From: an uncultured Chloroflexia bacterium
GTDB taxonomy: Bacteria; Chloroflexota; Dehalococcoidia; GIF9; UBA5629
DNA: 64,000 nt
Direction of reading: 5' to 3'
Assembly (NCBI GenBank): GCA_963820495.1
Contig: CAWGAF010000002.1
Coordinates: forward strand, 121,913 to 185,912
Under the pieces are notes generated by a model. That model was not told where the DNA came from. It saw only the letters and a program-made list of their open reading frames with translations, and made no database searches. This document shows positions 1 to 64,000 of this stretch, piece by piece; positions within the stretch are counted from its first letter, which is position 1; each line of letters begins with the position of its first letter. The position numbers and the translations under genes are program-made.

Positions 1-736
1 GTAGGCGCAGTTCAGGTCCGCCGCCATAGAGTTCACTGGTGATTCCACGGTCAGAAGGACTGTTGATAGGATCATTACTGTCTAACAGATATAACTTAAC
101 TCGTCCCACCTTGGTTTCCCAGGCACGCAACCACAAAACACGCCCAGGAAAGTCTATTGTAATCCGAAGCCAATCACCATTTTTGTCGCGAACTGGCATA
201 ATTGGTAGCTGGCTGGGGTCGTTGTATGGATAAAACTCGGTCTGATCCCCTTGAGTATCTATTACTTGGCGGAAATAACCCTGTTGGTACATGAGCCCCA
301 CACCAACTAAAGGCACGCCAAGATCGCTTGCAGTTTTAAGGTAATCACCAGCCAATATTCCAAGGCCCCCAGCGTAGATTGGCAGTGCTTCGCTTAAACC
401 GAACTCCATGCTAAAATAGGCTATACTCAGTGGTGACTTAGGATAAGCTTGTTGGAACCAGGCGGTTCCTTCTGTAGCCTCACGGTGCGCTATCACCAGG
501 TCATTCATAAGTCTGCCGAACTCAGCATCAGCAACAAGTTCTTGGAGGCGAGATGTGGTAACCATTTGAAGGATGAGCCATGGGTTGTTGGTGGTACTCC
601 ATAGTTCTGGGTCGATGCGTTCCCATAACTTGTCGGCGGCATGATTCCATGACCAGCGCAAATCCAGTGCCAGATTTGCCAATTCTTCCAGCCCTTTTGG
701 CAGTTGGGGTAGTAAATAGTAATTGGATACAGTCAC
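1..736 (-). CDS. alpha-glucan phosphorylase family protein (GT35), N-terminal ~245 aa; gene continues beyond window start
   Basis: Absent from ORF track (partial, GTG start). My minus-strand translation from GTG at 736 reads VTVSNYYLLPQLPKGLEELANLALDLRWSWNHAADKLWERIDPELW...YFSMEFGLSEALPIYAGGLGILAGDYLKTASDLGVPLVGVGLMYQQGYFRQ... and stays open to position 1. AGGT lies 7 nt upstream of the GTG, with an in-frame TAA further upstream. Confidence 0.8.
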   Translation of the reverse strand, partial: MTVSNYYLLPQLPKGLEELANLALDLRWSWNHAADKLWERIDPELWSTTNNPWLILQMVTTSRLQELVADAEFGRLMNDLVIAHREATEGTAWFQQAYPKSPLSIAYFSMEFGLSEALPIYAGGLGILAGDYLKTASDLGVPLVGVGLMYQQGYFRQVIDTQGDQTEFYPYNDPSQLPIMPVRDKNGDWLRITIDFPGRVLWLRAWETKVGRVKLYLLDSNDPINSPSDRGITSELYGGGPELRL

Positions 737-895
737 GATGTTTACCTGCGAACGATACGTCTCACCCCATTGAATGCTATTCTTTTCAGTTTTCCCTCTA
801 ATTCGCGTACTGACATGAATTTAGACTGTTGATGCTTTACTATTGACCCGCCGTTTGAATTCTTTGCTATCCCGCGGCTTGCGGCCAAATTTTCT

Positions 896-1579
896 TTACA
901 CCAGCATATAACCAAATGCTTTCTTGCTAATGATCCGCGAGGGTTTAGCAGGTTCAGGTTCTACTTTTTCACGCAGTCTGTGAATTAACTGGTCGATTGT
1001 GGCATCGGATATAGCCGAAGGGTCCTTACTTTCGGGCCACACTGCTTCAATTATCTCGTCTCGCGAGCATACATTTCCGGCATTTTTATAAAGGAACAGT
1101 AGCAGTTCATACTCTTTTTTGGACAGTTTCTTTTGCTTGCCGTCTATTAGGGCCTCTTTTTTCCCCTCCTCGATGTTCAGCCATGTCACTAGGAGTACTT
1201 TGCCGTGCTTACCGGTCAGGACTTCTTTCTGATGAATTATACTGGTGCCTTCAGATTCCTTGAACACCAGTATGATGTGTGCTGAAGTGCCTTCCAACCC
1301 AAGGCCGATCTTGCTGTTGTGCTTGAGTTCATATAAATTGCCGGTAATTATCCTGTCATCATTCAGCATTGTGCCATTGGTACTGCCAAGGTCCTTCACC
1401 CAATACTTGTCATCCTTCTGTAGTATTTCTACATGACGCCTGGAAACAACTTCGTCGTTCAATTCTATATCAGGTTTGTTCTGCGAAGTGAGGCGGCCTA
1501 CTACGACGACCGGTTTATTTAAGGTAAATGTTTTACCAATATCCTCGGCATTACCGCTCTTCACAATTATGAAAGCCAA
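896..1579 (-). CDS. FHA domain + OmpR/PhoB-type winged-helix DNA-binding regulator
   Basis: 227-aa ORF with TTG start and GAGG 6 nt upstream. The N-terminus has FHA hallmarks (VVVGR...SRRHVEI...GSTNGTMLND). The C-terminus (LSKKEYELLLFL...IDQLIHRLREKV...GYMLV) looks like a Trans_reg_C wHTH. Confidence 0.8.
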   Translation of the reverse strand: MAFIIVKSGNAEDIGKTFTLNKPVVVVGRLTSQNKPDIELNDEVVSRRHVEILQKDDKYWVKDLGSTNGTMLNDDRIITGNLYELKHNSKIGLGLEGTSAHIILVFKESEGTSIIHQKEVLTGKHGKVLLVTWLNIEEGKKEALIDGKQKKLSKKEYELLLFLYKNAGNVCSRDEIIEAVWPESKDPSAISDATIDQLIHRLREKVEPEPAKPSRIISKKAFGYMLV

Positions 1580-1658
1580 GCGTAACCTCTAAGCATACAG
1601 GGTCTAATTTGCCTATTGCAGTATAATATAGTGATCACAATAGTTAAAGAACCATGAG

Positions 1659-1700
1659 TTTGTCAGATTCATATTAGGTATTTGTCAGATATCTGTCAAG
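1659..1700. promoter_or_regulatory. three phased TGTCA direct repeats (candidate operator for adjacent wHTH regulator)
   Basis: TTTGTCAGAT occurs at 1659-1668 and again at 1681-1690, then CTGTCAAG at 1693-1700. The TGTCA cores start at 1661, 1683 and 1694, giving spacings of 22 and 11 bp. The site lies in the divergent intergenic region between 896-1579 (-) and 1759-2352 (+). Confidence 0.4.
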
Positions 1701-1758
1701 CAACGTACTTATCAATTGATTAGACTTTTATGAAAACCATGGATAAACGAAGAAAGCT

Positions 1759-2352
1759 GTGAAACGACTGAAGGTATTATGTAGGGTATGTAATACAGAG
1801 AATGATTCCAACGAAGGAGTCTGCCAGGGATGCGGGGTGTCTCTTGACGTGATAGAGCCGGGCAGTGGTGAATTAAAAATCATCTGCCCAAGGTGCCAGA
1901 ACACAAACAATGCCGGCAGTTTCTTCTGTTATACCTGCGGGAAATATTTCGCTGACATAGATCAAGCAAAGACAGGTTGTGGGCCCAATAAACGAGGACG
2001 GGGTGCACTAATGCGCTCTGCACCGAAGGCCAGGGTGATTATGCCAGGCGGGGCTGAAATAATGCTCACGGGCGCCCCTGTGTTCATAGAACGCAGCGAC
2101 TTTGATAGCACGCTGCCACATGAAATATTGATGAGCATTTCCAGACAGCATATTTTAATTACTTATAGTAGAGGCAAATATTACCTGACAGACTACGGGC
2201 ACGAAGGTAAGGGGAGCACTAACCATACCAGGCTTAACGGCATTGATATATATAAAAAAAGAAAGAAGGCTCTCAAAGACGGTGATAAGATTGAACTGGC
2301 TGGTCAGCCAGAACTTACCCTGACTTTCAGGTTGCTACAAGAGCCGAGCTGA
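1759..2352 (+). CDS. double zinc-ribbon + FHA domain protein
   Basis: 197 aa, GTG start. Two zinc ribbons (CRVCNTEN...CQGCG and CPRCQNTN...CYTCG) are followed by FHA motifs (ISRQHILI...GSTNHTRLNG...DGDKIELAG). Confidence 0.8.
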   Translation: MKRLKVLCRVCNTENDSNEGVCQGCGVSLDVIEPGSGELKIICPRCQNTNNAGSFFCYTCGKYFADIDQAKTGCGPNKRGRGALMRSAPKARVIMPGGAEIMLTGAPVFIERSDFDSTLPHEILMSISRQHILITYSRGKYYLTDYGHEGKGSTNHTRLNGIDIYKKRKKALKDGDKIELAGQPELTLTFRLLQEPS

Positions 2353-2376
2353 AGGAGAAATGTTTGGAGGACCCGA

Positions 2377-3180
2377 TTGGAAACAGGTTATAGCTGGGAC
2401 ACAGGACTCTTAAGAGAGATCAATGAGGATAGCATTCTGTGCACCAGCTTTGATCTCAAGACCCACCTGGGAGTCATCTCCGCTGGCCTCTTCGCGGTTG
2501 CAGACGGCATGGGGGGGTACAGTGCTGGTGAAATCGCCAGCGATATTGCCATAAAGACTCTCCATGCAGGGTGTATTTCAGGCCTCCTCGCCCAAAGCCC
2601 TGCTCCACCGCTCTCTATTTTGGCCGCTGCCTTCGACGAGGCTAACAGTAAAGTTATAGAATTTGCCAGCGACACGGATCTGAAGGGCATGGGTACTACC
2701 CTGACCGCTGTACTTGTGATTGGTGGGGATATGTATTTGGCCCACGTAGGTGATTCCAGGTGTTACATAATTAACACCTGGGAGACTATCCAGGTCTCAA
2801 AAGACCATTCCGTAGTCCAACAGCTTGTAGACGAAGGGACTATCACGCCAGAACAGGCAAGGAACCACCCACGCCGGAACGAGATAACACGCGTCCTTGG
2901 TTATTCTAGGGACATTGTCCCGGACCTACATCAGGTAAAACTATATTCAGGTGACAATATCCTTCTCTGCTCTGACGGTCTCTGCAGCGTGCTGCCTTCA
3001 AGTAAGATATCTGAAACCGTCATAGGTTCTGCCAACCCTAACGATGCCTGTACTGACCTGACCGCTCAGGCCAATCTGGCGGGAGGGCCAGACAATATAT
3101 CGGTAATAATAGTAAAGCCCAGCAACCTTCCATCCTGGCAGGCCGTGACCACAGCCCAAACCAGCATTAGGAGAATGTAA
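2377..3180 (+). CDS. PP2C-family Ser/Thr protein phosphatase
   Basis: 267 aa. PP2C motifs: REINEDS, FAVADGMGGYSAGEIAS, GMGTTLTAV, AHVGDSRCY, LLCSDGL, GGPDNISVIIV. Confidence 0.9.
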   Translation: METGYSWDTGLLREINEDSILCTSFDLKTHLGVISAGLFAVADGMGGYSAGEIASDIAIKTLHAGCISGLLAQSPAPPLSILAAAFDEANSKVIEFASDTDLKGMGTTLTAVLVIGGDMYLAHVGDSRCYIINTWETIQVSKDHSVVQQLVDEGTITPEQARNHPRRNEITRVLGYSRDIVPDLHQVKLYSGDNILLCSDGLCSVLPSSKISETVIGSANPNDACTDLTAQANLAGGPDNISVIIVKPSNLPSWQAVTTAQTSIRRM

Positions 3181-4202
3181 TGTGGGGGACGAGTAATGTT
3201 TTATTATTAATGGCCCTGGTCTATGCAGCTTTGGTGGTAACTATCGTTATATTTTTAAGTATACGCAAGCGTAAGAAGGGCCGTTCGCGTTCGGGCCAAA
3301 AGAAGGCACAGGTACCTACCTCTATAAGTAATAACACCTACATCATTAACGGGCGCTATGAACTAATGTCACCGCCTCACAAGCAGGGTGGCATGGCAAC
3401 CATTTGGCTTGCGGTCGATCGCAAAACAGGCAGGACGTGCGTTATCAAAACACCGCGCAGGGGTACTACGATAGATAATGTGTACCTTGAAAAGCTCCTG
3501 TTAGAAGCCAGCTATTTGAAGAGGCTCAAACATCCTAACATAGTCAAATACTTTGACGATTTCTACTATAAGGGCGAATTTCACCTTGTCATTGATTACC
3601 TGAATGGGGAAACTCTGATGGCATCATCGCCGAGGTCTCCCTTTGATGAACAACAGGTCATCTTCTGGGCTTGCCAGCTGCTAGATGCGCTTTCTTACAT
3701 ACACGCCGGCGGCATAGTTCACAGGGACGTTAACCCTAAGAACATAATGCTGCGCAACGATGGTACGGTCGAGCTGATCGATTTTGGCACGGCGAAAGAC
3801 TTGAATGATGCTAGTAAAAATAAGACAAGCATTGATCCGTTTACGCAGATCATGAACAAGGGCTTTGATATCCCAGAGCTGTTCATAGGCGGGGAAAGCG
3901 ACCAGCGCTGTGACCTCTGCGGCCTGGCACAGACCTGCATATATCTCCTTACGCTCAATCCGCCAAACGAGATTTGCTCGAGCTTGTTCAAATCCAACTG
4001 GCCACGCTCGTACAGTGAAGCCACAACTATTGCTGATTACCTTATGACAGCTGGTGTATCAAATCGTACGGCAAAGTGTCTGGCACAAGGCATCTTGTTC
4101 TTCCCAGGCAAGAGGTTCGCTGACGCACGCGCTATGTCGGCTGCATTGTCATCAGCATTGGGTTATCCGCTAAAACCAGTGGAGGTGCTGTTACAGAAGT
4201 GA
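3180..4202 (+). CDS. Ser/Thr protein kinase with N-terminal membrane anchor, no ectodomain
   Basis: 340 aa; the start overlaps the PP2C stop (TAATG). An N-terminal TM helix (LLLMALVYAALVVTIVIFL) is followed by kinase motifs: CVIKTP (VAIK-like), HRDVNPKN catalytic loop, DFGTAKD. Confidence 0.85.
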   Translation: MWGTSNVLLLMALVYAALVVTIVIFLSIRKRKKGRSRSGQKKAQVPTSISNNTYIINGRYELMSPPHKQGGMATIWLAVDRKTGRTCVIKTPRRGTTIDNVYLEKLLLEASYLKRLKHPNIVKYFDDFYYKGEFHLVIDYLNGETLMASSPRSPFDEQQVIFWACQLLDALSYIHAGGIVHRDVNPKNIMLRNDGTVELIDFGTAKDLNDASKNKTSIDPFTQIMNKGFDIPELFIGGESDQRCDLCGLAQTCIYLLTLNPPNEICSSLFKSNWPRSYSEATTIADYLMTAGVSNRTAKCLAQGILFFPGKRFADARAMSAALSSALGYPLKPVEVLLQK

Positions 4203-5311
4203 GAGGCACTTTACTGTTACTTTCTATTGCGTTGATTTTAGGAGCCTTTGCAGCGCTGCTTGGCCAAACGGCAGATGTTGGTGGGGTAGGCGCACCGACG
4301 GATAATTCTACAATACCAAATTCCCCTGCTATTGACCAATCTCAGGATGAAATCAAGCCGTCGGTGAACTATGTCCTGCGAGGGCCTACGTCACAGTCCA
4401 AAAGTACACCGCCCAATTTCATCCCCAGTTTCATAGCGACATCGGAACAGGACAAATTCAAGGTCACTGCAAATGAAACCTGGTATCTGGACGTGGACAT
4501 CAATACGCCCGGATGGCTTTATATTTATGAATATTTTCCCGGGGGAGAGGACTTCCAGGGAAAATGGATAGCCTATAAATGGCAATTGCTGCAAAGCGGC
4601 CTCTGGAAGCTTGGCCCGTTCACTCCCGAGAATAATGAACCAGAGGGGCAGCATATATACCGGATTTGGTTTTACAGCGATGGTCAGTGGGCTGAGGAAG
4701 ACCCCAATGCCACGCAGAATAATCTTGTTTTCTGGACATATTCCAAAGGCCAGATTGCTGAGCAACCTGCAGAGCAAGTACCGCCACAACCACTGGTAGC
4801 CCCTGTAAAAGAAACCACGTTGCTTGACCAGTTGCACGGACTTATCACCCCACCGATGGTGCTGTGGTTCGGTCCCTTGGCCTTTATTGTCATCGTCATG
4901 CTCGGCCTTTATCTGTTTTGGAGGTATGCTAGGCGGGCTAGAAGTCAGGAGCCAGTATCACTGCCTGATGAGTCAGAGTTTGAAGTACCATCCGCGGTAT
5001 TACCATCAGTCGCACTCAGTGCCAAAATAGCGCTACCCAACGGTTTGGAGATCCAGATCGCCGGCAAAAGCAGAGTGATAGGGCGAGTTGAACTCGCCAG
5101 GGCGCTTGGCTTGGATGAACTGGGGCTCATCTCGAGACGACACTTCGAAGTTAGGTCGGAATGCGAGCAGTTCTACATTGAGGACCTGGGCAGCGCTAAC
5201 GGCACCAGACTCAACGGTGCAGATATCAAAGGCAAAGGGCCAGTCAGCCTAAATAACGATGACGTCATAGAACCGGCCGGCGCAATAAGTCTAAAGTTTT
5301 ATGTTCCTTGA
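4199..5311 (+). CDS. single-pass membrane protein, secreted ectodomain + cytoplasmic C-terminal FHA domain
   Basis: 370 aa; GTG start overlaps the kinase stop (GTGA). Contains a signal peptide, an ectodomain with the PGWLYIYEYFP...GLWKLGPF motif, a TM helix (LAFIVIVMLGLYLFW), then FHA motifs (IGR...SRRHFEV...GSANGTRLNG). Confidence 0.8.
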   Translation: MRGTLLLLSIALILGAFAALLGQTADVGGVGAPTDNSTIPNSPAIDQSQDEIKPSVNYVLRGPTSQSKSTPPNFIPSFIATSEQDKFKVTANETWYLDVDINTPGWLYIYEYFPGGEDFQGKWIAYKWQLLQSGLWKLGPFTPENNEPEGQHIYRIWFYSDGQWAEEDPNATQNNLVFWTYSKGQIAEQPAEQVPPQPLVAPVKETTLLDQLHGLITPPMVLWFGPLAFIVIVMLGLYLFWRYARRARSQEPVSLPDESEFEVPSAVLPSVALSAKIALPNGLEIQIAGKSRVIGRVELARALGLDELGLISRRHFEVRSECEQFYIEDLGSANGTRLNGADIKGKGPVSLNNDDVIEPAGAISLKFYVP

Positions 5312-5482
5312 CCCTGTAAAGGTCAATCAGAGATTAACCCCATCAAACTATTCCGTCCACCATCTTCCTTTTTGTCAGGAAACTGTCAGTTAACTGTCAG
5401 ACTGTGGTCAAGCAGTCCACTTCCGGCACGTGTATATTTAACCTTGATAAGGAAATATTATATTTGGGAGTTGACAGTCATA

Positions 5483-7039
5483 ATGAAGAAGATTTTAGTG
5501 GCGATTCTTATTATTATCTTGGTCCAATCAGTCGCTATTATTGCAATCTCACCTGTCTATGCCCAGGACTACCCGCTTCCGCCGTTAAGCCCTGATGTAT
5601 CATGGCAACCTCCGTATCAAGGAGGGCAGTTTATGGAGCCCCAGGTGGGCGTAGAAACGTACAGCCAAACTTGGTCTAACCTACAAATTTCGCCGCCGTT
5701 GGCCGTTGCACCGGGAACCCCGAGCTCTATAGTAAATGCTTACCTTGTCAATAGCTACGGACAGATCCTGACCGACCTGTATCGTAACGGGATATGTTAT
5801 CTAATTGTGTCTTTTAACGGTCCGGGCTATTTCTATCTATGGGAATATTACCCTTCTGGCACCACATCTTACGGACACTGGCTTTGTTACCGATGGTACC
5901 GCCCATACGCTGGCGTCTGGAGGGTCGGGCCATTCGCTGCTGAGTCCTTTGACCCTGCTGGCAGGCATATCTGGAAGATGTGGTTCCTTTCTGGGTACTC
6001 CTGGTCAACTCGGTTACTGAGTTTTAATTTCACCAGGAGCTATTATCCGCCAGACATACCAGGCCTGACACCTGGGCTTATTCATTCACCAGTGATTAAC
6101 TCATTCAGTGCCAACAAATCTTCTGTCGAGGCAGGGGAGACAGCAATCCTGACCTGGACAACCACATATGCTGACAGCGTGACTATATCGCCGGGTGTTG
6201 GAACAGTCGCTGCCTCTGGCTCCACGTCAGTCACTCCAGCTTCCACAATCAGTTATACATTGGTGGCGAGGGGTAAATCGGGCAACCCCGCATCATCGAC
6301 TGCAACCATAACGGTTATACCTAGGCTTCCACCCAATATCAGCATCGGCCAAGCCACAATACAGAGCGGGCAGTCAACATCCCTATCCTGGAATGCCCCC
6401 GGAGCGATCCAGGTATCAATAACGGATGTTGGCAATGTCGGTAACAGTGGGACTACGCAGGTATCGCCGGATAACACAACTACTTACACACTTGCCGCTA
6501 CTTATATTGATGGTACTGCGCAGTCTACATCCGTAACAGTTAACGTAGAGCGGCCGCCATATTTGCTCTGGGGCATTATAACTTTATTGGCAGCAGCAGT
6601 CGTTGTGATAGTTATCTTACTTGTCAGGAGATCTGCGGCAGTCCCCCGGGCACAGGCGGCAGATACACAAGGAGCTTACACGCCAGAGTCAAAAGCAACA
6701 CTTTCCACTGATACATTGCCGGCCACCACGCCGGTAGAGGAGGTTGCCGCGGCTAAGCTTGCCATGCCAGATGGGAACGAGATACTACTGGCAGGCAATG
6801 CCAGGTCTTTCGGTCGGCATGACTTTGAAGAATTCATGCTGCGTGATCAAGTCTCTTATATATCTAGGCAGCACATCAACATCTGGCACGAAAGCGGTCA
6901 CTACTACATTGAGGATCGCAGCAGCACCAACGGCACCAAGATCAATGGTACAAATATCAAGGGAACCGGCCGGCATGCACTTGATGACGGCGATGTAATT
7001 GAGCTTGCAGGCAAATTGAGCATCACTTTTAAAAAATAA
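5483..7039 (+). CDS. single-pass membrane protein, paralogous ectodomain + two Ig-like repeats + cytoplasmic C-terminal FHA domain
   Basis: The track ORF begins at 5372, but the signal peptide MKKILVAILIIILVQSVAIIA starts at ATG 5483. The ectodomain motif PGYFYLWEYYP...GVWRVGPF is paralogous to 4199-5311. Then come two repeats of ~85 aa, a TM helix (IITLLAAAVVVIVILLV) and FHA motifs (FGR...SRQHINI...SSTNGTKINGT). Confidence 0.8.
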   Translation: MKKILVAILIIILVQSVAIIAISPVYAQDYPLPPLSPDVSWQPPYQGGQFMEPQVGVETYSQTWSNLQISPPLAVAPGTPSSIVNAYLVNSYGQILTDLYRNGICYLIVSFNGPGYFYLWEYYPSGTTSYGHWLCYRWYRPYAGVWRVGPFAAESFDPAGRHIWKMWFLSGYSWSTRLLSFNFTRSYYPPDIPGLTPGLIHSPVINSFSANKSSVEAGETAILTWTTTYADSVTISPGVGTVAASGSTSVTPASTISYTLVARGKSGNPASSTATITVIPRLPPNISIGQATIQSGQSTSLSWNAPGAIQVSITDVGNVGNSGTTQVSPDNTTTYTLAATYIDGTAQSTSVTVNVERPPYLLWGIITLLAAAVVVIVILLVRRSAAVPRAQAADTQGAYTPESKATLSTDTLPATTPVEEVAAAKLAMPDGNEILLAGNARSFGRHDFEEFMLRDQVSYISRQHINIWHESGHYYIEDRSSTNGTKINGTNIKGTGRHALDDGDVIELAGKLSITFKK

Positions 7040-7057
7040 ATATAAATAGGAGGTACA

Positions 7058-8377
7058 ATGAATTTCAGAAAGGCAATCCTAATCTTGGCAGTAGCATTAT
7101 TAATATGCTCTGCGACATTATTACAGGTCACACCGACATTCGCTGCAGCGGTCGTGGCGAGCGAACATGGGGTGTCATTGCAGGACCTTCCACCGCCACC
7201 TCCACCTCCACCACCACCACCTCCACCTCCACCACCTCCTCCACCTCCACCTCCACCTCCACCTCCACCTCCACCTCCACCTCCGCCTCCACCTCCACCT
7301 CCGCCTCCACCTCCACCTCCACCTCCACCTCCACCTCCGCCTCCACCTCCACCTCCACCTCCGCCTCCACCTCCGCCTCCACCTCCACCTCCACCTCCAC
7401 CTCCACCTCCACCTCCTGCACCGCCGAGGTGGTACCTTCCTAGTTATCTAGGTCCATGGCCTTATACTTGGAGGTTGCCAAATTACATATGGCCAAACGT
7501 GGTAATAATTGAGCAACCTCAAAAGCAGCCTGTCTATGCGCCGGTAGTTAACTCGTTTACCGCTAATCCGGGTTATATTCATTCGTATGAGACAGTTGTA
7601 TTAACGTGGACCGTGAGTAATGCAGATACAGTTACCTTATCCCCTGGGATTGGTTCAGTTCCCAATTCCGGCTCATACAATGTGAGCCCTGGTTATACAA
7701 CTACCTATACTCTTTCTGCTACTAATAACGCCGGCAGTGTCAGCGCCAGCACCACTGTGACGGTTGTTCCATACGCTTCCGCTTTAAACACCAGCATAGG
7801 CACCCAAGTCATAAGCGATGGGAGCGTTGTCAATGCTGGTGCCAGCGACATCGTGCCCCTCGGGTTCGGGGGTGGCGATGGACCGTTTAATTCATGGCCG
7901 CCGTATGTCCTGTTGATTGGCTTGCTGGTTATAGCGGGCGCGGTTATAGCAGTTTTTCTGGTCAAAAAACCCGCTGTAGCCCATGCAGGACGCCGTGCCA
8001 GCGCGCCTGCAGGATACCTGGCTTGGGCTACCGATACACCAGTTGCAACTAGAACTCCACAAACCACGCCCATTGATGCCGGGACTTCAGCGAAGTTCGT
8101 AACGCCGGATGGGGGGCACATATCCGCATCAGGAAATGTCGAATCTCTGGGAAGGAATGATTTCCAATCTTTTGTGATGCCAGACGAAATCAGCCTGATT
8201 TCCAGGGAGCACATACGAGTCGAATGCGAAAATGGCAAGTACTACATAGAGGACCGTAATAGCACTAATGGCACTAGGATTAACGGGTCTAGAATCACTG
8301 GCAAAGGCAGGTTCTTATTGAGGGATGGTGATGTGATCGAGCTTGCTGATGTACTTACCATTATCTTCAAGGCTTAA
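7058..8377 (+). CDS. single-pass membrane protein with 76-residue polyproline tract, Ig-like repeat and cytoplasmic C-terminal FHA domain
   Basis: 439 aa, AGGAGG SD. Order of elements: signal peptide (TFA/AAV), polyPro tract, a repeat similar to those of 5483-7039 (VVNSFTANP...TYTLSATN), a TM helix (VLLIGLLVIAGAVIAVFLV), then FHA motifs (LGR...SREHIRV...NSTNGTRINGS). Confidence 0.8.
   Translation: MNFRKAILILAVALLICSATLLQVTPTFAAAVVASEHGVSLQDLPPPPPPPPPPPPPPPPPPPPPPPPPPPPPPPPPPPPPPPPPPPPPPPPPPPPPPPPPPPPPPPPPPPPPPPPPPPPAPPRWYLPSYLGPWPYTWRLPNYIWPNVVIIEQPQKQPVYAPVVNSFTANPGYIHSYETVVLTWTVSNADTVTLSPGIGSVPNSGSYNVSPGYTTTYTLSATNNAGSVSASTTVTVVPYASALNTSIGTQVISDGSVVNAGASDIVPLGFGGGDGPFNSWPPYVLLIGLLVIAGAVIAVFLVKKPAVAHAGRRASAPAGYLAWATDTPVATRTPQTTPIDAGTSAKFVTPDGGHISASGNVESLGRNDFQSFVMPDEISLISREHIRVECENGKYYIEDRNSTNGTRINGSRITGKGRFLLRDGDVIELADVLTIIFKA
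7190..7417 (+). repeat. imperfect hexanucleotide repeat (CCACCT / CCGCCT)n encoding 76 consecutive Pro codons
   Basis: Read codon by codon in the frame of CDS 7058-8377, every codon from 7190 to 7417 is CCN. It is followed by GCA CCG CCG. Confidence 0.95.
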
Positions 8378-8394
8378 CAGTACTAAGAGCCAGC

Positions 8395-8439
8395 ACTTGT
8401 GAAGAAAACAGGTGCTGGCTCTTGTTTTTCTGTTCGTAA
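8395..8439 (+). terminator. rho-independent terminator after the FHA operon
   Basis: Perfect 12-bp stem (AAGAGCCAGCAC at 8395-8406, GTGCTGGCTCTT at 8422-8433), 15-nt loop, then GTTTTT. Confidence 0.75.
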
Positions 8440-8826
8440 TCTAAAATGTGACCTGCTCCTTCAATGACGAGCAGTGTTTTATAGTTTTTAAGCTAGCTTC
8501 GTTTTGTTTCTGGGGTGTTGTTTTGCATCAGGGTATACTAAGAAGTCTGTTAGCAAAAAAGTCACTTTGACTGGTGGAGCTTACTGTACCAAACAAAGAA
8601 CTTTTACCGTGGGTTTTAGCCTTCATACCTAGCTTAATTTTCACAATTGGGGGAGCAAAGCAACATAAAGTGGGGGTATAGTCTATTCTGTTTGAAGATG
8701 CAATGATCCGATGATTCGCTATACGATATAATCAGAATGGTTCAGATCGGGGAAATTGGCGTGAACCAGTTAACAAAATACTAATTTGTCTTTATATTTA
8801 TACAAGGGTTTTTAGAAGTTATTCAT

Positions 8827-8855
8827 TTCATATACCAGATAAATGATGCTATAAT
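8827..8855 (+). promoter_or_regulatory. candidate extended -10 promoter for the DUF262 gene pair
   Basis: TGCTATAAT (TGnTATAAT) at 8847-8855, with a weak -35 TTCATA 17 nt upstream. It lies ~55 nt upstream of ATG 8910. Confidence 0.35.
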
Positions 8856-8909
8856 CACATACACTCATATATGGCAGAATATATTTTACATTATTAGGGT
8901 AAGGTAACA

Positions 8910-10610
8910 ATGCCTGATCATATCTCTCTTAAATGTATTCTTGAATTACTAGATAATCACTTTATTATCCCTTCCTATCAGAGAGGTTATCGATGGACAT
9001 CTCAAGAGGTAAACGATCTACTGAATGACATTTGGGAGTTTACTAAAAAGGATCAAAAATCTAAAAAGGAATTCTATTGTTTACAACCTATCATCGTTAC
9101 ATCTAATGAGAATGGATATATCGTAATAGATGGACAACAGAGATTAACTACCATTTATATTATTTTCGAAGTATTGAAAGAAATAAAAAACCACTTAACT
9201 AAAAAAATGTTTACTCTCGAATATCAAACGAGAGAAGATAGTGAATATTTTCTTAAAAATATTGAAACATCTCGACAGGATGAAAATATCGACTATTACC
9301 ACATATGTAACGCATATACAACAGTACAGAATTGGTTTGAAACTAAACAAGGTTCACCGAAAATAGATATTTTGAGTACGTTATTACGTGATGATGATAG
9401 TGGACACAATGTAAAAGTTATTTGGTACGAGGTTGATTCGACTTCAACGCTTGACCAAATAGAAATATTTACTCGAATTAACACTGGGAAAATTCCACTC
9501 ACTAATGCTGAACTTGTGAAAGCCTTATTATTGCGAGAAGATAATTTTCAGGGTAATGAGAAAGGCGTACGCTTAGCTCAACTAGAAATGGCTTCAGATT
9601 GGGATAACATTGAGTATAGTCTTGGGGATAACCAATTGTGGTACTTCCTTTGTGATAACCAAAAACAATACGAAAATAGAATAGAATTTATATTTGATTT
9701 GATTGCAGGTACATCAAGTTTAGATAGATACCATACATTTAGATATTTTAATAAGCAACTCACTGAGTCTATGAGTGCTGATACTATCTGGCAACAAATA
9801 AAAAGATACTATCTTACATTCTTCGAATGGTTCGAACGTCGTGAATATTATCACCTTATCGGTTACCTTATCTCTTTGGGAGAAAGCGTAAAAAACCTAG
9901 AGTCCCACTCTTCAACAAAATCAAAATCTGAGTTCAAAGAGTTCTTAGAAGGTAAAATCAAAGATCATGTTAGATATAATATCGACGAACTCAATTACGA
10001 TGAAGACCGAGTTAAAATAAAGAAAATTCTTTTATTGTTCAACATTGTTACTCTACTTTCTAATAAAAACACAAATGCGCGATTTCAATTTGGAAGATAT
10101 AAGACTGAAGAATGGGATATCGAACATATTCATTCAGTGCAATCAGAAAGACCGGAAGCGACAAATCACAAGATTGACTGGTTGAAAGAAGTGTATAGTT
10201 ATACAGAGAACGAGGACCTAAAAAAAGAAATAGAAAATTATCTAGAATCAAGACATGATCAGGATGATGATACATTTGTTAGCTTATTTGACAAGATACT
10301 GCAGGCCTACAGTGAAGATGGTGTAGTTGAAGATATAGATGATATTTCTAATCTGGCTTTATTAGATTCAGGAACAAACCGAGGATATAAAAATGCAGTA
10401 TTTCCGATAAAAAGGCAAAGAATTATAGAAAAAGATACTTACGGGACTTTTATCCCCTTATGTACAAAAAATGTTTTCATGAAATACTATAGTAAAAAAG
10501 TAAATCAAATGACATTTTGGGGTAAAAATGATCGAAAAGCATATTTAGAGGCACTAAAACAAGTATTATCACCGTATATACTAAATATCGAAGATCAGAC
10601 TGATGAATGA
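8910..10610 (+). CDS. GmrSD-like DUF262 + DUF1524 (His-Me finger) protein, putative type IV modification-dependent restriction enzyme
   Basis: 566 aa. The N-terminus has IIPSYQRGYRW and VIDGQQRLTT (DUF262/ParB-like NTPase motifs). The C-terminus has WDIEHIHS...NLALLDSGTNRGYKNAVFPIKR (DUF1524-like nuclease motif). The region is strongly AT-rich. Confidence 0.75.
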   Translation: MPDHISLKCILELLDNHFIIPSYQRGYRWTSQEVNDLLNDIWEFTKKDQKSKKEFYCLQPIIVTSNENGYIVIDGQQRLTTIYIIFEVLKEIKNHLTKKMFTLEYQTREDSEYFLKNIETSRQDENIDYYHICNAYTTVQNWFETKQGSPKIDILSTLLRDDDSGHNVKVIWYEVDSTSTLDQIEIFTRINTGKIPLTNAELVKALLLREDNFQGNEKGVRLAQLEMASDWDNIEYSLGDNQLWYFLCDNQKQYENRIEFIFDLIAGTSSLDRYHTFRYFNKQLTESMSADTIWQQIKRYYLTFFEWFERREYYHLIGYLISLGESVKNLESHSSTKSKSEFKEFLEGKIKDHVRYNIDELNYDEDRVKIKKILLLFNIVTLLSNKNTNARFQFGRYKTEEWDIEHIHSVQSERPEATNHKIDWLKEVYSYTENEDLKKEIENYLESRHDQDDDTFVSLFDKILQAYSEDGVVEDIDDISNLALLDSGTNRGYKNAVFPIKRQRIIEKDTYGTFIPLCTKNVFMKYYSKKVNQMTFWGKNDRKAYLEALKQVLSPYILNIEDQTDE

Positions 10611-12810
10611 TAATGACGGCCAAAAATTAACTTTTCTCGATATATTTAGAGATAAGGAATATTTGGTTGAAATACCAATAATCCAGAGAGATTATGCTCA
10701 TGGAAGAGAATCAGCTTCTAGAGTGAGGAGTAATTTTTTAACTTCCTTATACCATTCTCTCCAAAAAGATGAACCACTCGACCTGGATTTTATATATGGC
10801 AGTATTTCCGATGGTAAATTAATTCCGTTAGATGGTCAGCAAAGACTTACGACACTATTTCTTCTTCATTGGTATCTTGCATCTAAAGAAGGGTACTTAG
10901 AGGATTTTAACAGTATACTCAGAATTGAGAATAGATCTAAATTTACATATGAAACAAGAACAACGTCGCGTGAATTCTGTAATGCATTAATTGCACATGA
11001 GATTGTGATACCTTCTTCACTAACCACCAAAATAAGTGAAACCATTAAGGATGCTCAGTGGTTCTATATTTCTTGGGAAAAAGATCCGACAATCAAGTCA
11101 ATGCTCGTTATGCTCGATGCTATTCATGAGAAATTCATAGACAGTATAGATTTTTACAATAAGCTATCCAAAACTGATAATCCAGTTATTAGTTTTCAAT
11201 TTATTGAGCTCAAGGATTTTGGGCTATCAGACAGCTTGTATATCAAAATGAATGCGCGGGGTAAAGAACTAACTCCATTCGAAAACTTTAAAGCAAAATT
11301 CGAGAAAGTATTGGAAATCTATGATACCGAAAATGATACCAATCTAAAAGAAAACTTCTCTTTGAAAATAGATACTATATGGCCTGACATTTTCTGGAAA
11401 TATAGAGATAAAAAAACCAATTCATTTGACGAGAAAATAATGAATTTTATTCGTATATTAGCTACTAATGAGTATGTAGTCATCTCGGAAAATCTAAACT
11501 TTCTATATTTAGGGAGGTTGATTAATGCGAGAGTGATAGAATTCGATGATCTTGTTGAATTAGATTGTTTAAATACAGCATTTTTCTTATCGGTAATAAA
11601 TACGCTTGATACTCTCAGTGACAAAGGGAAAACAGGTATAAGGGAATATTTACCAAATAATGATTTATTGTCCGAATCTCAGTTATTTCAAGGGGCAATC
11701 GAATATAACTTGTCATATCCAGAGAGAATACAACTTTATGGGTTATTTAGTTATTTAAATGAATTTGGTAACAGTGATAAATTGATTGAATGGATTCGTG
11801 TTGTCAGGAATCTAACTGAAAACACTCGGATTGATGAAATACCTGATTACGTGTCTGCGCTGAAATCGATTAATCAACTCTTTACACATTCAAATGAAAT
11901 TCTTGAATACGTTTCTGATGCTTCAAACGAAATTAGAAGTTTTGCCGCGATTCAAGTTTCCGAAGAAAGACTTAAGGCTTTGCTTATTCAAAAAAGCGAT
12001 AGATGGAAACAAGCTATTGTCAATATTGAAAACCACGGGTATTTTAAGGGGCAAATCGGTTTTATACTGAAATTTTCTGGCATCACCGATTACTATCGAG
12101 AAAATACCAATGTTGATTGGTCAGCCACTGAGGATGGTAATTATTTCAATAAGTTTTCTGAATATTCATTAAAAGCTAATTCGGTCTTTATCCAGACGGG
12201 CTTGAAAAAGTTCAATGATTACCTATTTGAGCGAGCTCTACTATCTAAAGGTAATTATACGCTTAGTAAAGGTCTAAATAATAGTTTCTTAGTGGATTCT
12301 GATAGAGATATCGGATGGAAAAGGTTGTTACGAGATGATAATCAAAAAAGAGATTACGTAAAAGAATTATTGGATGATTTAAGAACATCTGAAATTGAAA
12401 AAGATCTACAAATCATAGTAGATCACTCCACTATCACAGATTGGAGAAAGTATTTTGTTGAATACCCTGAAATGATCGGTGCTTGTGGTACTAGCAAATT
12501 TATTCGATGGGAAAGTAGTAATGATATTTTACTTCTGAAAAGGACCAAAACTAATGGGTTGCACAGTGAATATTCCTCTTACGCTTTATGTGTGAAACTT
12601 AGAAGAATGGGGCATACTGTCTTGTATAGGGAAAGTAATTCAGTAGATTACTGGAAATATATTTATTATATCAATGGGCATAATATTATGATCTACTATG
12701 ATTACTTCGAAGGAGAATGGCACTACTTCATTAAGTATCAAGACGTCACTACCACCCATAAATTTCAAGATGAAGTCTTGTCATATTTAAAAGATAATGG
12801 AATCATTTAA
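10603..12810 (+). CDS. DUF262 domain protein with long uncharacterised C-terminal region
   Basis: 735 aa; the ATG overlaps the upstream stop by 8 nt (ATGAATGA). The N-terminus has IPIIQRDYAHGR and LDGQQRLTTLFLLHWYL. I could see no clear H..P / N..N nuclease motif in the C-terminal ~450 aa. Confidence 0.7.
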   Translation: MNDNDGQKLTFLDIFRDKEYLVEIPIIQRDYAHGRESASRVRSNFLTSLYHSLQKDEPLDLDFIYGSISDGKLIPLDGQQRLTTLFLLHWYLASKEGYLEDFNSILRIENRSKFTYETRTTSREFCNALIAHEIVIPSSLTTKISETIKDAQWFYISWEKDPTIKSMLVMLDAIHEKFIDSIDFYNKLSKTDNPVISFQFIELKDFGLSDSLYIKMNARGKELTPFENFKAKFEKVLEIYDTENDTNLKENFSLKIDTIWPDIFWKYRDKKTNSFDEKIMNFIRILATNEYVVISENLNFLYLGRLINARVIEFDDLVELDCLNTAFFLSVINTLDTLSDKGKTGIREYLPNNDLLSESQLFQGAIEYNLSYPERIQLYGLFSYLNEFGNSDKLIEWIRVVRNLTENTRIDEIPDYVSALKSINQLFTHSNEILEYVSDASNEIRSFAAIQVSEERLKALLIQKSDRWKQAIVNIENHGYFKGQIGFILKFSGITDYYRENTNVDWSATEDGNYFNKFSEYSLKANSVFIQTGLKKFNDYLFERALLSKGNYTLSKGLNNSFLVDSDRDIGWKRLLRDDNQKRDYVKELLDDLRTSEIEKDLQIIVDHSTITDWRKYFVEYPEMIGACGTSKFIRWESSNDILLLKRTKTNGLHSEYSSYALCVKLRRMGHTVLYRESNSVDYWKYIYYINGHNIMIYYDYFEGEWHYFIKYQDVTTTHKFQDEVLSYLKDNGII

Positions 12811-13198
12811 ATCTTGAAAATTCCATAACGATCTACACTAACCACGATCTCGAGTGGCCATAAAAGCCTTGCTTCCAGTGACCCTCCCCGCCTGGATTGG
12901 TTCACCCTGCATTAGAGTTTCCGCGGTCATACAGCAGGAGGCTTTTTCCTTTCGTTTTTTTACATCTCGCCACCACCCGGGAGGGGGCGACAATCTAGCG
13001 CTTTCTTCGACTCTAATTTTATGTCTTTTTGTTGGAAAATGTAGCTAAATACTCACAAAACACGAAGCATATTAACAACAGAATAATAAATGAAAATCCA
13101 TGGACTGAACGCTTGTCCCCTTGAAACGATTTTAGTATGACATTATCGGGCATGGGTTCTTTATTCAGTACAGTATATGGCCAATTTATGAAGCTAAG

Positions 13199-13271
13199 TG
13201 GAGCTGATGGGATTCGAACCCACTACCTTCTGACTGCCAGTCAGACGCTCTCCCAATTGAGCTACAGCCCC
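13199..13271 (-). tRNA. tRNA-Ala (anticodon GGC)
   Basis: Minus-strand sequence GGGGCTGTAGCTCAATTGGGAGAGCGTCTGACTGGCAGTCAGAAGGTAGTGGGTTCGAATCCCATCAGCTCCA folds as a 73-nt cloverleaf. It has a G3:U70 identity pair, anticodon loop CTGGCAG and a TTCGAAT T-loop. No CCA is encoded. Confidence 0.93.
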
Positions 13272-13430
13272 ACGATTGCGAATGGAGATATATAGTCTAG
13301 CATAAGATAGATTTCAGGGCAATGAACTGCGCTTGTGTGCTGATAGGTTGACAAATTGCGGGAAAAGCTGTAGTAATAGTATTAGTAAATATATATGGCT
13401 AGAATAGCCAGCATGAAGGAATAATACGAA

Positions 13431-13514
13431 ATGGGTGACTTAATACCCGTTATTGTTATCGGGGTTATAGTGGTAGGTGTAGCGATATTTTTTTCTCTGT
13501 GTAGATGGCACTGA
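13431..13514 (+). CDS. possible 27-aa single-TM micropeptide
   Basis: ATG...TGA encodes MGDLIPVIVIGVIVVGVAIFFSLCRWH, with GAAGGA ~10 nt upstream. It is below the track length cut-off and has no other support. Confidence 0.2.
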   Translation: MGDLIPVIVIGVIVVGVAIFFSLCRWH

Positions 13515-13523
13515 CGGCTGCTG

Positions 13524-13733
13524 TTAGTGTTTCAACGGTCTTCCCCAGGCATCTTTGCGGTAATCACTGGCGATGAGTACTATATCGCTTAGCCACCAGA
13601 CGAAAAAACATCCCAGCGTAACTAGCTTGACGATCGCAGAGCGAGTCCTGCCGATGTAAAAGCGGTCAGCACCAAAGAAGCCGAGAAATATAGATAAGAG
13701 TAGGGCTACCAGCCAGCTTTTTTCTTTTCCCAT
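13524..13733 (-). CDS. TM2 domain membrane protein
   Basis: 69 aa with the FLGFFGADRFYIGRT motif typical of TM2 domains; two TM helices. Confidence 0.75.
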   Translation of the reverse strand: MGKEKSWLVALLLSIFLGFFGADRFYIGRTRSAIVKLVTLGCFFVWWLSDIVLIASDYRKDAWGRPLKH

Positions 13734-13736
13734 AGT

Positions 13737-14345
13737 TTAAACTCCTATTCCTGTCCAACGTAGTATAGACCCCAAACCATAATAGCCCAGGTAGGCGACT
13801 GCCATACCTTTTATGGTCTTGCCTGCCCAGCATAAAAAGAAGAACTTAGTCAGCCCGAAACGCATGGCACCGGCTATTGCTGTGAATGGGAAAAACAAGG
13901 GGTTGATAATAGATGACATGGCAAAAACGGCTATTGAACCACGGCGGCGTAGCCAATACTCGAATTTGGTGGTAAAGCGATGGTCAATTGTTTCCAATTT
14001 TGTTACTCCACTACGTCCGCCGTAACCAGTGAGATAAATAATTATGCTACCAATTGCTTCACCAAGTCCAGCTAAGGCTCCAACTATAGAGGGCTCTAGT
14101 ATACTACCCAGTGTAAAAACGACCAGCAGGCCAGGGACGGGGATAAGGATGGTTACCCCGGTAATGATACTGATAATAAGGACACCGAGGTAGCCATAGC
14201 GGCCTGCCCTTTGAATATAGTCCCAGTAAACGATGACTAAAGCGCATAAAGCCAGGACAAGCACCAGCCCTACGGCACTGATGAGGTACTCACGTTTTCT
14301 GGAACTACTTTTATTTTCCTCAGTTATCCCAGTTGGGTTTGCCAT
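13737..14345 (-). CDS. DedA/VTT-superfamily (YqaA-like) membrane protein
   Basis: 202 aa and polytopic. The ATG directly abuts the clpB stop (TAAATG). Sequence pattern: GVTILIPVPG...GEAIGSIIIYLTGYGG. Confidence 0.6.
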   Translation of the reverse strand: MANPTGITEENKSSSRKREYLISAVGLVLVLALCALVIVYWDYIQRAGRYGYLGVLIISIITGVTILIPVPGLLVVFTLGSILEPSIVGALAGLGEAIGSIIIYLTGYGGRSGVTKLETIDHRFTTKFEYWLRRRGSIAVFAMSSIINPLFFPFTAIAGAMRFGLTKFFFLCWAGKTIKGMAVAYLGYYGLGSILRWTGIGV

Positions 14346-16259
14346 TTATTTTGCAGCTCTTGCTTTTTTCTTGGTGCTAAAGCTTAATCCGCTGCCATCA
14401 ACGCTGCTGATGAAGATATGGCTGCCTTCTTTAAACTCACCACTGAGAATCTTGTTGGACAAGGGATTCTCTACATAGCGCTGGACAGCTCGGCGCAGTG
14501 GACGTGCTCCAAAGGCTGGTTCAAAACCTTCCTTGAGCAGCCAGGATTTTGCCTCATCATCCAGTTCCAGTACTATATTACGGTCTGCCAATCGTTTCTG
14601 CACTTCATTAATTAACAGGTCTACAATCTTCTTCAAATGTTCCTCAGTAAGAGGATGGAAGATGATGATATCGTCTATTCTGTTGAGAAACTCAGGGCGG
14701 AAGGTCCGTTTCAGAGCATTATCTATAGTCCCCTTCAACCTATCGTAGTCGCTCTTTTCCTGTTTTTCCTGGCGGGCAAAGCCTATTGCCTGTCGCTGGA
14801 ATTCCTCGGTACCCAGGTTGCTGGTCATTATTACGACGGTATTTCTGAAGTCAACTGTTCTGCCATGGCCGTCGGTTAACCTGCCATCCTCGAGTATTTG
14901 GAGCAGGATATTGAAAACATCAGGGTGCGCCTTCTCAATCTCGTCAAAAAGGATTACCCGGAACGGGCGCCGTCGCACGGCTTCGGTCAATTGTCCTGCT
15001 TCTTCATAGCCGATATATCCAGGCGGAGCGCCGACAAGGCGTGAAACCGTATGTTTTTCGCCGTACTCGGACATATCTATCCGAATTAGGGATTCCTCAT
15101 TATCGAACAGAAATTGAGCCAGTGCTTTAGCCAACTCCGTTTTGCCGACGCCGGTGGGGCCTAAAAAGATGAAGCTGCCCACAGGGCGTTTGGGGTCTTT
15201 GAGACCAGCTCTGCCACGTCTGATGGCTTCCGATATAACGGAGACAGCTTCTTCCTGGTTGACAATTCTGTCATGCAGTCTTTCCTCCATGTGAAGTAAT
15301 TTCTCAGCTTCACCCTCCAGCATGCGAGATACCGGGATACCGGTCCACTTGGCAACCAGCTCAGCGATGGTCTCCTGGTCTACGGGTTTATCGAATTTTT
15401 TCTCTTTACGCCACGCTGAATCTAACTGCTCATGCTCCGGTTCCAGGCGTAACCGCTGTGCCCTTATTTCGGCTGCTTTCTGATAGTCTCCCTGCTGAGC
15501 TGCTGATTCCTCTTCGTTTTGCAGTTGCTTTATCTGGATGTCCAGTTTTTTGATATTATCAGGTTTACTTTCCATGTCGATATGTATCTTGCTGGCTGCT
15601 TCGTCAATGAGGTCTATAGCTTTATCTGGCAGAAATCTATCCGAGATATAGCGCTGGCTCAGTTGAGCTGCAGCTACCAGTGCGGAATCATCTATCTTGA
15701 TTTTATGGTGAGCTTCATATCTGGGACGCAGAGCATGCAGCATTTCTATAGTCGCCTCAACGCTGGGCTCATTGATAAATATTGGCTGCAACCTTCGTTC
15801 TAATGCTTTATCCTTCTCAATATGCTCACGGTATTCATTTAGAGTGGTGGCTCCGATACATCTAAGCTCGCCACGTGCCAGCGCAGGCTTTAGCATATTG
15901 CTGGCATCAATGGCTCCCTCGGCAGCACCGGCACCAACGACAGTGTGCAACTCGTCGATGAATAAAACCACTTCTCCATTGGACTGGCGAACTTCATCTA
16001 TCACCGCCTTCAGCCGCTCTTCAAACTCGCCTCGAAATTTGCTGCCGGCAACCAGCGCTGCCATATCCAAGGCAATTACTCTTTTATTTTTTAGAGAATC
16101 AGGTACATCGCCAGCGGCGATTTTCTCAGCTAGACCTTCAGCAATGGCTGTTTTGCCTACGCCAGCCTCACCGATAATGACGGGGTTATTCTTGGTTCGG
16201 CGAATCAATATCTGCATTACTCGTTTTATTTCGTCATCACGCCCGATCACAGGGTCCAA
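14346..16259 (-). CDS. clpB: ClpB disaggregase, NBD1-middle domain-NBD2 fragment (downstream part of a frameshifted clpB)
   Basis: 637 aa: [13 protein letters not shown], Walker A GEAGVGKT and GPTGVGKT, a coiled-coil M domain, and GARPLRR. ClpB homology continues upstream of the track start in this frame ([23 protein letters not shown]). Confidence 0.9.
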
Positions 16260-16792
16260 TTTCCCCTTGCGAGCAAGCTCGGTAAGGTCACGCCCATACT
16301 TTTCCAGGGAGCGGTACTTGCTTTCGGCTCTGGGTCCTCAGCCCGATGTCCACCCCGGATATCCTTAACTGACTGATAAATTTTTTCCTTGTCGATGCCA
16401 AATTCTTTCAGTATAGTGGCTGTTTCACCGCTGCTTTCGCTAGCAAGAGCGATAAGCAGATGCTCCACGCTGATAAAGTTGTCTTTAAATTGCTCAGCTT
16501 CGCGAGCGGCACTTTGCATTAGGCTGGCAATTCTGGGGGTAGCATAGATTTGGGCTCCTCCCTGGTTCATCTGGGGGGCATTGTCCAGAGTGGCTTGCAC
16601 CTGTCCTTTTAATGCTTCTATATTTACCCCCAGCTTTTCCAGTATTTGCAAAGCTATGCCGCCTTCTTGGCGCAGCAAAGCTAAAAAAAGGTGTTCTACA
16701 TCCCACTGGCTATGGCGGTAGCCAATGGCAATCTCCTGGGAAGCAGCTATTACTTCCCTTGCTTGCTCAGTAAATTTTTCTGGTCTTATCAT
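16247..16792 (-). CDS. clpB: ClpB N-terminal domain fragment (upstream part of a frameshifted clpB)
   Basis: 181 aa with two Clp_N repeats ([16 protein letters not shown]..., ...[11 protein letters not shown]). Homology ends at ...[13 protein letters not shown] and is followed by an out-of-frame tail. Confidence 0.85.
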
Positions 16793-16801
16793 TTATCTCT
16801 C

Positions 16802-17083
16802 CTATTTAACACCAAATTCCTCTTGAATAAGCTTGTCTCTATATTCAAGGGCTAATGGACATTCAGTGCCCAGACACTTGGCTATCTTCAGTTTAATTGT
16901 CTTATCAAATTTTTGCTTCCTATCCTCAAGAGTCTTTTGCTTATAGCGATAGTACCAGGCACATCTGGTCGTCCAGTCCTTATCTACCATGATGGTAACA
17001 TCATCGTCGACGTAATCACAGCGGATAGTGGTGGCCGTTATCTGCCAGCTGCCTGGTTTAAGGTCTGTCCTTGCCTGAATCAT
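16802..17083 (-). CDS. hypothetical 93-aa Cys-containing protein inside the hspR-clpB operon
   Basis: The ORF overlaps the hspR stop by 4 nt. It has four Cys (C22, C41, C70, C75) and no family recognised. Confidence 0.6.
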   Translation of the reverse strand: MIQARTDLKPGSWQITATTIRCDYVDDDVTIMVDKDWTTRCAWYYRYKQKTLEDRKQKFDKTIKLKIAKCLGTECPLALEYRDKLIQEEFGVK

Positions 17084-17433
17084 TTTAAGCCTCTTTTTCT
17101 TGATTTCTTATTTTTTGCTGGATGACTGGTTTGCTTTGCCTGCTCCAACTCTGAGGTAAGTTCATTTATCTGTTGTTGCATTTCAGCCATTTTCTCTGCC
17201 ATGCGAACCACTACCTCAACACCAGCAGGATTTACGCCGAGGTCGTTCATCAGCGTTTTTATGTGGCGCAGCTGCTCAATATCGCTTTCGGAGTAGTAGC
17301 GAACATTTCCCTCGGACCGATATGGCTGTACCAGTCCCAACCTTTCATAGTAGCGCAGAGTATGTGTTTCGATTCCTACTATTCTAGCAGCGATACTGAT
17401 GACATATCTGGGTTCTGAATCTGGTAAAGACAT
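17080..17433 (-). CDS. hspR: MerR-family heat-shock repressor HspR
   Basis: 117 aa with YVISIAARIVGIETHTLRYYERLGLVQP...YSESDIEQLRHIKTLM. It sits between a J-protein gene and clpB, as in known HspR operons. Confidence 0.8.
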   Translation of the reverse strand: MSLPDSEPRYVISIAARIVGIETHTLRYYERLGLVQPYRSEGNVRYYSESDIEQLRHIKTLMNDLGVNPAGVEVVVRMAEKMAEMQQQINELTSELEQAKQTSHPAKNKKSRKRGLK

Positions 17434-17468
17434 TTTATATTATCACCTTAAAAATATCATTATAGTCA

Positions 17469-18464
17469 TTAATTAGGGCGAAGAGCCCTCAACTGCTCAA
17501 ATAGTTGCTTCTCCTTTTGGGTCAACTTTGTGGGCAGAACCACTTTCACTTTAGCGAAAAGGTCACCATGTTGTGTTAGGTTGCCCAGATGCGGCATACC
17601 TTTCCCTGCGAGGCGAAATACATTGCCGTTGGGAGTTTCCGGCGGGATTTTGAGAGCTAACTTACCCTTTAGGGTTGACAATTCTGCCTCGCCGCCCACA
17701 ATGGCAGTGAGCAAGGGTACAGAAACGTCGGTATGGAGGTCATCTCCTTTGCGCTCAAAGGTCTTGTGGGGCAGCATCTTCACGATCAACTCAAGATCGC
17801 TTTTAGCTCCACCGGCGCCTGCGCCGCCTTGTCCAGCCAGGCGTATCTTGGAACCATCTGTGACACCCGGTGGTATCTTGACTTCAATGCGCTTCATCTT
17901 GGGGAAACTGCCTGAGCCGCCGCAGGCAGAGCAGGCTTTACCCCGTACCCTGGCTGATCTACCGGTACCACTACAGGCGGAACAAGCGTCTTCGCTCTGA
18001 AGTTGAAACATGCGTGTAGTACCCTGATAGGCTTCTTCCAGAGTAACTTCTATAGGATGTTGAACACTCTTGGGCTTGCTAGGACGGCGAGAAGCAAAGG
18101 TGCCAGTGCCGAATCCCTTAAACAGATTCTCAAAGACGTCACCGACACCGCCAGCGTCACCAAAGTCATAGGTAGTGTAAGTTCCGCCTTTGGGAAAATC
18201 CCATTGAGCTCCTTGTCCAGCCTTAGAGAATTGGTCGGCATATTGCCACTGCTCACCAAATTGGTCGTATTTTTTCCGCTTTTCTGGATCAGAAAGAACC
18301 TCGTGAGCTTCGTTTATCTCCTTAAATTTGGCTTCTGCAGACTTATCCCCGGGGTTGACATCCGGATGATATTTCCGGGCGAGACGGCGATAAGCCTGTT
18401 TTATTTCCTTTTCTGTGGCACTGCGACCGACCCCTAATATATTGTAATAGTCTTTTCCTGGCAT
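17469..18464 (-). CDS. DnaJ-family co-chaperone with reduced zinc-finger (two CxxCxG motifs)
   Basis: The track ORF extends to 18683, but the J domain begins at [12 protein letters not shown] (ATG 18464, GAGG 6 nt upstream). HPD motif, G/F-rich region, CSACSGTG and CSACGGSG. Confidence 0.85.
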
Positions 18465-18482
18465 AAACTTACCTCGTGGTCT

Positions 18483-18511
18483 ATTATAATTTATTTCTGC
18501 AATAGAGTCAA
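18483..18511 (-). promoter_or_regulatory. near-consensus sigma70-type promoter for the J-protein-hspR-clpB operon
   Basis: The minus strand reads TTGACT-17 nt-TATAAT (-35 at 18511-18506, -10 at 18488-18483), ~19 nt upstream of ATG 18464. Confidence 0.6.
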
Positions 18512-18627
18512 CAGTGTCGGCAAGAAATATAAAATAATTTGTTAAGAAATTGTGACAAAAAATTAATAATATATGATAGTTATTATCAGAGTGGAGCCCA
18601 AGTAGAATACAAAAGGAGGAGAGATTT

Positions 18628-19107
18628 ATGAATCTAGTACGCTGGAACCCTGTTCGCGAGATGGTGACTTTGGGACAAGCCATGGATAGTATGTTTGACC
18701 ATGATTACTTCCGACCGTTCTGGCTGTCTGTTGAGTCCGGTGTAAATTTAGTTCCTGCTATTGACATGTATGAGACTGATAATGAGATAGTGGTCAAGGC
18801 GACTATGCCTGGAGTGGAGGCAAAGGAGCTTGATATTAACATTACTGGCGATACTCTTACTATAAAAGGTGAGACCAGCTCAGGAAAAGAAGAGAAGAAG
18901 GAAAATTATTACTAACAGGAATGCAGCTACGGCACCTTCGCCCGTAGCATAACGCTGCCTGCTGGAGTGGAGACTGATAAGTCTGAAGCAAGCCTGGATA
19001 GTGGTATATTGACTTTGACTTTACCTAAAGCCGAAAGTGTTAAACCGAAGTCTATTAAGGTTAAGGCAAAGAAGGCTATAGAAGGCAAAAAAGAGGTTAA
19101 AAACTAG
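18628..19107 (+). pseudogene. Hsp20/alpha-crystallin small heat-shock protein interrupted by an in-frame TAA (18913-18915)
   Basis: The track ORF stops at 18915 (…KEEKKENYY*). The same frame continues QECSYGTFARSITLPAGVETDKSEASLDSGILTLTLPKAESVKPKSIKV... to TAG at 19105-19107. Together these make a normal 159-codon ACD protein. Confidence 0.8.
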
Positions 19108-19110
19108 ATA

Positions 19111-19686
19111 TTACTGCTGGGCTCCACTCGCAGATTGTAAACTGTCCAGAAGTTGTTTGATGATATTGGCTGTAGCTCCCCAGATAATCCGTCCGTTGTA
19201 TTCATAAGTGTAGGTTATTACCGTTTCATTGTTGTCGATCACGTATTCCTGCTTAAAGCGCGACTTATCCATTAAAGCAGAAAGCGGTATATCGAGGATC
19301 TCAGCAATCTCATGAGGATTCCTGATGAATTTGTAGGGATAAGGAATGAGCGCTACAAATGGTGAGATTAGGAACCCAGAAGTTGTGGTCGGAGTATCAT
19401 CCAGTTCACCTACAATTTCCACATCTTTGGGATCTAATCCTACCTCTTCCCAGCTTTCCCTGAGGGCTGTCTCCAGTAGACTGGAGTCGGCTTTGTGGGG
19501 TTTCCCACCAGGGAAGGAGATCTGTCCCTTATGCTGAAGCACATCGCTGCTTCTTTGGGTGAGCAGGAGGCGATATTCTTTGCCATCATTGAAGAGCGGG
19601 ACAAGAACTGCCGCTGCGTTCAATTTTTTATCGGTTAGCCTTTTCTTCTGTCGGCAGGAAAAAATTTGCCTAAGATTATAATCCAT
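19111..19686 (-). CDS. NUDIX hydrolase, CoA pyrophosphatase-like
   Basis: 191 aa with Nudix box GQISFPGGKPHKADSSLLETALRESWEEVGL. Confidence 0.8.
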   Translation of the reverse strand: MDYNLRQIFSCRQKKRLTDKKLNAAAVLVPLFNDGKEYRLLLTQRSSDVLQHKGQISFPGGKPHKADSSLLETALRESWEEVGLDPKDVEIVGELDDTPTTTSGFLISPFVALIPYPYKFIRNPHEIAEILDIPLSALMDKSRFKQEYVIDNNETVITYTYEYNGRIIWGATANIIKQLLDSLQSASGAQQ

Positions 19687-19836
19687 TGTAATCCATCATA
19701 CATCAGTGATTGTTGGCTATACAAATTTGAAAACTTCTTGTGTTTGCTGAGTGTGAGCAGTTGATAAACGATTTGTATTTGAGACTTGTCAGGCGGCCGA
19801 ATTATTGTCTATACTGTAGGTTTGAGGACTATCAAT

Positions 19837-20952
19837 ATGCGTGCTGAAAAAGATTATTATGAAATACTCGGTGTGTCCAGAGATGCCAACACTGAGCAGA
19901 TTAAACGAGCTTTCCGCAAGCTAGCGTTCCAATATCACCCTGACCATAACAGAGACCCTGAGGCTGGGGAGAAATTTAAGGAGATTAACGAGGCTTATGA
20001 AGTCCTCTGCGATGCTGAGAAACGCGCTTCTTACGATCGATATGGGCGGGTATCTACTTCAGATTGGCCTGGGGGTTTTGAAACCTTTAATTTTGGCGGT
20101 TTTGGAGACCTCTTTGAAGCTTTCTTTGGAGGGGCGACAACAACTTCTAAACGCCGTGCTCCTAAGAAAGGGGCTGACCTACAAGTCAATCTCACTATTT
20201 CTTTTGAGGAGGCAGTATTTGGTGGCAAGAAGGAGATTGAGATTGGACGGGTAGAAAATTGCTCTTTGTGTCGTGGCATTGGCAGTAAACCAGGAACAAA
20301 TCCTCAGAAATGTTCTGATTGCAATGGCACTGGCCAGGTACGACGTACCCATGAAAGTCTCTTCGGGCATTTTGTTCAGGTTATTACCTGTCCCAGATGC
20401 AATGGCGAAGGTACCAGTATTGCTGATCCCTGCCCGGAATGCAAGGGTGGTGGGAAAGTGAAAGTCAAGCGCAAGCTGGCGGTTATTATACCTGCAGGAG
20501 TAGATGAAAATTACCGGATGCGCTTAAGCGGAGAAGGTCAGGCTGGTGTTTATGGTGGCTCACCAGGTGATGTCTATATCGCTTTTTCCATTAAACCGCA
20601 TGAATTCTTTGTGCGGGAAGGAAATGATATTATTTGTGAGCTGTCAATTAACTTTGCCCAAGCGGCACTCGGAGGCAATATAGAGGTGCCTACCCTTGAT
20701 GGCCCTACAATGTTAAAAATACCGCCGGGCACACAAAATGGCAAAGTTTTTCAGCTTAAGGGCAAAGGGGTATCACGTGTTGATGGAAAAGGTAGAGGGG
20801 ACCAGCTGATTCAAGTAAGAATAATAACTCCGCAATCTCTGGATGAAAAGCAGAAGAAGCTTTTCGAAGAATTAGCTAGGACATTGCCCGAGGCTGAAGT
20901 ATCTGGAGAAGGAGCTAAAAAGAAAAAGGACAGGATGAGGTTTGGGGATTAG
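19837..20952 (+). CDS. dnaJ: chaperone DnaJ (full four-motif zinc finger)
   Basis: The J domain starts at [13 protein letters not shown] (ATG 19837; the track start at 19786 is an extension). HPD motif, [32 protein letters not shown]. Confidence 0.9.
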
Positions 20953-21947
20953 ATGTTTGCCTCGGGTTTTAGCCCGGATTTAAATCGGTTGGTTATTTCC
21001 ATTGGCGGCAGGGACTCGAATAAAACTCCATATATCAGGTTAATAATCGGTACTTTTAGTCTTAACTTGGTTGCCAGTTTATGTGCAGCTACAGTGGTAT
21101 CAATCCCCTCAGCAATGTTAGACATGGCTGCTTTTACTTCGGTTAAAGAGCGTCCTGAGGCTACTTCGCGGCCGACAAAGTGATTGCGACTCTGGGGACC
21201 AGCGCAGGTGGCAATAAGATCACCCAGCCCAGCCAGTCCATAAAAGGTGCTAGACCTGGCGCCAAGTGCTATACCCAGGGAAGTAACTTCGTCCCAGCCT
21301 AAAGTAATAAATGTGGCTTTGGCATTGTCGCCCAAACCCAGGCCATCGACCATCCCTGCTCCGAGTGCAATTACATTCTTTAATGCCCCGCATAACTCAA
21401 CACCAATAACGTCATCACTGGTGAAAATGGCGAAATTAGGTGAATGAAACAATTTGCGGGTCTTTTCTGCAATTTCAGCATTTTGGGAAGCCAATACAGA
21501 GGTAGCTGGTAGTCCCCGGTTGATTTCTTGAGATAGATTGGGCCCGGAAAGCACACAAACCTGCTCCGTTGGTGTACTGGGAATTTCTTCTATTATTATC
21601 TCTGACATCCTCTTGCCGCTATCTGCCTCCAATCCCTTAGCAAGGCTAACATGAATCATTCTGGGAGTTGTATGATTTCCTATCTTTCTGATTGTCTGAC
21701 GCAGGCTTTGAGCAGGTATCGCCCAGATTACGACTTCCGCCGCTTGCAAGGCTTTATCATTGTGGCTGGTGAAGGTAAGGCGTTTGGATGGCACGATATT
21801 TGCCGGATATGCTTGCAGCAACTTGCTTAGCTCTTTTGCTTTGGCTTCAGTTCTGGCCCAGATATTAACGGTTACACCATTATTTGCCAATAACCGACCG
21901 ATGGTGGTGCCCCAGGTTGTGGCACCTATAATAGAAACATTTGGCAT
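20949..21947 (-). CDS. gpsA: NAD(P)H-dependent glycerol-3-phosphate dehydrogenase
   Basis: 332 aa: [10 protein letters not shown] Rossmann N-terminus, [20 protein letters not shown] motifs; adjacent to plsY. Confidence 0.88.
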
Positions 21948-21951
21948 AATT

Positions 21952-22644
21952 TTAATTGGCCTGTGGGGGGCCAGTTAAAGAGTCAGGCTTGTTAGTCTCG
22001 ACCTTGTCGCCGAGGCGGCGCTCAGTGCGGGTTTGCAGCCTGCCAATGTTGCTGCGATGCTGGTAGGCAATTATGATTACTGCCAGTACGCTGTAGGCTA
22101 GGTAAATTGGGGGAAATCCATATACTACGGTCAGGATTATCAGCAATATCATTGTGCCCAGTGCGCCCAAAATGGAGCCCATGGATACGTATCTGGTTAG
22201 CGTGGCAGTTATAAGCACAATAAGACCGCCGAATAAAGCCGCTGCTGGGCACATAACAAACCAACTACCGAAATAGGCAGCAACCCCTTTGCCACCGCGA
22301 AATTTAATGTATATAGACCAGCTATGTCCCACCATTACCATTACGGCGGCTAGAACCTGGGCAAACTGCCAGTTAAGTGGGAAACCAGCTATGACTAGAA
22401 CATCATTGCCCATTATTATCTGGGCCAGGAACACGGCTAAGGCCGCCTTGCCTAGGTCGAGGACAATTACTACAATCGCTGCTCTGGTGCCTGCAATTCT
22501 CAATACATTGGTACTGCCGATGCTGCCGCTGCCGTGCTTGGTTACATCCACTTTGCCCATTAACCAGCCGAAGATTAGGCCAAAGGGTATTGCTCCCAGA
22601 AGATAAGCGACGACAGCAGCAGCGATAAGTTTCCCGATTATCAC
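21952..22644 (-). CDS. plsY: glycerol-3-phosphate acyltransferase PlsY
   Basis: 230 aa, polytopic, with GSGSIGSTNVLR and FRGGKGVA motifs. Confidence 0.88.
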   Translation of the reverse strand: MIIGKLIAAAVVAYLLGAIPFGLIFGWLMGKVDVTKHGSGSIGSTNVLRIAGTRAAIVVIVLDLGKAALAVFLAQIIMGNDVLVIAGFPLNWQFAQVLAAVMVMVGHSWSIYIKFRGGKGVAAYFGSWFVMCPAAALFGGLIVLITATLTRYVSMGSILGALGTMILLIILTVVYGFPPIYLAYSVLAVIIIAYQHRSNIGRLQTRTERRLGDKVETNKPDSLTGPPQAN

Positions 22645-23984
22645 TGTTTCTTTCCCCCTACCCTTTTTGGCTTTCTTCTTGGGGCCTTCTTAAACAGGAA
22701 GCGCAACGAGGTGCCTGAGAAACCAAAGGTTTGGCGGAGTTTGTTTTCCAGGTAACGCTGATAGGAGAAATGTACCAGCTTGGGATCGTTTACCAAGAAA
22801 GAAAATGTCGGAGGGTTGACTCCATCTTGATAAGCTCGGATAACCTCTAGCCTCCTTAATCCTTTTCGCGGTGGCGCATGACTTGATACTGCTTGCTTAA
22901 TGAGCTTATCGATCACAGAATCGGGTAACTGTTTTTGCCTTTCCTGCCAAATTTCCATGGCTGTGGGTATTATCCTGTCCACGCCCTGTCCGAATTTGGC
23001 TGAGACAAATAGAATGGGTACATGTGCCGCGAACTTGAGCCGTTGTCTGACCTGAGCAGCATATTCCTCTTGAGGATGTGATGAAAGGGTATCCCATTTA
23101 TTAATTAGTAGAATCATTCCTTTGCAGGATTCTTTAATGTAGCCAGTGATGTGGCTGTCCTGGGCAGTGATGAATTCAGTAGCATCGGTGACCAACAAGG
23201 CAACATCGCAGCGGTTAATGGCTCGTAAAGACCTAATCAAACTGTAATAATCTATGCCTGTGCCAGAGCGCCCACGTCGCCTGATACCGGCAGTATCAAT
23301 CAGCAATAAATCTTGACCGTCATAGTGGAAGACGGTATCTACTGCGTCTCGTGTCGTTCCTGGAACCTGGTCTACTATAGCTCTTTCCTCACCGACAATG
23401 GTATTCAGCAGCATTGACTTGCCAGCATTAGGCCGTCCCACGATGGCCAGCTTGGGCATGTTTACATCAGCCGTAATGCTGGGTGGTAACTGTGGGATTA
23501 GTGAGATTACCCTGTCTATGAGGTTATTAATACCTCGGCCATGGTGGGCACTTACTGCCAGTGGTAAACCTAAGCCCAACTGGTAAAAGTCATTTAGCTG
23601 GTTTTCCAGCTTGGCATTGTCTGCTTTATTAGCGACCAGAACTATTGGTTTGCTGCTTTTACGAAGCATATCTGCTATTTCGCGGTCGGTGGTAATTACA
23701 CCGTCTTGAATGTCTGATAAAAAGACAATGACATCGGCTTCGGCAATAGCCGACTCGACCTGGTGCTTGATCTTCTGGTTCATAGATGAGTTTGGAGATG
23801 GGTCTAAACCGCCAGTATCAATTAAGGTGACTTCATGACCATGTAAAGAGGTGTCAGCAAATACACGGTCTCGTGTTGTTCCGGGCAGGTCTTCGACAAT
23901 AGCTATCTGCTTGCCCACCAGTCGGTTGAACAATGCTGACTTGCCAACGTTGGCTCTGCCTACTATAGCGACAACGGGTTTCAT
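22641..23984 (-). CDS. der: ribosome-associated GTPase Der/EngA (two G domains + KH-like)
   Basis: 447 aa with GRANVGKS and GRPNAGKS P-loops, DTGG/DTAG and NKAD/NKWD motifs. Confidence 0.92.
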   Translation of the reverse strand: MKPVVAIVGRANVGKSALFNRLVGKQIAIVEDLPGTTRDRVFADTSLHGHEVTLIDTGGLDPSPNSSMNQKIKHQVESAIAEADVIVFLSDIQDGVITTDREIADMLRKSSKPIVLVANKADNAKLENQLNDFYQLGLGLPLAVSAHHGRGINNLIDRVISLIPQLPPSITADVNMPKLAIVGRPNAGKSMLLNTIVGEERAIVDQVPGTTRDAVDTVFHYDGQDLLLIDTAGIRRRGRSGTGIDYYSLIRSLRAINRCDVALLVTDATEFITAQDSHITGYIKESCKGMILLINKWDTLSSHPQEEYAAQVRQRLKFAAHVPILFVSAKFGQGVDRIIPTAMEIWQERQKQLPDSVIDKLIKQAVSSHAPPRKGLRRLEVIRAYQDGVNPPTFSFLVNDPKLVHFSYQRYLENKLRQTFGFSGTSLRFLFKKAPRRKPKRVGGKKQ

Positions 23985-24046
23985 AATTATTTACTACCTG
24001 AAAACTGATTTTACAACCAGCCCCATTAATAAAAGGATATCATTTG

Positions 24047-24976
24047 CTATTTGGCTCGTCCAGACTTATGGAAAATCTCAGCCAGTAATGCCCTTTGGAG
24101 ATGTAGCCTGTTTTCCGCCTGGTCGAAGACTACAGAGCTGGGGTGGTCCAGTAGACCGGCAGCGATTTCTTCACCATGGTGAGCTGGCAGAGGATGCATG
24201 AAGATAACATCTTTCTTGGCTAATGAAAGTAACGTAGCGTTAACCTGATAGCTGGTAAAAACACTACGACGTTTTTCGGCCTCAGCCTCCTGCCCCATGC
24301 TTGTCCATACATCGGTATAAACTATGTCGGCATCTTTTACCGTTTGCTTTGGGTCTGAATTCAGGACAATCCGGCTGCCGGTATTAGCAGCGATTTCTCT
24401 GGCTTTCTGTAATATTTGCTTGTCTATCTCATAGCCGGCTGGCGAAGCGATTTTAAAATTAACACCGGTAAGCGCTGCGGCGAGAAGCAGACTATGAGCC
24501 ACGTTATTGCCATCGCCTACATAAGCCAGCTCTAAGCCACGAAGTTTTCCTTTTTTCTCATTAATGGTCATTATATCAGCTAGTGCCTGGCAGGGGTGCT
24601 CAAAATCAGAGAGGGCATTAATCACCGGTACATTTGAGTGCTGAGCCAAAGTCACTAGAGCCTGGTGAGAAAAAGTGCGGGCGATAATGCCATCAATATA
24701 GCGACAAAGCACCTTGGCTACATCGGAAACTGGTTCTCTTTTACCCAGCCCTACCTCGCTGGGGGAGAGATATAGGCAATAGCCACCTAGCTGATGTATG
24801 GCCACTTCAAAGCTAACTCGCGTGCGTAGAGACGGTTTTTCGAAAAGAAGTGCCAGAACCTTCCCTGATAGCAATTGCGGCGCTGCTTTCCGCTTCATTT
24901 CTATAGCTTTTTTAACAAGCGATTCAGCTTCTGCAGCGCTTAAATCAGCTACAGAAAGAAAATCTTTTGTCTTCAA
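24047..24976 (-). CDS. argF: ornithine carbamoyltransferase
   Basis: 309 aa: FEKPSLRTRVSFE, HPCQALAD, DVWTSMGQE, HPLPAHHGEE. Confidence 0.88.
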   Translation of the reverse strand: MKTKDFLSVADLSAAEAESLVKKAIEMKRKAAPQLLSGKVLALLFEKPSLRTRVSFEVAIHQLGGYCLYLSPSEVGLGKREPVSDVAKVLCRYIDGIIARTFSHQALVTLAQHSNVPVINALSDFEHPCQALADIMTINEKKGKLRGLELAYVGDGNNVAHSLLLAAALTGVNFKIASPAGYEIDKQILQKAREIAANTGSRIVLNSDPKQTVKDADIVYTDVWTSMGQEAEAEKRRSVFTSYQVNATLLSLAKKDVIFMHPLPAHHGEEIAAGLLDHPSSVVFDQAENRLHLQRALLAEIFHKSGRAK

Positions 24977-25336
24977 CCTTGCCCCCTTAGAGGAGTTTTT
25001 TCAGTATAGCATAATCATCAGGATAGTATATAATGTGGAGAGTGTTGAAAACTCATATTCAACCCCTTTTATCCCCCAGTCTTGGGGGAATCAGGAAGTT
25101 GGGGGACACCCCCAGACCCTCGGCATCCACCTCAGGTGGACTACACCTCTTTTACAGCAGTCTCAATGTGCTAGTTTTTTCCTTTGCTATGATCGCAATG
25201 ACAGAAATTGTATTTAGAAGAAGAGGGGGTCAGATGCGTGAGTTGCATAACAATTCGTAAAAGACTTGTCCTTGTGGGTGAAGGTGATGATCTCAGGGTA
25301 TATAAGAGGGGCTTGCCCTTCTTAAGAGAAAATCTT

Positions 25337-25364
25337 CCCTCTCCCCTTATTTAAGGGGAGAGGG
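25337..25364. repeat. near-perfect palindrome CCCTCTCCCCTTA-TT-TAAGGGGAGAGGG upstream of polA
   Basis: 13-nt arms read directly from the sequence. It lies 16 nt upstream of the polA TTG start, within a hairpin-rich 400-bp intergenic region. Confidence 0.7.
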
Positions 25365-25379
25365 ATAAAGGGTGAGAGG

Positions 25380-26267
25380 TTGATAAATAAAAGAGACAAA
25401 CCATTACTGTTATTGTTTGATGGGAACGCTCTGGTGCATAGAGCTTTTCACGCCTTGCCCCCCTTAACTGTATCCAAGACGGGCGAAATGGTGAATGCAG
25501 TCAGAGGCTTTGCTGCTACTCTGCTAAAGATGCTCAAGGAGAACAAGCCAACTTACTGGGCAATTGCTTTCGACAGGCCTACACCGACCTTTAGGCATGA
25601 GAAATTTGCTGACTATAAAAAACAGAGACCTCCAACTCCTCCGGAGCTGGTCAACCAGATAGAGCGGGCACATCAGCTGGCAGATGCCTTTTACCTTCCC
25701 ACATTTGAAATCGATGGTTATGAGGCCGATGATATTTTGGGAGCTTTAAGCCGGCAAGCAAGTCAGCAAGGCATAGAAACTATCATTGTTACTGGTGATA
25801 ATGACATGCTTCAGACTGTGTCGCCAACGGTTAGAGTAATGTCACCGAGACGATCCTTTAGCGACACCGTGATTTACGATGAGACAGGAGTCCAAAATAA
25901 ATATGGCATTGGTCCAAAGCAACTTGCTGATTTTAAGGCGCTAACTGGTGATCCCTCCGATAATATTCCGGGCATATCAGGCGTAGGCGAAAAAACAGCA
26001 GTCAAGCTTTTGCAGCAATTCGGCAACCTTCAGGGAATTTACAATCACATTGATGAAGTGACCCCTCCTAAATTACAAGCTTTGCTTCGGGAGCATAAAG
26101 AGCAAGCTTTTCAAAACAAAGAGCTGGTAACCATTGTTACTGATGTGCCTGTAACCTTGAATCTGGATAACTGCCAGGTCAGTGCTTACGACCGAAATCG
26201 AGTCGTTGACCTTTTTCGTGAGCTGGAGTTTGTCCATCTGCTTCCTAGCTTACCAGAGGAGGATTAA
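25380..26267 (+). CDS. polA: DNA polymerase I 5'-3' exonuclease (FEN-like) domain, separate ORF
   Basis: 295 aa: LLLFDGNALVHRAFHA, GYEADDILG, VTGDNDMLQ, DNIPGISGVGEKTA. It ends at TAA 26265-26267, in the linker before the 3'-5' exo-like domain. Confidence 0.88.
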   Translation: MINKRDKPLLLLFDGNALVHRAFHALPPLTVSKTGEMVNAVRGFAATLLKMLKENKPTYWAIAFDRPTPTFRHEKFADYKKQRPPTPPELVNQIERAHQLADAFYLPTFEIDGYEADDILGALSRQASQQGIETIIVTGDNDMLQTVSPTVRVMSPRRSFSDTVIYDETGVQNKYGIGPKQLADFKALTGDPSDNIPGISGVGEKTAVKLLQQFGNLQGIYNHIDEVTPPKLQALLREHKEQAFQNKELVTIVTDVPVTLNLDNCQVSAYDRNRVVDLFRELEFVHLLPSLPEED

Positions 26268-26277
26268 ACAGACTTCA

Positions 26278-28101
26278 ATGGTGACCCATGTTCAAGATTT
26301 ACCCAAGGTAAACTATCATATTATCAGTACTGATTATGTTCTGGGCAAACTCATTAGCCAGTTGACGGAGGCCGGTGAGTTTGCCGTTGACCTGGAAACT
26401 TCGAGCATAGAAGCTGTGACGACAGAGCTTGTGGGCATATCTCTGGCATCAGCCCCGAACGAAGCTTTTTATATTCCGGTAGGTCATCGCACTTTGAGCA
26501 CTGTAGTCCAGTTACCTTTAGCTCAAGTTATTGCCAGGCTTAAGCCTCTGCTTGAGAATGCCAAGCTGAGCAAGATAGCACAGAATGGCAAGTTTGATAT
26601 GACGGTGCTTGCCGAGCAAGGAGTAAGACTCCAGAATCTAGACTTTGATACCATGATCGCCGCTCATCTGCTTGGAGAGAAACCTATTGGTCTTAAGGCG
26701 CTGGCTTTTAACAAGCTGGGCATTGAGATGATGCCAATCGATGATTTAATCGGCAAAGGCGCTAAGCAGATTTCTATGGCGCTGGTAGAAATAGAACGGG
26801 CGGCAGATTATGCCTGTGCTGATGCTGATATGACCCTCAGGTTGAAACAGGTATTTGAACCTGAGCTGAAGAAGCAAGAGCTGTGGCAGCTTTTCAGTGA
26901 GGTAGAGATGCCACTGGTGCCGATACTGGTGGATATGGAAAGAACCGGAGTGGCTCTGGATACCGAGTTGTTACGTAATATGTCGGGTAGCATGGGAGAA
27001 GAAATGCTCAGACTGGAGAAGGAAATTTATGGCTTTGTTGGCCATGAGTTTAATATAAACTCTTCTCAGCAACTGTCTAAAATACTTTACGATGAGTTGC
27101 ACCTGTCCCGGTCACGCAAAACCAAAAGCGGTTATTCTACCGATGCCTCAGCACTCGAAGAACTGAAGGGTACTCATCCCGTAATCGACCTTATCCTGCA
27201 ATACCGCCAGCTTACCAAGTTGAAGTCAACGTATACCGATGCTTTTTTGGCATTGGTTAATCCTAAAACAGGAAGAATACATACCAGTTTCAATCAGACG
27301 GGGACCAGTACCGGTCGACTTTCCTCCAGCGAACCTAACCTGCAGAATATTCCCGTACGGGGCGAATTAGGAGAAAAAATCAGGCAAGCTATTATTGCTC
27401 GACCAGAGTGGTACCTTTTGTCTGCCGATTATTCCCAGATTGACCTCAGAGCATTAGCTCATATCTCACAGGACACAGAACTGATAGCCACTTTTTTGCG
27501 AGATGAAGATGTTCATACCGCCACTGCATCGCGGGTGTTCAATGTTCCCGCTGAAGAAGTAACCCCAGCCATGCGCCGCGTGGCTAAGACCGTCAATTTC
27601 GGCGTTATCTATGGCATGAGTGATTATGGATTGGAGCAGGCTACTGATTTTAGCCGGGAGGAAGCAGCCCAGTTTATTGCCTCGTATTTTGAAAAATATC
27701 CCAGGGTTAAAGAATATATTGAAGCTACTAAGACTCAGGCAAGGGAGCTTGGTTATGTGCAGACGGTGCTGGGCAGGCGGCGTTATGTTCCTGAGATAAA
27801 GTCTCCTAATCGACAGATACGGGAAGGTGCCGAGAGGATGGCAATAAATATGCCGGTGCAAGGCACTTCCGCTGACATAATCAAGGTCGCTATGATTAAC
27901 ATACATCGTGAAATAGAAAGACGAAATTTAAAAAGCAAGATGATTCTGCAGGTTCATGATGAGCTTGTATTCGAGGTACATCACGAGGAGATAAATACAG
28001 TGAAAGAGTTGGTGGCTGAATTGATGCCCAGTGCTCTAAAGCTTACCGTGCCTTTGAAAATAGATATCAAGATGGGCAGGAACTGGGGGGATATGGGATA
28101 A
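26278..28101 (+). CDS. polA: DNA polymerase I 3'-5' exo-like + polymerase domains (Klenow-like), separate ORF
   Basis: The first 32 codons of the track ORF (from 26182) overlap the other frame and show no homology. Homology starts near ATG 26278: FAVDLETSS, STDASALEEL, RIHTSFNQTGTSTGRLSS, DYSQIDLRALAH, TVNFGVIYG, QVHDELVFE. Confidence 0.88.
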   Translation: MVTHVQDLPKVNYHIISTDYVLGKLISQLTEAGEFAVDLETSSIEAVTTELVGISLASAPNEAFYIPVGHRTLSTVVQLPLAQVIARLKPLLENAKLSKIAQNGKFDMTVLAEQGVRLQNLDFDTMIAAHLLGEKPIGLKALAFNKLGIEMMPIDDLIGKGAKQISMALVEIERAADYACADADMTLRLKQVFEPELKKQELWQLFSEVEMPLVPILVDMERTGVALDTELLRNMSGSMGEEMLRLEKEIYGFVGHEFNINSSQQLSKILYDELHLSRSRKTKSGYSTDASALEELKGTHPVIDLILQYRQLTKLKSTYTDAFLALVNPKTGRIHTSFNQTGTSTGRLSSSEPNLQNIPVRGELGEKIRQAIIARPEWYLLSADYSQIDLRALAHISQDTELIATFLRDEDVHTATASRVFNVPAEEVTPAMRRVAKTVNFGVIYGMSDYGLEQATDFSREEAAQFIASYFEKYPRVKEYIEATKTQARELGYVQTVLGRRRYVPEIKSPNRQIREGAERMAINMPVQGTSADIIKVAMINIHREIERRNLKSKMILQVHDELVFEVHHEEINTVKELVAELMPSALKLTVPLKIDIKMGRNWGDMG

Positions 28102-28102
28102 G

Positions 28103-28912
28103 ATGCCCGAGCTTCCTGAAGTAGAAACCATAAAGAATGAACTTCTGTCGCATGTTGTGGGACGGCAATTTATCGGGGTGGGGGTTTATGACGAAAAACC
28201 GATCCGCCAGCCTGCGGTTGGTGAATTTTGCTACAAATTGGTAGGGCAGAGTATAACGGGTCTGGAACGCCGAGGCAAATACCTTATTTTCCATCTATCA
28301 GGTGGTTGGGTGCTGGTGGTGCATTTGAGAATGACCGGTGCCCTGCTGCTGAATCCTAGCCAGGATGAGCGTTTTGCCAGAGTGGCTTTTCAGCTCGATG
28401 ACGGCAGCCAGCTTGTTTTTTCTGACCGAAGGCGGCTGGGGGTTATGTGGTTGGATGAAAACGAAAAAGCTATAGTAGAGAAGCTCGGTGTTGAGCCACT
28501 TACGGCGGACTTCACTGTGGAAAAGTTGGCTGAGATGGTGAAAGGTCGCCATGCGCCGATAAAAGCTGTTCTGCTGGACCAGGCTATTGTTGCTGGTATT
28601 GGCAATATGTATGCCGATGAAGCACTATTTATCGCTAAAATCAACCCGTTGAAGAAAGCAGGAGAATTATCTTTACAGGAAGTTAAATCCCTCTATAAGG
28701 CGATAGTTAATGTCTTACGGTCGGCAATTGATAATAAGGGTGCCAGTGTTGATACTTATAAACGTCCTGGGGGTGAGCTGGGTACTGCCCATTACGAGTT
28801 CCATGTTGCCCACCGCCGCAATGGCACCTGCGATGTATGCGGTGCTGCTATCCAGCGAATTGCCGTCCGAAACCGCGGCACTTATTTCTGCCCTGTTTGC
28901 CAGAAGCTGTAA
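28103..28912 (+). CDS. mutM: formamidopyrimidine-DNA glycosylase
   Basis: 269 aa: MPELPEVETI N-terminus, H2TH region, C-terminal zinc finger CDVCGAAI...CPVCQ. Confidence 0.9.
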   Translation: MPELPEVETIKNELLSHVVGRQFIGVGVYDEKPIRQPAVGEFCYKLVGQSITGLERRGKYLIFHLSGGWVLVVHLRMTGALLLNPSQDERFARVAFQLDDGSQLVFSDRRRLGVMWLDENEKAIVEKLGVEPLTADFTVEKLAEMVKGRHAPIKAVLLDQAIVAGIGNMYADEALFIAKINPLKKAGELSLQEVKSLYKAIVNVLRSAIDNKGASVDTYKRPGGELGTAHYEFHVAHRRNGTCDVCGAAIQRIAVRNRGTYFCPVCQKL

Positions 28913-28921
28913 ACCCCTAAA

Positions 28922-28992
28922 TGTCATCGCGAGTCCCGATGCAATCGGGACGTGGCAATCCCGTGGGATCGATGGGAACCCACGAGTACCTA
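28922..28992 (+). repeat. REP-like structured intergenic element, copy A (starts 9 nt after mutM stop)
   Basis: Sequence is TGTCATCGCGAG, then the hairpin GTCCCGATgcaATCGGGAC, then GTGGCAATCCCGTGGGATCGATGGGAACCCACGAGTACCT. An inverted copy lies at 34032-34091. Confidence 0.75.
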
Positions 28993-29084
28993 ATGTACAA
29001 GCGTCAATGCTAATGTGGCTAGCGCATCTTATAAATATCTTAACATCATTGTGATATAATCCCTCTCAAAAAGGAGTGATTACA

Positions 29085-29480
29085 ATGGAGAAAGAGATCG
29101 TTAAAACTCCAACATTAGCTCCCCCATATGCACCATATTCGGCAGGAGTAAAAGTTAAGAAGGTAGGCACTTTTGTTTTCATTTCGGGGGTGGTTCCTAA
29201 CGATGTTGATGGGACAATCGTTTTCAAGGGAGATATCAAGAAACAAATGGAACAGGTTCTAAGTAACCTCAAGGTTACCCTAGAGGCTGCTGGGGCAACC
29301 TTCAAAGATGTTGTAGTGCTGACTACGTATGTTACAGATATGAGAGATTATTTAGCAACTAAGACGGACCATTGGTATCTTGCGCATTTTAATAACCCTG
29401 CTGAAACTCTTGTTGGGGTAAAAGACCTGGCTAATGTAGGTCAGATGTGCGAGGTTTCGGCTATGGCAGTTGTCGAATAG
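29085..29480 (+). CDS. ridA: RidA/YjgF/TdcF-family reactive intermediate deaminase
   Basis: The track start GTG 29076 overlaps the SD AAGGAG (29071-29076), so ATG 29085 is preferred. Motifs PYSAGVKV..., C-terminal CEVSAMAVV. Extended -10 TGATATAAT at 29052-29060. Confidence 0.8.
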   Translation: MEKEIVKTPTLAPPYAPYSAGVKVKKVGTFVFISGVVPNDVDGTIVFKGDIKKQMEQVLSNLKVTLEAAGATFKDVVVLTTYVTDMRDYLATKTDHWYLAHFNNPAETLVGVKDLANVGQMCEVSAMAVVE

Positions 29481-29570
29481 GTAACTGCCCCCGAGTAAAT
29501 GCAGTAACAAAATGGCTAATTGTATGAAGGCTCCATCTGTATAAGTATGAAGGTAGAAGACCTTCAACTG

Positions 29571-30281
29571 TTATTCTTGCTTCGTTATGCCTTCTGTTTC
29601 CTTGCTTACCTTCTCTACATACATACATGCTTCCTGAAAGGCAGGCAGGCCCTCTTTTTGCCACTGAAGGGTTTTTTCACCTAGAAGCTTTATAAGAAAT
29701 TCAGTCATCCCAACTGCGCTCCTCAGCAGCGCATGACATGTAGCTACAAAATGTCTTTCAACGTAATTCGCACCAAGGTTGACTCTGTTTTCTTTCCAGT
29801 TAGCTGTCAGCCCCATAGCCAATTGGCGTGGGTGCGCTATCTCACTAAGTTGTCCGTAGTTCATATCCCAATTTTTTCGGAACTTAGGCGATATGTCATT
29901 TGCCATCTGTGCAAATTTACTAAATCTTGCTTTCCCAGCCAGCAATGTCTCCACTGTTTCCGTCCTTATCTCACAATGTCTACAAGTCAGGTAGTCCTCC
30001 TCCACCGCGCGAATCAAAATTACCGCTTGACTATAGTATCCTTTCTGTAAAAGGTCATACGCACAACGCAAGGAGTTGAAACCTCGCACAACAAGTAGCA
30101 ACCACGCTAATTCCAGCCGTGGAACTTCTCCTGTCTTGAATTCGGGCAAAACTCTGAATCCAGCCAGATAACTGTTGAGTAGGTTTTTTATAAGATTAAG
30201 TTCAGCCTTCTTGTTAGTAATAGTAGTGTTTTTTACCTGTAGTTCCAATTGCTCAGGACTTGGCCAAGTTTCTACTGCCAT
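29571..30281 (-). CDS. hypothetical protein (weak resemblance to AbiV/DUF5677-type helical proteins)
   Basis: 236 aa, all-helical by composition. The segment LLQKGYYSQAVILIRAVEEDYL resembles the AbiV/DUF5677 core only from memory. It lies in the accessory block. Confidence 0.55.
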   Translation of the reverse strand: MAVETWPSPEQLELQVKNTTITNKKAELNLIKNLLNSYLAGFRVLPEFKTGEVPRLELAWLLLVVRGFNSLRCAYDLLQKGYYSQAVILIRAVEEDYLTCRHCEIRTETVETLLAGKARFSKFAQMANDISPKFRKNWDMNYGQLSEIAHPRQLAMGLTANWKENRVNLGANYVERHFVATCHALLRSAVGMTEFLIKLLGEKTLQWQKEGLPAFQEACMYVEKVSKETEGITKQE

Positions 30282-30530
30282 TTTTCCTGCCCTCCCTATA
30301 GACGGTTAGTTTACGTGTACTCTATACTGTTCAAGGATGGTAGTCAATTTCATACAGCTGCACAATGTGCCTTAATGTTCAGGCTCATCCTGTGTTAGAG
30401 ATCGATACGCCCCCCAGGCTCGTCTTGTATTGGAAGAGAGCGGAGCTTCCTTTATCCCCCTCAATAGTTTTATAATTGGAGAAAGAGGCACGAAGAACAG
30501 AGAACGTTATAAGAGATTGGGGCCAGTAGT

Positions 30531-30851
30531 ATGAATAGCTACAGTATCAAGTTAACTACCGGAGTATTAATGCTTTTAATTGTTTCTGCTTTACTTGCCC
30601 TTGTTTCCTGTGATAGTCCTCGCTATACCGCAGACCAGGTAATAGTCATCGCACAGAATTATTCCCCAGAAAAATGCTCTACGGGGGGTCATCTTGATCT
30701 TCATAGTCTTAAATGGGTGGGCGCGTCCTATTACGATCCTTCATGGGAAGCTGAATATGCCGGTAATTCTATTTGGGAAATAAGAAAGAAGTGTCAGCAG
30801 AGAGTTGTATCAACATTTTACTTTGACGAAAAAACGACAATGATTAGGTAA
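30531..30851 (+). CDS. small lipoprotein, unknown function
   Basis: 106 aa with a signal peptide and LVSC lipobox. Confidence 0.6.
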   Translation: MNSYSIKLTTGVLMLLIVSALLALVSCDSPRYTADQVIVIAQNYSPEKCSTGGHLDLHSLKWVGASYYDPSWEAEYAGNSIWEIRKKCQQRVVSTFYFDEKTTMIR

Positions 30852-31024
30852 ATATAAACCGTAGGGTCTTTTTGTTATAAAAGCTCTGTCTGTATTCCGC
30901 CTCTCTTTTCTCCCCCGCTCACTTCTACCCTAGGCCATCAATCAAATACATTTATATTCCTTCCGCTTAAAGTTATTGCCTACCATTAGGATATGTGGTA
31001 GATTGATAGCTAGGGGTGTCGTGA

Positions 31025-31564
31025 ATGAATGACGTGTTCTGGGCTGCCTTCGGAGGTGGTATTGGTGGTGGTGTTATTGTCACACTCCTAGCGATCTTTC
31101 TAAAGTGGCTTTGTGAGAGACCACTCCTCAATATTAGTATGGTAATCAAGCATAAGCCTCCACATATGTCCGTAGCTGAATTTAAAAATAAGCTTGGGAT
31201 TCCCTTTGATCAGCAAGTAAACATAAAACCCGCGGACACCAGGGTAATACTCATCAAGATAATGAATCCGCATCCGAAAGTGATTACTGTTGAGAAGTTG
31301 GGATTTAGTTATAAATCTAAGTCAGGTGACTTAGATTTTATGGAGCCGGGTCAATATGAACTCTCATACGAAATTAAAGAGAATAAGGCAGTTCAAATTG
31401 AAATGTCTGAAGCGGATTTATTTGCTCCCTTAATGGTAAAGGATAAGAAACCATCTGATATCAAATATGTGTGGGTTGAAACGCAAGCAGGTAAATTCAA
31501 AAATAAAATTGATAGAAAAACAATAGTCGAACTTGATAACTGGTTCCAAGAAAAGCAAAATTAA
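31025..31564 (+). CDS. hypothetical N-terminally anchored protein
   Basis: 179 aa: one N-terminal Gly-rich TM helix, then a beta-rich soluble part; no family recognised. Confidence 0.55.
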   Translation: MNDVFWAAFGGGIGGGVIVTLLAIFLKWLCERPLLNISMVIKHKPPHMSVAEFKNKLGIPFDQQVNIKPADTRVILIKIMNPHPKVITVEKLGFSYKSKSGDLDFMEPGQYELSYEIKENKAVQIEMSEADLFAPLMVKDKKPSDIKYVWVETQAGKFKNKIDRKTIVELDNWFQEKQN

Positions 31565-31743
31565 CTAAATTGGCTTTGCGGGTAGGTTTCAAACGTGCGA
31601 CCAACCGGTTACTAGCTCGAAACATCCGGCAGTAGTCCTATCTGCACATTCTGACGTTTTGTGTGATTTAAAACGAAACGATGGATTTTTGTCCTGCTAT
31701 ATTGCCTTGCAAGTTATTAGTTTATTAATTTGCGAAAATTTAC

Positions 31744-32313
31744 CTAGTTGCTTTTAAGCTTTTTCAGTACCCAGGCGATTTTCTTGCCAAAGTTCCAGGC
31801 TGTTGACATACCTTCTTCGTCGCTTGTCACTTCACCTTTTTCTTTGCCAAAGGCTATGTTCCAGTATGTTGATCCGGGTATTACTAACCCCAGAACTTGA
31901 AACCAGAAGGTGAGCTCCGCAAGTGTAAAGTTGTGACCAGCGCGTCGTGCTACAACCAATGGACCACCAACTTTGCCACTGAAAGGTTCGCCATTATGGC
32001 GTGATACGTAGCCCGTCCGCTCCATGAATGCTTTAATCAGGGCGGTAGCTGAGCCGTAATATACTGGAGAGGCCAGGATTATGCCGTCAGCTTCTTTCAT
32101 TTTCAGGTATATAGGAAATAAATCATCCTCAATTGAGCATCGTTCTTCTTTTACGCAGACCATACAGGCATTGCATGGTTTTATATCCAGCCCAGCCAGT
32201 CGGATGAGTTCCGTATCCAAACATTCCTCAGCGATAGCCTTAAGTGCATGAGCAGTTAATATTTCTGTGTTGCCGCTCTTTCGAGGGCTGCCAACAATAC
32301 CTATTACTTTCAT
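31744..32313 (-). CDS. iron-sulfur flavoprotein / NADPH-dependent FMN reductase family
   Basis: Preferred start is MKVIGIVGSPRKSGNT (ATG 32313, AAAGGGG SD); the track start is 32343. Compact Cys motif CNACMVCVKEERC (Cx2Cx2Cx5C). Confidence 0.75.
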   Translation of the reverse strand: MKVIGIVGSPRKSGNTEILTAHALKAIAEECLDTELIRLAGLDIKPCNACMVCVKEERCSIEDDLFPIYLKMKEADGIILASPVYYGSATALIKAFMERTGYVSRHNGEPFSGKVGGPLVVARRAGHNFTLAELTFWFQVLGLVIPGSTYWNIAFGKEKGEVTSDEEGMSTAWNFGKKIAWVLKKLKSN

Positions 32314-32483
32314 GTTACCCCTTTCAACAAGATATTCCTTCATATTATTATATAGAATGGTAGGTCATGTTCCTAATGCTGGTATGAAATTGATTAAATA
32401 TTTTGGCTTTTTGTGTGATGGGAAATGTTAATCGGTGATTTGGGTGAACTATTCTGTCGTAAAAATTTTTGATGAAAGATGAG

Positions 32484-32654
32484 TCAATGAGGGGATATAA
32501 TTTCGCCAAGCCCGAAAAACAAAACAAAAAGGCCGATTAACATAGCCAGAAAAACGAGAATAGACCGCTCTCGATTTCTTATGACGCCAATAAGTCCGGT
32601 AAGAAAGGAGAACACGCCGGAAGTTCCTGCGAGCAGCATTGGGATTGTGAGCAC
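32484..32654 (-). CDS. possible small two-TM membrane protein (51-56 aa)
   Basis: My translation in a frame not reported by the track reads (V)LTIPMLLAGTSGVFSFLTGLIGVIRNRERSILVFLAMLIGLFVLFFGLGEIISPH*. Candidate starts are GTG 32654 or ATG 32639. There is no convincing SD. Confidence 0.3.
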   Translation of the reverse strand: MLTIPMLLAGTSGVFSFLTGLIGVIRNRERSILVFLAMLIGLFVLFFGLGEIISPH

Positions 32655-33074
32655 AAAGTTGTTTAAAATGTTTCGCCACCCCGCTGCCCTGAAGCGACAA
32701 GAAGTAGGAATGCTATTAAAAGTACAAGGAAAGCTAAGGCCAATCCGGTTGACTATTTACCTAAAGGCGTTTTCGGCAAGACACTAACTCGCATGCTTTT
32801 ATTATATATGTCAACAGAATACATGCTAATAAACAGCTTTCTCTTAGCATTGCCTTGAAATGCTGGTTCTAGTACAGGCTTTTTTGTACATGCAATAGCT
32901 TCATTACTAATAGCTTCATTACTACAGGTGTATGTCAAGGTAGTCTGGATTGTTTATTAGGGGGCTAGGTCAGAGTGGTCAGGAGAGCTAACCCCCTCGA
33001 ATAAGAGGAGAGCCCGATTATGGTAAAAATAATCCGTACTTCTTATATTAAATTTTAATCAGTAATATAATTAG

Positions 33075-33581
33075 CTATTTTTTCTTCCCAACTGCTGCCG
33101 CAACTTCTATCTCTATTAACATATCAGGCAAGTCTAGTTTAATATCTTTAAGCAGAACTCCCGCTCTCCGATTTTCATTAAGGTCAGGGCAGTGTTTGGC
33201 CCAGAATTGTTCCGTGGCTTCAAACATATCCCAGTTATCATCCCTATTCACCAGAAAATAGTTGATCCAGTAGATATCCTCCAACTTAGCGCCCAAGCCC
33301 TCTAATATTTCCTTAATCCTTGTCCAGCAGGCCGTCGTTTGCTCTTTAATTCCTCCAACAACATTACCTACACGTTGTCTTTCTTCGTTCCAGTTCATTG
33401 GTTCTCTATCGGTCTCGGGATTTCTTCCTGTGTGTCCTGATAAATAGATAATCCTGTCTACCTGGTCTAGTTTCATTTCAATTGCTGCTGCCCACGGCAT
33501 CTTCCCCGCTTTATGATAGAAAGGGTAAAGCGTGAAACCGGGATACACCTTTTTCTCTTCTTTTCTCATCCAGTTTGGCAT
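33075..33581 (-). CDS. RidA/YjgF-superfamily protein (divergent, 168 aa)
   Basis: Contains IYLSGHTG...GGIKEQT...IEIEVAAAV, the C-terminal signature typical of the family; longer than canonical RidA. Confidence 0.5.
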   Translation of the reverse strand: MPNWMRKEEKKVYPGFTLYPFYHKAGKMPWAAAIEMKLDQVDRIIYLSGHTGRNPETDREPMNWNEERQRVGNVVGGIKEQTTACWTRIKEILEGLGAKLEDIYWINYFLVNRDDNWDMFEATEQFWAKHCPDLNENRRAGVLLKDIKLDLPDMLIEIEVAAAVGKKK

Positions 33582-33884
33582 TCTAACCTCCTAGTTAAAA
33601 TATGCTTTGAAGTGATTTAGCTATTTCGTAGATTTTTAAATAAGCTCCTCGCTCAGCAGCCATAAAAACTTATTGTACTATATCATAAAGAGTTGCGCTA
33701 TAAAATAGGAGAAGTCGGAGATTCTGCTATCTATAAAAACTGGCGGCTTTTACACTAATTTCGGGGCATGTTTTAGATAGTATTCTGCTTTCGCTGCGCG
33801 CATACGGTATCCGATTGGATTAGCTGAGCAGTTTAAGGTTAGGATGAAAGGGAAGCGTCAGAGGAATAGCTACAAAGTCATCCT

Positions 33885-34091
33885 TGACCTCTTGATGACA
33901 GGTTGTGTTACAAGGTAAGGTACTCGGAATCCTCCTTGAGTTTCGAGATTTCTTCATCGTCCCGACTTTATCGGGACTCCTCGCAAAGACAGAGTGGAAG
34001 GTCTTGCAATGGCAAATTTCCCCGCACAATCTAAGGTACTAGTGGGTTCCCTTTGATCCCATGGGATCACCACGCTTCTCTCGCGATGACA
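33885..34091 (-). repeat. cluster of 2-3 degenerate REP-like units; best unit (copy B) at 34032-34091 starts 9 nt after gltX stop
   Basis: The minus strand reads TGTCATCGCGAG-AGAAGC-GTGGTGATCCCATGGGATCAAAGGGAACCCACTAGTACCT. Further related units lie at ~33950-33990 (GCGAGGAGTCCCGATAAAGTCGGGACG) and ~33885-33900 (CCTGTCATCAAGAG). Confidence 0.7.
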
Positions 34092-34100
34092 GGTGTGAAC

Positions 34101-35555
34101 TCAAGAGGTTGTAAGTTTATCCAGGGCTGATTTCAAGCGCTGGAAACAGCGTTCTTTGCCAAGCACTTCCATGGTTTGGAATAGGGGTGGAGCTGCTGTT
34201 CTGCCGGTGGTTGCTATACGCAATAGTCCGAAGAAAACGCCGGTCTTGAGTTTGAGTTCCTCAGACAGGGGGCGCAGAATTGACTCTAAAGAATCTGTAG
34301 TCCAGCCATCCAGCCCTTCTAGCCTTGATATGGTCGTCTGAAGAACCTGAACTGCCTGAAATTTGTCAATTTTATGCAGCAGTAAACTGGTATCATATTC
34401 CAGCAGCTTGTCAGTGAAAAAGAACTCGGTTAACTGGGGAACTTCCAGTAAGGTTTTAGCCCTATCCTGGGTGAGAGGCATAATATGTTGCAGATAGGTG
34501 GTATCAAGAGGACGCTTGATTTGTGCTGGTAGGTTATTCTCCAGGAAAGGAATGGCTTGCTTGGCGAATTCATCGGCGCTTAGGCTGCGAATGTAGACTC
34601 CGTTCATCCAGTCCAGTTTGTCTTTGTTAAACACGGCGGCAGTTTTACTCACGCGCTCCAGAGAGAAGTGTTTTATTATTTCCTGCCTAGTTAGTAGCTC
34701 GGTCTTGTCGTCAAATGACCAGCCGAGTAGTGATAAGAAGTTAATCATCGCTTCTGCCAGATAACCCTGCTCTTTGTATTCATTTATGGAGGTAGCTCCA
34801 TGGCGCTTGCTTAGTTTGGAGCGGTCGGGTCCCAGTATCATAGGCAGATGGGCAAACTGGGGTGGCTGCCAGTCCAGAGCCCGGTAAAGCAAAATGTGGC
34901 GCGGCGTGCTTGAAAGCCATTCGTCAGCCCTGAGAACATGTGAAACCGCCATCATGTGGTCATCGATGATATTTGCCAGATGGTAGGTGGGATAGTCATC
35001 AGATTTAAGGAGCACAAAGTCGTCCAGAGTGTTGTTTTCAAAGACGATATTGCCGCGTATCAGGTCGCAGAAAGAAGTTTGTCCGCCCAGGGGCGATTTG
35101 AAACGGACTACGGGGGTGATGCCGCTTTTTTCCATTTCCTTTCTTTTCTCAGGAGTCAGGTTGCGGCAATGACGGTCATAACCCGGCGGCTGCTTGCGGC
35201 TCATCTGTTCCTGCCGCAGTGTATCCAATCGTTGGGAAGAGCAATAGCAAAGGTAAGCTGCATCTCGCTTCACCAACTCATTTGCTATCTCGTGGTAATG
35301 CTTTAGTCTTTCTGATTGGAAATAGGGCCCTTCGTCCCAGTCAAGCCCAAGCCAGCGTAAGCTGCCTAGAATCATGTCCACAGCACCTTCTACCCGCCGG
35401 GCAACGTCTGTGTCTTCGATGCGCAGGATGAAAGTGCCGTTGTTATGGCGGGCAAAAAGCCAGTTGAACAAGGCAGTCCTGATATTGCCGAGGTGGGGGT
35501 AGCCAGTGGGGCTGGGAGCAAAACGAACTCTAGCCTTGGTATCGGGACTAGCCAA
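34101..35555 (-). CDS. gltX: glutamate--tRNA ligase
   Basis: 484 aa: RFAPSPTGYPHLGN (HIGH-type motif), KLSKRHG (KMSKS-type motif). Confidence 0.92.
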   Translation of the reverse strand: MASPDTKARVRFAPSPTGYPHLGNIRTALFNWLFARHNNGTFILRIEDTDVARRVEGAVDMILGSLRWLGLDWDEGPYFQSERLKHYHEIANELVKRDAAYLCYCSSQRLDTLRQEQMSRKQPPGYDRHCRNLTPEKRKEMEKSGITPVVRFKSPLGGQTSFCDLIRGNIVFENNTLDDFVLLKSDDYPTYHLANIIDDHMMAVSHVLRADEWLSSTPRHILLYRALDWQPPQFAHLPMILGPDRSKLSKRHGATSINEYKEQGYLAEAMINFLSLLGWSFDDKTELLTRQEIIKHFSLERVSKTAAVFNKDKLDWMNGVYIRSLSADEFAKQAIPFLENNLPAQIKRPLDTTYLQHIMPLTQDRAKTLLEVPQLTEFFFTDKLLEYDTSLLLHKIDKFQAVQVLQTTISRLEGLDGWTTDSLESILRPLSEELKLKTGVFFGLLRIATTGRTAAPPLFQTMEVLGKERCFQRLKSALDKLTTS

Positions 35556-36024
35556 CTTTTCCTCTTGCTAAGTATTCTGTGGTGAAGGCTACCTGCCTTA
35601 CGGGCAGTTTTACTACATAGGTATCGGCTATCTTGTCATGTAGCCCTTGTTTGCGGCTGTCAAAGGCAATCCAGATGAAACCGATGAAAAGGATAATGGT
35701 GGAAACAATGCAGCCCAAATAGCGTAGAAGGGCGTATTGCCAGGTGATTGGGGAGCTGTCAGTGCGAATAATTTTGATCCCTGTTACCATCTTGCCTGGA
35801 GTCTGTCCCCGCCATGCCCAGAAAGCGACAACATAGACAATCTCAATTAGCCATGACATGAAAGAGAAGATAAGAATAAATATAGAAGTTGGAACCAAAA
35901 GGATAATAAATCTGAAAATAGCATAGCAGACAATGGACAGGATGATGAGGTCGACTATGACGGCACCGAGCCTAATCCAGAAGCCAGCGTATTCTAAGGC
36001 ATATTCTTCTGGCTTCTTTTTCAA
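35548..36024 (-). CDS. RDD-family membrane protein
   Basis: 158 aa: YAGFWIRLGAVIVDLII, three TM helices, GLHDKIADT. Confidence 0.75.
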   Translation of the reverse strand: MKKKPEEYALEYAGFWIRLGAVIVDLIILSIVCYAIFRFIILLVPTSIFILIFSFMSWLIEIVYVVAFWAWRGQTPGKMVTGIKIIRTDSSPITWQYALLRYLGCIVSTIILFIGFIWIAFDSRKQGLHDKIADTYVVKLPVRQVAFTTEYLARGKVG

Positions 36025-36068
36025 TTCGGGCTCCTCTGGTTGAGTACTCGACTACTTTCTTCGAGCTT

Positions 36069-36380
36069 CTATTTCTTGGTGAGGATGCGATGTATACCTT
36101 CGAGCTGGCTCAGGTATCTCTGCAGGCGTTCGACCAGTTGTTCTGCTTCTTTCAATCTATTTCTGGTATCTTCCATTTGTGACTGAACTTTGAACAGAAA
36201 CTCGTTTCGTTTGGCGCCTAATTCACCTTCAAAGCCCGCTAATGCTTGAAGCTCTTCCTCACTGCCTATGAGTTGGTTCAGTAAGTCGCCCTCTCTTCCC
36301 AGCTGGTCTCTCTTAATTTGGCTAAAAGCTCTGTTTGGGTCTTTCATATCATCCGCCTTTTGTTGTCTACAATGTAGCAC
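36069..36380 (-). CDS. hypothetical coiled-coil protein
   Basis: 103 aa by the track (GTG start). An alternative ATG at 36347 (MKDPNRAF...) has AAGGCGGA upstream. No family recognised. Confidence 0.5.
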   Translation of the reverse strand: MLHCRQQKADDMKDPNRAFSQIKRDQLGREGDLLNQLIGSEEELQALAGFEGELGAKRNEFLFKVQSQMEDTRNRLKEAEQLVERLQRYLSQLEGIHRILTKK

Positions 36381-36498
36381 ATTAGTGTGGTTTTAATCAA
36401 CAGGCATAATCCTCACCTTTGTCTACTACCTGCTTTTTCTAAATAGGGATGGGTATAGAGGTTTTTATTAGGGTGGGGCTTCGCTACATTGAAACCTA

Positions 36499-37416
36499 TT
36501 AGTGCTGTTTTATCAGTTCTAAGGCTTGTTTTAAGTCCTGAGGTAGTTCACAGGTGAACTCTTTAAATTCCTCGCTGGAAGGAATGTGGAAACCCAGGCG
36601 ATAGGCGTGGACAAATTGTCGCTTGAGGTGAGCTGATTTGACTCCATAAACTGGGTCGCCAACGACGGGGTAGCCAATTGCCGAGAGATGGACGCGTATC
36701 TGGTGAGTTCGACCAGTTTCAAGGGTGACTTCAAGCAGAGTGTAGTTATCCAGGTATTCCTTAACCCTATAGCCAGTTCTGGCTTGTCTGCCTGAGGTTA
36801 CGACCGCCATGAGTTTGCGATTGGCTGGGTGACGACCGATGGGAGCTTCGATAATTCCTCTTGTTGGGGTCAATTTACCTTTGACTAGAACAAGATAACC
36901 CTTGTATACGGAACGAGTTTTAAATTGGTTAATTAAATTTTGTTGGGCAGGACTATTCTTAGCAATAACCATTAGCCCTGAAGTGTCTTTATCCAAGCGG
37001 TGGACTATGCCCGGACGCAGGGAATCACCGAACTTGGCGAGGTCAGGGCAATGGGCTAACATAGCATTAACCAGGGTGTGACTGGTATGTCCCGGGGCAG
37101 GGTGGACGGTTAGCCCAGCTGGCTTATTCAATACGACGAGGTCATTATCTTCGTAAACAATATTCAGCGGTATTGGTTCGGCAGCAAGGGAAATTGGTTC
37201 TGGATGTGGCAGACTAAAGCTTATTTTATCTCCAGTATTAAGTTTCTGGCTTACCTTTGCGCCATATCCATTGACCATGATGTAACCTTGCTCGATTAGC
37301 TTTTGGATGTAGGAGCGTGACAGGTCAGTGTATACTTTAGCCAGGTACTTATCCAGGCGGATTGCAGCTTCAGTTATCTGGATTGTTTTTACTTCTGGTT
37401 TAGGAGGTACGACCAT
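36499..37416 (-). CDS. rluD: RluA-family 23S rRNA pseudouridine synthase (RluD-like, S4 domain)
   Basis: 305 aa: N-terminal S4-like domain, HRLDKDTSGLMV catalytic motif, GRTHQIRVH. Confidence 0.88.
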   Translation of the reverse strand: MVVPPKPEVKTIQITEAAIRLDKYLAKVYTDLSRSYIQKLIEQGYIMVNGYGAKVSQKLNTGDKISFSLPHPEPISLAAEPIPLNIVYEDNDLVVLNKPAGLTVHPAPGHTSHTLVNAMLAHCPDLAKFGDSLRPGIVHRLDKDTSGLMVIAKNSPAQQNLINQFKTRSVYKGYLVLVKGKLTPTRGIIEAPIGRHPANRKLMAVVTSGRQARTGYRVKEYLDNYTLLEVTLETGRTHQIRVHLSAIGYPVVGDPVYGVKSAHLKRQFVHAYRLGFHIPSSEEFKEFTCELPQDLKQALELIKQH

Positions 37417-37879
37417 CTTTTTTTTTCAGTCCTAATATAAGGAAAACAATAAGGACGATTACTCCGACGGTGATGGCTGAATCGGCAATATTAAATGCAG
37501 GCCAATAAAAATCATGCCAGAGACGAACGAGGATGAAATCAGTAACATGCCCGAAGCGAATGCGGTCGATCATGTTGCCCAGAGCGCCGCCAAAAACCAG
37601 TCCCAGGGCTATAGTACCCAGAGTATTGGATCGAGGAAGGTGGCGGTAAAAAAGCAAAATTACTACCAATCCCACTATGGCGATGATGGTTAGCAGAAAA
37701 GACTGATTAGTAATCAGGCTAAATGCTGAACCGGTGTTTTGTAAGTGGGTGATGCTGAAGCGCCCTATCTCGGGGAAGGATTCTCCAGGCAACAAATTAG
37801 CTCTTATCCAGGATTTGCTTAGTTGGTCAGCGGCTACCACAAAGGCAGCAATGAACAGGAATGTCCACCTTCTCCACAC
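37400..37879 (-). CDS. lspA: lipoprotein signal peptidase II
   Basis: 159 aa with four TM helices, NTGSAFS and FNIADS motifs. Confidence 0.88.
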   Translation of the reverse strand: MWRRWTFLFIAAFVVAADQLSKSWIRANLLPGESFPEIGRFSITHLQNTGSAFSLITNQSFLLTIIAIVGLVVILLFYRHLPRSNTLGTIALGLVFGGALGNMIDRIRFGHVTDFILVRLWHDFYWPAFNIADSAITVGVIVLIVFLILGLKKKDGRTS

Positions 37880-37880
37880 G

Positions 37881-38276
37881 TTATGGTGTCGACCTGCTCC
37901 TGGTATTTTTTGTCTGGCTTGCTCTGCAATTCAGGCATAAGACAGCATGGGGAAGTGCTTCGAGTCTGGCCGGTTCTATTGGCTTACCGCATTGGTCACA
38001 TATACCATATGTGCCAGCATCATACTTTTGTATAGCACGGTTTATTTTAGACAGAACATCTATAACTTGTTTCTCTAGAGCCATCCTCTTTTCCAACTCC
38101 ATGACTTCGGTGGCTTCCTCTTCTCTTTTACCAAAAGGACTACCTTCGCGTCTTTCGTCGGCTGGCCCAATCTTTACTTTCAATTCTTCCAGCTCTTTAT
38201 TGAGACGTTCTCGCTCTTTCAGAAGGTGATTATAAATTTCAGCAACATCAGTCATCTTGTAAACCTGTAATAACAT
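37881..38276 (-). CDS. DksA/TraR-family C4 zinc-finger protein
   Basis: 131 aa: coiled-coil N-terminus, then CDQCGKPIEPARLEALPHAVLCLNC. Confidence 0.75.
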   Translation of the reverse strand: MLLQVYKMTDVAEIYNHLLKERERLNKELEELKVKIGPADERREGSPFGKREEEATEVMELEKRMALEKQVIDVLSKINRAIQKYDAGTYGICDQCGKPIEPARLEALPHAVLCLNCRASQTKNTRSRSTP

Positions 38277-38412
38277 ACTGTAGATGCTATTCTAACTCAT
38301 GATATAAATGTTTATCAACCTTTTTCTCTGCATACCTCTCGACTGATAGGTAAAGAAAATACTTTAAAGCGCAGAGCTGCTCTCTAAAGCCCCGATACAG
38401 GGACGAATAGGA

Positions 38413-39180
38413 TTAGTCAGCCATGAGCCGAAGCTGGCGTATGGTGTTTACAGCTTGTCCTTGCCAATGGTTATTGGCAAAGATGAAGGTCTTCCCAGCT
38501 AGGCCATCTATTTTTCGTATTTTTGGCAGCCATTCATACAGTTCTTCTATCGAATAGGTATAATCGTATCGCTCATAGGCATATTCATGTTGCCACCACT
38601 TAGCTGCATTTCTACCATGAAAGCGTATATAACCTATATTGCTGGTAACCTCAGCTACTGGCGGCATTAGCCGCGGTAACTTTGGCTCATCAACAGAACA
38701 GAAGCCAAGGTTGTGGCTGCGGAGCCAGTCGAATACCTCTGGATTTATCCATTGTGCATTGCGAAATTCCACAACTAATGGCAGGTCTCCCAACCTTTCC
38801 CGAAAAAGTTCGACATAGTCCTGGTTATGCCGATTGAAACCAAAGCTGTAAGGAAACTGGGCTAACACACAACCAAGCTTACCAGCATCGATAAAAGGAC
38901 GGAGCATCTGGACAAAAGATACAAAAGCTGCGTTTTCATTTTGGCGAGTATGAGTCATGTCCTGGTTTGCCTTGATAGAAAACAAAAAACCTTCTCCAGT
39001 CTTGGCAATCATATTATTGACCACAGAAAGTTTGGGTATAGCGTAATAGGTGGAATTCAGCTCGAGAGCATTGAATTCGAGGGCATAGAGGCGAAGCCAC
39101 TCCTGCCGTGGCATGATGGGAGGATAAAAATGACCTACCCAATCATTATAACTGAATCCTGAAGTGCCAAAGTAGAGCAT
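38413..39180 (-). CDS. DUF72 (UPF0759) family protein
   Basis: 255 aa: MLYFGTSGFSYNDWVGHFYP N-terminus typical of DUF72, FEFRN-like VEFRNAQW. Confidence 0.8.
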   Translation of the reverse strand: MLYFGTSGFSYNDWVGHFYPPIMPRQEWLRLYALEFNALELNSTYYAIPKLSVVNNMIAKTGEGFLFSIKANQDMTHTRQNENAAFVSFVQMLRPFIDAGKLGCVLAQFPYSFGFNRHNQDYVELFRERLGDLPLVVEFRNAQWINPEVFDWLRSHNLGFCSVDEPKLPRLMPPVAEVTSNIGYIRFHGRNAAKWWQHEYAYERYDYTYSIEELYEWLPKIRKIDGLAGKTFIFANNHWQGQAVNTIRQLRLMAD

Positions 39181-39320
39181 AGCTCAGCTTACCACAGTTA
39201 CTGAAAGAAAGACACATAAATCAAAAGGTTTTACCAACCTCATGCACGCGCTGCATTTCTTGTGAAAGAAGATAGGGAAAAGACTTTAGTTAAGATTAAA
39301 GTAGTCTTGCAGGCTTAAGC

Positions 39321-39482
39321 TTATCTAACAACAGCCGCAAAAATGGCTATTAAGCCAATTACAATAAGATAGATTCCCACCACGTAGTTCAGTATCTTGG
39401 GGAAAATCATCACGATGATTCCAAAAATTATGGTTACTACTCCCCACAATAGACCACCTACAGGCAAGGAAAAACCGGTCAT
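39321..39482 (-). CDS. small two-TM membrane protein, DUF3096-like (53 aa)
   Basis: Below the track cut-off. ATG is preceded by GGAGGG at 8 nt. Translation: MTGFSLPVGGLLWGVVTIIFGIIVMIFPKILNYVVGIYLIVIGLIAIFAAVVR*. Confidence 0.65.
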   Translation of the reverse strand: MTGFSLPVGGLLWGVVTIIFGIIVMIFPKILNYVVGIYLIVIGLIAIFAAVVR

Positions 39483-39797
39483 AATGATTTCCCTCCTTTC
39501 TACTTATTAATGCTAGAGTTCAAATAACTGGTCCTTTAATTTCTGTGCCAGAACTTTTTGCCACAAAAAGTTTTCCCTTGAGATAGAATTTGGAAGCCTT
39601 TTCTAATTTTAACCTATGATGTCAATGGGAATGGAATGTTATGAAATTCTTACTGGTGGTGAGGACTAGCGATTAAAAGTTAGGATGATTCTGATACGAT
39701 ACCAGCATTTAACTTGTTATCAAAATTGAATGGGACAGCTAGCGAATTAGTTGGACACTTGCTGCCCCGAATGGTTGAAAGATAAGAATAACAGGTT

Positions 39798-41711
39798 CTA
39801 CACTTCTCTGAATTCGCCTTCTACGGTGCCTTCCTCGCCACCTTGTTGTTGTTCACCGCCATGAGGAGGTGGCTCACCGCCGCCGGGTGGTGGTGGTGTT
39901 GGCCCAGCCTGTTGTTGATAAACTGCAGCACCGACTTTTTGCATCAAATCGGATAGCTCACGAGTGGTATTACGAATGTAGTTTATATCGCTGCCCTGAA
40001 GGGCTGAGCGTAATGCTGCTATTTTCCCCTCAATTTCCTGTTTTAAGTCAGCAGGCACTTTGTCACCTTGCTCGCGGAAAATTCGCTCGGCAGTATAGAT
40101 AAGACTATCCGCGTTGTTACGTGCCTCTATTTCCTCCTTCTTCTTGGTGTCTTCAGCAGCGTGGGCCTCTGCATCTCTAGCCATCTTCTCTATCTCTTCC
40201 TTGCTCAGACCACTGGATGCAGTGATGGTAATTTTTTGTTCCTTGCCAGTACCTTTGTCCTGTGCTCGGACGTTTAAAATTCCATTAGCATCGATGTCAA
40301 AGGTAACTTCAACTTGGGGAACGCCTCTCGGTGCCGGCAGAATACCATCAAGTATGAAGCGTCCCAGTGTTCTATTGTCGGCTGCCATGGGACGTTCACC
40401 CTGTAAAACATGTATTTCTACGGAGGGCTGATTATCAGCTGCCGTGCTGAAAATCTGGCTTTTTGCGGTGGGTATAGTAGTATTGCGTGTGATGAGGGGT
40501 GTAGCCACGCCACCTAAAGTCTCGATACCTAGAGTAAGCGGTGTAACATCGAGTAGAAGTACTTCTCTCACATCTCCCTTAAGTACGCCTGCCTGAATAG
40601 CTGCACCCAATGCCACTGCTTCGTCAGGATTGATTCCCTTTATCGGTTCCTTGCCGAAGAACTGCCGGACCATGTCTTGAACCTTGGGCATTCTGGTCTG
40701 GCCGCCAATTAGCACCACATCGGTAATCTGGGCTGTAGTGAGGTCTGCGTCTGATAAAGCTTTGCGACATGGCTCCATAGTCCTTTCCAGTAGATCATGT
40801 GCTAATTGTTCCAGCTTAGCACGAGTTAGATTAATGTTCATGTGTTTAGGGCCTGAGGCATCAGCAGTAATAAAAGGCAAGTTTATATCAGTCTGGGCTA
40901 CAGTCGATAACTCTTTTTTGGCTTTTTCGGCGGCATCCTTAAGCCTTTGAAGAGCCATCCTGTCTTGTCTCAAGTCTATGCCCGCTTCTTTTTTGAACTC
41001 ATCGCATAACCAGTCCATGATTATCTGGTCAATATCATCGCCGCCGAGGTGGGTATCGCCATTAGTAGACTTTACCTGGAAAGTGCCTTCACCGAGCTCA
41101 AGTATGGATATGTCAAAAGTGCCACCGCCCAAGTCATAAACAGCGATGGTTTCTTCTTTCTTTTTATCCAGCCCATAGGCCAATGATGAGGCTGTGGGCT
41201 CGTTAATGATGCGGAGCACGTTTAGGCCAGCTATCTTTCCAGCATCCTTGGTTGCCTGGCGTTGGCTGTCATTGAAATAGGCAGGCACCGTGATCACTGC
41301 GTCAGTAACTTTTTCACCAAGATAGGCTTCGGCATCGATCTTTAACTTCTGCAGGATCATGGCTGAAATTTCAGGGGGACTATAATCCTTGCCACCCATG
41401 GCTACTTTGGCATCACCGTTAGGAGCTTCAACAATCTTATAGGGTAGGCGCTTTATGTCATTTTGGACTTCAGTGTCTTTGTACTTGCGCCCCATGAGAC
41501 GCTTGATGCTGAATATTGTATTCTCGGGGTTGGTAACCGACTGGCGTTTTGCCAGCAATCCCACCAGACGTTCGCCCTTTTTATCGATAGCAACCACAGA
41601 TGGCGTAAGCCGCTCACCCTCGGAATTGGGGATAATTTTAGGTTCGCCACCTTCAATAACTGCTACCACACTTAAAGTAGTTCCTAAGTCAATTCCTATA
41701 GTTTTTCCCAT
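39798..41711 (-). CDS. dnaK: chaperone DnaK (Hsp70)
   Basis: 637 aa: [25 protein letters not shown]; Gly/Pro-rich C-terminus. Confidence 0.97.
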
Positions 41712-41741
41712 GTTCTCCTCCTTGCAGATATGCAGTTAATA

Positions 41742-42332
41742 TTACGAATCTGTTGTCTCGTTCGGTTTCTCTTCCTCTGTCTTTTCTTTGTCTTCATCAG
41801 TGTATTTGTGCTCTTTACCCTTGCCAACTACGACCAAAGCTGGTCGTAACAACCTATCCTTTAGCTTATAACCCTTCTGTACCTCATTAATTACTATTCC
41901 CTCTTTTCCCTCCAATTGTGCTACAGCTTCATGGAGGCTTGGTTCGAAGGGTTTGCCTACGGCTTCAACTTCAGTTAGCCCCTGTGACTCCAAGACTGCT
42001 CTGAGTTTGCGATGAATAAGCAAGACACCATCAACCCAAGTGAGTTTTGCTAGTTTTGGTGGTAGCGAGGTAATAGCCCGTTCCAAATCATCTAGTACTG
42101 GCAGGAGATTAAGGATAAGAGCCCAGTTGGCATAAGCGGTAGTCTCATTCTTTTCCTGCTCGGCACGCCTTTTGTAGTTACTGAAGTCGGCTTCTGCCCT
42201 CTGCCAGTTAGCCAGATATTTATCCGATTTCTCTTTTTCCTCTGCCAGATTGCGCTTTAGAGTTCCGATATCCTCCTCTGCAGCTACTCCGGGTGCTTCG
42301 TTTTCAGGTCTTACCTCATTTTCTTCAGCCAA
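41742..42332 (-). CDS. grpE: nucleotide exchange factor GrpE
   Basis: 196 aa: acidic N-terminus, RAEADFSNYKRR, GYKLKDRLLRPALV. Confidence 0.92.
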   Translation of the reverse strand: MAEENEVRPENEAPGVAAEEDIGTLKRNLAEEKEKSDKYLANWQRAEADFSNYKRRAEQEKNETTAYANWALILNLLPVLDDLERAITSLPPKLAKLTWVDGVLLIHRKLRAVLESQGLTEVEAVGKPFEPSLHEAVAQLEGKEGIVINEVQKGYKLKDRLLRPALVVVGKGKEHKYTDEDKEKTEEEKPNETTDS

Positions 42333-42353
42333 TCCTAATCTCCTCTCTCAGTA

Positions 42354-43397
42354 TTATTGTTCTTCACCGCAAACCCCGGCTAAAAGATAACTTAGTACGT
42401 CGGACATATAGCCCACAGTGGAAATAGCTCTGCGGTAATCCATGCGAGTAGGGCCGATAACACCAACTGCGCCTCTGACCTTTTGGGGTATACCATATCG
42501 ACTTAGCACTAAACTTAAGTCTTTAAGCGATTCGTCGTGACTTTCCTCACCGATGACGACTTGTACTCGCTCATTTTCTAACTGCTTGTGTAGCACTGAC
42601 TTGAGCCAGTCTTTAGCTTCCATTAATTCCATCATTCTGAGCATTCTGTCTTTACCAATGAACTCAGGTTGTCCCAGCATCAGGCGTAATCCTTCAATGT
42701 AAGTTGCATGATATTCAAGCTCGTCTTCTGTAGCCATCATATCAGCTATAGCTTCGGTTATCCTCTGTTCTTCAGAAGTTGATGTAAGTTTCTTAGTTGA
42801 TACTTGGGCACTGCTCAAACCGGCATAGTTGGCGTTTAGCTTATTAGCGATACTGGTTAGTTGTTCCTGAGTTATCGGTTGGCTAAATGGTAGAAGTTGC
42901 TGTTTGAGCACCGTTTCGCTCAGTACCAGAATTAGCAAAGCTAGGAATTCGTGTAATGATACTAGCTCCAGGTGTTTAAATCGGCATTGATTTGCCTTGG
43001 GAAAAGTAACTACAGCAGCATTGCCAACAAGGCGGGCCATCAGTGCTGCTGCTAGCTTAAGCCATCTTTCGACTTCTTCTTCTACATTATGAAATGAGTC
43101 ACGAATGCGGTATTGCTCCTCCATAGGAAGCTCAATGTCTTTGGATATTGACTCGACATGGTGACGATAGCCCTTAGCTAGAGGTACACTACCGGCAGAG
43201 GTATGTGGCTTGGTGATATAGCCTTCTTTTTCCAAATATGCCATATCATTGCGGATAGTTGCTGAACTTATACCGAGTTTATAATTACGGAGGATAGTCT
43301 CTGAAGCAACAGGCAATGCCGTAGCTATATACTCAGCTACTATTATATTGAGAATAGATTTTCTTCTTGGAGTAAAACCACTTGCCAATTTTAGCAC
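42354..43397 (-). CDS. hrcA: heat-inducible transcription repressor HrcA
   Basis: 347 aa: wHTH N-terminus (RKSILNIIVAEYIATALPVAS), GAVGVIGPTRMDY. The track GTG start (43397) lies inside CIRCE. TTG at 43388 has GGAGAG 8 nt upstream and may be the real start. Confidence 0.9.
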   Translation of the reverse strand: MLKLASGFTPRRKSILNIIVAEYIATALPVASETILRNYKLGISSATIRNDMAYLEKEGYITKPHTSAGSVPLAKGYRHHVESISKDIELPMEEQYRIRDSFHNVEEEVERWLKLAAALMARLVGNAAVVTFPKANQCRFKHLELVSLHEFLALLILVLSETVLKQQLLPFSQPITQEQLTSIANKLNANYAGLSSAQVSTKKLTSTSEEQRITEAIADMMATEDELEYHATYIEGLRLMLGQPEFIGKDRMLRMMELMEAKDWLKSVLHKQLENERVQVVIGEESHDESLKDLSLVLSRYGIPQKVRGAVGVIGPTRMDYRRAISTVGYMSDVLSYLLAGVCGEEQ

Positions 43398-43417
43398 TCT
43401 CCGCTTGTGACTGCTAA
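43391..43417 (-). promoter_or_regulatory. CIRCE operator (HrcA binding site)
   Basis: TTAGCACTC-N9-GACTGCTAA matches the consensus TTAGCACTC-N9-GAGTGCTAA at 17/18 positions. It sits directly between the promoter and the hrcA start. Confidence 0.9.
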
Positions 43418-43427
43418 TTTATTATTT

Positions 43428-43456
43428 ATTATAATGTAATGCCTAGGGTATGACAA
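43428..43456 (-). promoter_or_regulatory. sigma70-type promoter of hrcA-grpE-dnaK
   Basis: The minus strand reads TTGTCA-17 nt-TATAAT (-35 at 43456-43451, -10 at 43433-43428), 10 nt upstream of CIRCE. Confidence 0.7.
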
Positions 43457-43464
43457 GTCAGAAC

Positions 43465-43494
43465 ATAAAAGGCGACTTCGAAGTCGCCTTTTAT
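43465..43494. repeat. perfect 30-nt palindrome ATAAAAGGCGACTTC/GAAGTCGCCTTTTAT (bidirectional terminator-like; resembles IS termini)
   Basis: Read directly from the sequence. The core GGCGACT...AGTCGCC equals the outermost 7 nt of both inverted repeats of the neighbouring IS1595-family element. Confidence 0.8.
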
Positions 43495-43672
43495 CTGGTT
43501 CGTTATTAAAATAAGGCGACTATACCGCCATAACAGGTATAGTCTCAAAATATCCCTCCACAAGATTACTTCAAATTAATAATACTTCAAGGGAACTTAA
43601 CTGTGCAAAAACCAACACTATATGTCGTTCTTTTGGTATTATGGATTGGGGTAATTTTGTTAGGAGGTTTTT

Positions 43673-44173
43673 ATGCCAAAATTCTCTTGGGGCAAAGTTA
43701 AGGACACGATGGGTGGAATTGGGAATAAAATTGCGAAAATGCTGGAATTATTTATCAGGGAAATCAAAGAATGGGGAATATATGTCAAGTCAAGGGGCTA
43801 TATACTCCTACGGCGTTTTTGGTATATTCTGTCAATCACGTCAGTTGCTGCATTCATTATTACTATCGTTTTTCCTTTGTTCAACATTATTCCTACGGAG
43901 ACATTACAGGCAATGAACATTATTGTTATTTTAATGCTGGCGTTAGTTCTTGGTATCCCCATTTTGAGTTTACTGGTTTACTCGTTTTCATATCGTGGCA
44001 GAAAAGTTTTTGATGAAATAATCCATTATCAAGACCAATTAGCACTAGACAAGTTTAGAGGAAAAATGATGGATGATATGAAAATAATCAAATCTAAGTT
44101 GGAAAACATTGAGAATAAACTAGACAATCATGAAGATAGATTACAGAAAATCGAAAATATTATAGACAAGTAA
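43673..44173 (+). CDS. passenger gene 1: two-TM membrane protein with C-terminal coiled coil
   Basis: 166 aa, TAGGAGGT SD. TM helices SITSVAAFIITIVFPLF and IIVILMLALVLGIPILSLLVY. The tail KLENIENKLDNHEDRLQKIENIIDK has heptad-like repeats. Confidence 0.65.
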   Translation: MPKFSWGKVKDTMGGIGNKIAKMLELFIREIKEWGIYVKSRGYILLRRFWYILSITSVAAFIITIVFPLFNIIPTETLQAMNIIVILMLALVLGIPILSLLVYSFSYRGRKVFDEIIHYQDQLALDKFRGKMMDDMKIIKSKLENIENKLDNHEDRLQKIENIIDK

Positions 44174-44174
44174 A

Positions 44175-44720
44175 ATGAATACTATTACAATAGCAACAAG
44201 AAAACCGTTTTTACATAGGACAAAGCCAATGGATGTATTATGGGGAGCTTGGGTAAAGGAACTCAGAGATAACCCTAGTGACCTACGTGCCTTCGACGTA
44301 ATTGGTATTTATGACACCATTCACAAAAAAGGAAAGCCCGATTTCCCTTTTACAACTGATTTACAAATTGTCCTAGCTTATAGGGTGACGGATAGTTCAG
44401 AATTTGGTCAAATATATCAACTTACTTTCGATTTCAGAGACCAGTTCGGAGTTAATCAAATTTTCAAAATGAACGACCAGATTATTGCTTACGAAGGCGA
44501 TATTCCTGTTCAATTATACGAAACATATGAATTTAAGAATGTTACGATAAAAGAGCCAGACTTCTATAAGCTAAGTGTTTTACTTGATGGACACTTTATA
44601 CTATATATTCCTTTACGGATTAATGCACCCAAAATGGTGATTGTTGAAGATGCAGAGAGACAGATTACAACAGAATTATGGCCTGAAGATTATGATGAGT
44701 ACAAGAAAAAGGGGAAATAA
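44175..44720 (+). CDS. passenger gene 2: soluble hypothetical protein
   Basis: 181 aa; starts 1 nt after the gene 1 stop; beta-rich; no family recognised. Confidence 0.6.
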   Translation: MNTITIATRKPFLHRTKPMDVLWGAWVKELRDNPSDLRAFDVIGIYDTIHKKGKPDFPFTTDLQIVLAYRVTDSSEFGQIYQLTFDFRDQFGVNQIFKMNDQIIAYEGDIPVQLYETYEFKNVTIKEPDFYKLSVLLDGHFILYIPLRINAPKMVIVEDAERQITTELWPEDYDEYKKKGK

Positions 44721-44723
44721 GTT

Positions 44724-44963
44724 ATGTTCAAAAAGAGGGTAACTCAATTTACAATAAAGCAAAGAGCTGGCGAATCGCCGGATATATTAGTCACTAGAAC
44801 GCAGTATATACCTATTCCTCTTAAGCATTCAAAGACAAAGGGGAAAAACAAGCCTATTGACTACGGTATTACAGAGGAACAATTCGATACTATTCTAAAA
44901 AAGGCAGCACAACCAACTAAAAAGCTTAAAACTGATTTGGAAAAATTAGATAAGGGTAGTTGA
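44724..44963 (+). CDS. passenger gene 3: small basic hypothetical protein
   Basis: 79 aa, AAGGGGA SD, Lys-rich. Confidence 0.55.
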   Translation: MFKKRVTQFTIKQRAGESPDILVTRTQYIPIPLKHSKTKGKNKPIDYGITEEQFDTILKKAAQPTKKLKTDLEKLDKGS

Positions 44964-44964
44964 A

Positions 44965-45285
44965 GTGAGAATCTTTGGCTGGTTATTACTTTTCATTGGG
45001 TTGGTTTCACTTTGGTTGTTATGGCCTTACATAGTTGGATTTTCTGGGCTCACTATTCCTACTGTTACAACTGATAACGGGGTTATGAGGTATGTACCCG
45101 GGGCAATTGTACAGTATAAAATACCTTTTTGGATGATTTTGCCACCATGTTTGTGTATTGGATTTGGAATTTGGTTAGGAGTTCGCAAACGCCAAAAACC
45201 AAAATATACTGTTTGCCCCCATTGTCATTCGCCAATCAGTTTGGAACAGAGGTTTTGTATTAACTGTGGGAGTAAATTAGATTGA
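44965..45285 (+). CDS. passenger gene 4: two-TM membrane protein with C-terminal zinc ribbon
   Basis: 106 aa; GTG start 1 nt after the gene 3 stop; CPHCHSPISLEQRFCINCGSKL. Confidence 0.6.
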   Translation: MRIFGWLLLFIGLVSLWLLWPYIVGFSGLTIPTVTTDNGVMRYVPGAIVQYKIPFWMILPPCLCIGFGIWLGVRKRQKPKYTVCPHCHSPISLEQRFCINCGSKLD

Positions 45286-45288
45286 GAA

Positions 45289-46137
45289 TTAAATCTGATT
45301 CAGAAAAAGCTCGAACATTGACCTTTCATCAAAACGATGGTTATAACGGAATGCATACTCATTCAAATAAGATTGTAAGTATTTAGGTGAAACAGAATGA
45401 TAAACGCCATTGATACCACGTTTAATTTGAGACCAGAAACCCTCGATATTGTTGACGTGGGCTTTACCACGGACGTATTGCTTGGCTCTGTGATTGATTC
45501 TTTGATGATTAAATCCGATATAAGTAAGATGGTCGTAAGTAGGGAATTCATCAGTATAAATGATGGTATTCTTGGATATATTCCTGTTAATCATAGGGGT
45601 TATCGTAGACCGTTTAGCATCGGGGACAACGGAAGCCATGACTTTGCCTTTTCTTTGGACAAGGCCGACTACAACGGTTTTACCCTGTGCCCCACGACCA
45701 CGTGTGCCATGACGAGCACCGCCGACGTAGGTTTCGTCAATTTCAACTTCGCCAGTAAATATAGAGGATTCTTCACTAAGAAGTGTTCTAATCTGTTTAA
45801 ACATTCTCCAAGCAGTTTTATACGTAACGCCTGTCTCTCTTTGAATCTGTTTAGCAGAAATACCGCATCGAGTAGAAGCCATACGATGTATAACTTCAAA
45901 CCAAGTTCTAAGTGGAGTAGCGGACTTATGAAAAATTGTGCCAGCAGTCGGGTAAACTTGGTGATTGCAGTAATCGCAATTATAGCAATGGCGATTAGCA
46001 ATTTTATGATGTTTGGTTACTCGCTGGCAGTTCGGACAATAAATCCCGTCTGGATAGCGTTGATTCTTAATCCATTCAAGGCAAGTATCGTCATCTGGAA
46101 ACTTTGCGTCAAAATCATTTGTCGTAAACTTTTGCAT
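45289..46137 (-). CDS. IS1595-family DDE transposase with N-terminal zinc-ribbon
   Basis: 282 aa: CPNCQRVTKHHKI...YNCDYCNHQV ribbon, EIDETYVGG, IIYTDEFPTYD, VNNIEGFWSQIKR. Confidence 0.88.
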   Translation of the reverse strand: MQKFTTNDFDAKFPDDDTCLEWIKNQRYPDGIYCPNCQRVTKHHKIANRHCYNCDYCNHQVYPTAGTIFHKSATPLRTWFEVIHRMASTRCGISAKQIQRETGVTYKTAWRMFKQIRTLLSEESSIFTGEVEIDETYVGGARHGTRGRGAQGKTVVVGLVQRKGKVMASVVPDAKRSTITPMINRNISKNTIIYTDEFPTYDHLTYIGFNHQRINHRAKQYVRGKAHVNNIEGFWSQIKRGINGVYHSVSPKYLQSYLNEYAFRYNHRFDERSMFELFLNQI

Positions 46138-46160
46138 TTCTCTATCCCCCTTACACAGGT

Positions 46161-46189
46161 ATTATATCATAAAACTTACCTGTTGTCAA
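46161..46189 (-). promoter_or_regulatory. consensus sigma70 promoter for the transposase inside the right IS end
   Basis: The minus strand reads TTGACA-17 nt-TATAAT (-35 at 46189-46184, -10 at 46166-46161), followed by the AAGGGGGA SD and ATG 46137. Confidence 0.65.
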
Positions 46190-46213
46190 GGGATAGTCGC
46201 CTAAAATAAAATA

Positions 46214-47383
46214 CTATTTCTCAGTATAAGTAACTTCTAGTTTAACTTCTGACCACTCAATCCATTCAGCTTTATTGTTAGCATTGTATGGTTTCATAAA
46301 CAAGGCTTCTGCCTGAAAGCGGGTGGCGGCTCCATCAGCAAGTTGGCCCACCTCTGGAGTCACATCTAGCACAGTCGGCGGTTCATAAGAGCTCATAATT
46401 GCTTTCTGAAGTTGGCCGCCTGTTATGGTGAAATCAGGAAGTCTATCGACATAGCGTACCGTCCATAATTTTAGTCCACCAAGTGATTCAGCTCCGGTCT
46501 CAAGAAAAGGATTGCCGGATATAGACCTTGTAGTGAATATCAACTTGGCATCTTTCACCTCGGTTCCATTGAGGCTCCATATGTTAAAGCTCCAAAAGGC
46601 GCGGTAACCGACATTCTTCTCATCATCGCCAGCTCTAGTTCTAGAGTTGTCCTTGTCACCTTTTGAGTCTACAGTGCCTGTTTCTTCTTGGACTACATTA
46701 ATAGTAACAGTCTTAGTTGCTGTAGCTACGGTAACGACAACATTACCTTGAGTCTCTCCGCCTTTGCCATCGCTGACTAGGACTGTAATATTGAATGTAC
46801 CACCTTTGTTGGGGGGAAACCAGGTAACTTGATTACCTACGCCTGTAATGTTACCATCAGTGACTTTCCAGCTATACTTAATTGCATCGCCATCAGGGTC
46901 GCTAGCGACGCAAGTTATCAGAGAACTGCCACCGGGACCTATAACGGATGGATTAGCAGAGACGGATACTTGTGGATTATTATTAGCCCCAACGCTTAGG
47001 TCTAATGACTTTTGTGTAGAAGCGCCTTTGCCATCGTCTACTGTGGCTGTAATAGTATATGTCCCATATTGCTCGGGAGCTTGCCAGGTAACTATATGAC
47101 TAGTACCGCTGAAGTTGCCTCCAGTAGCTGACCAGGTGAAATTCAATTTGTCGTCATTCGGATCTGAGGCAATGCACTGAATTTCAACCGTGCCTGAAGG
47201 ATAAATTTGTGTCTGTGCTGGAGTCAGGCTTGAGATAACTGGAGGCTGGTTGCCAGTAGGAGCGGGAGACGGTGTTGGTGCTGGAGGTGCTTGACTGGGA
47301 CCGCATGCGCTGCCTAATGCGATTACTGCAATCAGTATCAGAAAAATAATGGCAAATTTTACTATTGGACTACTCTTATTCAT
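46214..47383 (-). CDS. secreted/lipoprotein with two PKD/Ig-like repeats and an uncharacterised C-terminal domain
   Basis: Preferred start is MNKSSPIVKF... (ATG 47383, AAAGGGGA SD); the track start is 47398. Signal peptide ends ...ALGSAC. Two ~90-aa repeats (IQCIASDPNDDKLNFTWSATGG; ITCVASDPDGDAIKYSWKVTDG). Confidence 0.75.
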   Translation of the reverse strand: MNKSSPIVKFAIIFLILIAVIALGSACGPSQAPPAPTPSPAPTGNQPPVISSLTPAQTQIYPSGTVEIQCIASDPNDDKLNFTWSATGGNFSGTSHIVTWQAPEQYGTYTITATVDDGKGASTQKSLDLSVGANNNPQVSVSANPSVIGPGGSSLITCVASDPDGDAIKYSWKVTDGNITGVGNQVTWFPPNKGGTFNITVLVSDGKGGETQGNVVVTVATATKTVTINVVQEETGTVDSKGDKDNSRTRAGDDEKNVGYRAFWSFNIWSLNGTEVKDAKLIFTTRSISGNPFLETGAESLGGLKLWTVRYVDRLPDFTITGGQLQKAIMSSYEPPTVLDVTPEVGQLADGAATRFQAEALFMKPYNANNKAEWIEWSEVKLEVTYTEK

Positions 47384-47570
47384 ACTATCCCCTTTCATAT
47401 GTATTTATATTTAATTTAAATGGAGCAATATATGACTAGGTAACTTTTGGATAAAGTATAGCATACTTGCTTGAGTTGTTGATATAATTTAGTGCTGGAG
47501 TTTTTATTACAGGGTGACTCTTTATTATGCGAAATTGAGCGCGACTATAATAGACGTATATTAAGGCTAG

Positions 47571-47945
47571 CTATTGGTTAGTGCTTGCTGAAATATCATA
47601 GCGCACGGTTTTCCAGGCGTCAGGGCTGATAAACTGAATATTGAACTGCCATATCTCGCCTATTTCCCAATTCTGTTTGCTGGTTGATGCTGTGTGTAAT
47701 AGATTACCATCTTTGTCGTAAAAGTTAACACTTATGTAAGCGGAGCTTAGCCTAAGATTACTAACATTCTTAGCTTTGCCATCAACCGTAGCTTTACTTT
47801 GAAGTACATCACCCCCAAACTTATGTATACTTAAGTTATGGTCAATGATTTGTATTTCAGTACCCGCTTCTTTTTCAGCACAGGCAACCAAAATGAGTGA
47901 TACTGCAACTAAACATATAACTATAACTTTAATCGTTAGACTCAT
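47571..47945 (-). CDS. lipoprotein, FxLYD-domain-like
   Basis: 124 aa with LVAC lipobox. The VNFYDKDGNLL motif resembles the FxLYD domain. Confidence 0.6.
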   Translation of the reverse strand: MSLTIKVIVICLVAVSLILVACAEKEAGTEIQIIDHNLSIHKFGGDVLQSKATVDGKAKNVSNLRLSSAYISVNFYDKDGNLLHTASTSKQNWEIGEIWQFNIQFISPDAWKTVRYDISASTNQ

Positions 47946-48010
47946 CCGGCGTCCTCTTTAGCAGTAGCGTTCCAGAATGAAAAAAACTGAATTATATTGA
48001 TACTCCTTTT

Positions 48011-48415
48011 TTATTTCCTGGAGCAGCTTTTACAACCCTGTTTTTGGTTTTCATTTACAACTACACCAATAGTTAGAGTAGCTTGCGAACTGCTGCCTTT
48101 GCTATCCTCAACAATGACCATAATATGGAAATCACCATAGGCATTTGGTGCTTTCCAGGTGACAATAGGTCCTGTTCCAATAAATGTACCATCGGTACAT
48201 GACCATTTGAAGGTCATGTTATCGCCGTCTGGATCAGTAGCAATACACTGGAGCTCTGCCTTTCCCGTAGGGTAAACAAGCATGGTATCGGCTTCCAGAC
48301 TTGAGATTTTAGGTGGCTGGTTAACCGATATGCTACATGCGTTAGCAAGCGATGAAATGATAATCAGTATGATTAACATAATGCCGAACTTTGCTCTGTA
48401 AAGATAAGGTTTCAC
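48011..48415 (-). CDS. lipoprotein with one PKD/Ig-like repeat (paralogous to repeats of 46214-47383)
   Basis: The track ORF runs to 48502. GTG 48415 gives a typical signal peptide MKPYLYRAKFGIMLIILIIISSLANAC. Repeat: LQCIATDPDGDNMTFKWSCTDG. The start is uncertain (ATG 48379 is also possible). Confidence 0.65.
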   Translation of the reverse strand: MKPYLYRAKFGIMLIILIIISSLANACSISVNQPPKISSLEADTMLVYPTGKAELQCIATDPDGDNMTFKWSCTDGTFIGTGPIVTWKAPNAYGDFHIMVIVEDSKGSSSQATLTIGVVVNENQKQGCKSCSRK

Positions 48416-48710
48416 GGATGTACTCTTTGTATTTTTAAACTCAATAGAGTATATACAGGACTGATGGTTTTGACAAATTGTCAATTTGAGATTGGTTGTC
48501 AAACTTTCACTCCTTGAGACCGCTAAGTTTACAACTGCAAAGACTGAGGCATGATTGCTGAAAAATAATTGGCTATTGGTTTTTGACCTGTGTCTATTGT
48601 TGACTCATGCCTTTTGTCTAATGACAAGCCATGAGCTACTAGAAATTTTGTTTGACCTTAGTTGAATGACGGTGATATTATGCGTTAAATATTCCTGCGG
48701 AGGTCTCCCG

Positions 48711-49955
48711 TTGATTAGAAAAGAGCTACAAGATATTGACGTTGCCCGAATTTTGGAACTTGAGGCAAAGCGACAAAAGGAAACTATAAATCTTATCGCT
48801 GCTGAGAACTATGCCAGCCGGGCTGTATTGCAGGCACAGGGTTCGGTTTTAACGAACAAATATGCTGAAGGTTACCCTGAGCATCGGTATTATGCAGGCT
48901 GTCCTTTCGTAGATGAAGTCGAGACCTTGGCTATTCAAAGGGCTAAGAAGTTGTTCCATGCTGAACATGCTAATGTTCAGCCTCACAGCGGCAGCCAAGC
49001 TAATATGGCAGCCTATTTTGCTTTGCTAGAGCCTGGTGATACGGTGATGGGAATGACTTTAAGCCACGGAGGCCATCTAACTCATGGAGCCCCGGTAAAT
49101 TTTTCCGGTAAATGGTATAAGTTTATCTCTTATGGTATTAATGGGCAGACCGAAAGATTGGATTATGATGAAATAGAAAAGTTAGCTCTGAAACACAAAC
49201 CGAACCTCATTATGGCTGGAGCCAGCTCCTATCCTCGAATTATTGACTTTGAGCATTTCCGTCGTATCGCTGACAAAACAGGTGCCAGACTGGTTATTGA
49301 TATAGCCCATATTGCTGGATTGGTGGTTGCCAATTTGCATCCTTCTCCTGTTCCCTTTGCTGATGTGATTACTTCATCCACTCATAAGACTTTGCGAGGC
49401 CCACGTAGCGGTTTTGTGTTGTGCAAAAACGAATTAGCTTCAAAAATTGATGCTGCTGTTTTCCCTATGATGCAAGGTGGGCCTCTAATGCATGCTATTG
49501 CTGCTAAAGCCGTGGTATTTTTTGAAGCCATGCAGCCTGATTTTGTCAGCTATCAGAAAGCGGTACTGGAAAATGCTGCTGTTCTGGCTCAGGAACTTCA
49601 GCGAGGCGGTTTTAGATTGGTTTCTGGTGGCACTGATAATCATCTTGTATTGGTGGATCTGACCAAAACCGGGATAACTGGTAGAACTGCTCAAGATGCT
49701 CTCGAGGCTGCTGGTATACTGGTTAATCGAAATGCCATTCCATTTGATAACAAACCCCCACAAATTGCCAGTGGCATTAGGCTGGGCACACCGGCTGTTA
49801 CCACCAGAGGCTTTGGTATTGAAGAGATGAAACAAGTCGTCTCTATGATCACTAAAGTGCTGTCAATCCCTGATAGTAAAGAGATTGGGCAACAAGTTAA
49901 AGAACAAGTAGTTGCCATGTGCCAGCGGTTTCCTGTACCGGGAATCGATTATTAG
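48711..49955 (+). CDS. glyA: serine hydroxymethyltransferase
   Basis: Preferred start is TTG 48711 (GGAGG 7 nt upstream); the track start is 48666. Motifs LIAAENYAS and [14 protein letters not shown] (PLP Lys). Confidence 0.92.
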
Positions 49956-50089
49956 TTGTAACAAACAGCCCTATCGTAAAAGAAGCAAAGAACTACTTGA
50001 TGAGTTGCCACTCAGGAGTCTAAGCTTTAAATCTTTCCTGAAATATTATGGAGCAGTATACAGTACCTGCTATTGAAGCTCATGAAAAT

Positions 50090-50767
50090 TTAAAGTTTGG
50101 TAAGTTTACTAAGTTTCTCATAGCTAGGGCAGATTTTCTGTAAGACACATTGGTAGCAGCGCGGGCGTTGGGCTTTGCATATTTTCCTGCCGTGTTCTAT
50201 AAGCAAGATGTGAAAAGTGTAGATGTCATTTTGGGGGATGATGCTTTCCAATGCCTTATGGGCTTCATCTACGGAGATATTATTACCAATTAAATTAAGC
50301 TTTTTGGCAACTCGGAATACATGTGTATCCACTGGTAAAGCTGGCATTCCCAATGAGAAAAGCAATACGCAGCTTGCTGTTTTCATACCTACTCCTGGCA
50401 GTTGCATCAGCCAATTTCTGGCTTCAGCCACAGTAAGTTGTTTTAAAAAACCTAGTTCTAAATTACCTCTCTTGAGCCTGATTGTCTCAAGTGCCTGCTT
50501 GATATACCTGGCTTTGATTTCTCCCAGCCCGCCAGGTCTGATAGATTTAGAGATTTCGTCTATACTGGCATCAGCTACATCTTGCCAGTTACCAAATGAA
50601 GCCATGAGATATGCAAAGGCTCTATGTGAATTTCCATCAGATGTATTTTGTGAGAGGATTGTTTGCACTAGTACTGAAATTGGATTTTGGTTAGGCTGAC
50701 ATTCAAGGTAACCATATTCATGGCTTAATAAGTTCAAGGTTTGTTCAATAATCGGGCTTTCTTTCAT
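50090..50767 (-). CDS. nth: endonuclease III-like HhH-GPD DNA glycosylase with 4Fe-4S cluster
   Basis: 225 aa: LPGVGMKTASCVL HhH motif, CKAQRPRCYQCVLQKIC cluster motif. Confidence 0.8.
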   Translation of the reverse strand: MKESPIIEQTLNLLSHEYGYLECQPNQNPISVLVQTILSQNTSDGNSHRAFAYLMASFGNWQDVADASIDEISKSIRPGGLGEIKARYIKQALETIRLKRGNLELGFLKQLTVAEARNWLMQLPGVGMKTASCVLLFSLGMPALPVDTHVFRVAKKLNLIGNNISVDEAHKALESIIPQNDIYTFHILLIEHGRKICKAQRPRCYQCVLQKICPSYEKLSKLTKL

Positions 50768-50920
50768 TTATATTATGGTGCCATTATACATATAAAGAGG
50801 ACATTCTCAAACTCTTAATATTTTCGGAGTTAGCTCGGTGTTAAAATTGTATGTTGTAATACGATAATCGTGTTTAACATATTAATATTAGTTAATCTAT
50901 TGAAAAGAAGAAGCGAAGAA

Positions 50921-51860
50921 CGCAATGTTTCCGTAGAAATCCGACAGTCCATGTAAAATCATGGACATGCAAAACAGGACATTAATAACACTTTGCTGGG
51001 AGTTATATGAACAAGGAATTCCTAAGGTACACATTGCTAAAAGGCTGGATAAAAATCGCGAGACCATACATATCTGGATACAGAACATCAAAGAACATGG
51101 ACTTCTCTCATTCCTGGATAACTACGAGCAATCCAAGAAAGGTGAGAGGAAAAGAAGGCAAGTAGACCCGCTAGTAAAGAGATTAGTCTGGGAAATCAGG
51201 GAGCGCGAATACTATTGTTGTGGTCAGAAGATTCAATATTATTTAGAGCTTGAACGTGGTATCCACCTCTCGGTTCCTAAGATATATGAGATACTAGCGG
51301 AGAAATATTTAATTCGGTCCAAATGGAAGAAAAATAAAGTGAGAGGATTGATACCAAAAGCATCAATGCCCAGAGAAGTAATTCAGATGGATACAATTGA
51401 TTTCGGGGACATTTATGCATTCACTGCGATAGACATTTTTACCAGAGAGGCAGATATTCTATTAGCTCCGGAGCTCACTGCCAGGTACGGTTCCAGATTT
51501 CTAGTTAAGAGTATGAAGAGGAGATTTGGGCAGCATGTGCATCTTATTCAGACTGATGGCGGTCCAGAGTTTAAGGCAGACTTCCTCATGCATGTACATT
51601 CTTTCTGTGATCGTCACAGGGTAGCTAGGCCATATCGTAAAAATGAACAATCTTATATTGAGAGTTTCAACAGAACGGTAAGAAAAGAGTGCCTGGGCTG
51701 GTCAAAATATCGTGCTAAACAATTGCCTGAGTGCATAGAAATGGTAGAATCTTTCCTGAAGCGCTATCATTATCATCGTCCACATATGAGCTTAGGGATG
51801 AAGCCACCATTACAAAGATTAAAGAAGGAGGTAGACTGTCGGATATTTACGGAGAATTAA
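50921..51860 (+). mobile_element. IS481-family-like insertion sequence (~940 bp)
   Basis: Imperfect IRs: TTTCCGTAGAAATCCGACAGTC (50928-50949) versus GACTGTCGGATATTTACGGAGA (51834-51855). A direct repeat (AA)GCGAAGAA occurs at 50911-50920 and 51859-51868. The exact termini are uncertain. Confidence 0.65.
50961..51860 (+). CDS. IS481-family DDE transposase (HTH + rve integrase core)
   Basis: 299 aa: N-terminal HTH, DTIDFGD...IQTDGGPEF...NEQSYIESFNRTVRKE...YHYHRPHMSL. Confidence 0.85.
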   Translation: MDMQNRTLITLCWELYEQGIPKVHIAKRLDKNRETIHIWIQNIKEHGLLSFLDNYEQSKKGERKRRQVDPLVKRLVWEIREREYYCCGQKIQYYLELERGIHLSVPKIYEILAEKYLIRSKWKKNKVRGLIPKASMPREVIQMDTIDFGDIYAFTAIDIFTREADILLAPELTARYGSRFLVKSMKRRFGQHVHLIQTDGGPEFKADFLMHVHSFCDRHRVARPYRKNEQSYIESFNRTVRKECLGWSKYRAKQLPECIEMVESFLKRYHYHRPHMSLGMKPPLQRLKKEVDCRIFTEN

Positions 51861-51947
51861 GCGAAGAATTTACTTATTTTGGAACCTGTAGTACTATTAT
51901 ACAGCCCTAATTTTAGACCATATTAACCTCAAGGAGAAGCCCCATTA

Positions 51948-54467
51948 ATGTCTGAACACGTCTTTATAAATTGTACCGTCGGAGGTCCTATTTCAGTATA
52001 TGTCAGAGGTGGAAAGATAGTTAGGGTGCGACCACTGGTAATTGATGAGAAGGATTTAAACCCATGGACAATTGATGCTAGAGGTAAAAAGTTCTCGCCG
52101 CCTAAGAAAATTACACTGGCACCTTATACAGTTACAGAGAGGCAAAAAGTTTACTCAGAAGACAGGATTAAATACCCATTAAAGAGGGTGGACTTTGATC
52201 CTGATAGCAAGAACAGGCTTACTGAAAACAGAGGTAAGTCAAATTATGAGCGAATAAGCTGGGACGAAGCGCTGGATATAATTGCTGGCGAGATTAAAAG
52301 AATAAGGAATAGCTATGGCCCAGAAGCTGTCACTGCCATAACTTCATCTCACCATAACTGGGGTTACGTAGGTTACAGGTTTGGGGCTTTCGAGAGGTTC
52401 TTTAATGTACTGGGACATACATTTATCTACCATAATCCGGATAGCTGGGAGGGTTTTCACTGGGGTGCTCCGCATGTCTACGGTTTTTACTGGAATTTAG
52501 GATGCCCTGAACAATCGGACCTTCTCACTGATACTTTAAAACATACCGACATGATAGTCTACTGGTCTAATGATCCTGATAGTACTCATGGAGGCTACTG
52601 TGGACAGGAGTCAGCAAGATGGCGGCTCTGGTTAAAGGAGTTGGGGATAAAGCAGGTTTTTATTGATCCGTTTTGCAACTATACTGCATCAATTCTGGGA
52701 GATAAGTGGATAGCTCCGAAGGTGGGTACCGATTCGGCAATGGCTCTGGCTATAGCATATGTCTGGCTTAAAGAAAATACGTACGACAAAGACTATTTGA
52801 CCAAGAGGACAATTGGATTTGAAGAGTTTAAGAAATATGTGTTAGGTAATAGCGACGGAGTGCCAAAGACCCCTGGATGGGCAGAGGAAATAACTGGGGT
52901 TCCCTCCAGAACTATGGTTGCCCTAGCCAGGGAATGGGCATCCAAGAGGACATCATTATCATGTGGGCTTCGTGGGGGTTGGGGTGGCGCTATGAGACTG
53001 GCATACGGGCATGAATGGGCAAGATTGATGATACTTTTGCAAGCTATGCAGGGTTGGGGCAAACCTGGTGTAAGTATGTGGGGAACTACCTCAGGGGGAC
53101 CTCATAATTCGAATTTCAAGTTTCCTGGATATTCTGATCCGGATGCCAGATTGTCAATGACGCGAGCAGCTAAAAAAATAATAAATAACCCAGTCGAACA
53201 GCGTCTCTACAGGATACTTTTCCCTGATGCCATTTTAAATCCCCCGATCCACTGGATAGGGGAAGGGTTCTGTGGGCAATCAATAGAGCAGCAGTTCAAG
53301 CCCTATACTTATCCCATGCCAGGTAAATCTGAAGTAAAGATGTTCTACCGTTATGGTGGTGCTTTTATTGGCACTATGACAGAGACGAATAAATGGGTAA
53401 AGGCATATCAAAGTCCCAAACTTGAATTTGTGGTTAATCAGGACTGCTGGTGGTGTACTGAAACGAGGTTTGCAGACATCATTCTGCCAGCATGCACCAA
53501 TCTGGAACGAAATGATATTTCGCAGTGGGCAGAGCCAGGCGGGTACTCTGCGGACTCTTCCAGCGGCTGTAACTTCAGGGTAATTGTGTACCAGCAGAAA
53601 TGTATCGAGCCATTGTATGAATCTAAACCTGATTATGAGATCTTTGCTTTGCTGGCAGAAAGACTGGGAATGAAAGGCGATTTTACCGAAGGTAAATCGG
53701 CAGAAGATTGGACAAAGGCAATATTTGACATAACCGACTTGCCCAAATATATATCGTTTGAAGATTTTAAAGAAAAGGGCTATTTTGTAGTCCCAGTTCC
53801 AGAGGACTATAAACCGACAGTAGCGCTTCGCTGGTTCTATGAAGGTAGAGCTTGTGATACACCTACTCATGGTAATCCCAAGAGGGGTACGACGAAAGCC
53901 CATGAATTAGCGTCATATAGCGGCAAGATAGAATTCGTATCAGAAAGCTTAAAGAAATATATGCCTGATGACGAAGAACGGCCACCAATGCCCAGATATA
54001 TACCTAGCTGGGAAGGGCCGACATCAGCGATTGCCAAGAAATATCCGTTGCAGCTTGTATCTCCACATGTTAGATATTCTTACCACACTCACTATGACAG
54101 ACGTAATGCCTGGATAAGTGATATTCCAGGGCACCGTATAATTAAAGATGGTTACTACTATCAGACTGTAAGAATTCATCCTGCTGATGCTGAGGCAAGA
54201 GGAATAAAGAATGGGGATGTAGTAAGACTTTATAACGATCGGGGTAGTGTACTGGGCGTGGCACAGGTTACTGAACGTATACGTCCAAGCGTTGTTCATA
54301 GTTATGAGTCTTGTGCTCAGTATGACCCGCTGGAACCAGGGAAAGTTGGGAGTACTGATAAAGCAGGATGCGTGAACTTACTCTCTCCTTCGAGGATGCT
54401 TTCCAAGAATGCGCCGGGTATGGCGAATAATTCCTGTCTCATAGAGATCGAGAAATGGGAAGGGTAA
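51948..54467 (+). CDS. molybdopterin oxidoreductase, pyrogallol-phloroglucinol transhydroxylase large-subunit-like (no adjacent beta subunit)
   Basis: 839 aa, DMSO-reductase-family layout, with no N-terminal Cys cluster and no twin-arginine signal. It aligns by eye along its C-terminal ~435 aa with the partial paralogue at 62666-64000. The N-terminus (INCTVGGPISVYVRGGKIVRVRP...) resembles the Pelobacter acidigallici enzyme as I recall it. Confidence 0.75.
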   Translation: MSEHVFINCTVGGPISVYVRGGKIVRVRPLVIDEKDLNPWTIDARGKKFSPPKKITLAPYTVTERQKVYSEDRIKYPLKRVDFDPDSKNRLTENRGKSNYERISWDEALDIIAGEIKRIRNSYGPEAVTAITSSHHNWGYVGYRFGAFERFFNVLGHTFIYHNPDSWEGFHWGAPHVYGFYWNLGCPEQSDLLTDTLKHTDMIVYWSNDPDSTHGGYCGQESARWRLWLKELGIKQVFIDPFCNYTASILGDKWIAPKVGTDSAMALAIAYVWLKENTYDKDYLTKRTIGFEEFKKYVLGNSDGVPKTPGWAEEITGVPSRTMVALAREWASKRTSLSCGLRGGWGGAMRLAYGHEWARLMILLQAMQGWGKPGVSMWGTTSGGPHNSNFKFPGYSDPDARLSMTRAAKKIINNPVEQRLYRILFPDAILNPPIHWIGEGFCGQSIEQQFKPYTYPMPGKSEVKMFYRYGGAFIGTMTETNKWVKAYQSPKLEFVVNQDCWWCTETRFADIILPACTNLERNDISQWAEPGGYSADSSSGCNFRVIVYQQKCIEPLYESKPDYEIFALLAERLGMKGDFTEGKSAEDWTKAIFDITDLPKYISFEDFKEKGYFVVPVPEDYKPTVALRWFYEGRACDTPTHGNPKRGTTKAHELASYSGKIEFVSESLKKYMPDDEERPPMPRYIPSWEGPTSAIAKKYPLQLVSPHVRYSYHTHYDRRNAWISDIPGHRIIKDGYYYQTVRIHPADAEARGIKNGDVVRLYNDRGSVLGVAQVTERIRPSVVHSYESCAQYDPLEPGKVGSTDKAGCVNLLSPSRMLSKNAPGMANNSCLIEIEKWEG

Positions 54468-54549
54468 ATCACTAGCGAATGTAGTGTCTGTTGAATAAGA
54501 TTAAATGATATGGGATACTAAGTATAAACGATTTTAAGGAGGTTGAGTA

Positions 54550-55341
54550 ATGAGATTTGTCGATCCTCACCTGCATACGGACATGATAGACGATGTTATT
54601 TTGGAAAAACTTTCCATGGCTGGCATGGAGGCAGCGATCGTTCCTTCGCCACATATGTTGAAAGGTTCGGGGACGGCTGACACAATATTCCGCCTGTGGC
54701 GTAGGTTTCTCGACTTCGAAGTGAATAGTGCTAAGTCCATGGGTTTTGAACTTTTTGTTTCTTTAAGCATTCCATTCTATGGATTAGATGCTAAGAACAT
54801 TGAGGAATGTCTTAAAGAACTGCCTAATTACCTTAAACATGATAGGGTTGTGGCTATTGGAGAAATTGGTCTAGACTGTGGTATTGAAGATGAAAAGGAT
54901 CTCTTTAAAGCGCAATTGAAAATAGCCAAAGAGCATAACCTGCCGATAATAGTACATTCTGCTATTAGATTGGCTCCACAGGCTTCTACAGTTATAAAGC
55001 AAATAGTAGACGTGATCAACGAGGAAAAGTTTCCTATTGAACGAGTGGTTTTAGACCATACTGGTGAAAGCTCTTTTGACTATCGGATAAAAACTGGAGC
55101 TATGGTTGGATTGAGTGTATGTCATGATAAAATGCCGCCTGAAATAGCTGCCGATTATGTGATAAAGAATCCAGGTAAAAGAGATAAGTTAATAATAAAT
55201 TGTGAACTTGCGGGCGGAGATTTCTACTTTACGGTGCCAAGAGTAATTATGGCTATGAGAATGATGGGCTTAAGCCATGATGAGATAGAAAACGTTGTCT
55301 GGGAAAACCCTAGGAAGTTTTTTAAGCTGCCACTGAAATAA
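54550..55341 (+). CDS. TatD-related metal-dependent hydrolase
   Basis: 263 aa: FVDPHLHTD N-terminus, AIGEIGLD, IIVHS, LDH motifs. Confidence 0.7.
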   Translation: MRFVDPHLHTDMIDDVILEKLSMAGMEAAIVPSPHMLKGSGTADTIFRLWRRFLDFEVNSAKSMGFELFVSLSIPFYGLDAKNIEECLKELPNYLKHDRVVAIGEIGLDCGIEDEKDLFKAQLKIAKEHNLPIIVHSAIRLAPQASTVIKQIVDVINEEKFPIERVVLDHTGESSFDYRIKTGAMVGLSVCHDKMPPEIAADYVIKNPGKRDKLIINCELAGGDFYFTVPRVIMAMRMMGLSHDEIENVVWENPRKFFKLPLK

Positions 55342-55433
55342 GATTTTAGTGAGATTGGTTAGTTAGGTAATTGAGTTTGGTATAAAAGATAGAGTTGCAG
55401 GCTGTAAGCCTGCAACTCTTTTTATTAATTAGA

Positions 55434-56699
55434 CTATTTCTTGTATTTACTACTTCTCTTTTTCTCTAGTTCAGCGAGGTAAACTTTCCAGGGTTTCTCG
55501 TCCTCGGCCATTCTGTCACGGAATTCTGGTCCCACTTCCGTATGGTCTTTCCTGTCGAGTATTACCCACAGCGGGAAAGGCTCAGCTGGAGGACAGCCAC
55601 CGGAAAACGGACTACCTTGGCCTCGGTGTTTCTTAAGGCAGTCGCCCACAAGTATAACATCTTTGCCAAGTTTCAATCCCTTAGGAAGCTCCTTCTTGCG
55701 ACCGACGACGATAGAAATACCCTTATTCTTTTCGTACTCGCCCATTGCCTTTAGCCTTTCCATAGTAAGTGCCAATAATCCCTGACAACTACTGCAGCTA
55801 CCTTCCGCATAAAATTTGTATTCTGGCCATGTATTGAATCCCTTGAGATAAGGTAACCATAGTTTCTTATATACTTCCTTTATAGATTTGCCTCGGACCT
55901 CGATGAATTTTTCTTCGTAGTGTCCCAGTCCACGTTCACGGGCTGGTTCAAAGTAGGCGACTTTCTTAATGTCTAGCCCAATCATACGGCAAATGGTAGC
56001 ATCTACTGCTACAGGATCCTTCCCGGCTACAACGCAGCCAAAGTCAACCGGCGTGGTACTGTGAGGGCCAAAACCCTCCGCAGGACGAATCATGTCTACT
56101 ATGTTAAGGTCTGCCTTGATGACAGACCAGACGTCCATCATAGCTGCTGCCAGATCAGTCTGGTGCATCTGGTAATGGACCTTATCCTGCACTACCCCTT
56201 TAATGTTTTTGAGTGCGCAGGTAAATACCATGCTGGCATGCGATTTGAAGATAGGTATGTTAACTATGTGATCTGCTTCTAGAAGAAATCTGGGTAACAG
56301 TACGCTGGTTATAGCGGACCTGGCATCCCGAATAGGAATCTTTATCAGGTCTTTTTCCCGTTTAATATCGATAATTTTATCTATACCTGCTTCCTTGGCA
56401 GCTTTACCGATACCAGTTACCTCGAGGGCTTCTAGGGTGTCGCAACCAATAGCTGCTGCCTCAGCCAGGATAATCTCCTTTGGCTGGGCTTTACGTAATA
56501 TTTTAATAACCGCGGTTACAAAAGCGGGGCTGGTGTTGGCGCTGGTCTCAGGAGGAATAGGGTGCCCCGAGTTGGGTTTGATGACTACTGTCGAATTCGG
56601 CTTGATTAGATTATCAATCCCGCCTAAAAGAGACAGTGCCTCCTCTATCATTTTCTCCGGGTTAGTTCCCTTGACTATGGAAACGACTGATTTAGCCAT
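55434..56699 (-). CDS. DUF362 domain protein
   Basis: 421 aa: NSTVVIKPN motif near the N-terminus, Cys-containing C-terminal extension (CSSCQG, CLKKH). Confidence 0.7.
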   Translation of the reverse strand: MAKSVVSIVKGTNPEKMIEEALSLLGGIDNLIKPNSTVVIKPNSGHPIPPETSANTSPAFVTAVIKILRKAQPKEIILAEAAAIGCDTLEALEVTGIGKAAKEAGIDKIIDIKREKDLIKIPIRDARSAITSVLLPRFLLEADHIVNIPIFKSHASMVFTCALKNIKGVVQDKVHYQMHQTDLAAAMMDVWSVIKADLNIVDMIRPAEGFGPHSTTPVDFGCVVAGKDPVAVDATICRMIGLDIKKVAYFEPARERGLGHYEEKFIEVRGKSIKEVYKKLWLPYLKGFNTWPEYKFYAEGSCSSCQGLLALTMERLKAMGEYEKNKGISIVVGRKKELPKGLKLGKDVILVGDCLKKHRGQGSPFSGGCPPAEPFPLWVILDRKDHTEVGPEFRDRMAEDEKPWKVYLAELEKKRSSKYKK

Positions 56700-57051
56700 A
56701 CTAACATCCCCTCCTTTAATCCCTATTGAGCATATTGCCTAGAGGTAAATTATTATAGCACATGCAGAATTACCTTTAAATTATAAAAGAAGTTCAGTAT
56801 TATTTGTTTAAATATTGTTTGTAAATAGGTTTATGCCTATGAAATAAATTACAAATGTAATTTGTTTTGAAGATTGCACCAGATATGTTGACACCCAACT
56901 GAAAGATTGCTTATTATTATTCACATATATCGATAATACACCTGTTTAGGCACACTGAAGCTGTATGAAGTAGAGATATTTGAGGGATAAGGATGTGTGT
57001 GGTAAACCAGAGTGTTAGTCGAGAGATATAGCAGGCATAAAAGGAGGAGAA

Positions 57052-57528
57052 ATGCTAAAGAAAATATTAGTTCCCCTTGACGGCTCCAAACTGGCGGAGT
57101 GTGCTTTACCGTATGTAGAGGAGCTGGCAGCAAAACATGTAGCTGAGGAGGTTGTCTTAATCAGTGTCACAGAGCGTATTCAGGGATTTAGACCTATAGA
57201 GGATTTGGGCTCGCCAACTGAAGAGCGTCTAGCGCCCGAGGCTGTAGGCAAAATGGAAAGACAAGCGATGAAATATCTTGATAGGATAGCCAAAAGTTTA
57301 GAGGGCAAGGGTATTAAAGTGACCAAAGAAGTGCCCTTGGGGAATCCTGCAGAAGAAATTATCATCTATGCAGAGATTAAAGGTTGTGATCTTATTGCGA
57401 TGGCAAGCCATGGGCGTGGTGGCCCCAGCAGGTGGGTGCATGGTAGTGTGGCAGATAGAATCCTCAAGGCTGTCCACGTACCAGTCATGATCATACGGGC
57501 ACCTGGCTGTGCTGCAATTGGTAAATGA
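57052..57528 (+). CDS. universal stress protein (UspA family)
   Basis: 158 aa: KILVPLDGS, DLIAMASHGRGG...GSVADRIL. Confidence 0.85.
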   Translation: MLKKILVPLDGSKLAECALPYVEELAAKHVAEEVVLISVTERIQGFRPIEDLGSPTEERLAPEAVGKMERQAMKYLDRIAKSLEGKGIKVTKEVPLGNPAEEIIIYAEIKGCDLIAMASHGRGGPSRWVHGSVADRILKAVHVPVMIIRAPGCAAIGK

Positions 57529-57558
57529 GCCGCCAGAGAAACGTAATAAAATATTACT

Positions 57559-57620
57559 TAAGAACTACCACCATAGCTGAAGTTGTGACGTGCTGCTTGC
57601 AGCTATGGTGGTAGTTCTTA
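57559..57620. terminator. perfect 21-bp inverted repeat between convergent genes (bidirectional terminator-like hairpin)
   Basis: TAAGAACTACCACCATAGCTG (57559-57579) pairs with CAGCTATGGTGGTAGTTCTTA (57600-57620) across a 20-nt loop. An A/T-rich tract lies on the left side only. Confidence 0.55.
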
Positions 57621-57676
57621 GTGAATTAGCCTGCTAGCAAAAAGGAAAGGCGATTTTCTTCGATCCAGAGTTGTAT

Positions 57677-58609
57677 TTAGTAATTAACCTTGTCCTTCCC
57701 TTTTAAGCCCAGTATCTTTCTGGCTTCGTCGGGAGTAGCTATTTCTCGGCCAAGCTCTCTGGCGATTCTTACCACTTTTTCTACCAGTTGTGCATTAGTG
57801 CCGAGCTTACCCTTTTCAATAAAGATATTATCTTCCAGACCTACCCTGGCGTGCCCCCCCATCATTATCGATAGTGTTGCCAGATTAAATTCTGCTGGGT
57901 AGCCGGCACCGATTACCGACCACTTGTAGTTTTCTGCACCGAACAGTCTATCGGCAGTATGCTTCATGTACATAACATCTTCTATAGTGGAACCGATTCC
58001 ACCTAAAATTCCAGTAACAAATTGTATCCACAGTGGAGGCTTGAGGATATTTTTCCTCAGCAGGAAGTTAATATTGTAAAGATGACCGACATCGTACGCC
58101 TCGTGTTCCGGCTTAGTGTCATTTTCCTTCATGGTTTGGCAAAAGTGTTCAATATCAGCGAAAGTATTTCTGAAGATGAACTCTTTGGTGCTTTCGGCAA
58201 ATTGTTTTTCCCACGGGTACTTGTACTCCTCGTCCTTATATCGATCGACTATGGGATGGATTGAAAAATTAATCGACCCCATATTGAATGTGGCGAGTTC
58301 AGGCTTAAGTGCAGGGACCACTTTTACTCTATCCGCTGCAGTCATATCAGCAGTACCACCAGTAGTCACGCAGACTATCACATTGCTGCGTGCCTTTATG
58401 CCAGCGGCAATTTCCTTGTATACGGCTGGATCGGTCGTTGGCTTGGCAGTCTTGGGGTCCCTGCCGTGAATATGTACTGAGGCTGCCCCAGCGTTAGCTG
58501 CTCTTACAGCATCGTCGATAATCTCTTGAGGTGTTAGAGGTAGGTGAGATGTCTGTGTTGGGAGGGTTATATTGCCAGTTAGGGCACAAGTTACAATTAG
58601 TTTTTCCAT
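57677..58609 (-). CDS. BKACE-family (DUF849) beta-keto acid cleavage enzyme; candidate triacetate acetoacetate-lyase
   Basis: 310 aa: LIVTCALTGN...LPLTPQEIIDDAVRAANAGAASVHIHGRD, typical BKACE N-terminus. Confidence 0.75.
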   Translation of the reverse strand: MEKLIVTCALTGNITLPTQTSHLPLTPQEIIDDAVRAANAGAASVHIHGRDPKTAKPTTDPAVYKEIAAGIKARSNVIVCVTTGGTADMTAADRVKVVPALKPELATFNMGSINFSIHPIVDRYKDEEYKYPWEKQFAESTKEFIFRNTFADIEHFCQTMKENDTKPEHEAYDVGHLYNINFLLRKNILKPPLWIQFVTGILGGIGSTIEDVMYMKHTADRLFGAENYKWSVIGAGYPAEFNLATLSIMMGGHARVGLEDNIFIEKGKLGTNAQLVEKVVRIARELGREIATPDEARKILGLKGKDKVNY

Positions 58610-58693
58610 TTATAGTTTATGAGTCCTCCTTTATTGTACTCTATATTAATTATAAGTTATGTTGTAGTTAGAGTTAAATTTTTATTAAGCCAC

Positions 58694-59641
58694 CTAGCTT
58701 CGTTGCTTTCGAGAGTAATCTATAAGGTACTTTAAAAGATTTTCTCTAGTACGCTTGATAATTTCCGGTGTCCAGTTATCATAGAAGCCTTTCCCCGATT
58801 TAAACCCAAGCTCTCCTTTCTTTACTTTTTCTTTTAAAAGGGGTGATGGGTTGGGAGAAGCCTCTAAATGCTTTAAAACAGTGTTGTGTATAGCTAATGT
58901 CAGATCCAGCCCAGCCATATCAGCGTTCTCAAGCGGCCCTAGAACTGCTACTCTGATACCGAAACTCTGCTTGATGGCAGCGTCAACAGTGGCGGCATCA
59001 GCGATGCCATTTTCCACGATTGAGATTGCCTCTCGCCACAGGGCGTGCTGAAGACGGTTGGCGACAAAACCTGGCACATCCTTCAAACACTTGATGGGAT
59101 ATTTGCCAGCTTTTTTCATAAATTGATAGGTTATTTCCATAGTATCATCAGAGGTATCTTTCCCCTTTACTACTTCAACCAGAGGAATGAGATACGGTGG
59201 GTACCAGAAATGTGTTCCCACGATTCTGTTTCTATTCTTAGCTTTAGAAGCTATCTCAGTTATGCTAATTACAGATGTATTGGTTGCCAGAATCTTTTCG
59301 GGAGGGGATATCTTGTCTAGCTCTTGAAACGTATCCTGCTTTATTTTGAGGTCCTCGGCTATAGATTCGATAACGATGGGGGCATTGGCCACTGCTTCAG
59401 CCATGTCTCTGGTAGTTTTTATCTTGCCTACAATTTTTGCTATTTCCTCATCTTTGCCGGCTTGGTCTGCTAGCAAAGGGGCTAGCTCTCCTTTGACGCC
59501 TTCAATAGCTTTGTCCAGGGTCTGCTGTGTTCTGGAAAAGAGTGTGACCTGATAACCGGACTTGGCGAAGTGCAACGCCAATCCGTGTCCTATCATACCT
59601 GCGCCTAGTAAAGCAATACTACGAACCTCTTCAGCCTTCAT
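58694..59641 (-). CDS. 3-hydroxyacyl-CoA dehydrogenase-family NAD(P) oxidoreductase; candidate 3-hydroxy-5-oxohexanoate dehydrogenase
   Basis: 315 aa: IALLGAGMIGHG Rossmann motif, PGFVANRLQ, 3HCDH C-terminal domain pattern. Confidence 0.75.
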   Translation of the reverse strand: MKAEEVRSIALLGAGMIGHGLALHFAKSGYQVTLFSRTQQTLDKAIEGVKGELAPLLADQAGKDEEIAKIVGKIKTTRDMAEAVANAPIVIESIAEDLKIKQDTFQELDKISPPEKILATNTSVISITEIASKAKNRNRIVGTHFWYPPYLIPLVEVVKGKDTSDDTMEITYQFMKKAGKYPIKCLKDVPGFVANRLQHALWREAISIVENGIADAATVDAAIKQSFGIRVAVLGPLENADMAGLDLTLAIHNTVLKHLEASPNPSPLLKEKVKKGELGFKSGKGFYDNWTPEIIKRTRENLLKYLIDYSRKQRS

Positions 59642-59728
59642 TGGGATAACTCCTTATATAACAGAAATGATACTAGATTGAGTATATATTTGTATTTATT
59701 TATCGAAGCACGAAGATGGGATTCTAGC

Positions 59729-60067
59729 TTAGTAGTTCACACATACCAGCATGGTTACTATCTTGTTAGTCTTGTTTATAATTTCTCTTCCCTCAAATGG
59801 AGCTATATACAGGGAGTCCATGGGTCCAAGAGTGAACTCTTCTGTTTTAGATTTAATGGTGATTTCTCCATCTAGGACAATATACACTTTCTCTGTGGGT
59901 GAATCTTCATAGGCCCATTCAGAACCACCAGCAGGGAGGAAATATGAAAGCCCCATCCAGAATTTCTGGATACCTGTTTCATCCTTGCCTTGTAGTCTTA
60001 GAGTGGATACATTAAAATGCTTTGGTGCTGCATAGGGTTTAACATCACTAAGTCGAACCTTTTTCAT
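59729..60067 (-). CDS. cupin-domain protein
   Basis: 112 aa, small beta-barrel pattern (VYIVLDGEITI...GPMDSLYIAP). Confidence 0.65.
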   Translation of the reverse strand: MKKVRLSDVKPYAAPKHFNVSTLRLQGKDETGIQKFWMGLSYFLPAGGSEWAYEDSPTEKVYIVLDGEITIKSKTEEFTLGPMDSLYIAPFEGREIINKTNKIVTMLVCVNY

Positions 60068-60136
60068 ATTTCCTCCCTAATGAATTTTCTATCGTTATTT
60101 ATTTTTAGAGTGGCTTTAATTTAAGTTCAAGTTGAT

Positions 60137-60898
60137 TTACTGATCACCAGAATCAACGATGGCGACTAATCTGACCATTGAGCCATCCCCTTTGACCCAC
60201 CGGATTGGAAATCCAGCTAAAGTAACTCTCTTACCTACTACTTTGTCAATGTCGCCGCCGACATTTTCGTAACCCATGATGCCATTTTTCAAAATGATGT
60301 TGTGGCAGGGTTCCCATAGCGGAAAATCGTCTATTACTTTGCGTCCGGTCTCTTTTTCATACTCAGCACATACGTCCGGCCGCAATGGACCTAATCCGTG
60401 AGGACCTATCGCGGTAGCCAGCGGATGGTCAAGAGCCTGCTGGTCAACGCCGACACATTTCACACCCTTCTGTACGAACCAATCACCAGCTTCTTTGTAA
60501 AGACCAGGTGAGTAGCAAAAATACTTTGTGTTATCTCCATAATATATATGCCAGTGAGTGTGTACGATGACTATATCCCCCTTTTCAATCTTGGGTTTGG
60601 CTTTTTCTAAGTCGTCTGGGGTGATTACGCCCCATTTGTTTTTGGGAATGTCGACGACAACTCCAGTGCCATAGTACTTTTCCAAGGGGATTTCGTCGGT
60701 GTACATGCCTCCCTCGAAGACATGAGCTGGGGAATCAGCGTGTGTTGCACAATGCATAGTAGTGGTGATTTTTTGAGTTAGTACTCCAGCCTTGGCGTGG
60801 TAATGTATTCTCTCAATTTGGACATCCGAAAAATAGGGCCATAGTGGCACACCAAAACCCCAAGGATGACTTAAATCTACAAGTTGCACTTTTCCCAT
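60137..60898 (-). CDS. putative-cyclase-family metal hydrolase; candidate dihydrophloroglucinol cyclohydrolase
   Basis: 253 aa: HCATHADSPAHV matches the HxGTHxDxPxH cyclase/formamidase motif. Confidence 0.75.
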   Translation of the reverse strand: MGKVQLVDLSHPWGFGVPLWPYFSDVQIERIHYHAKAGVLTQKITTTMHCATHADSPAHVFEGGMYTDEIPLEKYYGTGVVVDIPKNKWGVITPDDLEKAKPKIEKGDIVIVHTHWHIYYGDNTKYFCYSPGLYKEAGDWFVQKGVKCVGVDQQALDHPLATAIGPHGLGPLRPDVCAEYEKETGRKVIDDFPLWEPCHNIILKNGIMGYENVGGDIDKVVGKRVTLAGFPIRWVKGDGSMVRLVAIVDSGDQ

Positions 60899-61045
60899 AG
60901 CAGGATACCTCCTTTAATGTTGTTACTTAGTTCTTGAATAACTCGGGCTCAAGCTTTGAGCTACTCCGGTACCTGTGTAAATAATATTTTCCTATTTCTT
61001 TTCTTTGCCTCCTTCCCGAAAGAAATCATCATTCGATGGTTTTTA

Positions 61046-61810
61046 CTACCAGGTAGTTACACCGCCATCAACATACACTACCTGACCAGTAACAAAATCG
61101 GAAGCTTTTGAAGCCAAGAAAATTGTAGGCCCAATAATATCTTCGGGCATTGCCCAGCGACCGAGCGGAATGCGGGCTTTCATTCTTTTGGCGTACTCTG
61201 GGTCGGCAAGTGCAGGGCGGGTAAGTTCAGTTTCTACGACAGTAGGCGCTACTGCATTCACGAGTACATTGTGTTTAGCCCACTCGCAGGCTAATGTTCG
61301 TGTCAGAGTATCTACAGCTCCTTTACTGGGGCAGTATGCTGCGTAGTCCACAGGAAGGCCGTACCGGCCTCTTACTGAGGATACATTCACTATCTTGCCG
61401 TTTTTTTGTTTAATCATTACACGTCCCACTGCCTGGCAGCAGACAAAGGTACCACGAGCATTGATATCCATTACCTGTTGCCACTCGTCAATAGGAAAAG
61501 TTTCAGCAGGATGGCGAATGGCGATACCGGCAGCGTTCACCAGAATATCAATGCGTGGGAATTCTTTCAGTACACGTGCTACCATATCCTCTACTGATTT
61601 CACCTGAGTAACATCTGTGGAGGTGGCTAGGGCTTTTCTTCCTTTGGATTTTATATCCTTGGCTGTTTCTTCCAGATGTCCAAGTTTGCGGCTGGTTACT
61701 ACAACATCAGCACCTGCATCAGCAAGCCCCAGAGCTAGAGCACGTCCAATACCACCAGCACCACCAGTTACGATGGCAACTTTGCCTGTCAAATTAAATA
61801 AATCGCTCAA
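61046..61810 (-). CDS. short-chain dehydrogenase/reductase; candidate phloroglucinol reductase
   Basis: 254 aa: TGGAGGIGRA, NAAG, S...YCPSK catalytic triad pattern. Confidence 0.8.
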   Translation of the reverse strand: MSDLFNLTGKVAIVTGGAGGIGRALALGLADAGADVVVTSRKLGHLEETAKDIKSKGRKALATSTDVTQVKSVEDMVARVLKEFPRIDILVNAAGIAIRHPAETFPIDEWQQVMDINARGTFVCCQAVGRVMIKQKNGKIVNVSSVRGRYGLPVDYAAYCPSKGAVDTLTRTLACEWAKHNVLVNAVAPTVVETELTRPALADPEYAKRMKARIPLGRWAMPEDIIGPTIFLASKASDFVTGQVVYVDGGVTTW

Positions 61811-61835
61811 GTTATCCTCCTTTTCAAGACGTTAT

Positions 61836-62663
61836 TTACGCTTTGCTTAGATTGATTGCCCCCAGATAATTGTCAGTTTTCAAGTCAACGTCGATTGTCT
61901 TTGCTGTGTAGCCTTTGCATTCAATCTTTACGGAGTATTTTCCAGCAGCCAGACTATCAAACATGAAGTCACCGAAAGTGTTGGCCGTAGCCTTGGTTGA
62001 TTTGCCGTTTGAGGTTAGGGTTACCGAAGCTCCTTCAGCGCACTCGTTCTTGTCACCATAAGCTACCGATCCAGCGATGAAAATTTTGGGCACATTCATA
62101 TAAAGGACTCTTGGATTTGTTTTATATTGAGGGTAGAGGGGTTCTGTCTTCCCTGAAGCTACGAGTTTGGCTACCTCGCTCTTAGGATCATCAAGGTCAC
62201 CAAATTTAAGAGCCTCGCTGGGGCAGGAAAGTACGCATCTGGGTATCTTTCCTTCCTCAAGCCTGTGAATGCAGAGAGTGCACTTTTGAGGTAGCTTCTT
62301 CTCTTCGTTCCAGAATATTACTTTGTAAGGGCAGGCATCTACTATTTGCTTTTGACCGACGGCTTTCTTGGGGTCTATAATCACTATCCCATCAGGTCTT
62401 TTAGTTACAGCACCATCTTTGGCAACTTTCATGCATGGGGCATCGTCACAGTGCACACAAAGGGCGGGCACATAAGCTACCTTTATACAGGGGTAGGTGC
62501 CACGCTCGCGCTTAATGGGGTTGATCCAGAATTGGTCGAACCTGGGCTGAGCTGCAGAATAGGGAGGATAATTGTTCTCCCAGTACTCATCTTTACAGGC
62601 AGCAAAGCAGCAATAGCATGCAGTGCATCTTGATACGTCTATCACCATACCATATTTAGCCAT
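61836..62663 (-). CDS. transhydroxylase small (beta) subunit-like: 4Fe-4S ferredoxin domains + C-terminal beta-sandwich
   Basis: Preferred start is MAKYGMVIDVSRC (ATG 62663, GGAGGG 7 nt upstream), giving 275 aa. CTACYCCFAAC plus further Cys groups. The C-terminus (GKYSVKIECKGYTAKTIDVDL) is carboxypeptidase-regulatory-like. Confidence 0.8.
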   Translation of the reverse strand: MAKYGMVIDVSRCTACYCCFAACKDEYWENNYPPYSAAQPRFDQFWINPIKRERGTYPCIKVAYVPALCVHCDDAPCMKVAKDGAVTKRPDGIVIIDPKKAVGQKQIVDACPYKVIFWNEEKKLPQKCTLCIHRLEEGKIPRCVLSCPSEALKFGDLDDPKSEVAKLVASGKTEPLYPQYKTNPRVLYMNVPKIFIAGSVAYGDKNECAEGASVTLTSNGKSTKATANTFGDFMFDSLAAGKYSVKIECKGYTAKTIDVDLKTDNYLGAINLSKA

Positions 62664-62665
62664 TT

Positions 62666-64000
62666 TTATGCCCTCCATTTCTCAATTTCAATTAAGCAGG
62701 AGCCTGGAGCCATACCACAGGCATTCTTGGATATGAAGCGGTGTGGTGTCAGCAAATTGATGCATCCACCTTTGTCTGGAGATTCTCCCGGTTCACCAAT
62801 AGGCTCGTAGATAGCGCAGGATTCCCAGGCGTGAGCTACACCAGGTGGAACTCGGTTAGTAACCTGGGCACTTAAGAGCACAGCCCCTCTATCATTGAAA
62901 GCTTTGACAATGTCGCCTTCTTTAATACCTCTCTTTTCCGCATCCTTGGGGCTGATACGGAGTACCCAGTAGTAATGGCCATCTGGTGCTTTCACTCTGT
63001 GCTCTGGCACTTCATTCATCCAGCTCTCCTTGCCGTCATACATTGTGTGGAAGCTATACCTGGGATGTGGTGTGATTATCTGGATAGGATACTTGGAGTA
63101 TAGCTCTGTGGTGCGGTGACCTTCCCAGGAAGGAATATATTTAGCCACCGGTGGGCGCTCTGGGTCGTTGGGGTCAAACCTCTTGAGACTGGTTGCTTCA
63201 AACTCAATCTTGCCAGTTTGGGTAGCCAATCCTGACTCATCAGGTAGGCTCATTATGCCGCCACCAGCTGGACCCCAGTCAGGTGTATCCTTTCGTCTAC
63301 CTTCGGCAAACCATCTCAGTGCTGGAGTGGGTTTGTAATTCTTGGGTATCGGAACCACAAAGTAACCTTTCTTTTCGAAATCTTCCCAGGATATATATTT
63401 GGGCAGGTCTGTTGACTTGTAGTATTGCTTACACCAATCGTAGAGTGTTTTGCCGCCGTCGGTGAACTTCTCATAGAAGCCAAGCCTCTTTGCGACTAAG
63501 GCAAAGATGTCATAGTCTGCCATTGATTCGCCCAGAGGCTCAATGCATTTCTTCTGCAGGACGATAGTGCGGCGGTTAGTTCCAGAGGAAGAGTGAGGAA
63601 TATAGCCTGAGCAATTACCCCATTCGCCGATATCCCATCTCTCGAAGTTAGAGCAGGCAGGCAATATGATGTCGGCAAATTTAGCTTCACCTTCCATGTA
63701 GATGGACTGGTTGACCACGAAATCCAGGTTAGGACTCTGGTACATCTTGACCCAGCGGTTGGTATTGGTCATAGTGCCAATATAGGCGCCGCCATATCTC
63801 CAGAACATCTTTCCCGTAGAGAATCCATCTTCAGGATACTTGTATTTCTTGAATTGCATTTCGGTTGAGTTACCGCAGAAACCCTTGCCTCGCCACTCAA
63901 TAGGCGGGTTCATGATAGCTTCAGGAAGAAGTAACCTGGGTATATGCTGTCCCAGGGGGTTGTTCACCATTGAGGCTACGGTGTGCAGCGTAATGCCGCG
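62666..64000 (-). CDS. pyrogallol-phloroglucinol transhydroxylase large (alpha) subunit-like Mo enzyme, C-terminal 444 aa; gene continues beyond window end
   Basis: The frame stays open to 64000 (RGITLHTVASMVNNPLG...), so the track Met at 63970 is internal. It is paralogous to 51948-54467 and ends ...CLIEIEKWRA. Confidence 0.85.
   Translation of the reverse strand, partial: RGITLHTVASMVNNPLGQHIPRLLLPEAIMNPPIEWRGKGFCGNSTEMQFKKYKYPEDGFSTGKMFWRYGGAYIGTMTNTNRWVKMYQSPNLDFVVNQSIYMEGEAKFADIILPACSNFERWDIGEWGNCSGYIPHSSSGTNRRTIVLQKKCIEPLGESMADYDIFALVAKRLGFYEKFTDGGKTLYDWCKQYYKSTDLPKYISWEDFEKKGYFVVPIPKNYKPTPALRWFAEGRRKDTPDWGPAGGGIMSLPDESGLATQTGKIEFEATSLKRFDPNDPERPPVAKYIPSWEGHRTTELYSKYPIQIITPHPRYSFHTMYDGKESWMNEVPEHRVKAPDGHYYWVLRISPKDAEKRGIKEGDIVKAFNDRGAVLLSAQVTNRVPPGVAHAWESCAIYEPIGEPGESPDKGGCINLLTPHRFISKNACGMAPGSCLIEIEKWRA

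Follow-up and report, generated by a model that had tools for sequence, protein, structure and literature searches.

Four co-directional ORFs, referred to here as P1 to P4, occupy positions 43673–45285 of the window, i.e. the whole 64-kb stretch of DNA that was analyzed. They are separated by intergenic gaps of 1, 3, and 1 nt, and the last stop of the cassette lies 3 nt away from the stop of a convergent transposase gene. On both of these points, as well as on the sizes of the encoded proteins (166, 181, 79, and 106 aa), the description of four tightly packed genes given in the initial annotation was borne out by an ORF check. The same annotation had placed the genes behind a strong Shine–Dalgarno (SD) sequence and an extended −10 promoter. 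The SD, AGGAGG, can be read on the + strand at 43662–43667, 5 nt before the ATG of P1 at 43673, and the candidate extended −10 promoter of the cassette, TGGTATTAT, is present on the + strand at 43634–43642. This site has no −35 box, however, which is why our consensus promoter scan did not list it, and it is therefore regarded as a plausible promoter of putative function. The spacing of 1–3 nt behind a single SD and candidate promoter indicates that the four genes form one operon.

The convergent gene (45289–46137, − strand) encodes an IS1595-family DDE transposase of 282 aa with an N-terminal zinc ribbon, as seen from Pfam matches to DDE_Tnp_IS1595 (PF12762, E = 3.4e-46) and Zn_ribbon_IS1595 (PF12760, E = 4.8e-8) and from a match to the NCBIfam model transpos_IS1595 (NF033547) of 222.7 bits at a cut-off of 75. 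For this gene the promoter scan identified TTGACA, a 17-nt spacer, and a TG-extended TATAAT (12/12 matches) at 46161–46189 on the − strand, the −35 box of which falls within the right terminal inverted repeat. We found no terminator separating the cassette from the transposase gene (tnp), and in three related elements (L005, L015, and L045) tnp and the last cassette gene even overlap at their 3′ ends by 25–31 nt. Among the IS1595 transposases of 72,556 plasmid records, none was more than 41% identical. The nearest annotated IS1595 relative, from a Geminicoccaceae plasmid (41% identity), was considered as a relative of the cassette as well and rejected, its convergent hypothetical genes being unrelated to P2 and P3.

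Cassette and transposase gene are enclosed by an imperfect pair of 26-nt terminal inverted repeats, where the left repeat (IRL, AGGCGACTATACCGCCATAACAGGTA, 43514–43539, + strand) pairs with the right repeat (IRR, 46177–46202, − strand) at 81% over 26 nt. Directly outside the repeats, the sequence AAAATA is found at 43508–43513 and again at 46203–46208, forming a perfect 6-bp direct repeat typed as the left and right copies of a target-site duplication. DNA homology to related elements ends at 46204–46210, i.e. at the right repeat. The four genes are thus the cargo of an intact IS1595-family transporter insertion sequence of 2,689 bp (43514–46202), all four ORFs lying inside it, and the proposal that the cassette is carried by a transposon holds. 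Within the 64-kb window no further copies of the element or of its repeats were found, and an Rfam scan of 43300–46400 gave nothing above threshold.

Inverted repeats homologous to those of the window also bound the related elements in L001, L002, L005, L012, and L015, so that cassette and transposase are enclosed in this way in six independent elements, including that of the window. All six are flanked by perfect 6-bp target duplications (AAAATA, AACTTT, AATATA, TAAAAT, AATTTT, and TAATCT), whereas the duplication generally given for the IS1595 family is 8 bp. The related elements occupy unrelated genomic contexts, one copy interrupts xdhC, and L005 and L007 represent one and the same element at two different sites. 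The IS1595-family element has been recently active in relatives. Some of the related elements adjoin RM, CRISPR-Cas, or phage-like genes.

P1 (43673–44173, + strand) is a 166-aa membrane protein with two transmembrane (TM) segments, as judged from hydrophobic stretches at about 48–76 and 82–107, followed by a heptad-like, cytoplasmic coiled-coil tail, and it represents the variable slot of the element. Among 1.84 billion representatives we identified only 14 homologues, all weak and distant, which have the juxtamembrane motif S-x4-GRK-x-FD in common with P1. An HMM of P1 found no match in loci L001–L040 apart from the window itself, and comparison with the membrane proteins of related elements, including those of L041 and L045, gave no significant similarity. 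PADLOC returned one modest match, to RTasSLATT (22.4 bits, E = 2e-5). A SLATT effector was nevertheless rejected as an identity for P1, as the match is absent from 14/14 of its relatives and no Pfam SLATT family is matched (Saf_2TM, E = 0.2). Possible SLATT partners (e.g. SMODS, a reverse transcriptase, or other nucleotide-signaling enzymes) are missing beside P1, where P2, P3, P4, and the transposase are the only neighbors. Pfam SieB is matched by two of the 15 P1-family members at 2e-4.

P2 (44175–44720, + strand), a conserved core gene, encodes an acidic protein of 181 aa (pI 5.3) without conserved His, Cys, or Ser, whose true start may be Met19 at 44229. It belongs to Pfam DUF6941 (PF22091; 39.1 bits at a cut-off of 27, E = 1.1e-9, profile positions 17–124 of 125), which is also the precomputed annotation of most P2 homologues, and the domain is extended by a conserved strand at the N-terminus (MDVLWGAW) and by an ELWPED segment at the C-terminus. 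DUF6941 is an uncharacterized family, of which a full-text literature search found no mention. The statement that no gene of the cassette could be recognized therefore stands as far as known functions are concerned, but P2 is a member of a catalogued family. An AF2 model of P2 (pLDDT 88.4, pTM 0.78) is all-beta and confidently shows an Ig-like sandwich. Foldseek searches of the PDB listed UNC119/RhoGDI, the Wzt carbohydrate-binding domain, the AlkC Ig-like domain, and GH2 domains at TM-scores of 0.35–0.46; a specific fold identity was rejected, these matches reflecting a generic Ig-like sandwich and nothing more, and a PDB profile search came back empty. Among viral models (BFVD), Foldseek listed uncharacterized phage proteins, and phrog_5881, a family with no known function, was matched by four of 32 P2 homologues. 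No match to P2 was obtained in the annotated plasmid, phage, or IMG/VR collections, and PADLOC, PHROGs, and NCBIfam gave nothing significant for P2, P3, or P4. P2 is under purifying selection (dN/dS 0.14–0.27) and diverges much faster than the transposase (33–80% versus 61–92% identity), with which it shows weak co-divergence (r = 0.30); between L001 and L002, for example, dN is 0.376 for P2 and 0.037 for the transposase.

P3 (44724–44963, + strand), the second conserved core gene, encodes a basic protein of 79 aa (pI 9.95, 18 K+R) in which alignments and an AF2 model delineate three parts: a beta-hairpin at the N-terminus, a Lys-rich linker that is disordered, and a conserved helix, DYGITEEQFDTILKKAAQP. 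The model is non-globular (pTM 0.34). P3 is also under purifying selection, with dN/dS of 0.05–0.19. Helix-only variants occur in IS1595 elements without P2; IS6-linked P3 proteins retain the hairpin and in three of four cases miss the helix. Identity in the hairpin correlates better with that of P2 (r = 0.55) than with that of the transposase (0.30), whereas identity in the helix correlates better with the transposase (0.62) than with P2 (0.47). A HicA-like toxin was considered for P3 and rejected: the PDB profile match is at E = 0.064, GSH is replaced by ESP so that the catalytic His is lacking, and the model is non-globular. P3 has no Pfam match, and Foldseek listed no HicA for it.

P4 (44965–45285, + strand), which starts with GTG and fills a semi-conserved slot, is a membrane protein of 106 aa that has two TM segments and ends in a zinc ribbon (CPHC...CINC) on the cytoplasmic side. 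Residues 84–105 match Pfam Zn_Ribbon_1 (32.2 bits at a cut-off of 25, E = 8.7e-8) and display the CxxC-(n)-CxxC pattern. One clear homologue (L002, E = 3e-31) and three weak ones (L041, L045, and L010) were identified, and dN/dS is 0.42. P4 weakly resembles the membrane toxin family Cpta_toxin at E = 0.018, below the cut-off, and its best PADLOC match, LmuB (E = 0.17), is not significant. By hydropathy, model, pI, and Pfam, the descriptions first given of the four proteins (two TM segments with a heptad tail, beta-rich, basic, and two TM segments with a zinc ribbon) all hold. The four are also real genes rather than chance ORFs, because homologues of P2, P3, and P4 show the dN/dS values given above and the relatives of P1 share a motif.

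About 25 related elements were compared. A DDE transposase lies within about 2 kb of P2 in 19 of 24 distinct P2 loci, 11 of them IS1595-type and eight IS6-type, while the remaining five contigs stop 0.7 kb or less from P2 and are too short to tell. P3 follows P2 in all 11 IS1595-type P2 elements, and the pair is found in IS6-type elements too, in both types inside the repeats. The IS6-type elements carry P2(–P3) within IS6-like GGTTCTG repeats and without any membrane protein, and in L003 the start of P2 overlaps the stop of the transposase gene. The pair is retained across the range of transposase divergence given above and occurs in Chloroflexota-type metagenomes. P2 and P3 are thus a conserved pair, encountered solely within insertion sequences, which belong to two unrelated DDE families.

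The remaining genes are less constant, and judged from gene content the cassette is not one fixed four-gene system. Of the four genes expected to occur together on IS1595 elements, only P2 and P3 do so at the sequence level; P1 is unmatched and P4 is patchy. At least one small TM protein is nonetheless encoded beside P2–P3 or a P3-like gene in 13 of the 13 IS1595-type elements with visible cargo, and two architectures, a 2TM protein with a helical tail and a TM protein with a zinc ribbon, recur in most related elements despite sequence turnover. The slot directly upstream of P2 is fast-evolving and usually holds a 2TM protein whose cytoplasmic tail is helical or a coiled coil, in the window P1, and the third cargo component is a zinc-ribbon protein, usually membrane-anchored, here P4. 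The theme of a membrane pair with a soluble and a small basic protein is real, yet evolutionarily fluid. Gene content on either side of the pair, from the left repeat to P2 and from P3 to tnp, differs in almost every element; a CAP-domain protein and a TA-like pair are among the further passengers, the related IS6-type element L030 carrying a DUF433 + PIN-like pair. A candidate "minimal" element consisting of P2, P3, and transposase (L015–L018) was discarded when location of its left repeat put three more genes inside, two of them encoding TM proteins.

P2–P3 is under purifying selection across a deep IS1595 lineage, has been swapped with IS6 elements, and is linked to transposase genes, which argues that the pair is a functional partner of the insertion sequence and not a hitchhiker. 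We tentatively favor a model, which we rate somewhat below even chances, in which P2 and P3 would serve the element, not the host. P3 would act as a bipartite adaptor, its N-terminal hairpin docking on P2 and its conserved C-terminal helix on a second, likewise conserved protein, for which the IS1595 transposase is the likeliest candidate; the Lys-rich linker may contact DNA. P1 and P4 would tether this assembly to the membrane from the cytoplasmic side, and the complex as a whole could tune or direct transposition. In favor of such an adaptor are the non-globular hairpin–linker–helix build of P3, its helix-only and mostly helix-less variants in IS1595 elements without P2 and in IS6-type elements, respectively, and the identity correlations given above; P2 is moreover acidic and P3 basic. 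Since transcription of the cassette would run head-on into tnp without an intervening terminator, it should in addition dampen transposase expression by antisense or collision effects. Several observations weigh against this model. P2 diverges far faster than the transposase and co-diverges with it only weakly, and P2–P3 has been shuffled among elements and across two transposase families, all of which speaks against a tight and specific protein–protein partnership. The covariation of hairpin with P2 and of helix with transposase needs no explanation beyond physical linkage, since the hairpin coding region adjoins P2 and that of the helix adjoins tnp. The partner of the helix is ambiguous, as the helix also co-occurs with the membrane proteins, which are found in all IS1595-type and in no IS6-type elements. 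Membrane proteins would also be an odd requirement for transposition, and a P2-like fold occurs in phages, which need no transposition cofactor. We also know of no case, biochemical or structural, in which a beta-sandwich protein acts together with a small basic one in transposition.

A wider proposal, that P2–P3 and its membrane-anchored coiled-coil and zinc-ribbon partners constitute an unrecognized IS-encoded accessory machinery exchanged between the IS1595 and IS6 families, is possible but rather doubtful. If true, it could couple transposition to the membrane, e.g. by capturing incoming DNA to hop onto mobile vectors, or alternatively enforce retention of the element.

Retention is also central to the suggestion of an addiction (toxin–antitoxin-like) module, in which P1 and/or P4 and their analogues would be toxic when unopposed and P2–P3 would neutralize them; in these small genomes selection would then work against cells that lose the element or let it decay. 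The presence of a small TM protein in all 13 cargo-visible IS1595-type elements and the fast evolution or replacement of these proteins relative to the conserved soluble pair are consistent with such a module, and the DUF433 + PIN-like pair in L030 indicates that elements of this kind do acquire addiction-type cargo. The resemblance of P4 to Cpta_toxin points the same way, but it is driven by the TM segments, none of the components has a significant match among the known families of toxins or antitoxins, and the HicA lead on P3 did not survive follow-up. Moreover, IS6-type elements carry P2(–P3) without membrane proteins, which implies a role of the pair that is independent of a membrane toxin. 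We consider an addiction module unlikely.

Comparably poor prospects are assigned to exclusion or abortive infection to the benefit of the host, where P2, P3, and the zinc ribbon would sense an invader and the 2TM coiled-coil protein would oligomerize and damage the membrane. The architecture of P1 recalls SieB- and SLATT-type effectors, to which the matches described above were obtained, fast evolution of P2 and of the membrane slots fits an arms race, P2-like folds and phrog_5881 provide a connection to phages, and some elements have RM, CRISPR-Cas, or phage-like genes as neighbors. However, the SLATT match is confined to one of the 15 family members, the SieB, PspB, and XhlA matches are below cut-off and typical of a TM plus coiled-coil composition, and any mobile element is expected to insert near defense loci. 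PADLOC was not significant for P2, P3, P4, nine cargo proteins of related elements, or the P2 homologue of L009, and, in contrast to known defense systems, P2–P3 was only ever encountered within insertion sequences. The initial annotation had speculated about a defense, abortive-infection, or toxin–antitoxin-like system; with PADLOC (v2) null for P2–P4 and the SLATT and HicA leads failing, this found no support. A pattern of small membrane proteins on a mobile element is insufficient to call a defense system, and the homology searches made here lend defense no support. It is very improbable that the genes lack a joint function and are independent hitchhikers of a promiscuous transporter IS among which only P2–P3 happen to be linked, for although P1 is unique to the element of the window, P4 is patchy, flanking gene content (left repeat–P2 and P3–tnp) varies, and a CAP-domain protein and a TA-like pair are among other cargo, the 2TM-plus-tail protein directly upstream of P2 and the zinc ribbon recur in most elements and the tight spacing indicates one operon.

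Should P2–P3 control transposition, target choice, or retention, it would be a new type of IS accessory system, and its role would be the first function for DUF6941, whose fold is also present in phage proteins. The usual picture of an insertion sequence is that of two repeats flanking a transposase gene, with a random passenger now and then. The cassette, singled out in the initial annotation as the best candidate of the window for an undescribed system, is the most unusual item of the region. It is accessory-gene cargo of an already known kind of element, the transporter IS; no description of P2–P3 was found by full-text literature search or in IS6 reviews.

Transporter insertion sequences (tIS) of the IS1595 family were reportedly described by Siguier and colleagues in 2009 and 2015, including the passenger-carrying ISPna2+, ISNwi1+, and ISNha5 groups of ISfinder. 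The element of the window is like these in that short terminal inverted repeats enclose additional genes together with one DDE_Tnp_IS1595 transposase, which has a zinc ribbon at its N-terminus, and in its AT-rich target duplication, and differs in that its cargo holds a gene pair conserved clade-wide, as opposed to sporadic passengers. In the IS6 family, the sole member reported with a passenger gene, a hypothetical one, is ISDsp3 from Dehalococcoides sp. BAV1 (PMC7986276, PMC6807381), an element of 1,456 bp with a 319-aa transposase (PMC6807381). The IS6-type elements L003, L009, L026, and L030 are of the same general kind, with GGTTCTG-type ends, and the host of ISDsp3 belongs to the Dehalococcoidia. 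Identity with ISDsp3 is ruled out, as these elements measure 2.7–4.9 kb and ISDsp3 is too short for P2 and P3.

In architecture, P1 resembles SLATT, SieB, PspB/PspC, and XhlA proteins, in which a cytoplasmic segment, helical or coiled-coil, likewise follows two TM helices and to which it has weak HMM matches, but these matches are all below cut-off or were not reproduced in the relatives of P1, and P1 has no nucleotide cyclase, reverse transcriptase, or PspA partner associated with it. Dedicated accessory genes of insertion sequences include IS21 IstB, IS66 TnpA/TnpB, and IS605 TnpB, and of these IstB and TnpB proved to be functional partners of their elements. Their likeness to P2–P3 is one of behavior only, non-transposase genes persisting lineage-wide beside a transposase gene; in sequence and fold there is no relationship, P2 being an Ig-like sandwich without ATPase or nuclease motifs, and the P2–P3 module differs further in being common to two transposase families and accompanied by membrane proteins.

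The four co-directional, tightly packed ORFs described in the initial annotation were recovered exactly in the ORF read-out and encode, on the plus strand, P1 (43673-44173), P2 (44175-44720), P3 (44724-44963) and P4 (44965-45285), with gaps of 1, 3 and 1 nt. AGGAGG lies 5 nt upstream of the P1 ATG, and the promoter-like TGGTATTAT is likewise present at 43634-43642. The P4 stop is followed after 3 nt by that of a convergent gene (45289-46137) encoding an IS1595-family transposase (PF12762, E = 3e-46; PF12760, E = 5e-8; NF033547, 223 bits). By simple hydropathy (Kyte-Doolittle window, used for all TM assignments), P1 and P4 have two TM segments each. The C-terminal end of P4 is a zinc ribbon scoring above the Pfam cut-off, and the pI of P3 is 9.95 versus 5.3 for P2.

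The longest inverted repeat of the region pairs 43514-43539 with 46177-46202 (26 nt, 81%), and the identical hexamer AAAATA abuts the outer side of both arms. G+C is 0.33-0.38 within this element versus 0.42-0.50 outside, and the transposase gene has a perfect TTGACA-17-TG-TATAAT promoter whose -35 box falls within the right repeat. Among the related loci (L001-L047, all from metagenomes or MAGs, many on short contigs), homologous repeats (AGGYRACTAT...ACARGTA) flank cassette and transposase in five further independent elements, each with its own perfect 6-bp duplication (AACTTT in L001, AATATA in L002, TAAAAT in L005, AATTTT in L012 and TAATCT in L015). The L005 element was found again in L007 at another site, and the L012 copy, a relative of ~3.8 kb (about 4443-8282), cuts xdhC into its two Pfam halves (XdhC_C and XdhC_CoxI ORFs). 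The shared repeats and duplications, the two L005/L007 sites and the split xdhC thus identify 43514-46202 (2,689 bp) as a genuine transporter IS that has been mobile recently; no second copy was found within the window. An Eco57I/MmeI-like restriction-modification gene is located near the L012 element.

On one side of the element is the hrcA promoter/CIRCE region and on the other a gene for a PKD/Big_9 lipoprotein. Within 43389-43456, an operator resembling CIRCE (TTAGCACTC-N9-GACTGCTAA) overlaps the hrcA start, and the insertion point is ~60 bp upstream of a near-consensus promoter for the hrcA-grpE-dnaK operon (TTGTCA-17-TATAAT, minus strand, 43456..43428). Outside the element, 20 bp from the left repeat, is a perfect, hairpin-like 15+15-nt palindrome with T-rich flanks (ATAAAAGGCGACTTC/GAAGTCGCCTTTTAT, 43465-43494), whose stem has AGGCGACT in common with the IS terminus. 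This palindrome might act as a bidirectional terminator or a preferred target feature, or it might be left over from an IS end; Rfam gave only sub-threshold sRNA matches there (STnc50, 30.7 bits versus a cut-off of 55). Directly right of the element, the minus strand encodes two proteins (46214-47398 and 48011-48502) that resemble lipoproteins, contain PKD/Big_9 Ig domains and have a conserved N-terminal PKD-type module in common.

DNA similarity between the window element and its relatives is confined to two blocks, 44162-44916 (P2 and P3) and 45288-46204 (transposase and right repeat). P2 belongs to Pfam DUF6941 (39.1 bits versus a cut-off of 27), a family that no paper found in our literature search names. 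Loci were collected by exact-protein look-ups and by GTDB genome and metagenome scans, and every ORF of L001-L040 and the window was searched with HMMs built for each of P1-P4 and for the two types of transposase. This yielded 24 distinct P2 loci, the homology searches relying on shared words or patterns, with distant DUF6941 members in other contexts beyond their reach; two loci carry organism labels, L008 as a 'Chloroflexia' MAG and L009 as a Dehalococcoidia MAG. An IS1595 transposase is located downstream and convergent in 11 of the 24, and an unrelated IS6-type transposase (DDE_Tnp_IS240) accompanies P2 in eight, upstream and co-directional in L003, L009, L026 and L040, downstream and convergent in L029-L032. 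In the remaining five the contig ends at most 0.7 kb from P2. The IS6-type elements enclose P2(-P3) between IS6-like GGTTCTG repeats, at 14-37 and 2719-2742 in L003, where the transposase stop and the start of P2 overlap, and as perfect 26-nt copies 4.9 kb apart in L030 (4940-9802, GGTTCTGCTAAGTTGAGG...). The expectation that the four genes travel together with IS1595 elements holds for P2 and P3, P3 following P2 in all 11 IS1595-type loci, but not for P1, whose HMM matched no ORF of L001-L040, nor for P4, with one clear homologue (L002, E = 3e-31) and otherwise weak similarity, over the full length or in the zinc ribbon, to 2TM proteins with a zinc ribbon in L041, L045 and L010. Of the eight IS6-type loci, five have P3 after P2, L029 and L030 have none, and in L040 the contig is truncated.

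Several loci show further arrangements. Besides P2 without P3, the L030 element, a 4.9-kb IS6-type transporter IS, encodes a protein of family DUF433 (E = 1.7e-13) and another that matches DUF5615/PIN below threshold; together they resemble a passenger pair of toxin-antitoxin type. Elsewhere in the window's genome a second P2-P3 pair appears to be present (L010); it is divergent (39% and 59% identity), and a 150-aa 2TM zinc-ribbon protein precedes it. On two short contigs without visible transposase (L036, 603-1985; L024, 2-1552), one P2 homologue adjoins a sub-cut-off phage-integrase N-terminal fragment and a 1-TM protein, and the other comes after an ORC/CDC6-like ATPase; P2 may here belong to mobile elements of another kind.

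All 13 IS1595-type elements with visible cargo encode one or more small TM proteins. The gene directly upstream of P2 usually specifies a 2TM protein whose tail is helical or coiled-coil (P1 in the window; 122 aa in L001, 138 aa in L005, 147 aa in L034, 124 aa in L037, 166 aa in L015 and 140 aa in L025). Most elements also encode a zinc-ribbon protein, usually membrane-anchored (P4 in the window; 141 aa in L002, 150 aa in L010, 149 aa in L012, 150 aa in L019, 88 aa in L041 and 94 aa in L045), its place being taken in L001, L034 and L037 by soluble CxxC proteins. No TM cargo was found in the IS6-type elements. The combination of a membrane pair, a soluble protein and a small basic protein proposed initially is therefore real in the IS1595 branch, as architectures that recur even without sequence similarity, with P1 itself an analogue and not a conserved member.

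P2 and P3 are under purifying selection and P4 under a more relaxed regime (dN/dS 0.14-0.27, 0.05-0.19 and 0.42, respectively; transposase 0.04-0.08), these values being rough since dS is near saturation. P2 diverges faster than the transposase (identity 33-80% versus 61-92%), and the two co-diverge weakly (r = 0.30). The transposases of L001 and L002 are nearly identical (dN 0.037), whereas their P2 proteins are very different (dN 0.376), and IS6-linked and IS1595-linked P2 sequences are interleaved in a neighbour-joining tree (no bootstrap). The module has thus been swapped among elements and between transposase families.

The AF2 model of P2 (32-sequence alignment) is a confident all-beta sandwich (pLDDT 88.4, pTM 0.78). 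Foldseek against the PDB returned generic Ig-like sandwiches (TM-scores 0.35-0.46), and the top BFVD matches were uncharacterised phage proteins, including one from Anoxybacillus phage A403 (target-normalised TM-score 0.80, E = 1e-7); 4/32 P2 homologues matched phrog_5881 (function not known). Conservation in P2 falls on aromatic and acidic residues (W23, W26, D41, D56, E76, D89, E116 and W169), and no His, Cys or Ser is conserved in the alignment, so that P2 resembles a binding module rather than an enzyme. Its real start may be Met19 (44229), which some gene callers use, yet many homologues share the MNTxTI N-terminus. The 18-residue extension (MNTITIATRK..., 44175-44228) is unstructured in the model, and MNTxTI, kept among homologues of 38-78% identity, may be a translation or DNA/RNA-level signal.

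In the AF2 model of P3 (48 family members), a Lys-rich linker without order joins a beta-hairpin (2-11, 21-30) to a helix (51-61); with a pTM of 0.34, P3 is not a self-contained fold. Its best-conserved part is the helix motif DYG[IV]TxxQFxxILDKASQP. IS1595 elements without P2 (L041-44, L045-47) have a 61-63-aa P3-like gene just ahead of the convergent transposase, in which the helix motif is kept and the hairpin replaced by a basic segment, while IS6-linked P3 retains the hairpin and lacks the helix in 3/4. Among the 11 full elements, hairpin identity correlates better with P2 (r = 0.55) than with the transposase (0.30), and helix identity better with the transposase (0.62) than with P2 (0.47). 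From these sequence comparisons, P3 fits a bipartite adaptor whose hairpin would contact P2 and whose helix would contact an IS1595-specific partner, a pattern of identities that also follows from physical linkage. The helix partner is ambiguous, as the helix co-occurs with both the membrane proteins and the transposase. L041 (900-3600) and L045 (2600-4450) have no P2, but each has genes for a coiled-coil protein with two TM segments and for a zinc-ribbon protein of 88-94 aa, likewise 2TM, next to the helix-only P3-like gene; L041 also has a CAP-domain protein and adjoins a type III CRISPR-Cas locus (Cas6, RAMP, Cas02710). A marginal HicA similarity of P3 (E = 0.064) fell on inspection. For P1, 14 weak relatives were found among 1.84 billion representative proteins. 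A SLATT assignment (PADLOC RTasSLATT, E = 2e-5) was reproduced in 0/14 of these, and SieB, PspB and XhlA matches were below cut-off and typical of TM plus coiled-coil composition.

The element is shown to be a transporter IS whose accessory pair is conserved and confined to insertion sequences, whereas its slots for membrane proteins are fluid. We tentatively propose that the pair serves the element: P2 and P3 would form a P3-bridged complex that might modulate or direct transposition at the membrane. Head-on, unterminated transcription of the cassette would add antisense dampening of the transposase gene; 3' overlaps between cassette genes and this gene are seen in related elements, and in the window no terminator was found between them. 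An addiction module with membrane toxins seems unlikely, and an exclusion or abortive-infection system, the other function speculated upon initially, is similarly doubtful, neither receiving support from defence or toxin-antitoxin libraries. That the genes are unrelated hitchhikers is improbable indeed.

IS1595 elements with passenger genes are already known (ISfinder groups). The window transposase shares no more than 41% identity with any IS1595 transposase of the plasmid collection, and the neighbour genes of the closest one are unrelated to P2 or P3. ISDsp3 of Dehalococcoides is the one IS6 member on record with a passenger gene (PMC7986276), but at 1,456 bp (PMC6807381) it is too short for the P2-P3 module. 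Compared with these systems, four features appear to be new: P2 and P3 form a conserved pair, this pair is restricted to insertion sequences, two transposase families share it, and the duplication is 6 bp long.

Follow-up and report, generated by a model that had tools for sequence, protein, structure and literature searches.

Does the row of genes at the right-hand end of the window, by which we mean the whole 64,000-nt stretch of DNA analysed, encode a route from pyrogallol through phloroglucinol to acetoacetate? Pathways of this kind allow strictly anaerobic organisms to break down pyrogallol and phloroglucinol, phenols of plant tannins, to acetoacetate units. From sequence comparison, we consider the cluster to be a probable trihydroxybenzene catabolic operon of a Chloroflexota (Dehalococcoidia-like) anaerobe, a reading to which we assign a probability of roughly 75%. 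The first-pass annotation had described a closely spaced gene set on the minus strand at 57677-64000, and seven intact ORFs were recovered at exactly these coordinates, with Pfam bearing out the family assignments, made by eye, of all seven proteins:

62666..64000, minus strand, transhydroxylase-like alpha (AthL-like, Mo-bisMGD large subunit), C-terminal 443 residues (open frame; phmmer; Pfam Molybdopterin and Molydop_binding)
61836..62663, minus strand, transhydroxylase-like beta (BthL-like small Fe-S subunit), 275 aa (phmmer; Pfam Fer4_11 and CarboxypepD_reg)
61046..61810, minus strand, SDR, candidate NADPH-dependent phloroglucinol reductase (divergent PGR clade), 254 aa (adh_short, motifs, synteny)
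60137..60898, minus strand, cyclase-family hydrolase, candidate Mn-dependent dihydrophloroglucinol cyclohydrolase (DPGC), short 253-aa type (PF04199, residue signature)
59729..60067, minus strand, cupin, 112 aa, conserved member of phloroglucinol clusters (Cupin_2)
58694..59641, minus strand, 3HCDH-family enzyme, candidate (S)-3-hydroxy-5-oxohexanoate dehydrogenase (TfD), 315 aa (3HCDH_N and 3HCDH)
57677..58609, minus strand, BKACE, long 310-aa type, candidate triacetate (3,5-dioxohexanoate) acetoacetate-lyase (TAL) (PF05853, NF053538)

The alpha frame has its stop at 62666 and stays open up to the window edge at 63997, so that this gene is cut by the window and not by a mutation. From alpha to BKACE, the gaps between consecutive genes are 2, 25, 147, 69, 87 and 84 nt. 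Every gene starting inside the window is preceded by an SD-like GGAGG or GGAG. As originally described, the beta ATG follows a GGAGG and is positioned 2 nt downstream of the alpha stop (with the alternative ATG, at 62678, as its start, beta would overlap alpha), and beta is translationally coupled to alpha. The gene spacing points to transcription of the cluster as a single operon, while promoter and terminator scans within the cluster gave results no better than shuffled sequence. The following features lie to the left of the cluster:

45289-46137, IS1595 transposase
50961-51860, rve-type IS
51948..54467, plus strand, alpha2, a second, full-length AthL-like large subunit, 839 aa (phmmer vs 4v4c_A 4e-279; PF21423 AhtL-like first domain)
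54550-55341, downstream of alpha2, TatD-like hydrolase
55434..56699, minus strand, DUF362 protein, 421 aa (PF04015, 3.4e-48)

The arrangement of the cluster is not due to chance: a contig from a Chloroflexota MAG (L006) matches 52164-64000 collinearly, with 74-79% nucleotide identity, and the genes tend to recur together across 23 non-redundant loci in which the cyclase gene has 5 kb or more of flanking sequence on both sides. In this set the cyclase is accompanied by the SDR in 22 loci, by the cupin and the 3HCDH enzyme in 19 each and by BKACE in 18, so the module of five genes is found in 18-22 of 23 loci, from at least six phyla, and 7 of the 23 have an AthL-like gene within 10 kb. Some loci (L037, L040) have cyclase and SDR only. 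The nearest loci are Chloroflexota/Dehalococcoidia MAGs, in agreement with the earlier view that the genome is Chloroflexota-like. It could be argued that the transhydroxylase pair and the phloroglucinol module are independently regulated neighbours joined by a rearrangement, given the 147-nt gap between SDR and cyclase, the lack of any promoter or terminator pattern above background, the two IS elements nearby, and an AthL-like gene within 10 kb of the module in only 7 of the 23 loci. We regard this as very improbable, since the genes lie on one strand with short gaps and with their own SD inside the window, L006 retains the gene order with a nucleotide identity of about 76%, and alpha/beta pairs are also found next to the module in MAGs of Desulfatiglandales, 'Deltaproteobacteria', Anaerolineales and Proteobacteria, juxtapositions that arose independently.

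We infer the order and chemistry of the proposed steps from homology and synteny. In the first step, a cytoplasmic Mo-bisMGD/Fe-S transhydroxylase made up of alpha and beta would convert pyrogallol to phloroglucinol, with 1,2,3,5-tetrahydroxybenzene as co-substrate and without net redox change. The two proteins had been called pyrogallol-phloroglucinol transhydroxylase-like, and among solved structures the Pelobacter acidigallici subunits are indeed by far their closest relatives. In phmmer searches, alpha matches the large subunit (4v4c_A, residues 436-867) at 1.2e-170 vs 6e-33 for the next-best solved Mo enzyme, the visible C-terminal part being 55.8% identical to AthL. Beta matches 4v4c_B at 1.7e-62, is 45.3% identical to BthL, conserves 13 of 13 BthL cysteines and ends, as does P. 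acidigallici BthL, in a CarboxypepD_reg Ig-like domain (Pfam). The context of Tyr560 (NCSGYIP) is conserved in alpha, and its catalytic N-terminal half, which lies beyond the window, was examined in the L006 ortholog only, a full-length protein of 857 aa that lacks a twin-arginine leader and shares 89.6% identity with the visible part of alpha. This ortholog keeps His144, Arg153, Asp174, Ser175, Tyr404 and Tyr560, while Trp354 has been removed by a 2-residue deletion. These residues and Trp354 are all conserved in alpha2, which is encoded 8 kb from the cluster alpha and has no adjacent small-subunit gene.

As relatives closer to AthL (65% identical) occur in other MAGs and a second alpha paralog is present here, the phenol handled may be pyrogallol, hydroxyhydroquinone or another. 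It is conceivable, if rather unlikely, that the module degrades phloroglucinol and that alpha/beta is a related hydroxyl-transferring or hydroxylating Mo enzyme which feeds the same module from another substrate: hydroxyhydroquinone (in the manner of Pelobacter massiliensis), a substituted or oligomeric phenol, or the substrate of a resorcinol-hydroxylase-like reaction. The identity to AthL of only about 56-58% would fit this, as would the missing Trp354 in the L006 ortholog, the multi-copy nature of the AthL-like family in Chloroflexi, and two loci (L016, L041) in which one phloroglucinol module is flanked by two different alpha/beta pairs. In one of these pairs, Arg153 is replaced by Trp and Trp354 by Phe, substitutions which suggest differing specificities inside the transhydroxylase family. 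However, the remaining residues listed above are kept both in the L006 ortholog and in alpha2, and direct coupling to a phloroglucinol module would be expected of a phloroglucinol-forming enzyme.

The second step, reduction of phloroglucinol with NADPH to dihydrophloroglucinol, would fall to the SDR (TTG start; adh_short_C2, 1e-64), and here the first-pass assignment needs a qualification. The best PDB matches are gluconate-5-dehydrogenase/KduD-type enzymes and not the crystallised PGR (5G4K), to which the protein is 34% identical (40% to the SDR of a Firmicute cluster). On the other hand, SS-x-R-G, Y..YC.SK and PT(V/I) motifs are common to this SDR, 5G4K and all cyclase-adjacent SDRs examined. 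Bystander SDRs, encoded in these loci but away from the cyclase, do not share the three motifs and have the usual PG. Together with the strict synteny, these motifs make the protein a candidate phloroglucinol reductase.

Ring opening to (S)-3-hydroxy-5-oxohexanoate would then be achieved by the cyclase-family enzyme (PF04199, 1.9e-35) through metal-dependent retro-Claisen hydrolysis. In the Clostridium scatologenes study, DPGC is separated from isatin hydrolase by Trp20/Tyr22 and metal-ligand residues, and the proposed cyclohydrolase does possess these diagnostic residues (Trp20, Tyr22 and the H/H/D/H/E ligands). It shares about 46% identity with CsDPGC (sequence from the supplement of that paper), of which it lacks about 55 residues of insertions, and 24% with isatin hydrolase. 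An arylformamidase assignment was rejected (57 bits vs a cutoff of 223).

In the fourth step, the 3HCDH-family enzyme (3HCDH_N, 6e-57; 3HCDH, 1e-22) would oxidise (S)-3-hydroxy-5-oxohexanoate to 3,5-dioxohexanoate (triacetate), returning a reducing equivalent. A TfD signature agrees with this earlier suggestion: the protein shares about 50% identity with CsTfD and 37% with HBD of the butyryl-CoA pathway (4KUH), retains the catalytic Ser, His and Asn, carries the TfD-type NRLQHALWREAISIVENGIADA segment, and differs from HBD by a 3-residue insertion in place of the Asn221 region and by the absence of Lys56.

BKACE (PF05853, 2.6e-102) would transfer the terminal unit of triacetate to acetyl-CoA, yielding acetoacetyl-CoA and acetoacetate. 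The predicted triacetate acetoacetate-lyase falls in the 3,5-dioxohexanoate-cleaving subfamily as judged by its top NCBIfam family, NF053538 ('3,5-dioxohexanoate:acetyl-CoA acetone transferase'; E 1e-122, 408.9 bits, slightly below the equivalog cutoff of 430). It is 57% identical to 3LOT and 46% to Paracoccus denitrificans BKACE15 (8RIO), an enzyme experimentally confirmed to act on 3,5-dioxohexanoate; the identity to Firmicute-type TAL homologs, compared in place of CsTAL, is 36%. The protein retains His46, His48 and Glu, Ile14 occupies the position of the amino-group-binding Glu in Kce, the Trp16 highlighted for CsTAL is replaced by Ile, and there is a 25-residue insertion.

The cluster enzymes share only 34-50% identity with the C. 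scatologenes set and represent a divergent "short/long" variant. This divergence would also suit a five-gene module whose substrate is another cyclic 1,3-dione or a polyketide-like compound (such as a carboxylated analogue, a phloroglucinol bearing substituents or a dione derived from resorcinol), with cyclase and BKACE having paralogous functions that only resemble DPGC and TAL; the missing cyclase insertions, the altered BKACE, the acceptance of several beta-keto acids by BKACE15 and the loci with cyclase and SDR only are compatible with it. We consider this improbable, as Trp20/Tyr22, specific to DPGC, are conserved together with the signature specific to TfD, a 3-hydroxy acid dehydrogenase acting before a beta-keto-acid lyase matches the hydroxylated C6 compound that dihydrophloroglucinol would yield, activity on 3,5-dioxohexanoate has been confirmed within the BKACE subfamily, and the neighbouring transhydroxylase would make phloroglucinol itself. 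The check set beforehand, a search for best hits in unrelated clades, mostly failed to refute the proposal: alpha, beta, cyclase, 3HCDH enzyme and BKACE fell with the expected families, the SDR PDB hits being the exception.

The cupin, previously considered 'extra', is instead a regular, conserved fifth component of the phloroglucinol module, its linkage to the cyclase being as frequent as that of the 3HCDH enzyme and BKACE. C. scatologenes also has a cupin gene in its cluster, and the product (CSCA_1081) was seen by MS in cells grown on phloroglucinol. The protein (Cupin_2) is 63% identical to the cupin of a Firmicute cluster and homologous to Mtb Rv1717, its best fold match is the Mn-cupin TM1459, and its sequence has no HxH metal motif.

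The term 'complete', used earlier for the operon, goes too far, since the encoded route stops at acetoacetate and acetoacetyl-CoA; no thiolase or CoA-transferase gene was found near the cluster, and these last steps would be encoded elsewhere. Transhydroxylase genes in Chloroflexi (2013) and the phloroglucinol pathway (2023) have already been published, the latter study including Chloroflexi and Dehalococcoidia DPGC homologs, one of 253 aa, from clusters with all four genes co-located. [quoted passage not shown] The present cluster is a well-supported but ordinary new example of a known pathway.

A DUF362 homolog (63-91% identical) is located beside the cyclase in five loci (L001, L002, L006, L011, L012), and the order alpha2-TatD-DUF362 also occurs in L006. 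The DUF362 gene is a recurrent neighbour of the cyclase clade with an uncertain link to the pathway, and it forms a separate transcription unit, with a divergent promoter-like region between the DUF362 and USP genes and a strong bidirectional terminator at 55391-55419.

All seven minus-strand open reading frames that the first-pass annotation described at 57677-64000 were found exactly at the coordinates it gave, and each of its family calls, made by eye, is backed by Pfam. The genes are as follows.

62666 to beyond 64000, minus strand: transhydroxylase-like large subunit (alpha), cut by the window edge
61836-62663, minus strand: transhydroxylase-like small subunit (beta)
61046-61810, minus strand: SDR, candidate phloroglucinol reductase (PGR)
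60137-60898, minus strand: cyclase, candidate dihydrophloroglucinol cyclohydrolase (DPGC)
59729-60067, minus strand: cupin
58694-59641, minus strand: 3HCDH-family protein, candidate triacetate-forming dehydrogenase (TfD)
57677-58609, minus strand: BKACE-family protein, candidate triacetate acetoacetate-lyase (TAL)

The row is compact, with the ATG of beta (62663) only 2 nt past the alpha stop and the following gaps measuring 25, 147, 69, 87 and 84 nt. A GGAGG-like ribosome-binding site precedes every gene that starts inside the window, and gene lengths are complete when compared with homologues from related loci, except for alpha. As the alpha frame remains open from its stop at 62666 up to the window edge, leaving the C-terminal 443 residues visible, its truncation is due to the window. 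Promoter and terminator scans gave background levels within the cluster, and an Rfam scan of the whole window returned one tRNA only.

The interpretation of this row as a trihydroxybenzene operon is supported. It would lead from pyrogallol via phloroglucinol, dihydrophloroglucinol, 3-hydroxy-5-oxohexanoate and triacetate to acetoacetate and acetoacetyl-CoA. What holds of the pathway as originally proposed is its backing by protein families, motifs and synteny; on the other side, the sequences have diverged from those of the characterised enzymes, the specificity of the transhydroxylase is a prediction, and a paralogue of its large subunit is encoded nearby. The description of the route as "complete" went too far. 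Neither a thiolase nor a CoA-transferase is encoded in the window, and the encoded route therefore ends at acetoacetate and acetoacetyl-CoA; genes for a gallate decarboxylase or a regulator are absent as well.

Synteny was assessed by a cyclase scan of species-representative genomes, which returned 38 loci, the closest cyclases (92% identical) belonging to Chloroflexota and Dehalococcoidaceae MAGs. Window positions 52164-64000 are collinear, at 74-79% nucleotide identity, with L006, a cyclase-bearing contig of a Chloroflexota MAG (JBBIPA010000005.1), and this collinearity takes in a second AthL-like gene (alpha2), a TatD-like gene, a DUF362 gene and a USP gene.

Linkage of gene families to the cyclase, counted in 23 non-redundant loci in which the cyclase is flanked by 5 kb or more on both sides
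SDR: 22/23 loci
Cupin: 19/23 loci
3HCDH: 19/23 loci
BKACE: 18/23 loci
AthL-like: 7/23 loci
DUF362: 3/23 loci

A transhydroxylase beside the module was also found in MAGs assigned to Anaerolineales, Desulfatiglandales, "Deltaproteobacteria" and Proteobacteria.

[quoted passage not shown] The visible 443 residues of alpha match residues 436-867 of 4V4C chain A with an E-value of 1.2e-170, the next solved relative being TMAO reductase (6e-33), while beta matches chain B (1.7e-62, 45% identity), keeps 13 of the 13 BthL cysteines and is composed of a Fer4_11 and a C-terminal Ig-like CarboxypepD_reg domain. Since the N-terminal catalytic half of alpha lies beyond position 64000, the L006 orthologue (5685-8258; 89.6% identical over the shared half) was used as a proxy. 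It is a full-length protein of 857 aa, is 57.8% identical to AthL and has no twin-arginine leader. Likeness to the P. acidigallici enzyme thus extends to the two-subunit composition, to the best and full-length homology, to the missing Tat leader and to an AhtL-like first domain, present in the L006 orthologue and in the window paralogue. The window pair differs from AthL/BthL by its moderate identity (56% for alpha, 45% for beta) and by the presence of a second alpha without a beta nearby. In the window the alpha/beta genes are joined to downstream pathway genes, a trait that could not be compared with P. acidigallici, the genome of which was stated to be unavailable in a 2023 study (PMC10470551).

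Of the active-site residues reportedly described in the crystal-structure paper of Messerschmidt and colleagues from 2004, His144, Arg153, Asp174, Ser175, Tyr404 and Tyr560 are conserved in the L006 orthologue. Ser175 is the molybdenum ligand in this list, and His144, Asp174 and Tyr404 are substrate-binding or catalytic residues. Trp354, which is present in AthL and most relatives, is missing from the L006 orthologue through a 2-residue deletion (GGLG--GAACRA).

The paralogue alpha2 (51948-54467, plus strand) is a full-length AthL-like protein that carries all the active-site residues of this list, with Ser175, His144, Asp174, Tyr404 and Tyr560 conserved here too, and has no partner small subunit. 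It is followed by a TatD/PTE-like metal hydrolase gene (54550-55341, plus strand), a pairing conserved in L006, and the two genes converge on the DUF362 gene at a strong bidirectional hairpin terminator (55391-55419). In two cyclase-bearing contigs of Desulfobacterota-type MAGs (L016, 14579-17110, and L041, 14829-17357), two different alpha/beta pairs flank the phloroglucinol module. In one of these pairs Arg153 is exchanged for Trp and Trp354 for Phe, which suggests a second substrate specificity in the transhydroxylase family.

For the ring-reduction and ring-cleavage steps, the reference is the phloroglucinol cluster of Clostridium scatologenes (CsPGR, CsDPGC, CsTfD and CsTAL; Zhou et al., mBio 2023, PMC10470551). 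The CsDPGC and CsTfD sequences were machine-read from the supplement of that paper and are slightly noisy, so that identities to them are approximate, whereas CsPGR and CsTAL are represented by Firmicute stand-ins (from loci L003 and L005) and by PDB 5G4K. CsDPGC used as a search query returned only relatives of 79-85% identity, and the primers of the C. scatologenes paper had no match in any retrieved locus.

The cyclase (family PF04199) is approximately 46% identical to CsDPGC and 24% identical to the isatin hydrolase 5NNB. All metal ligands of the isatin-hydrolase type (H, H, D, H, E) are kept, and Trp20 and Tyr22, which have the same numbers in CsDPGC, replace the isatin-binding Ile and Leu. 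With 253 aa it is shorter than CsDPGC (312 aa), which has three insertions absent from the window protein. An assignment as kynurenine formamidase was rejected, the score of 57 bits comparing with a cutoff of 223.

The 3HCDH-family protein is approximately 50% identical to CsTfD and retains the catalytic Ser, His and Asn (NTS, THFW, ANRL). It has Ala in place of the CoA-binding Lys56, a 3-residue insertion, as in CsTfD, replaces the CoA-contacting Asn221 region, and the TfD-type NRLQHALWREAISIVENGIADA block is common to both proteins. The family would also allow a 3-hydroxybutyryl-CoA dehydrogenase of the butyryl-CoA pathway, to which the protein is related (37% identity to clostridial 4KUH), but this identity is lower than that to CsTfD and the CoA-binding residues are lost, so that a TfD is the preferred assignment.

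The BKACE-family protein retains the Zn ligands His46, His48 and the Glu of VGLEDN. Its best NCBIfam match is NF053538, a 3,5-dioxohexanoate:acetyl-CoA acetone transferase model (408.9 bits, below the equivalog cutoff of 430), and the next is Kce, which at 260 bits lies about 150 bits behind. A role as the Kce of lysine fermentation was rejected on this comparison with the dioxohexanoate family and also on position 14, which is Ile, as in BKACE15 and 3LOT, and not the Glu of the Kce 5-amino-group site; CsTAL has Trp. The protein is not of the clostridial TAL type either, being 36% identical to Firmicute-type TAL homologues, 25 residues longer and with Ile for Trp16. It belongs instead to the same long BKACE subtype as BKACE15 of Paracoccus denitrificans (PDB 8RIO/8RIP/9HNF; 46% identity) and the uncharacterised 3LOT (57%), the latter presumably from Archaeoglobus fulgidus. 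For BKACE15, 3,5-dioxohexanoate has been confirmed experimentally as a substrate and an aromatic-degradation gene context has been noted; the enzyme is promiscuous in its substrates.

The SDR is the weakest link in the assignment of the phloroglucinol module. The first-pass annotation had placed it at the phloroglucinol reductase step, and on the question of whether the best hits fall into unrelated clades of this large family the SDR fares poorly, as its closest characterised relative is not a PGR. Its best 60 PDB matches are of the gluconate-5-dehydrogenase/KduD type and do not include 5G4K, which was recognised as the crystallised PGR by searching with the SDR of a Firmicute cluster and is 33.7% identical to the window protein. 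The catalytic Ser, Tyr and Lys are present, and the NADPH-2'-phosphate site after strand 2 reads TSRK, compared with TGR(S/N) in known PGRs, with Thr and Arg retained and Lys as third residue; similar motifs are frequent among NADP-dependent SDRs. Three features are common to the window SDR, 5G4K and about 30 aligned cyclase-adjacent SDRs, which represent at least six phyla: an SS-x-R-G that follows the catalytic Ser, Y..YC.SK, and PT(V/I) where PG is usual. None of these motifs, which were derived in this analysis and not from a published definition, occurs in three SDRs of the same loci that do not adjoin the cyclase.

Compared as a whole, the window and the C. scatologenes cluster share the same four enzyme families and the same inferred chemistry, with conservation of the DPGC Trp20/Tyr22 and metal ligands, the TfD signature and the BKACE Zn ligands, and both encode homologous cupins, that of C. 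scatologenes (CSCA_1081) beside the PGR. They differ in sequence (about 34% identity for PGR, with 5G4K as reference, 46% for DPGC, 50% for TfD and 36% for the Firmicute TAL stand-ins), in the BKACE, which in the window belongs to the 310-aa type (25 residues inserted, Ile for Trp16), and in gene order. The visible cluster in the window has no CoA-transferase, thiolase, transporter or regulator, and it has the transhydroxylase attached.

The cupin had been regarded as an extra gene, a view that is not borne out, as most loci have a homologue of about 112 aa immediately adjacent to the cyclase. This linkage, seen across phyla, is as frequent as that of the dehydrogenase and the lyase (19/23 loci, compared with 19/23 and 18/23). 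In Firmicute-type clusters the cupin gene is found just upstream of the PGR gene, and of the proteins common to the Firmicute and Chloroflexota cluster types its product is the most highly conserved (63% identity). In C. scatologenes, the proteomics table lists CSCA_1081 as a 113-aa Cupin_2 protein directly before CsPGR (CSCA_1082) and CsDPGC (CSCA_1083), and 3 of its peptides were detected in gel bands of cells grown on phloroglucinol. The text of that paper does not mention the protein (PMC10470551).

The cupin family of DPGC loci has no His-x-His metal motif; its invariant residues are His17, Trp37, Glu59, Lys60, Tyr62, Glu92, Arg94, Asn98 and Asn101. A sequence search against the PDB found no solved relative. 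With an AF2 model of moderate quality (pLDDT 72.5), Foldseek matched only generic small cupins, the Mn-cupin TM1459 being the best, so that no function can be derived for the protein in this way. It matches the NCBIfam model NF050094, built for Rv1717, with an E-value of 2.6e-23 and 82 bits, below the cutoff of 175. Rv1717 of Mycobacterium tuberculosis presumably lies inside the mycobacterial cluster Rv1714-Rv1718. It is a 116-aa cupin, homologous to the window protein and of the same size, but its published activity, that of a cell-wall beta-galactosidase (PMC7873859), has no obvious tie to phloroglucinol catabolism. M. tuberculosis is among the organisms for which a DPGC cluster was listed in 2023 (PMC10470551).

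The four-enzyme reconstitution of the phloroglucinol pathway works without a cupin, so that the core chemistry does not depend on it in vitro, and CsDPGC, at about 1 s-1, is the slowest enzyme (PMC10470551). A role as helper or tautomerase is therefore a reasonable hypothesis. We tentatively propose, at somewhat less than even odds, that the pathway has a fifth component so far overlooked, the cupin. Its place would be the conversion of dihydrophloroglucinol, where it might catalyse keto-enol tautomerisation, assist the slow cyclohydrolase or deliver Mn. In that case, its mycobacterial homologue Rv1717 would have been mis-assigned as a beta-galactosidase.

Multiple copies of AthL/BthL homologues have been reported in the Chloroflexi genomes RBG-2, RBG-1351 and DEH-C11, and pyrogallol fermentation was inferred for them (Hug et al. 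2013, PMC3971608; Wasmund et al. 2016, PMC4959651). Judging from the accessible parts of these papers, the genomes resemble the window in phylum, enzyme family and predicted use of pyrogallol; both papers came before the ring-cleavage genes were discovered, and those parts describe no contiguous transhydroxylase-plus-pathway operon. The phloroglucinol genes were defined in 2023, when the list of co-located clusters included Chloroflexi and Dehalococcoidia, with one cyclase of 253 aa (PMC10470551). CAMPER now annotates the four phloroglucinol-pathway genes routinely, and PgthAB, the transhydroxylase, is annotated together with PGR in a 2026 preprint. An operon in which transhydroxylase and pathway genes are contiguous was not found described in the literature. 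This contiguity is an organisational detail, not new biology or chemistry.

Trihydroxybenzenes derived from tannins and flavonoids form a large phenolic carbon pool in anoxic sediments and soils, habitats in which Chloroflexota, most of them uncultured, are abundant. The operon joins a molybdenum transhydroxylase to a full ring-reduction and ring-cleavage module and so gives the 2013 prediction of pyrogallol-fermenting sediment Chloroflexi a specific genetic basis that can be tested. It also shows that a candidate pathway variant with a short cyclase and a long BKACE is what these lineages carry, one long-type BKACE having been assayed in vitro. The practical gain lies in better annotation rules, in that motifs are available for the divergent clade of PGRs and the cupin can serve as a marker gene; the cupin is also a defined candidate for a missing function.

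Beyond the operon, a Liv-type ABC transporter (Peripla_BP_6, two ATPases and two permeases) precedes alpha in L006 (756-5584) and also adjoins the operon in another cyclase-bearing locus (L002, 5679-10683). By analogy, such a transporter probably sits just past the window end, and it is plausible that it serves for uptake of the phenolic substrate. Like the operon itself, the rest of the window encodes no gallate decarboxylase, tannase, thiolase, CoA-transferase, regulator or transporter; it consists of housekeeping genes (DnaK/DnaJ, PolA, EngA, GltX, SHMT and others), two IS elements and a GmrSD island.

The DUF362 protein (55434-56699, minus strand) has 421 aa and a C-terminal four-Cys region. 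Its gene recurs beside this cyclase clade in five loci (L001, L002, L006, L011 and L012), the order in L011 being DUF362-cyclase-alpha-beta. DUF362 and the N-terminal domain of the nickel-pincer racemase LarA belong to the same Pfam clan. The sequence had no match in the PDB, and a single-sequence AF2 model was unusable (pLDDT 35). In L006, a Schlafen-like helicase gene (14026-15723) that is absent from the window lies between the USP gene and DUF362, and in L001, also a Chloroflexota contig, a gene for an archaeal-type flagellin (PF01917) is located close to the cluster (431-1042).

An IS with an rve integrase (50961-51860, plus strand) is located directly upstream of alpha2, and an IS1595-family transposase gene (45289-46137, minus strand) about 6 kb beyond it, so that the catabolic region adjoins mobile elements. 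At the other end of the window, positions 8000-13000 form an island, probably acquired and devoted to defence. Its GC content is low (0.32-0.37, compared with about 0.45 elsewhere), it carries two genes for GmrSD-type restriction endonucleases (8910-10610 and 10603-12810), and a tRNA (13199-13271) adjoins it. A signalling cluster at 2377-8377 comprises a PP2C phosphatase, a Ser/Thr kinase and three consecutive FHA-domain proteins.
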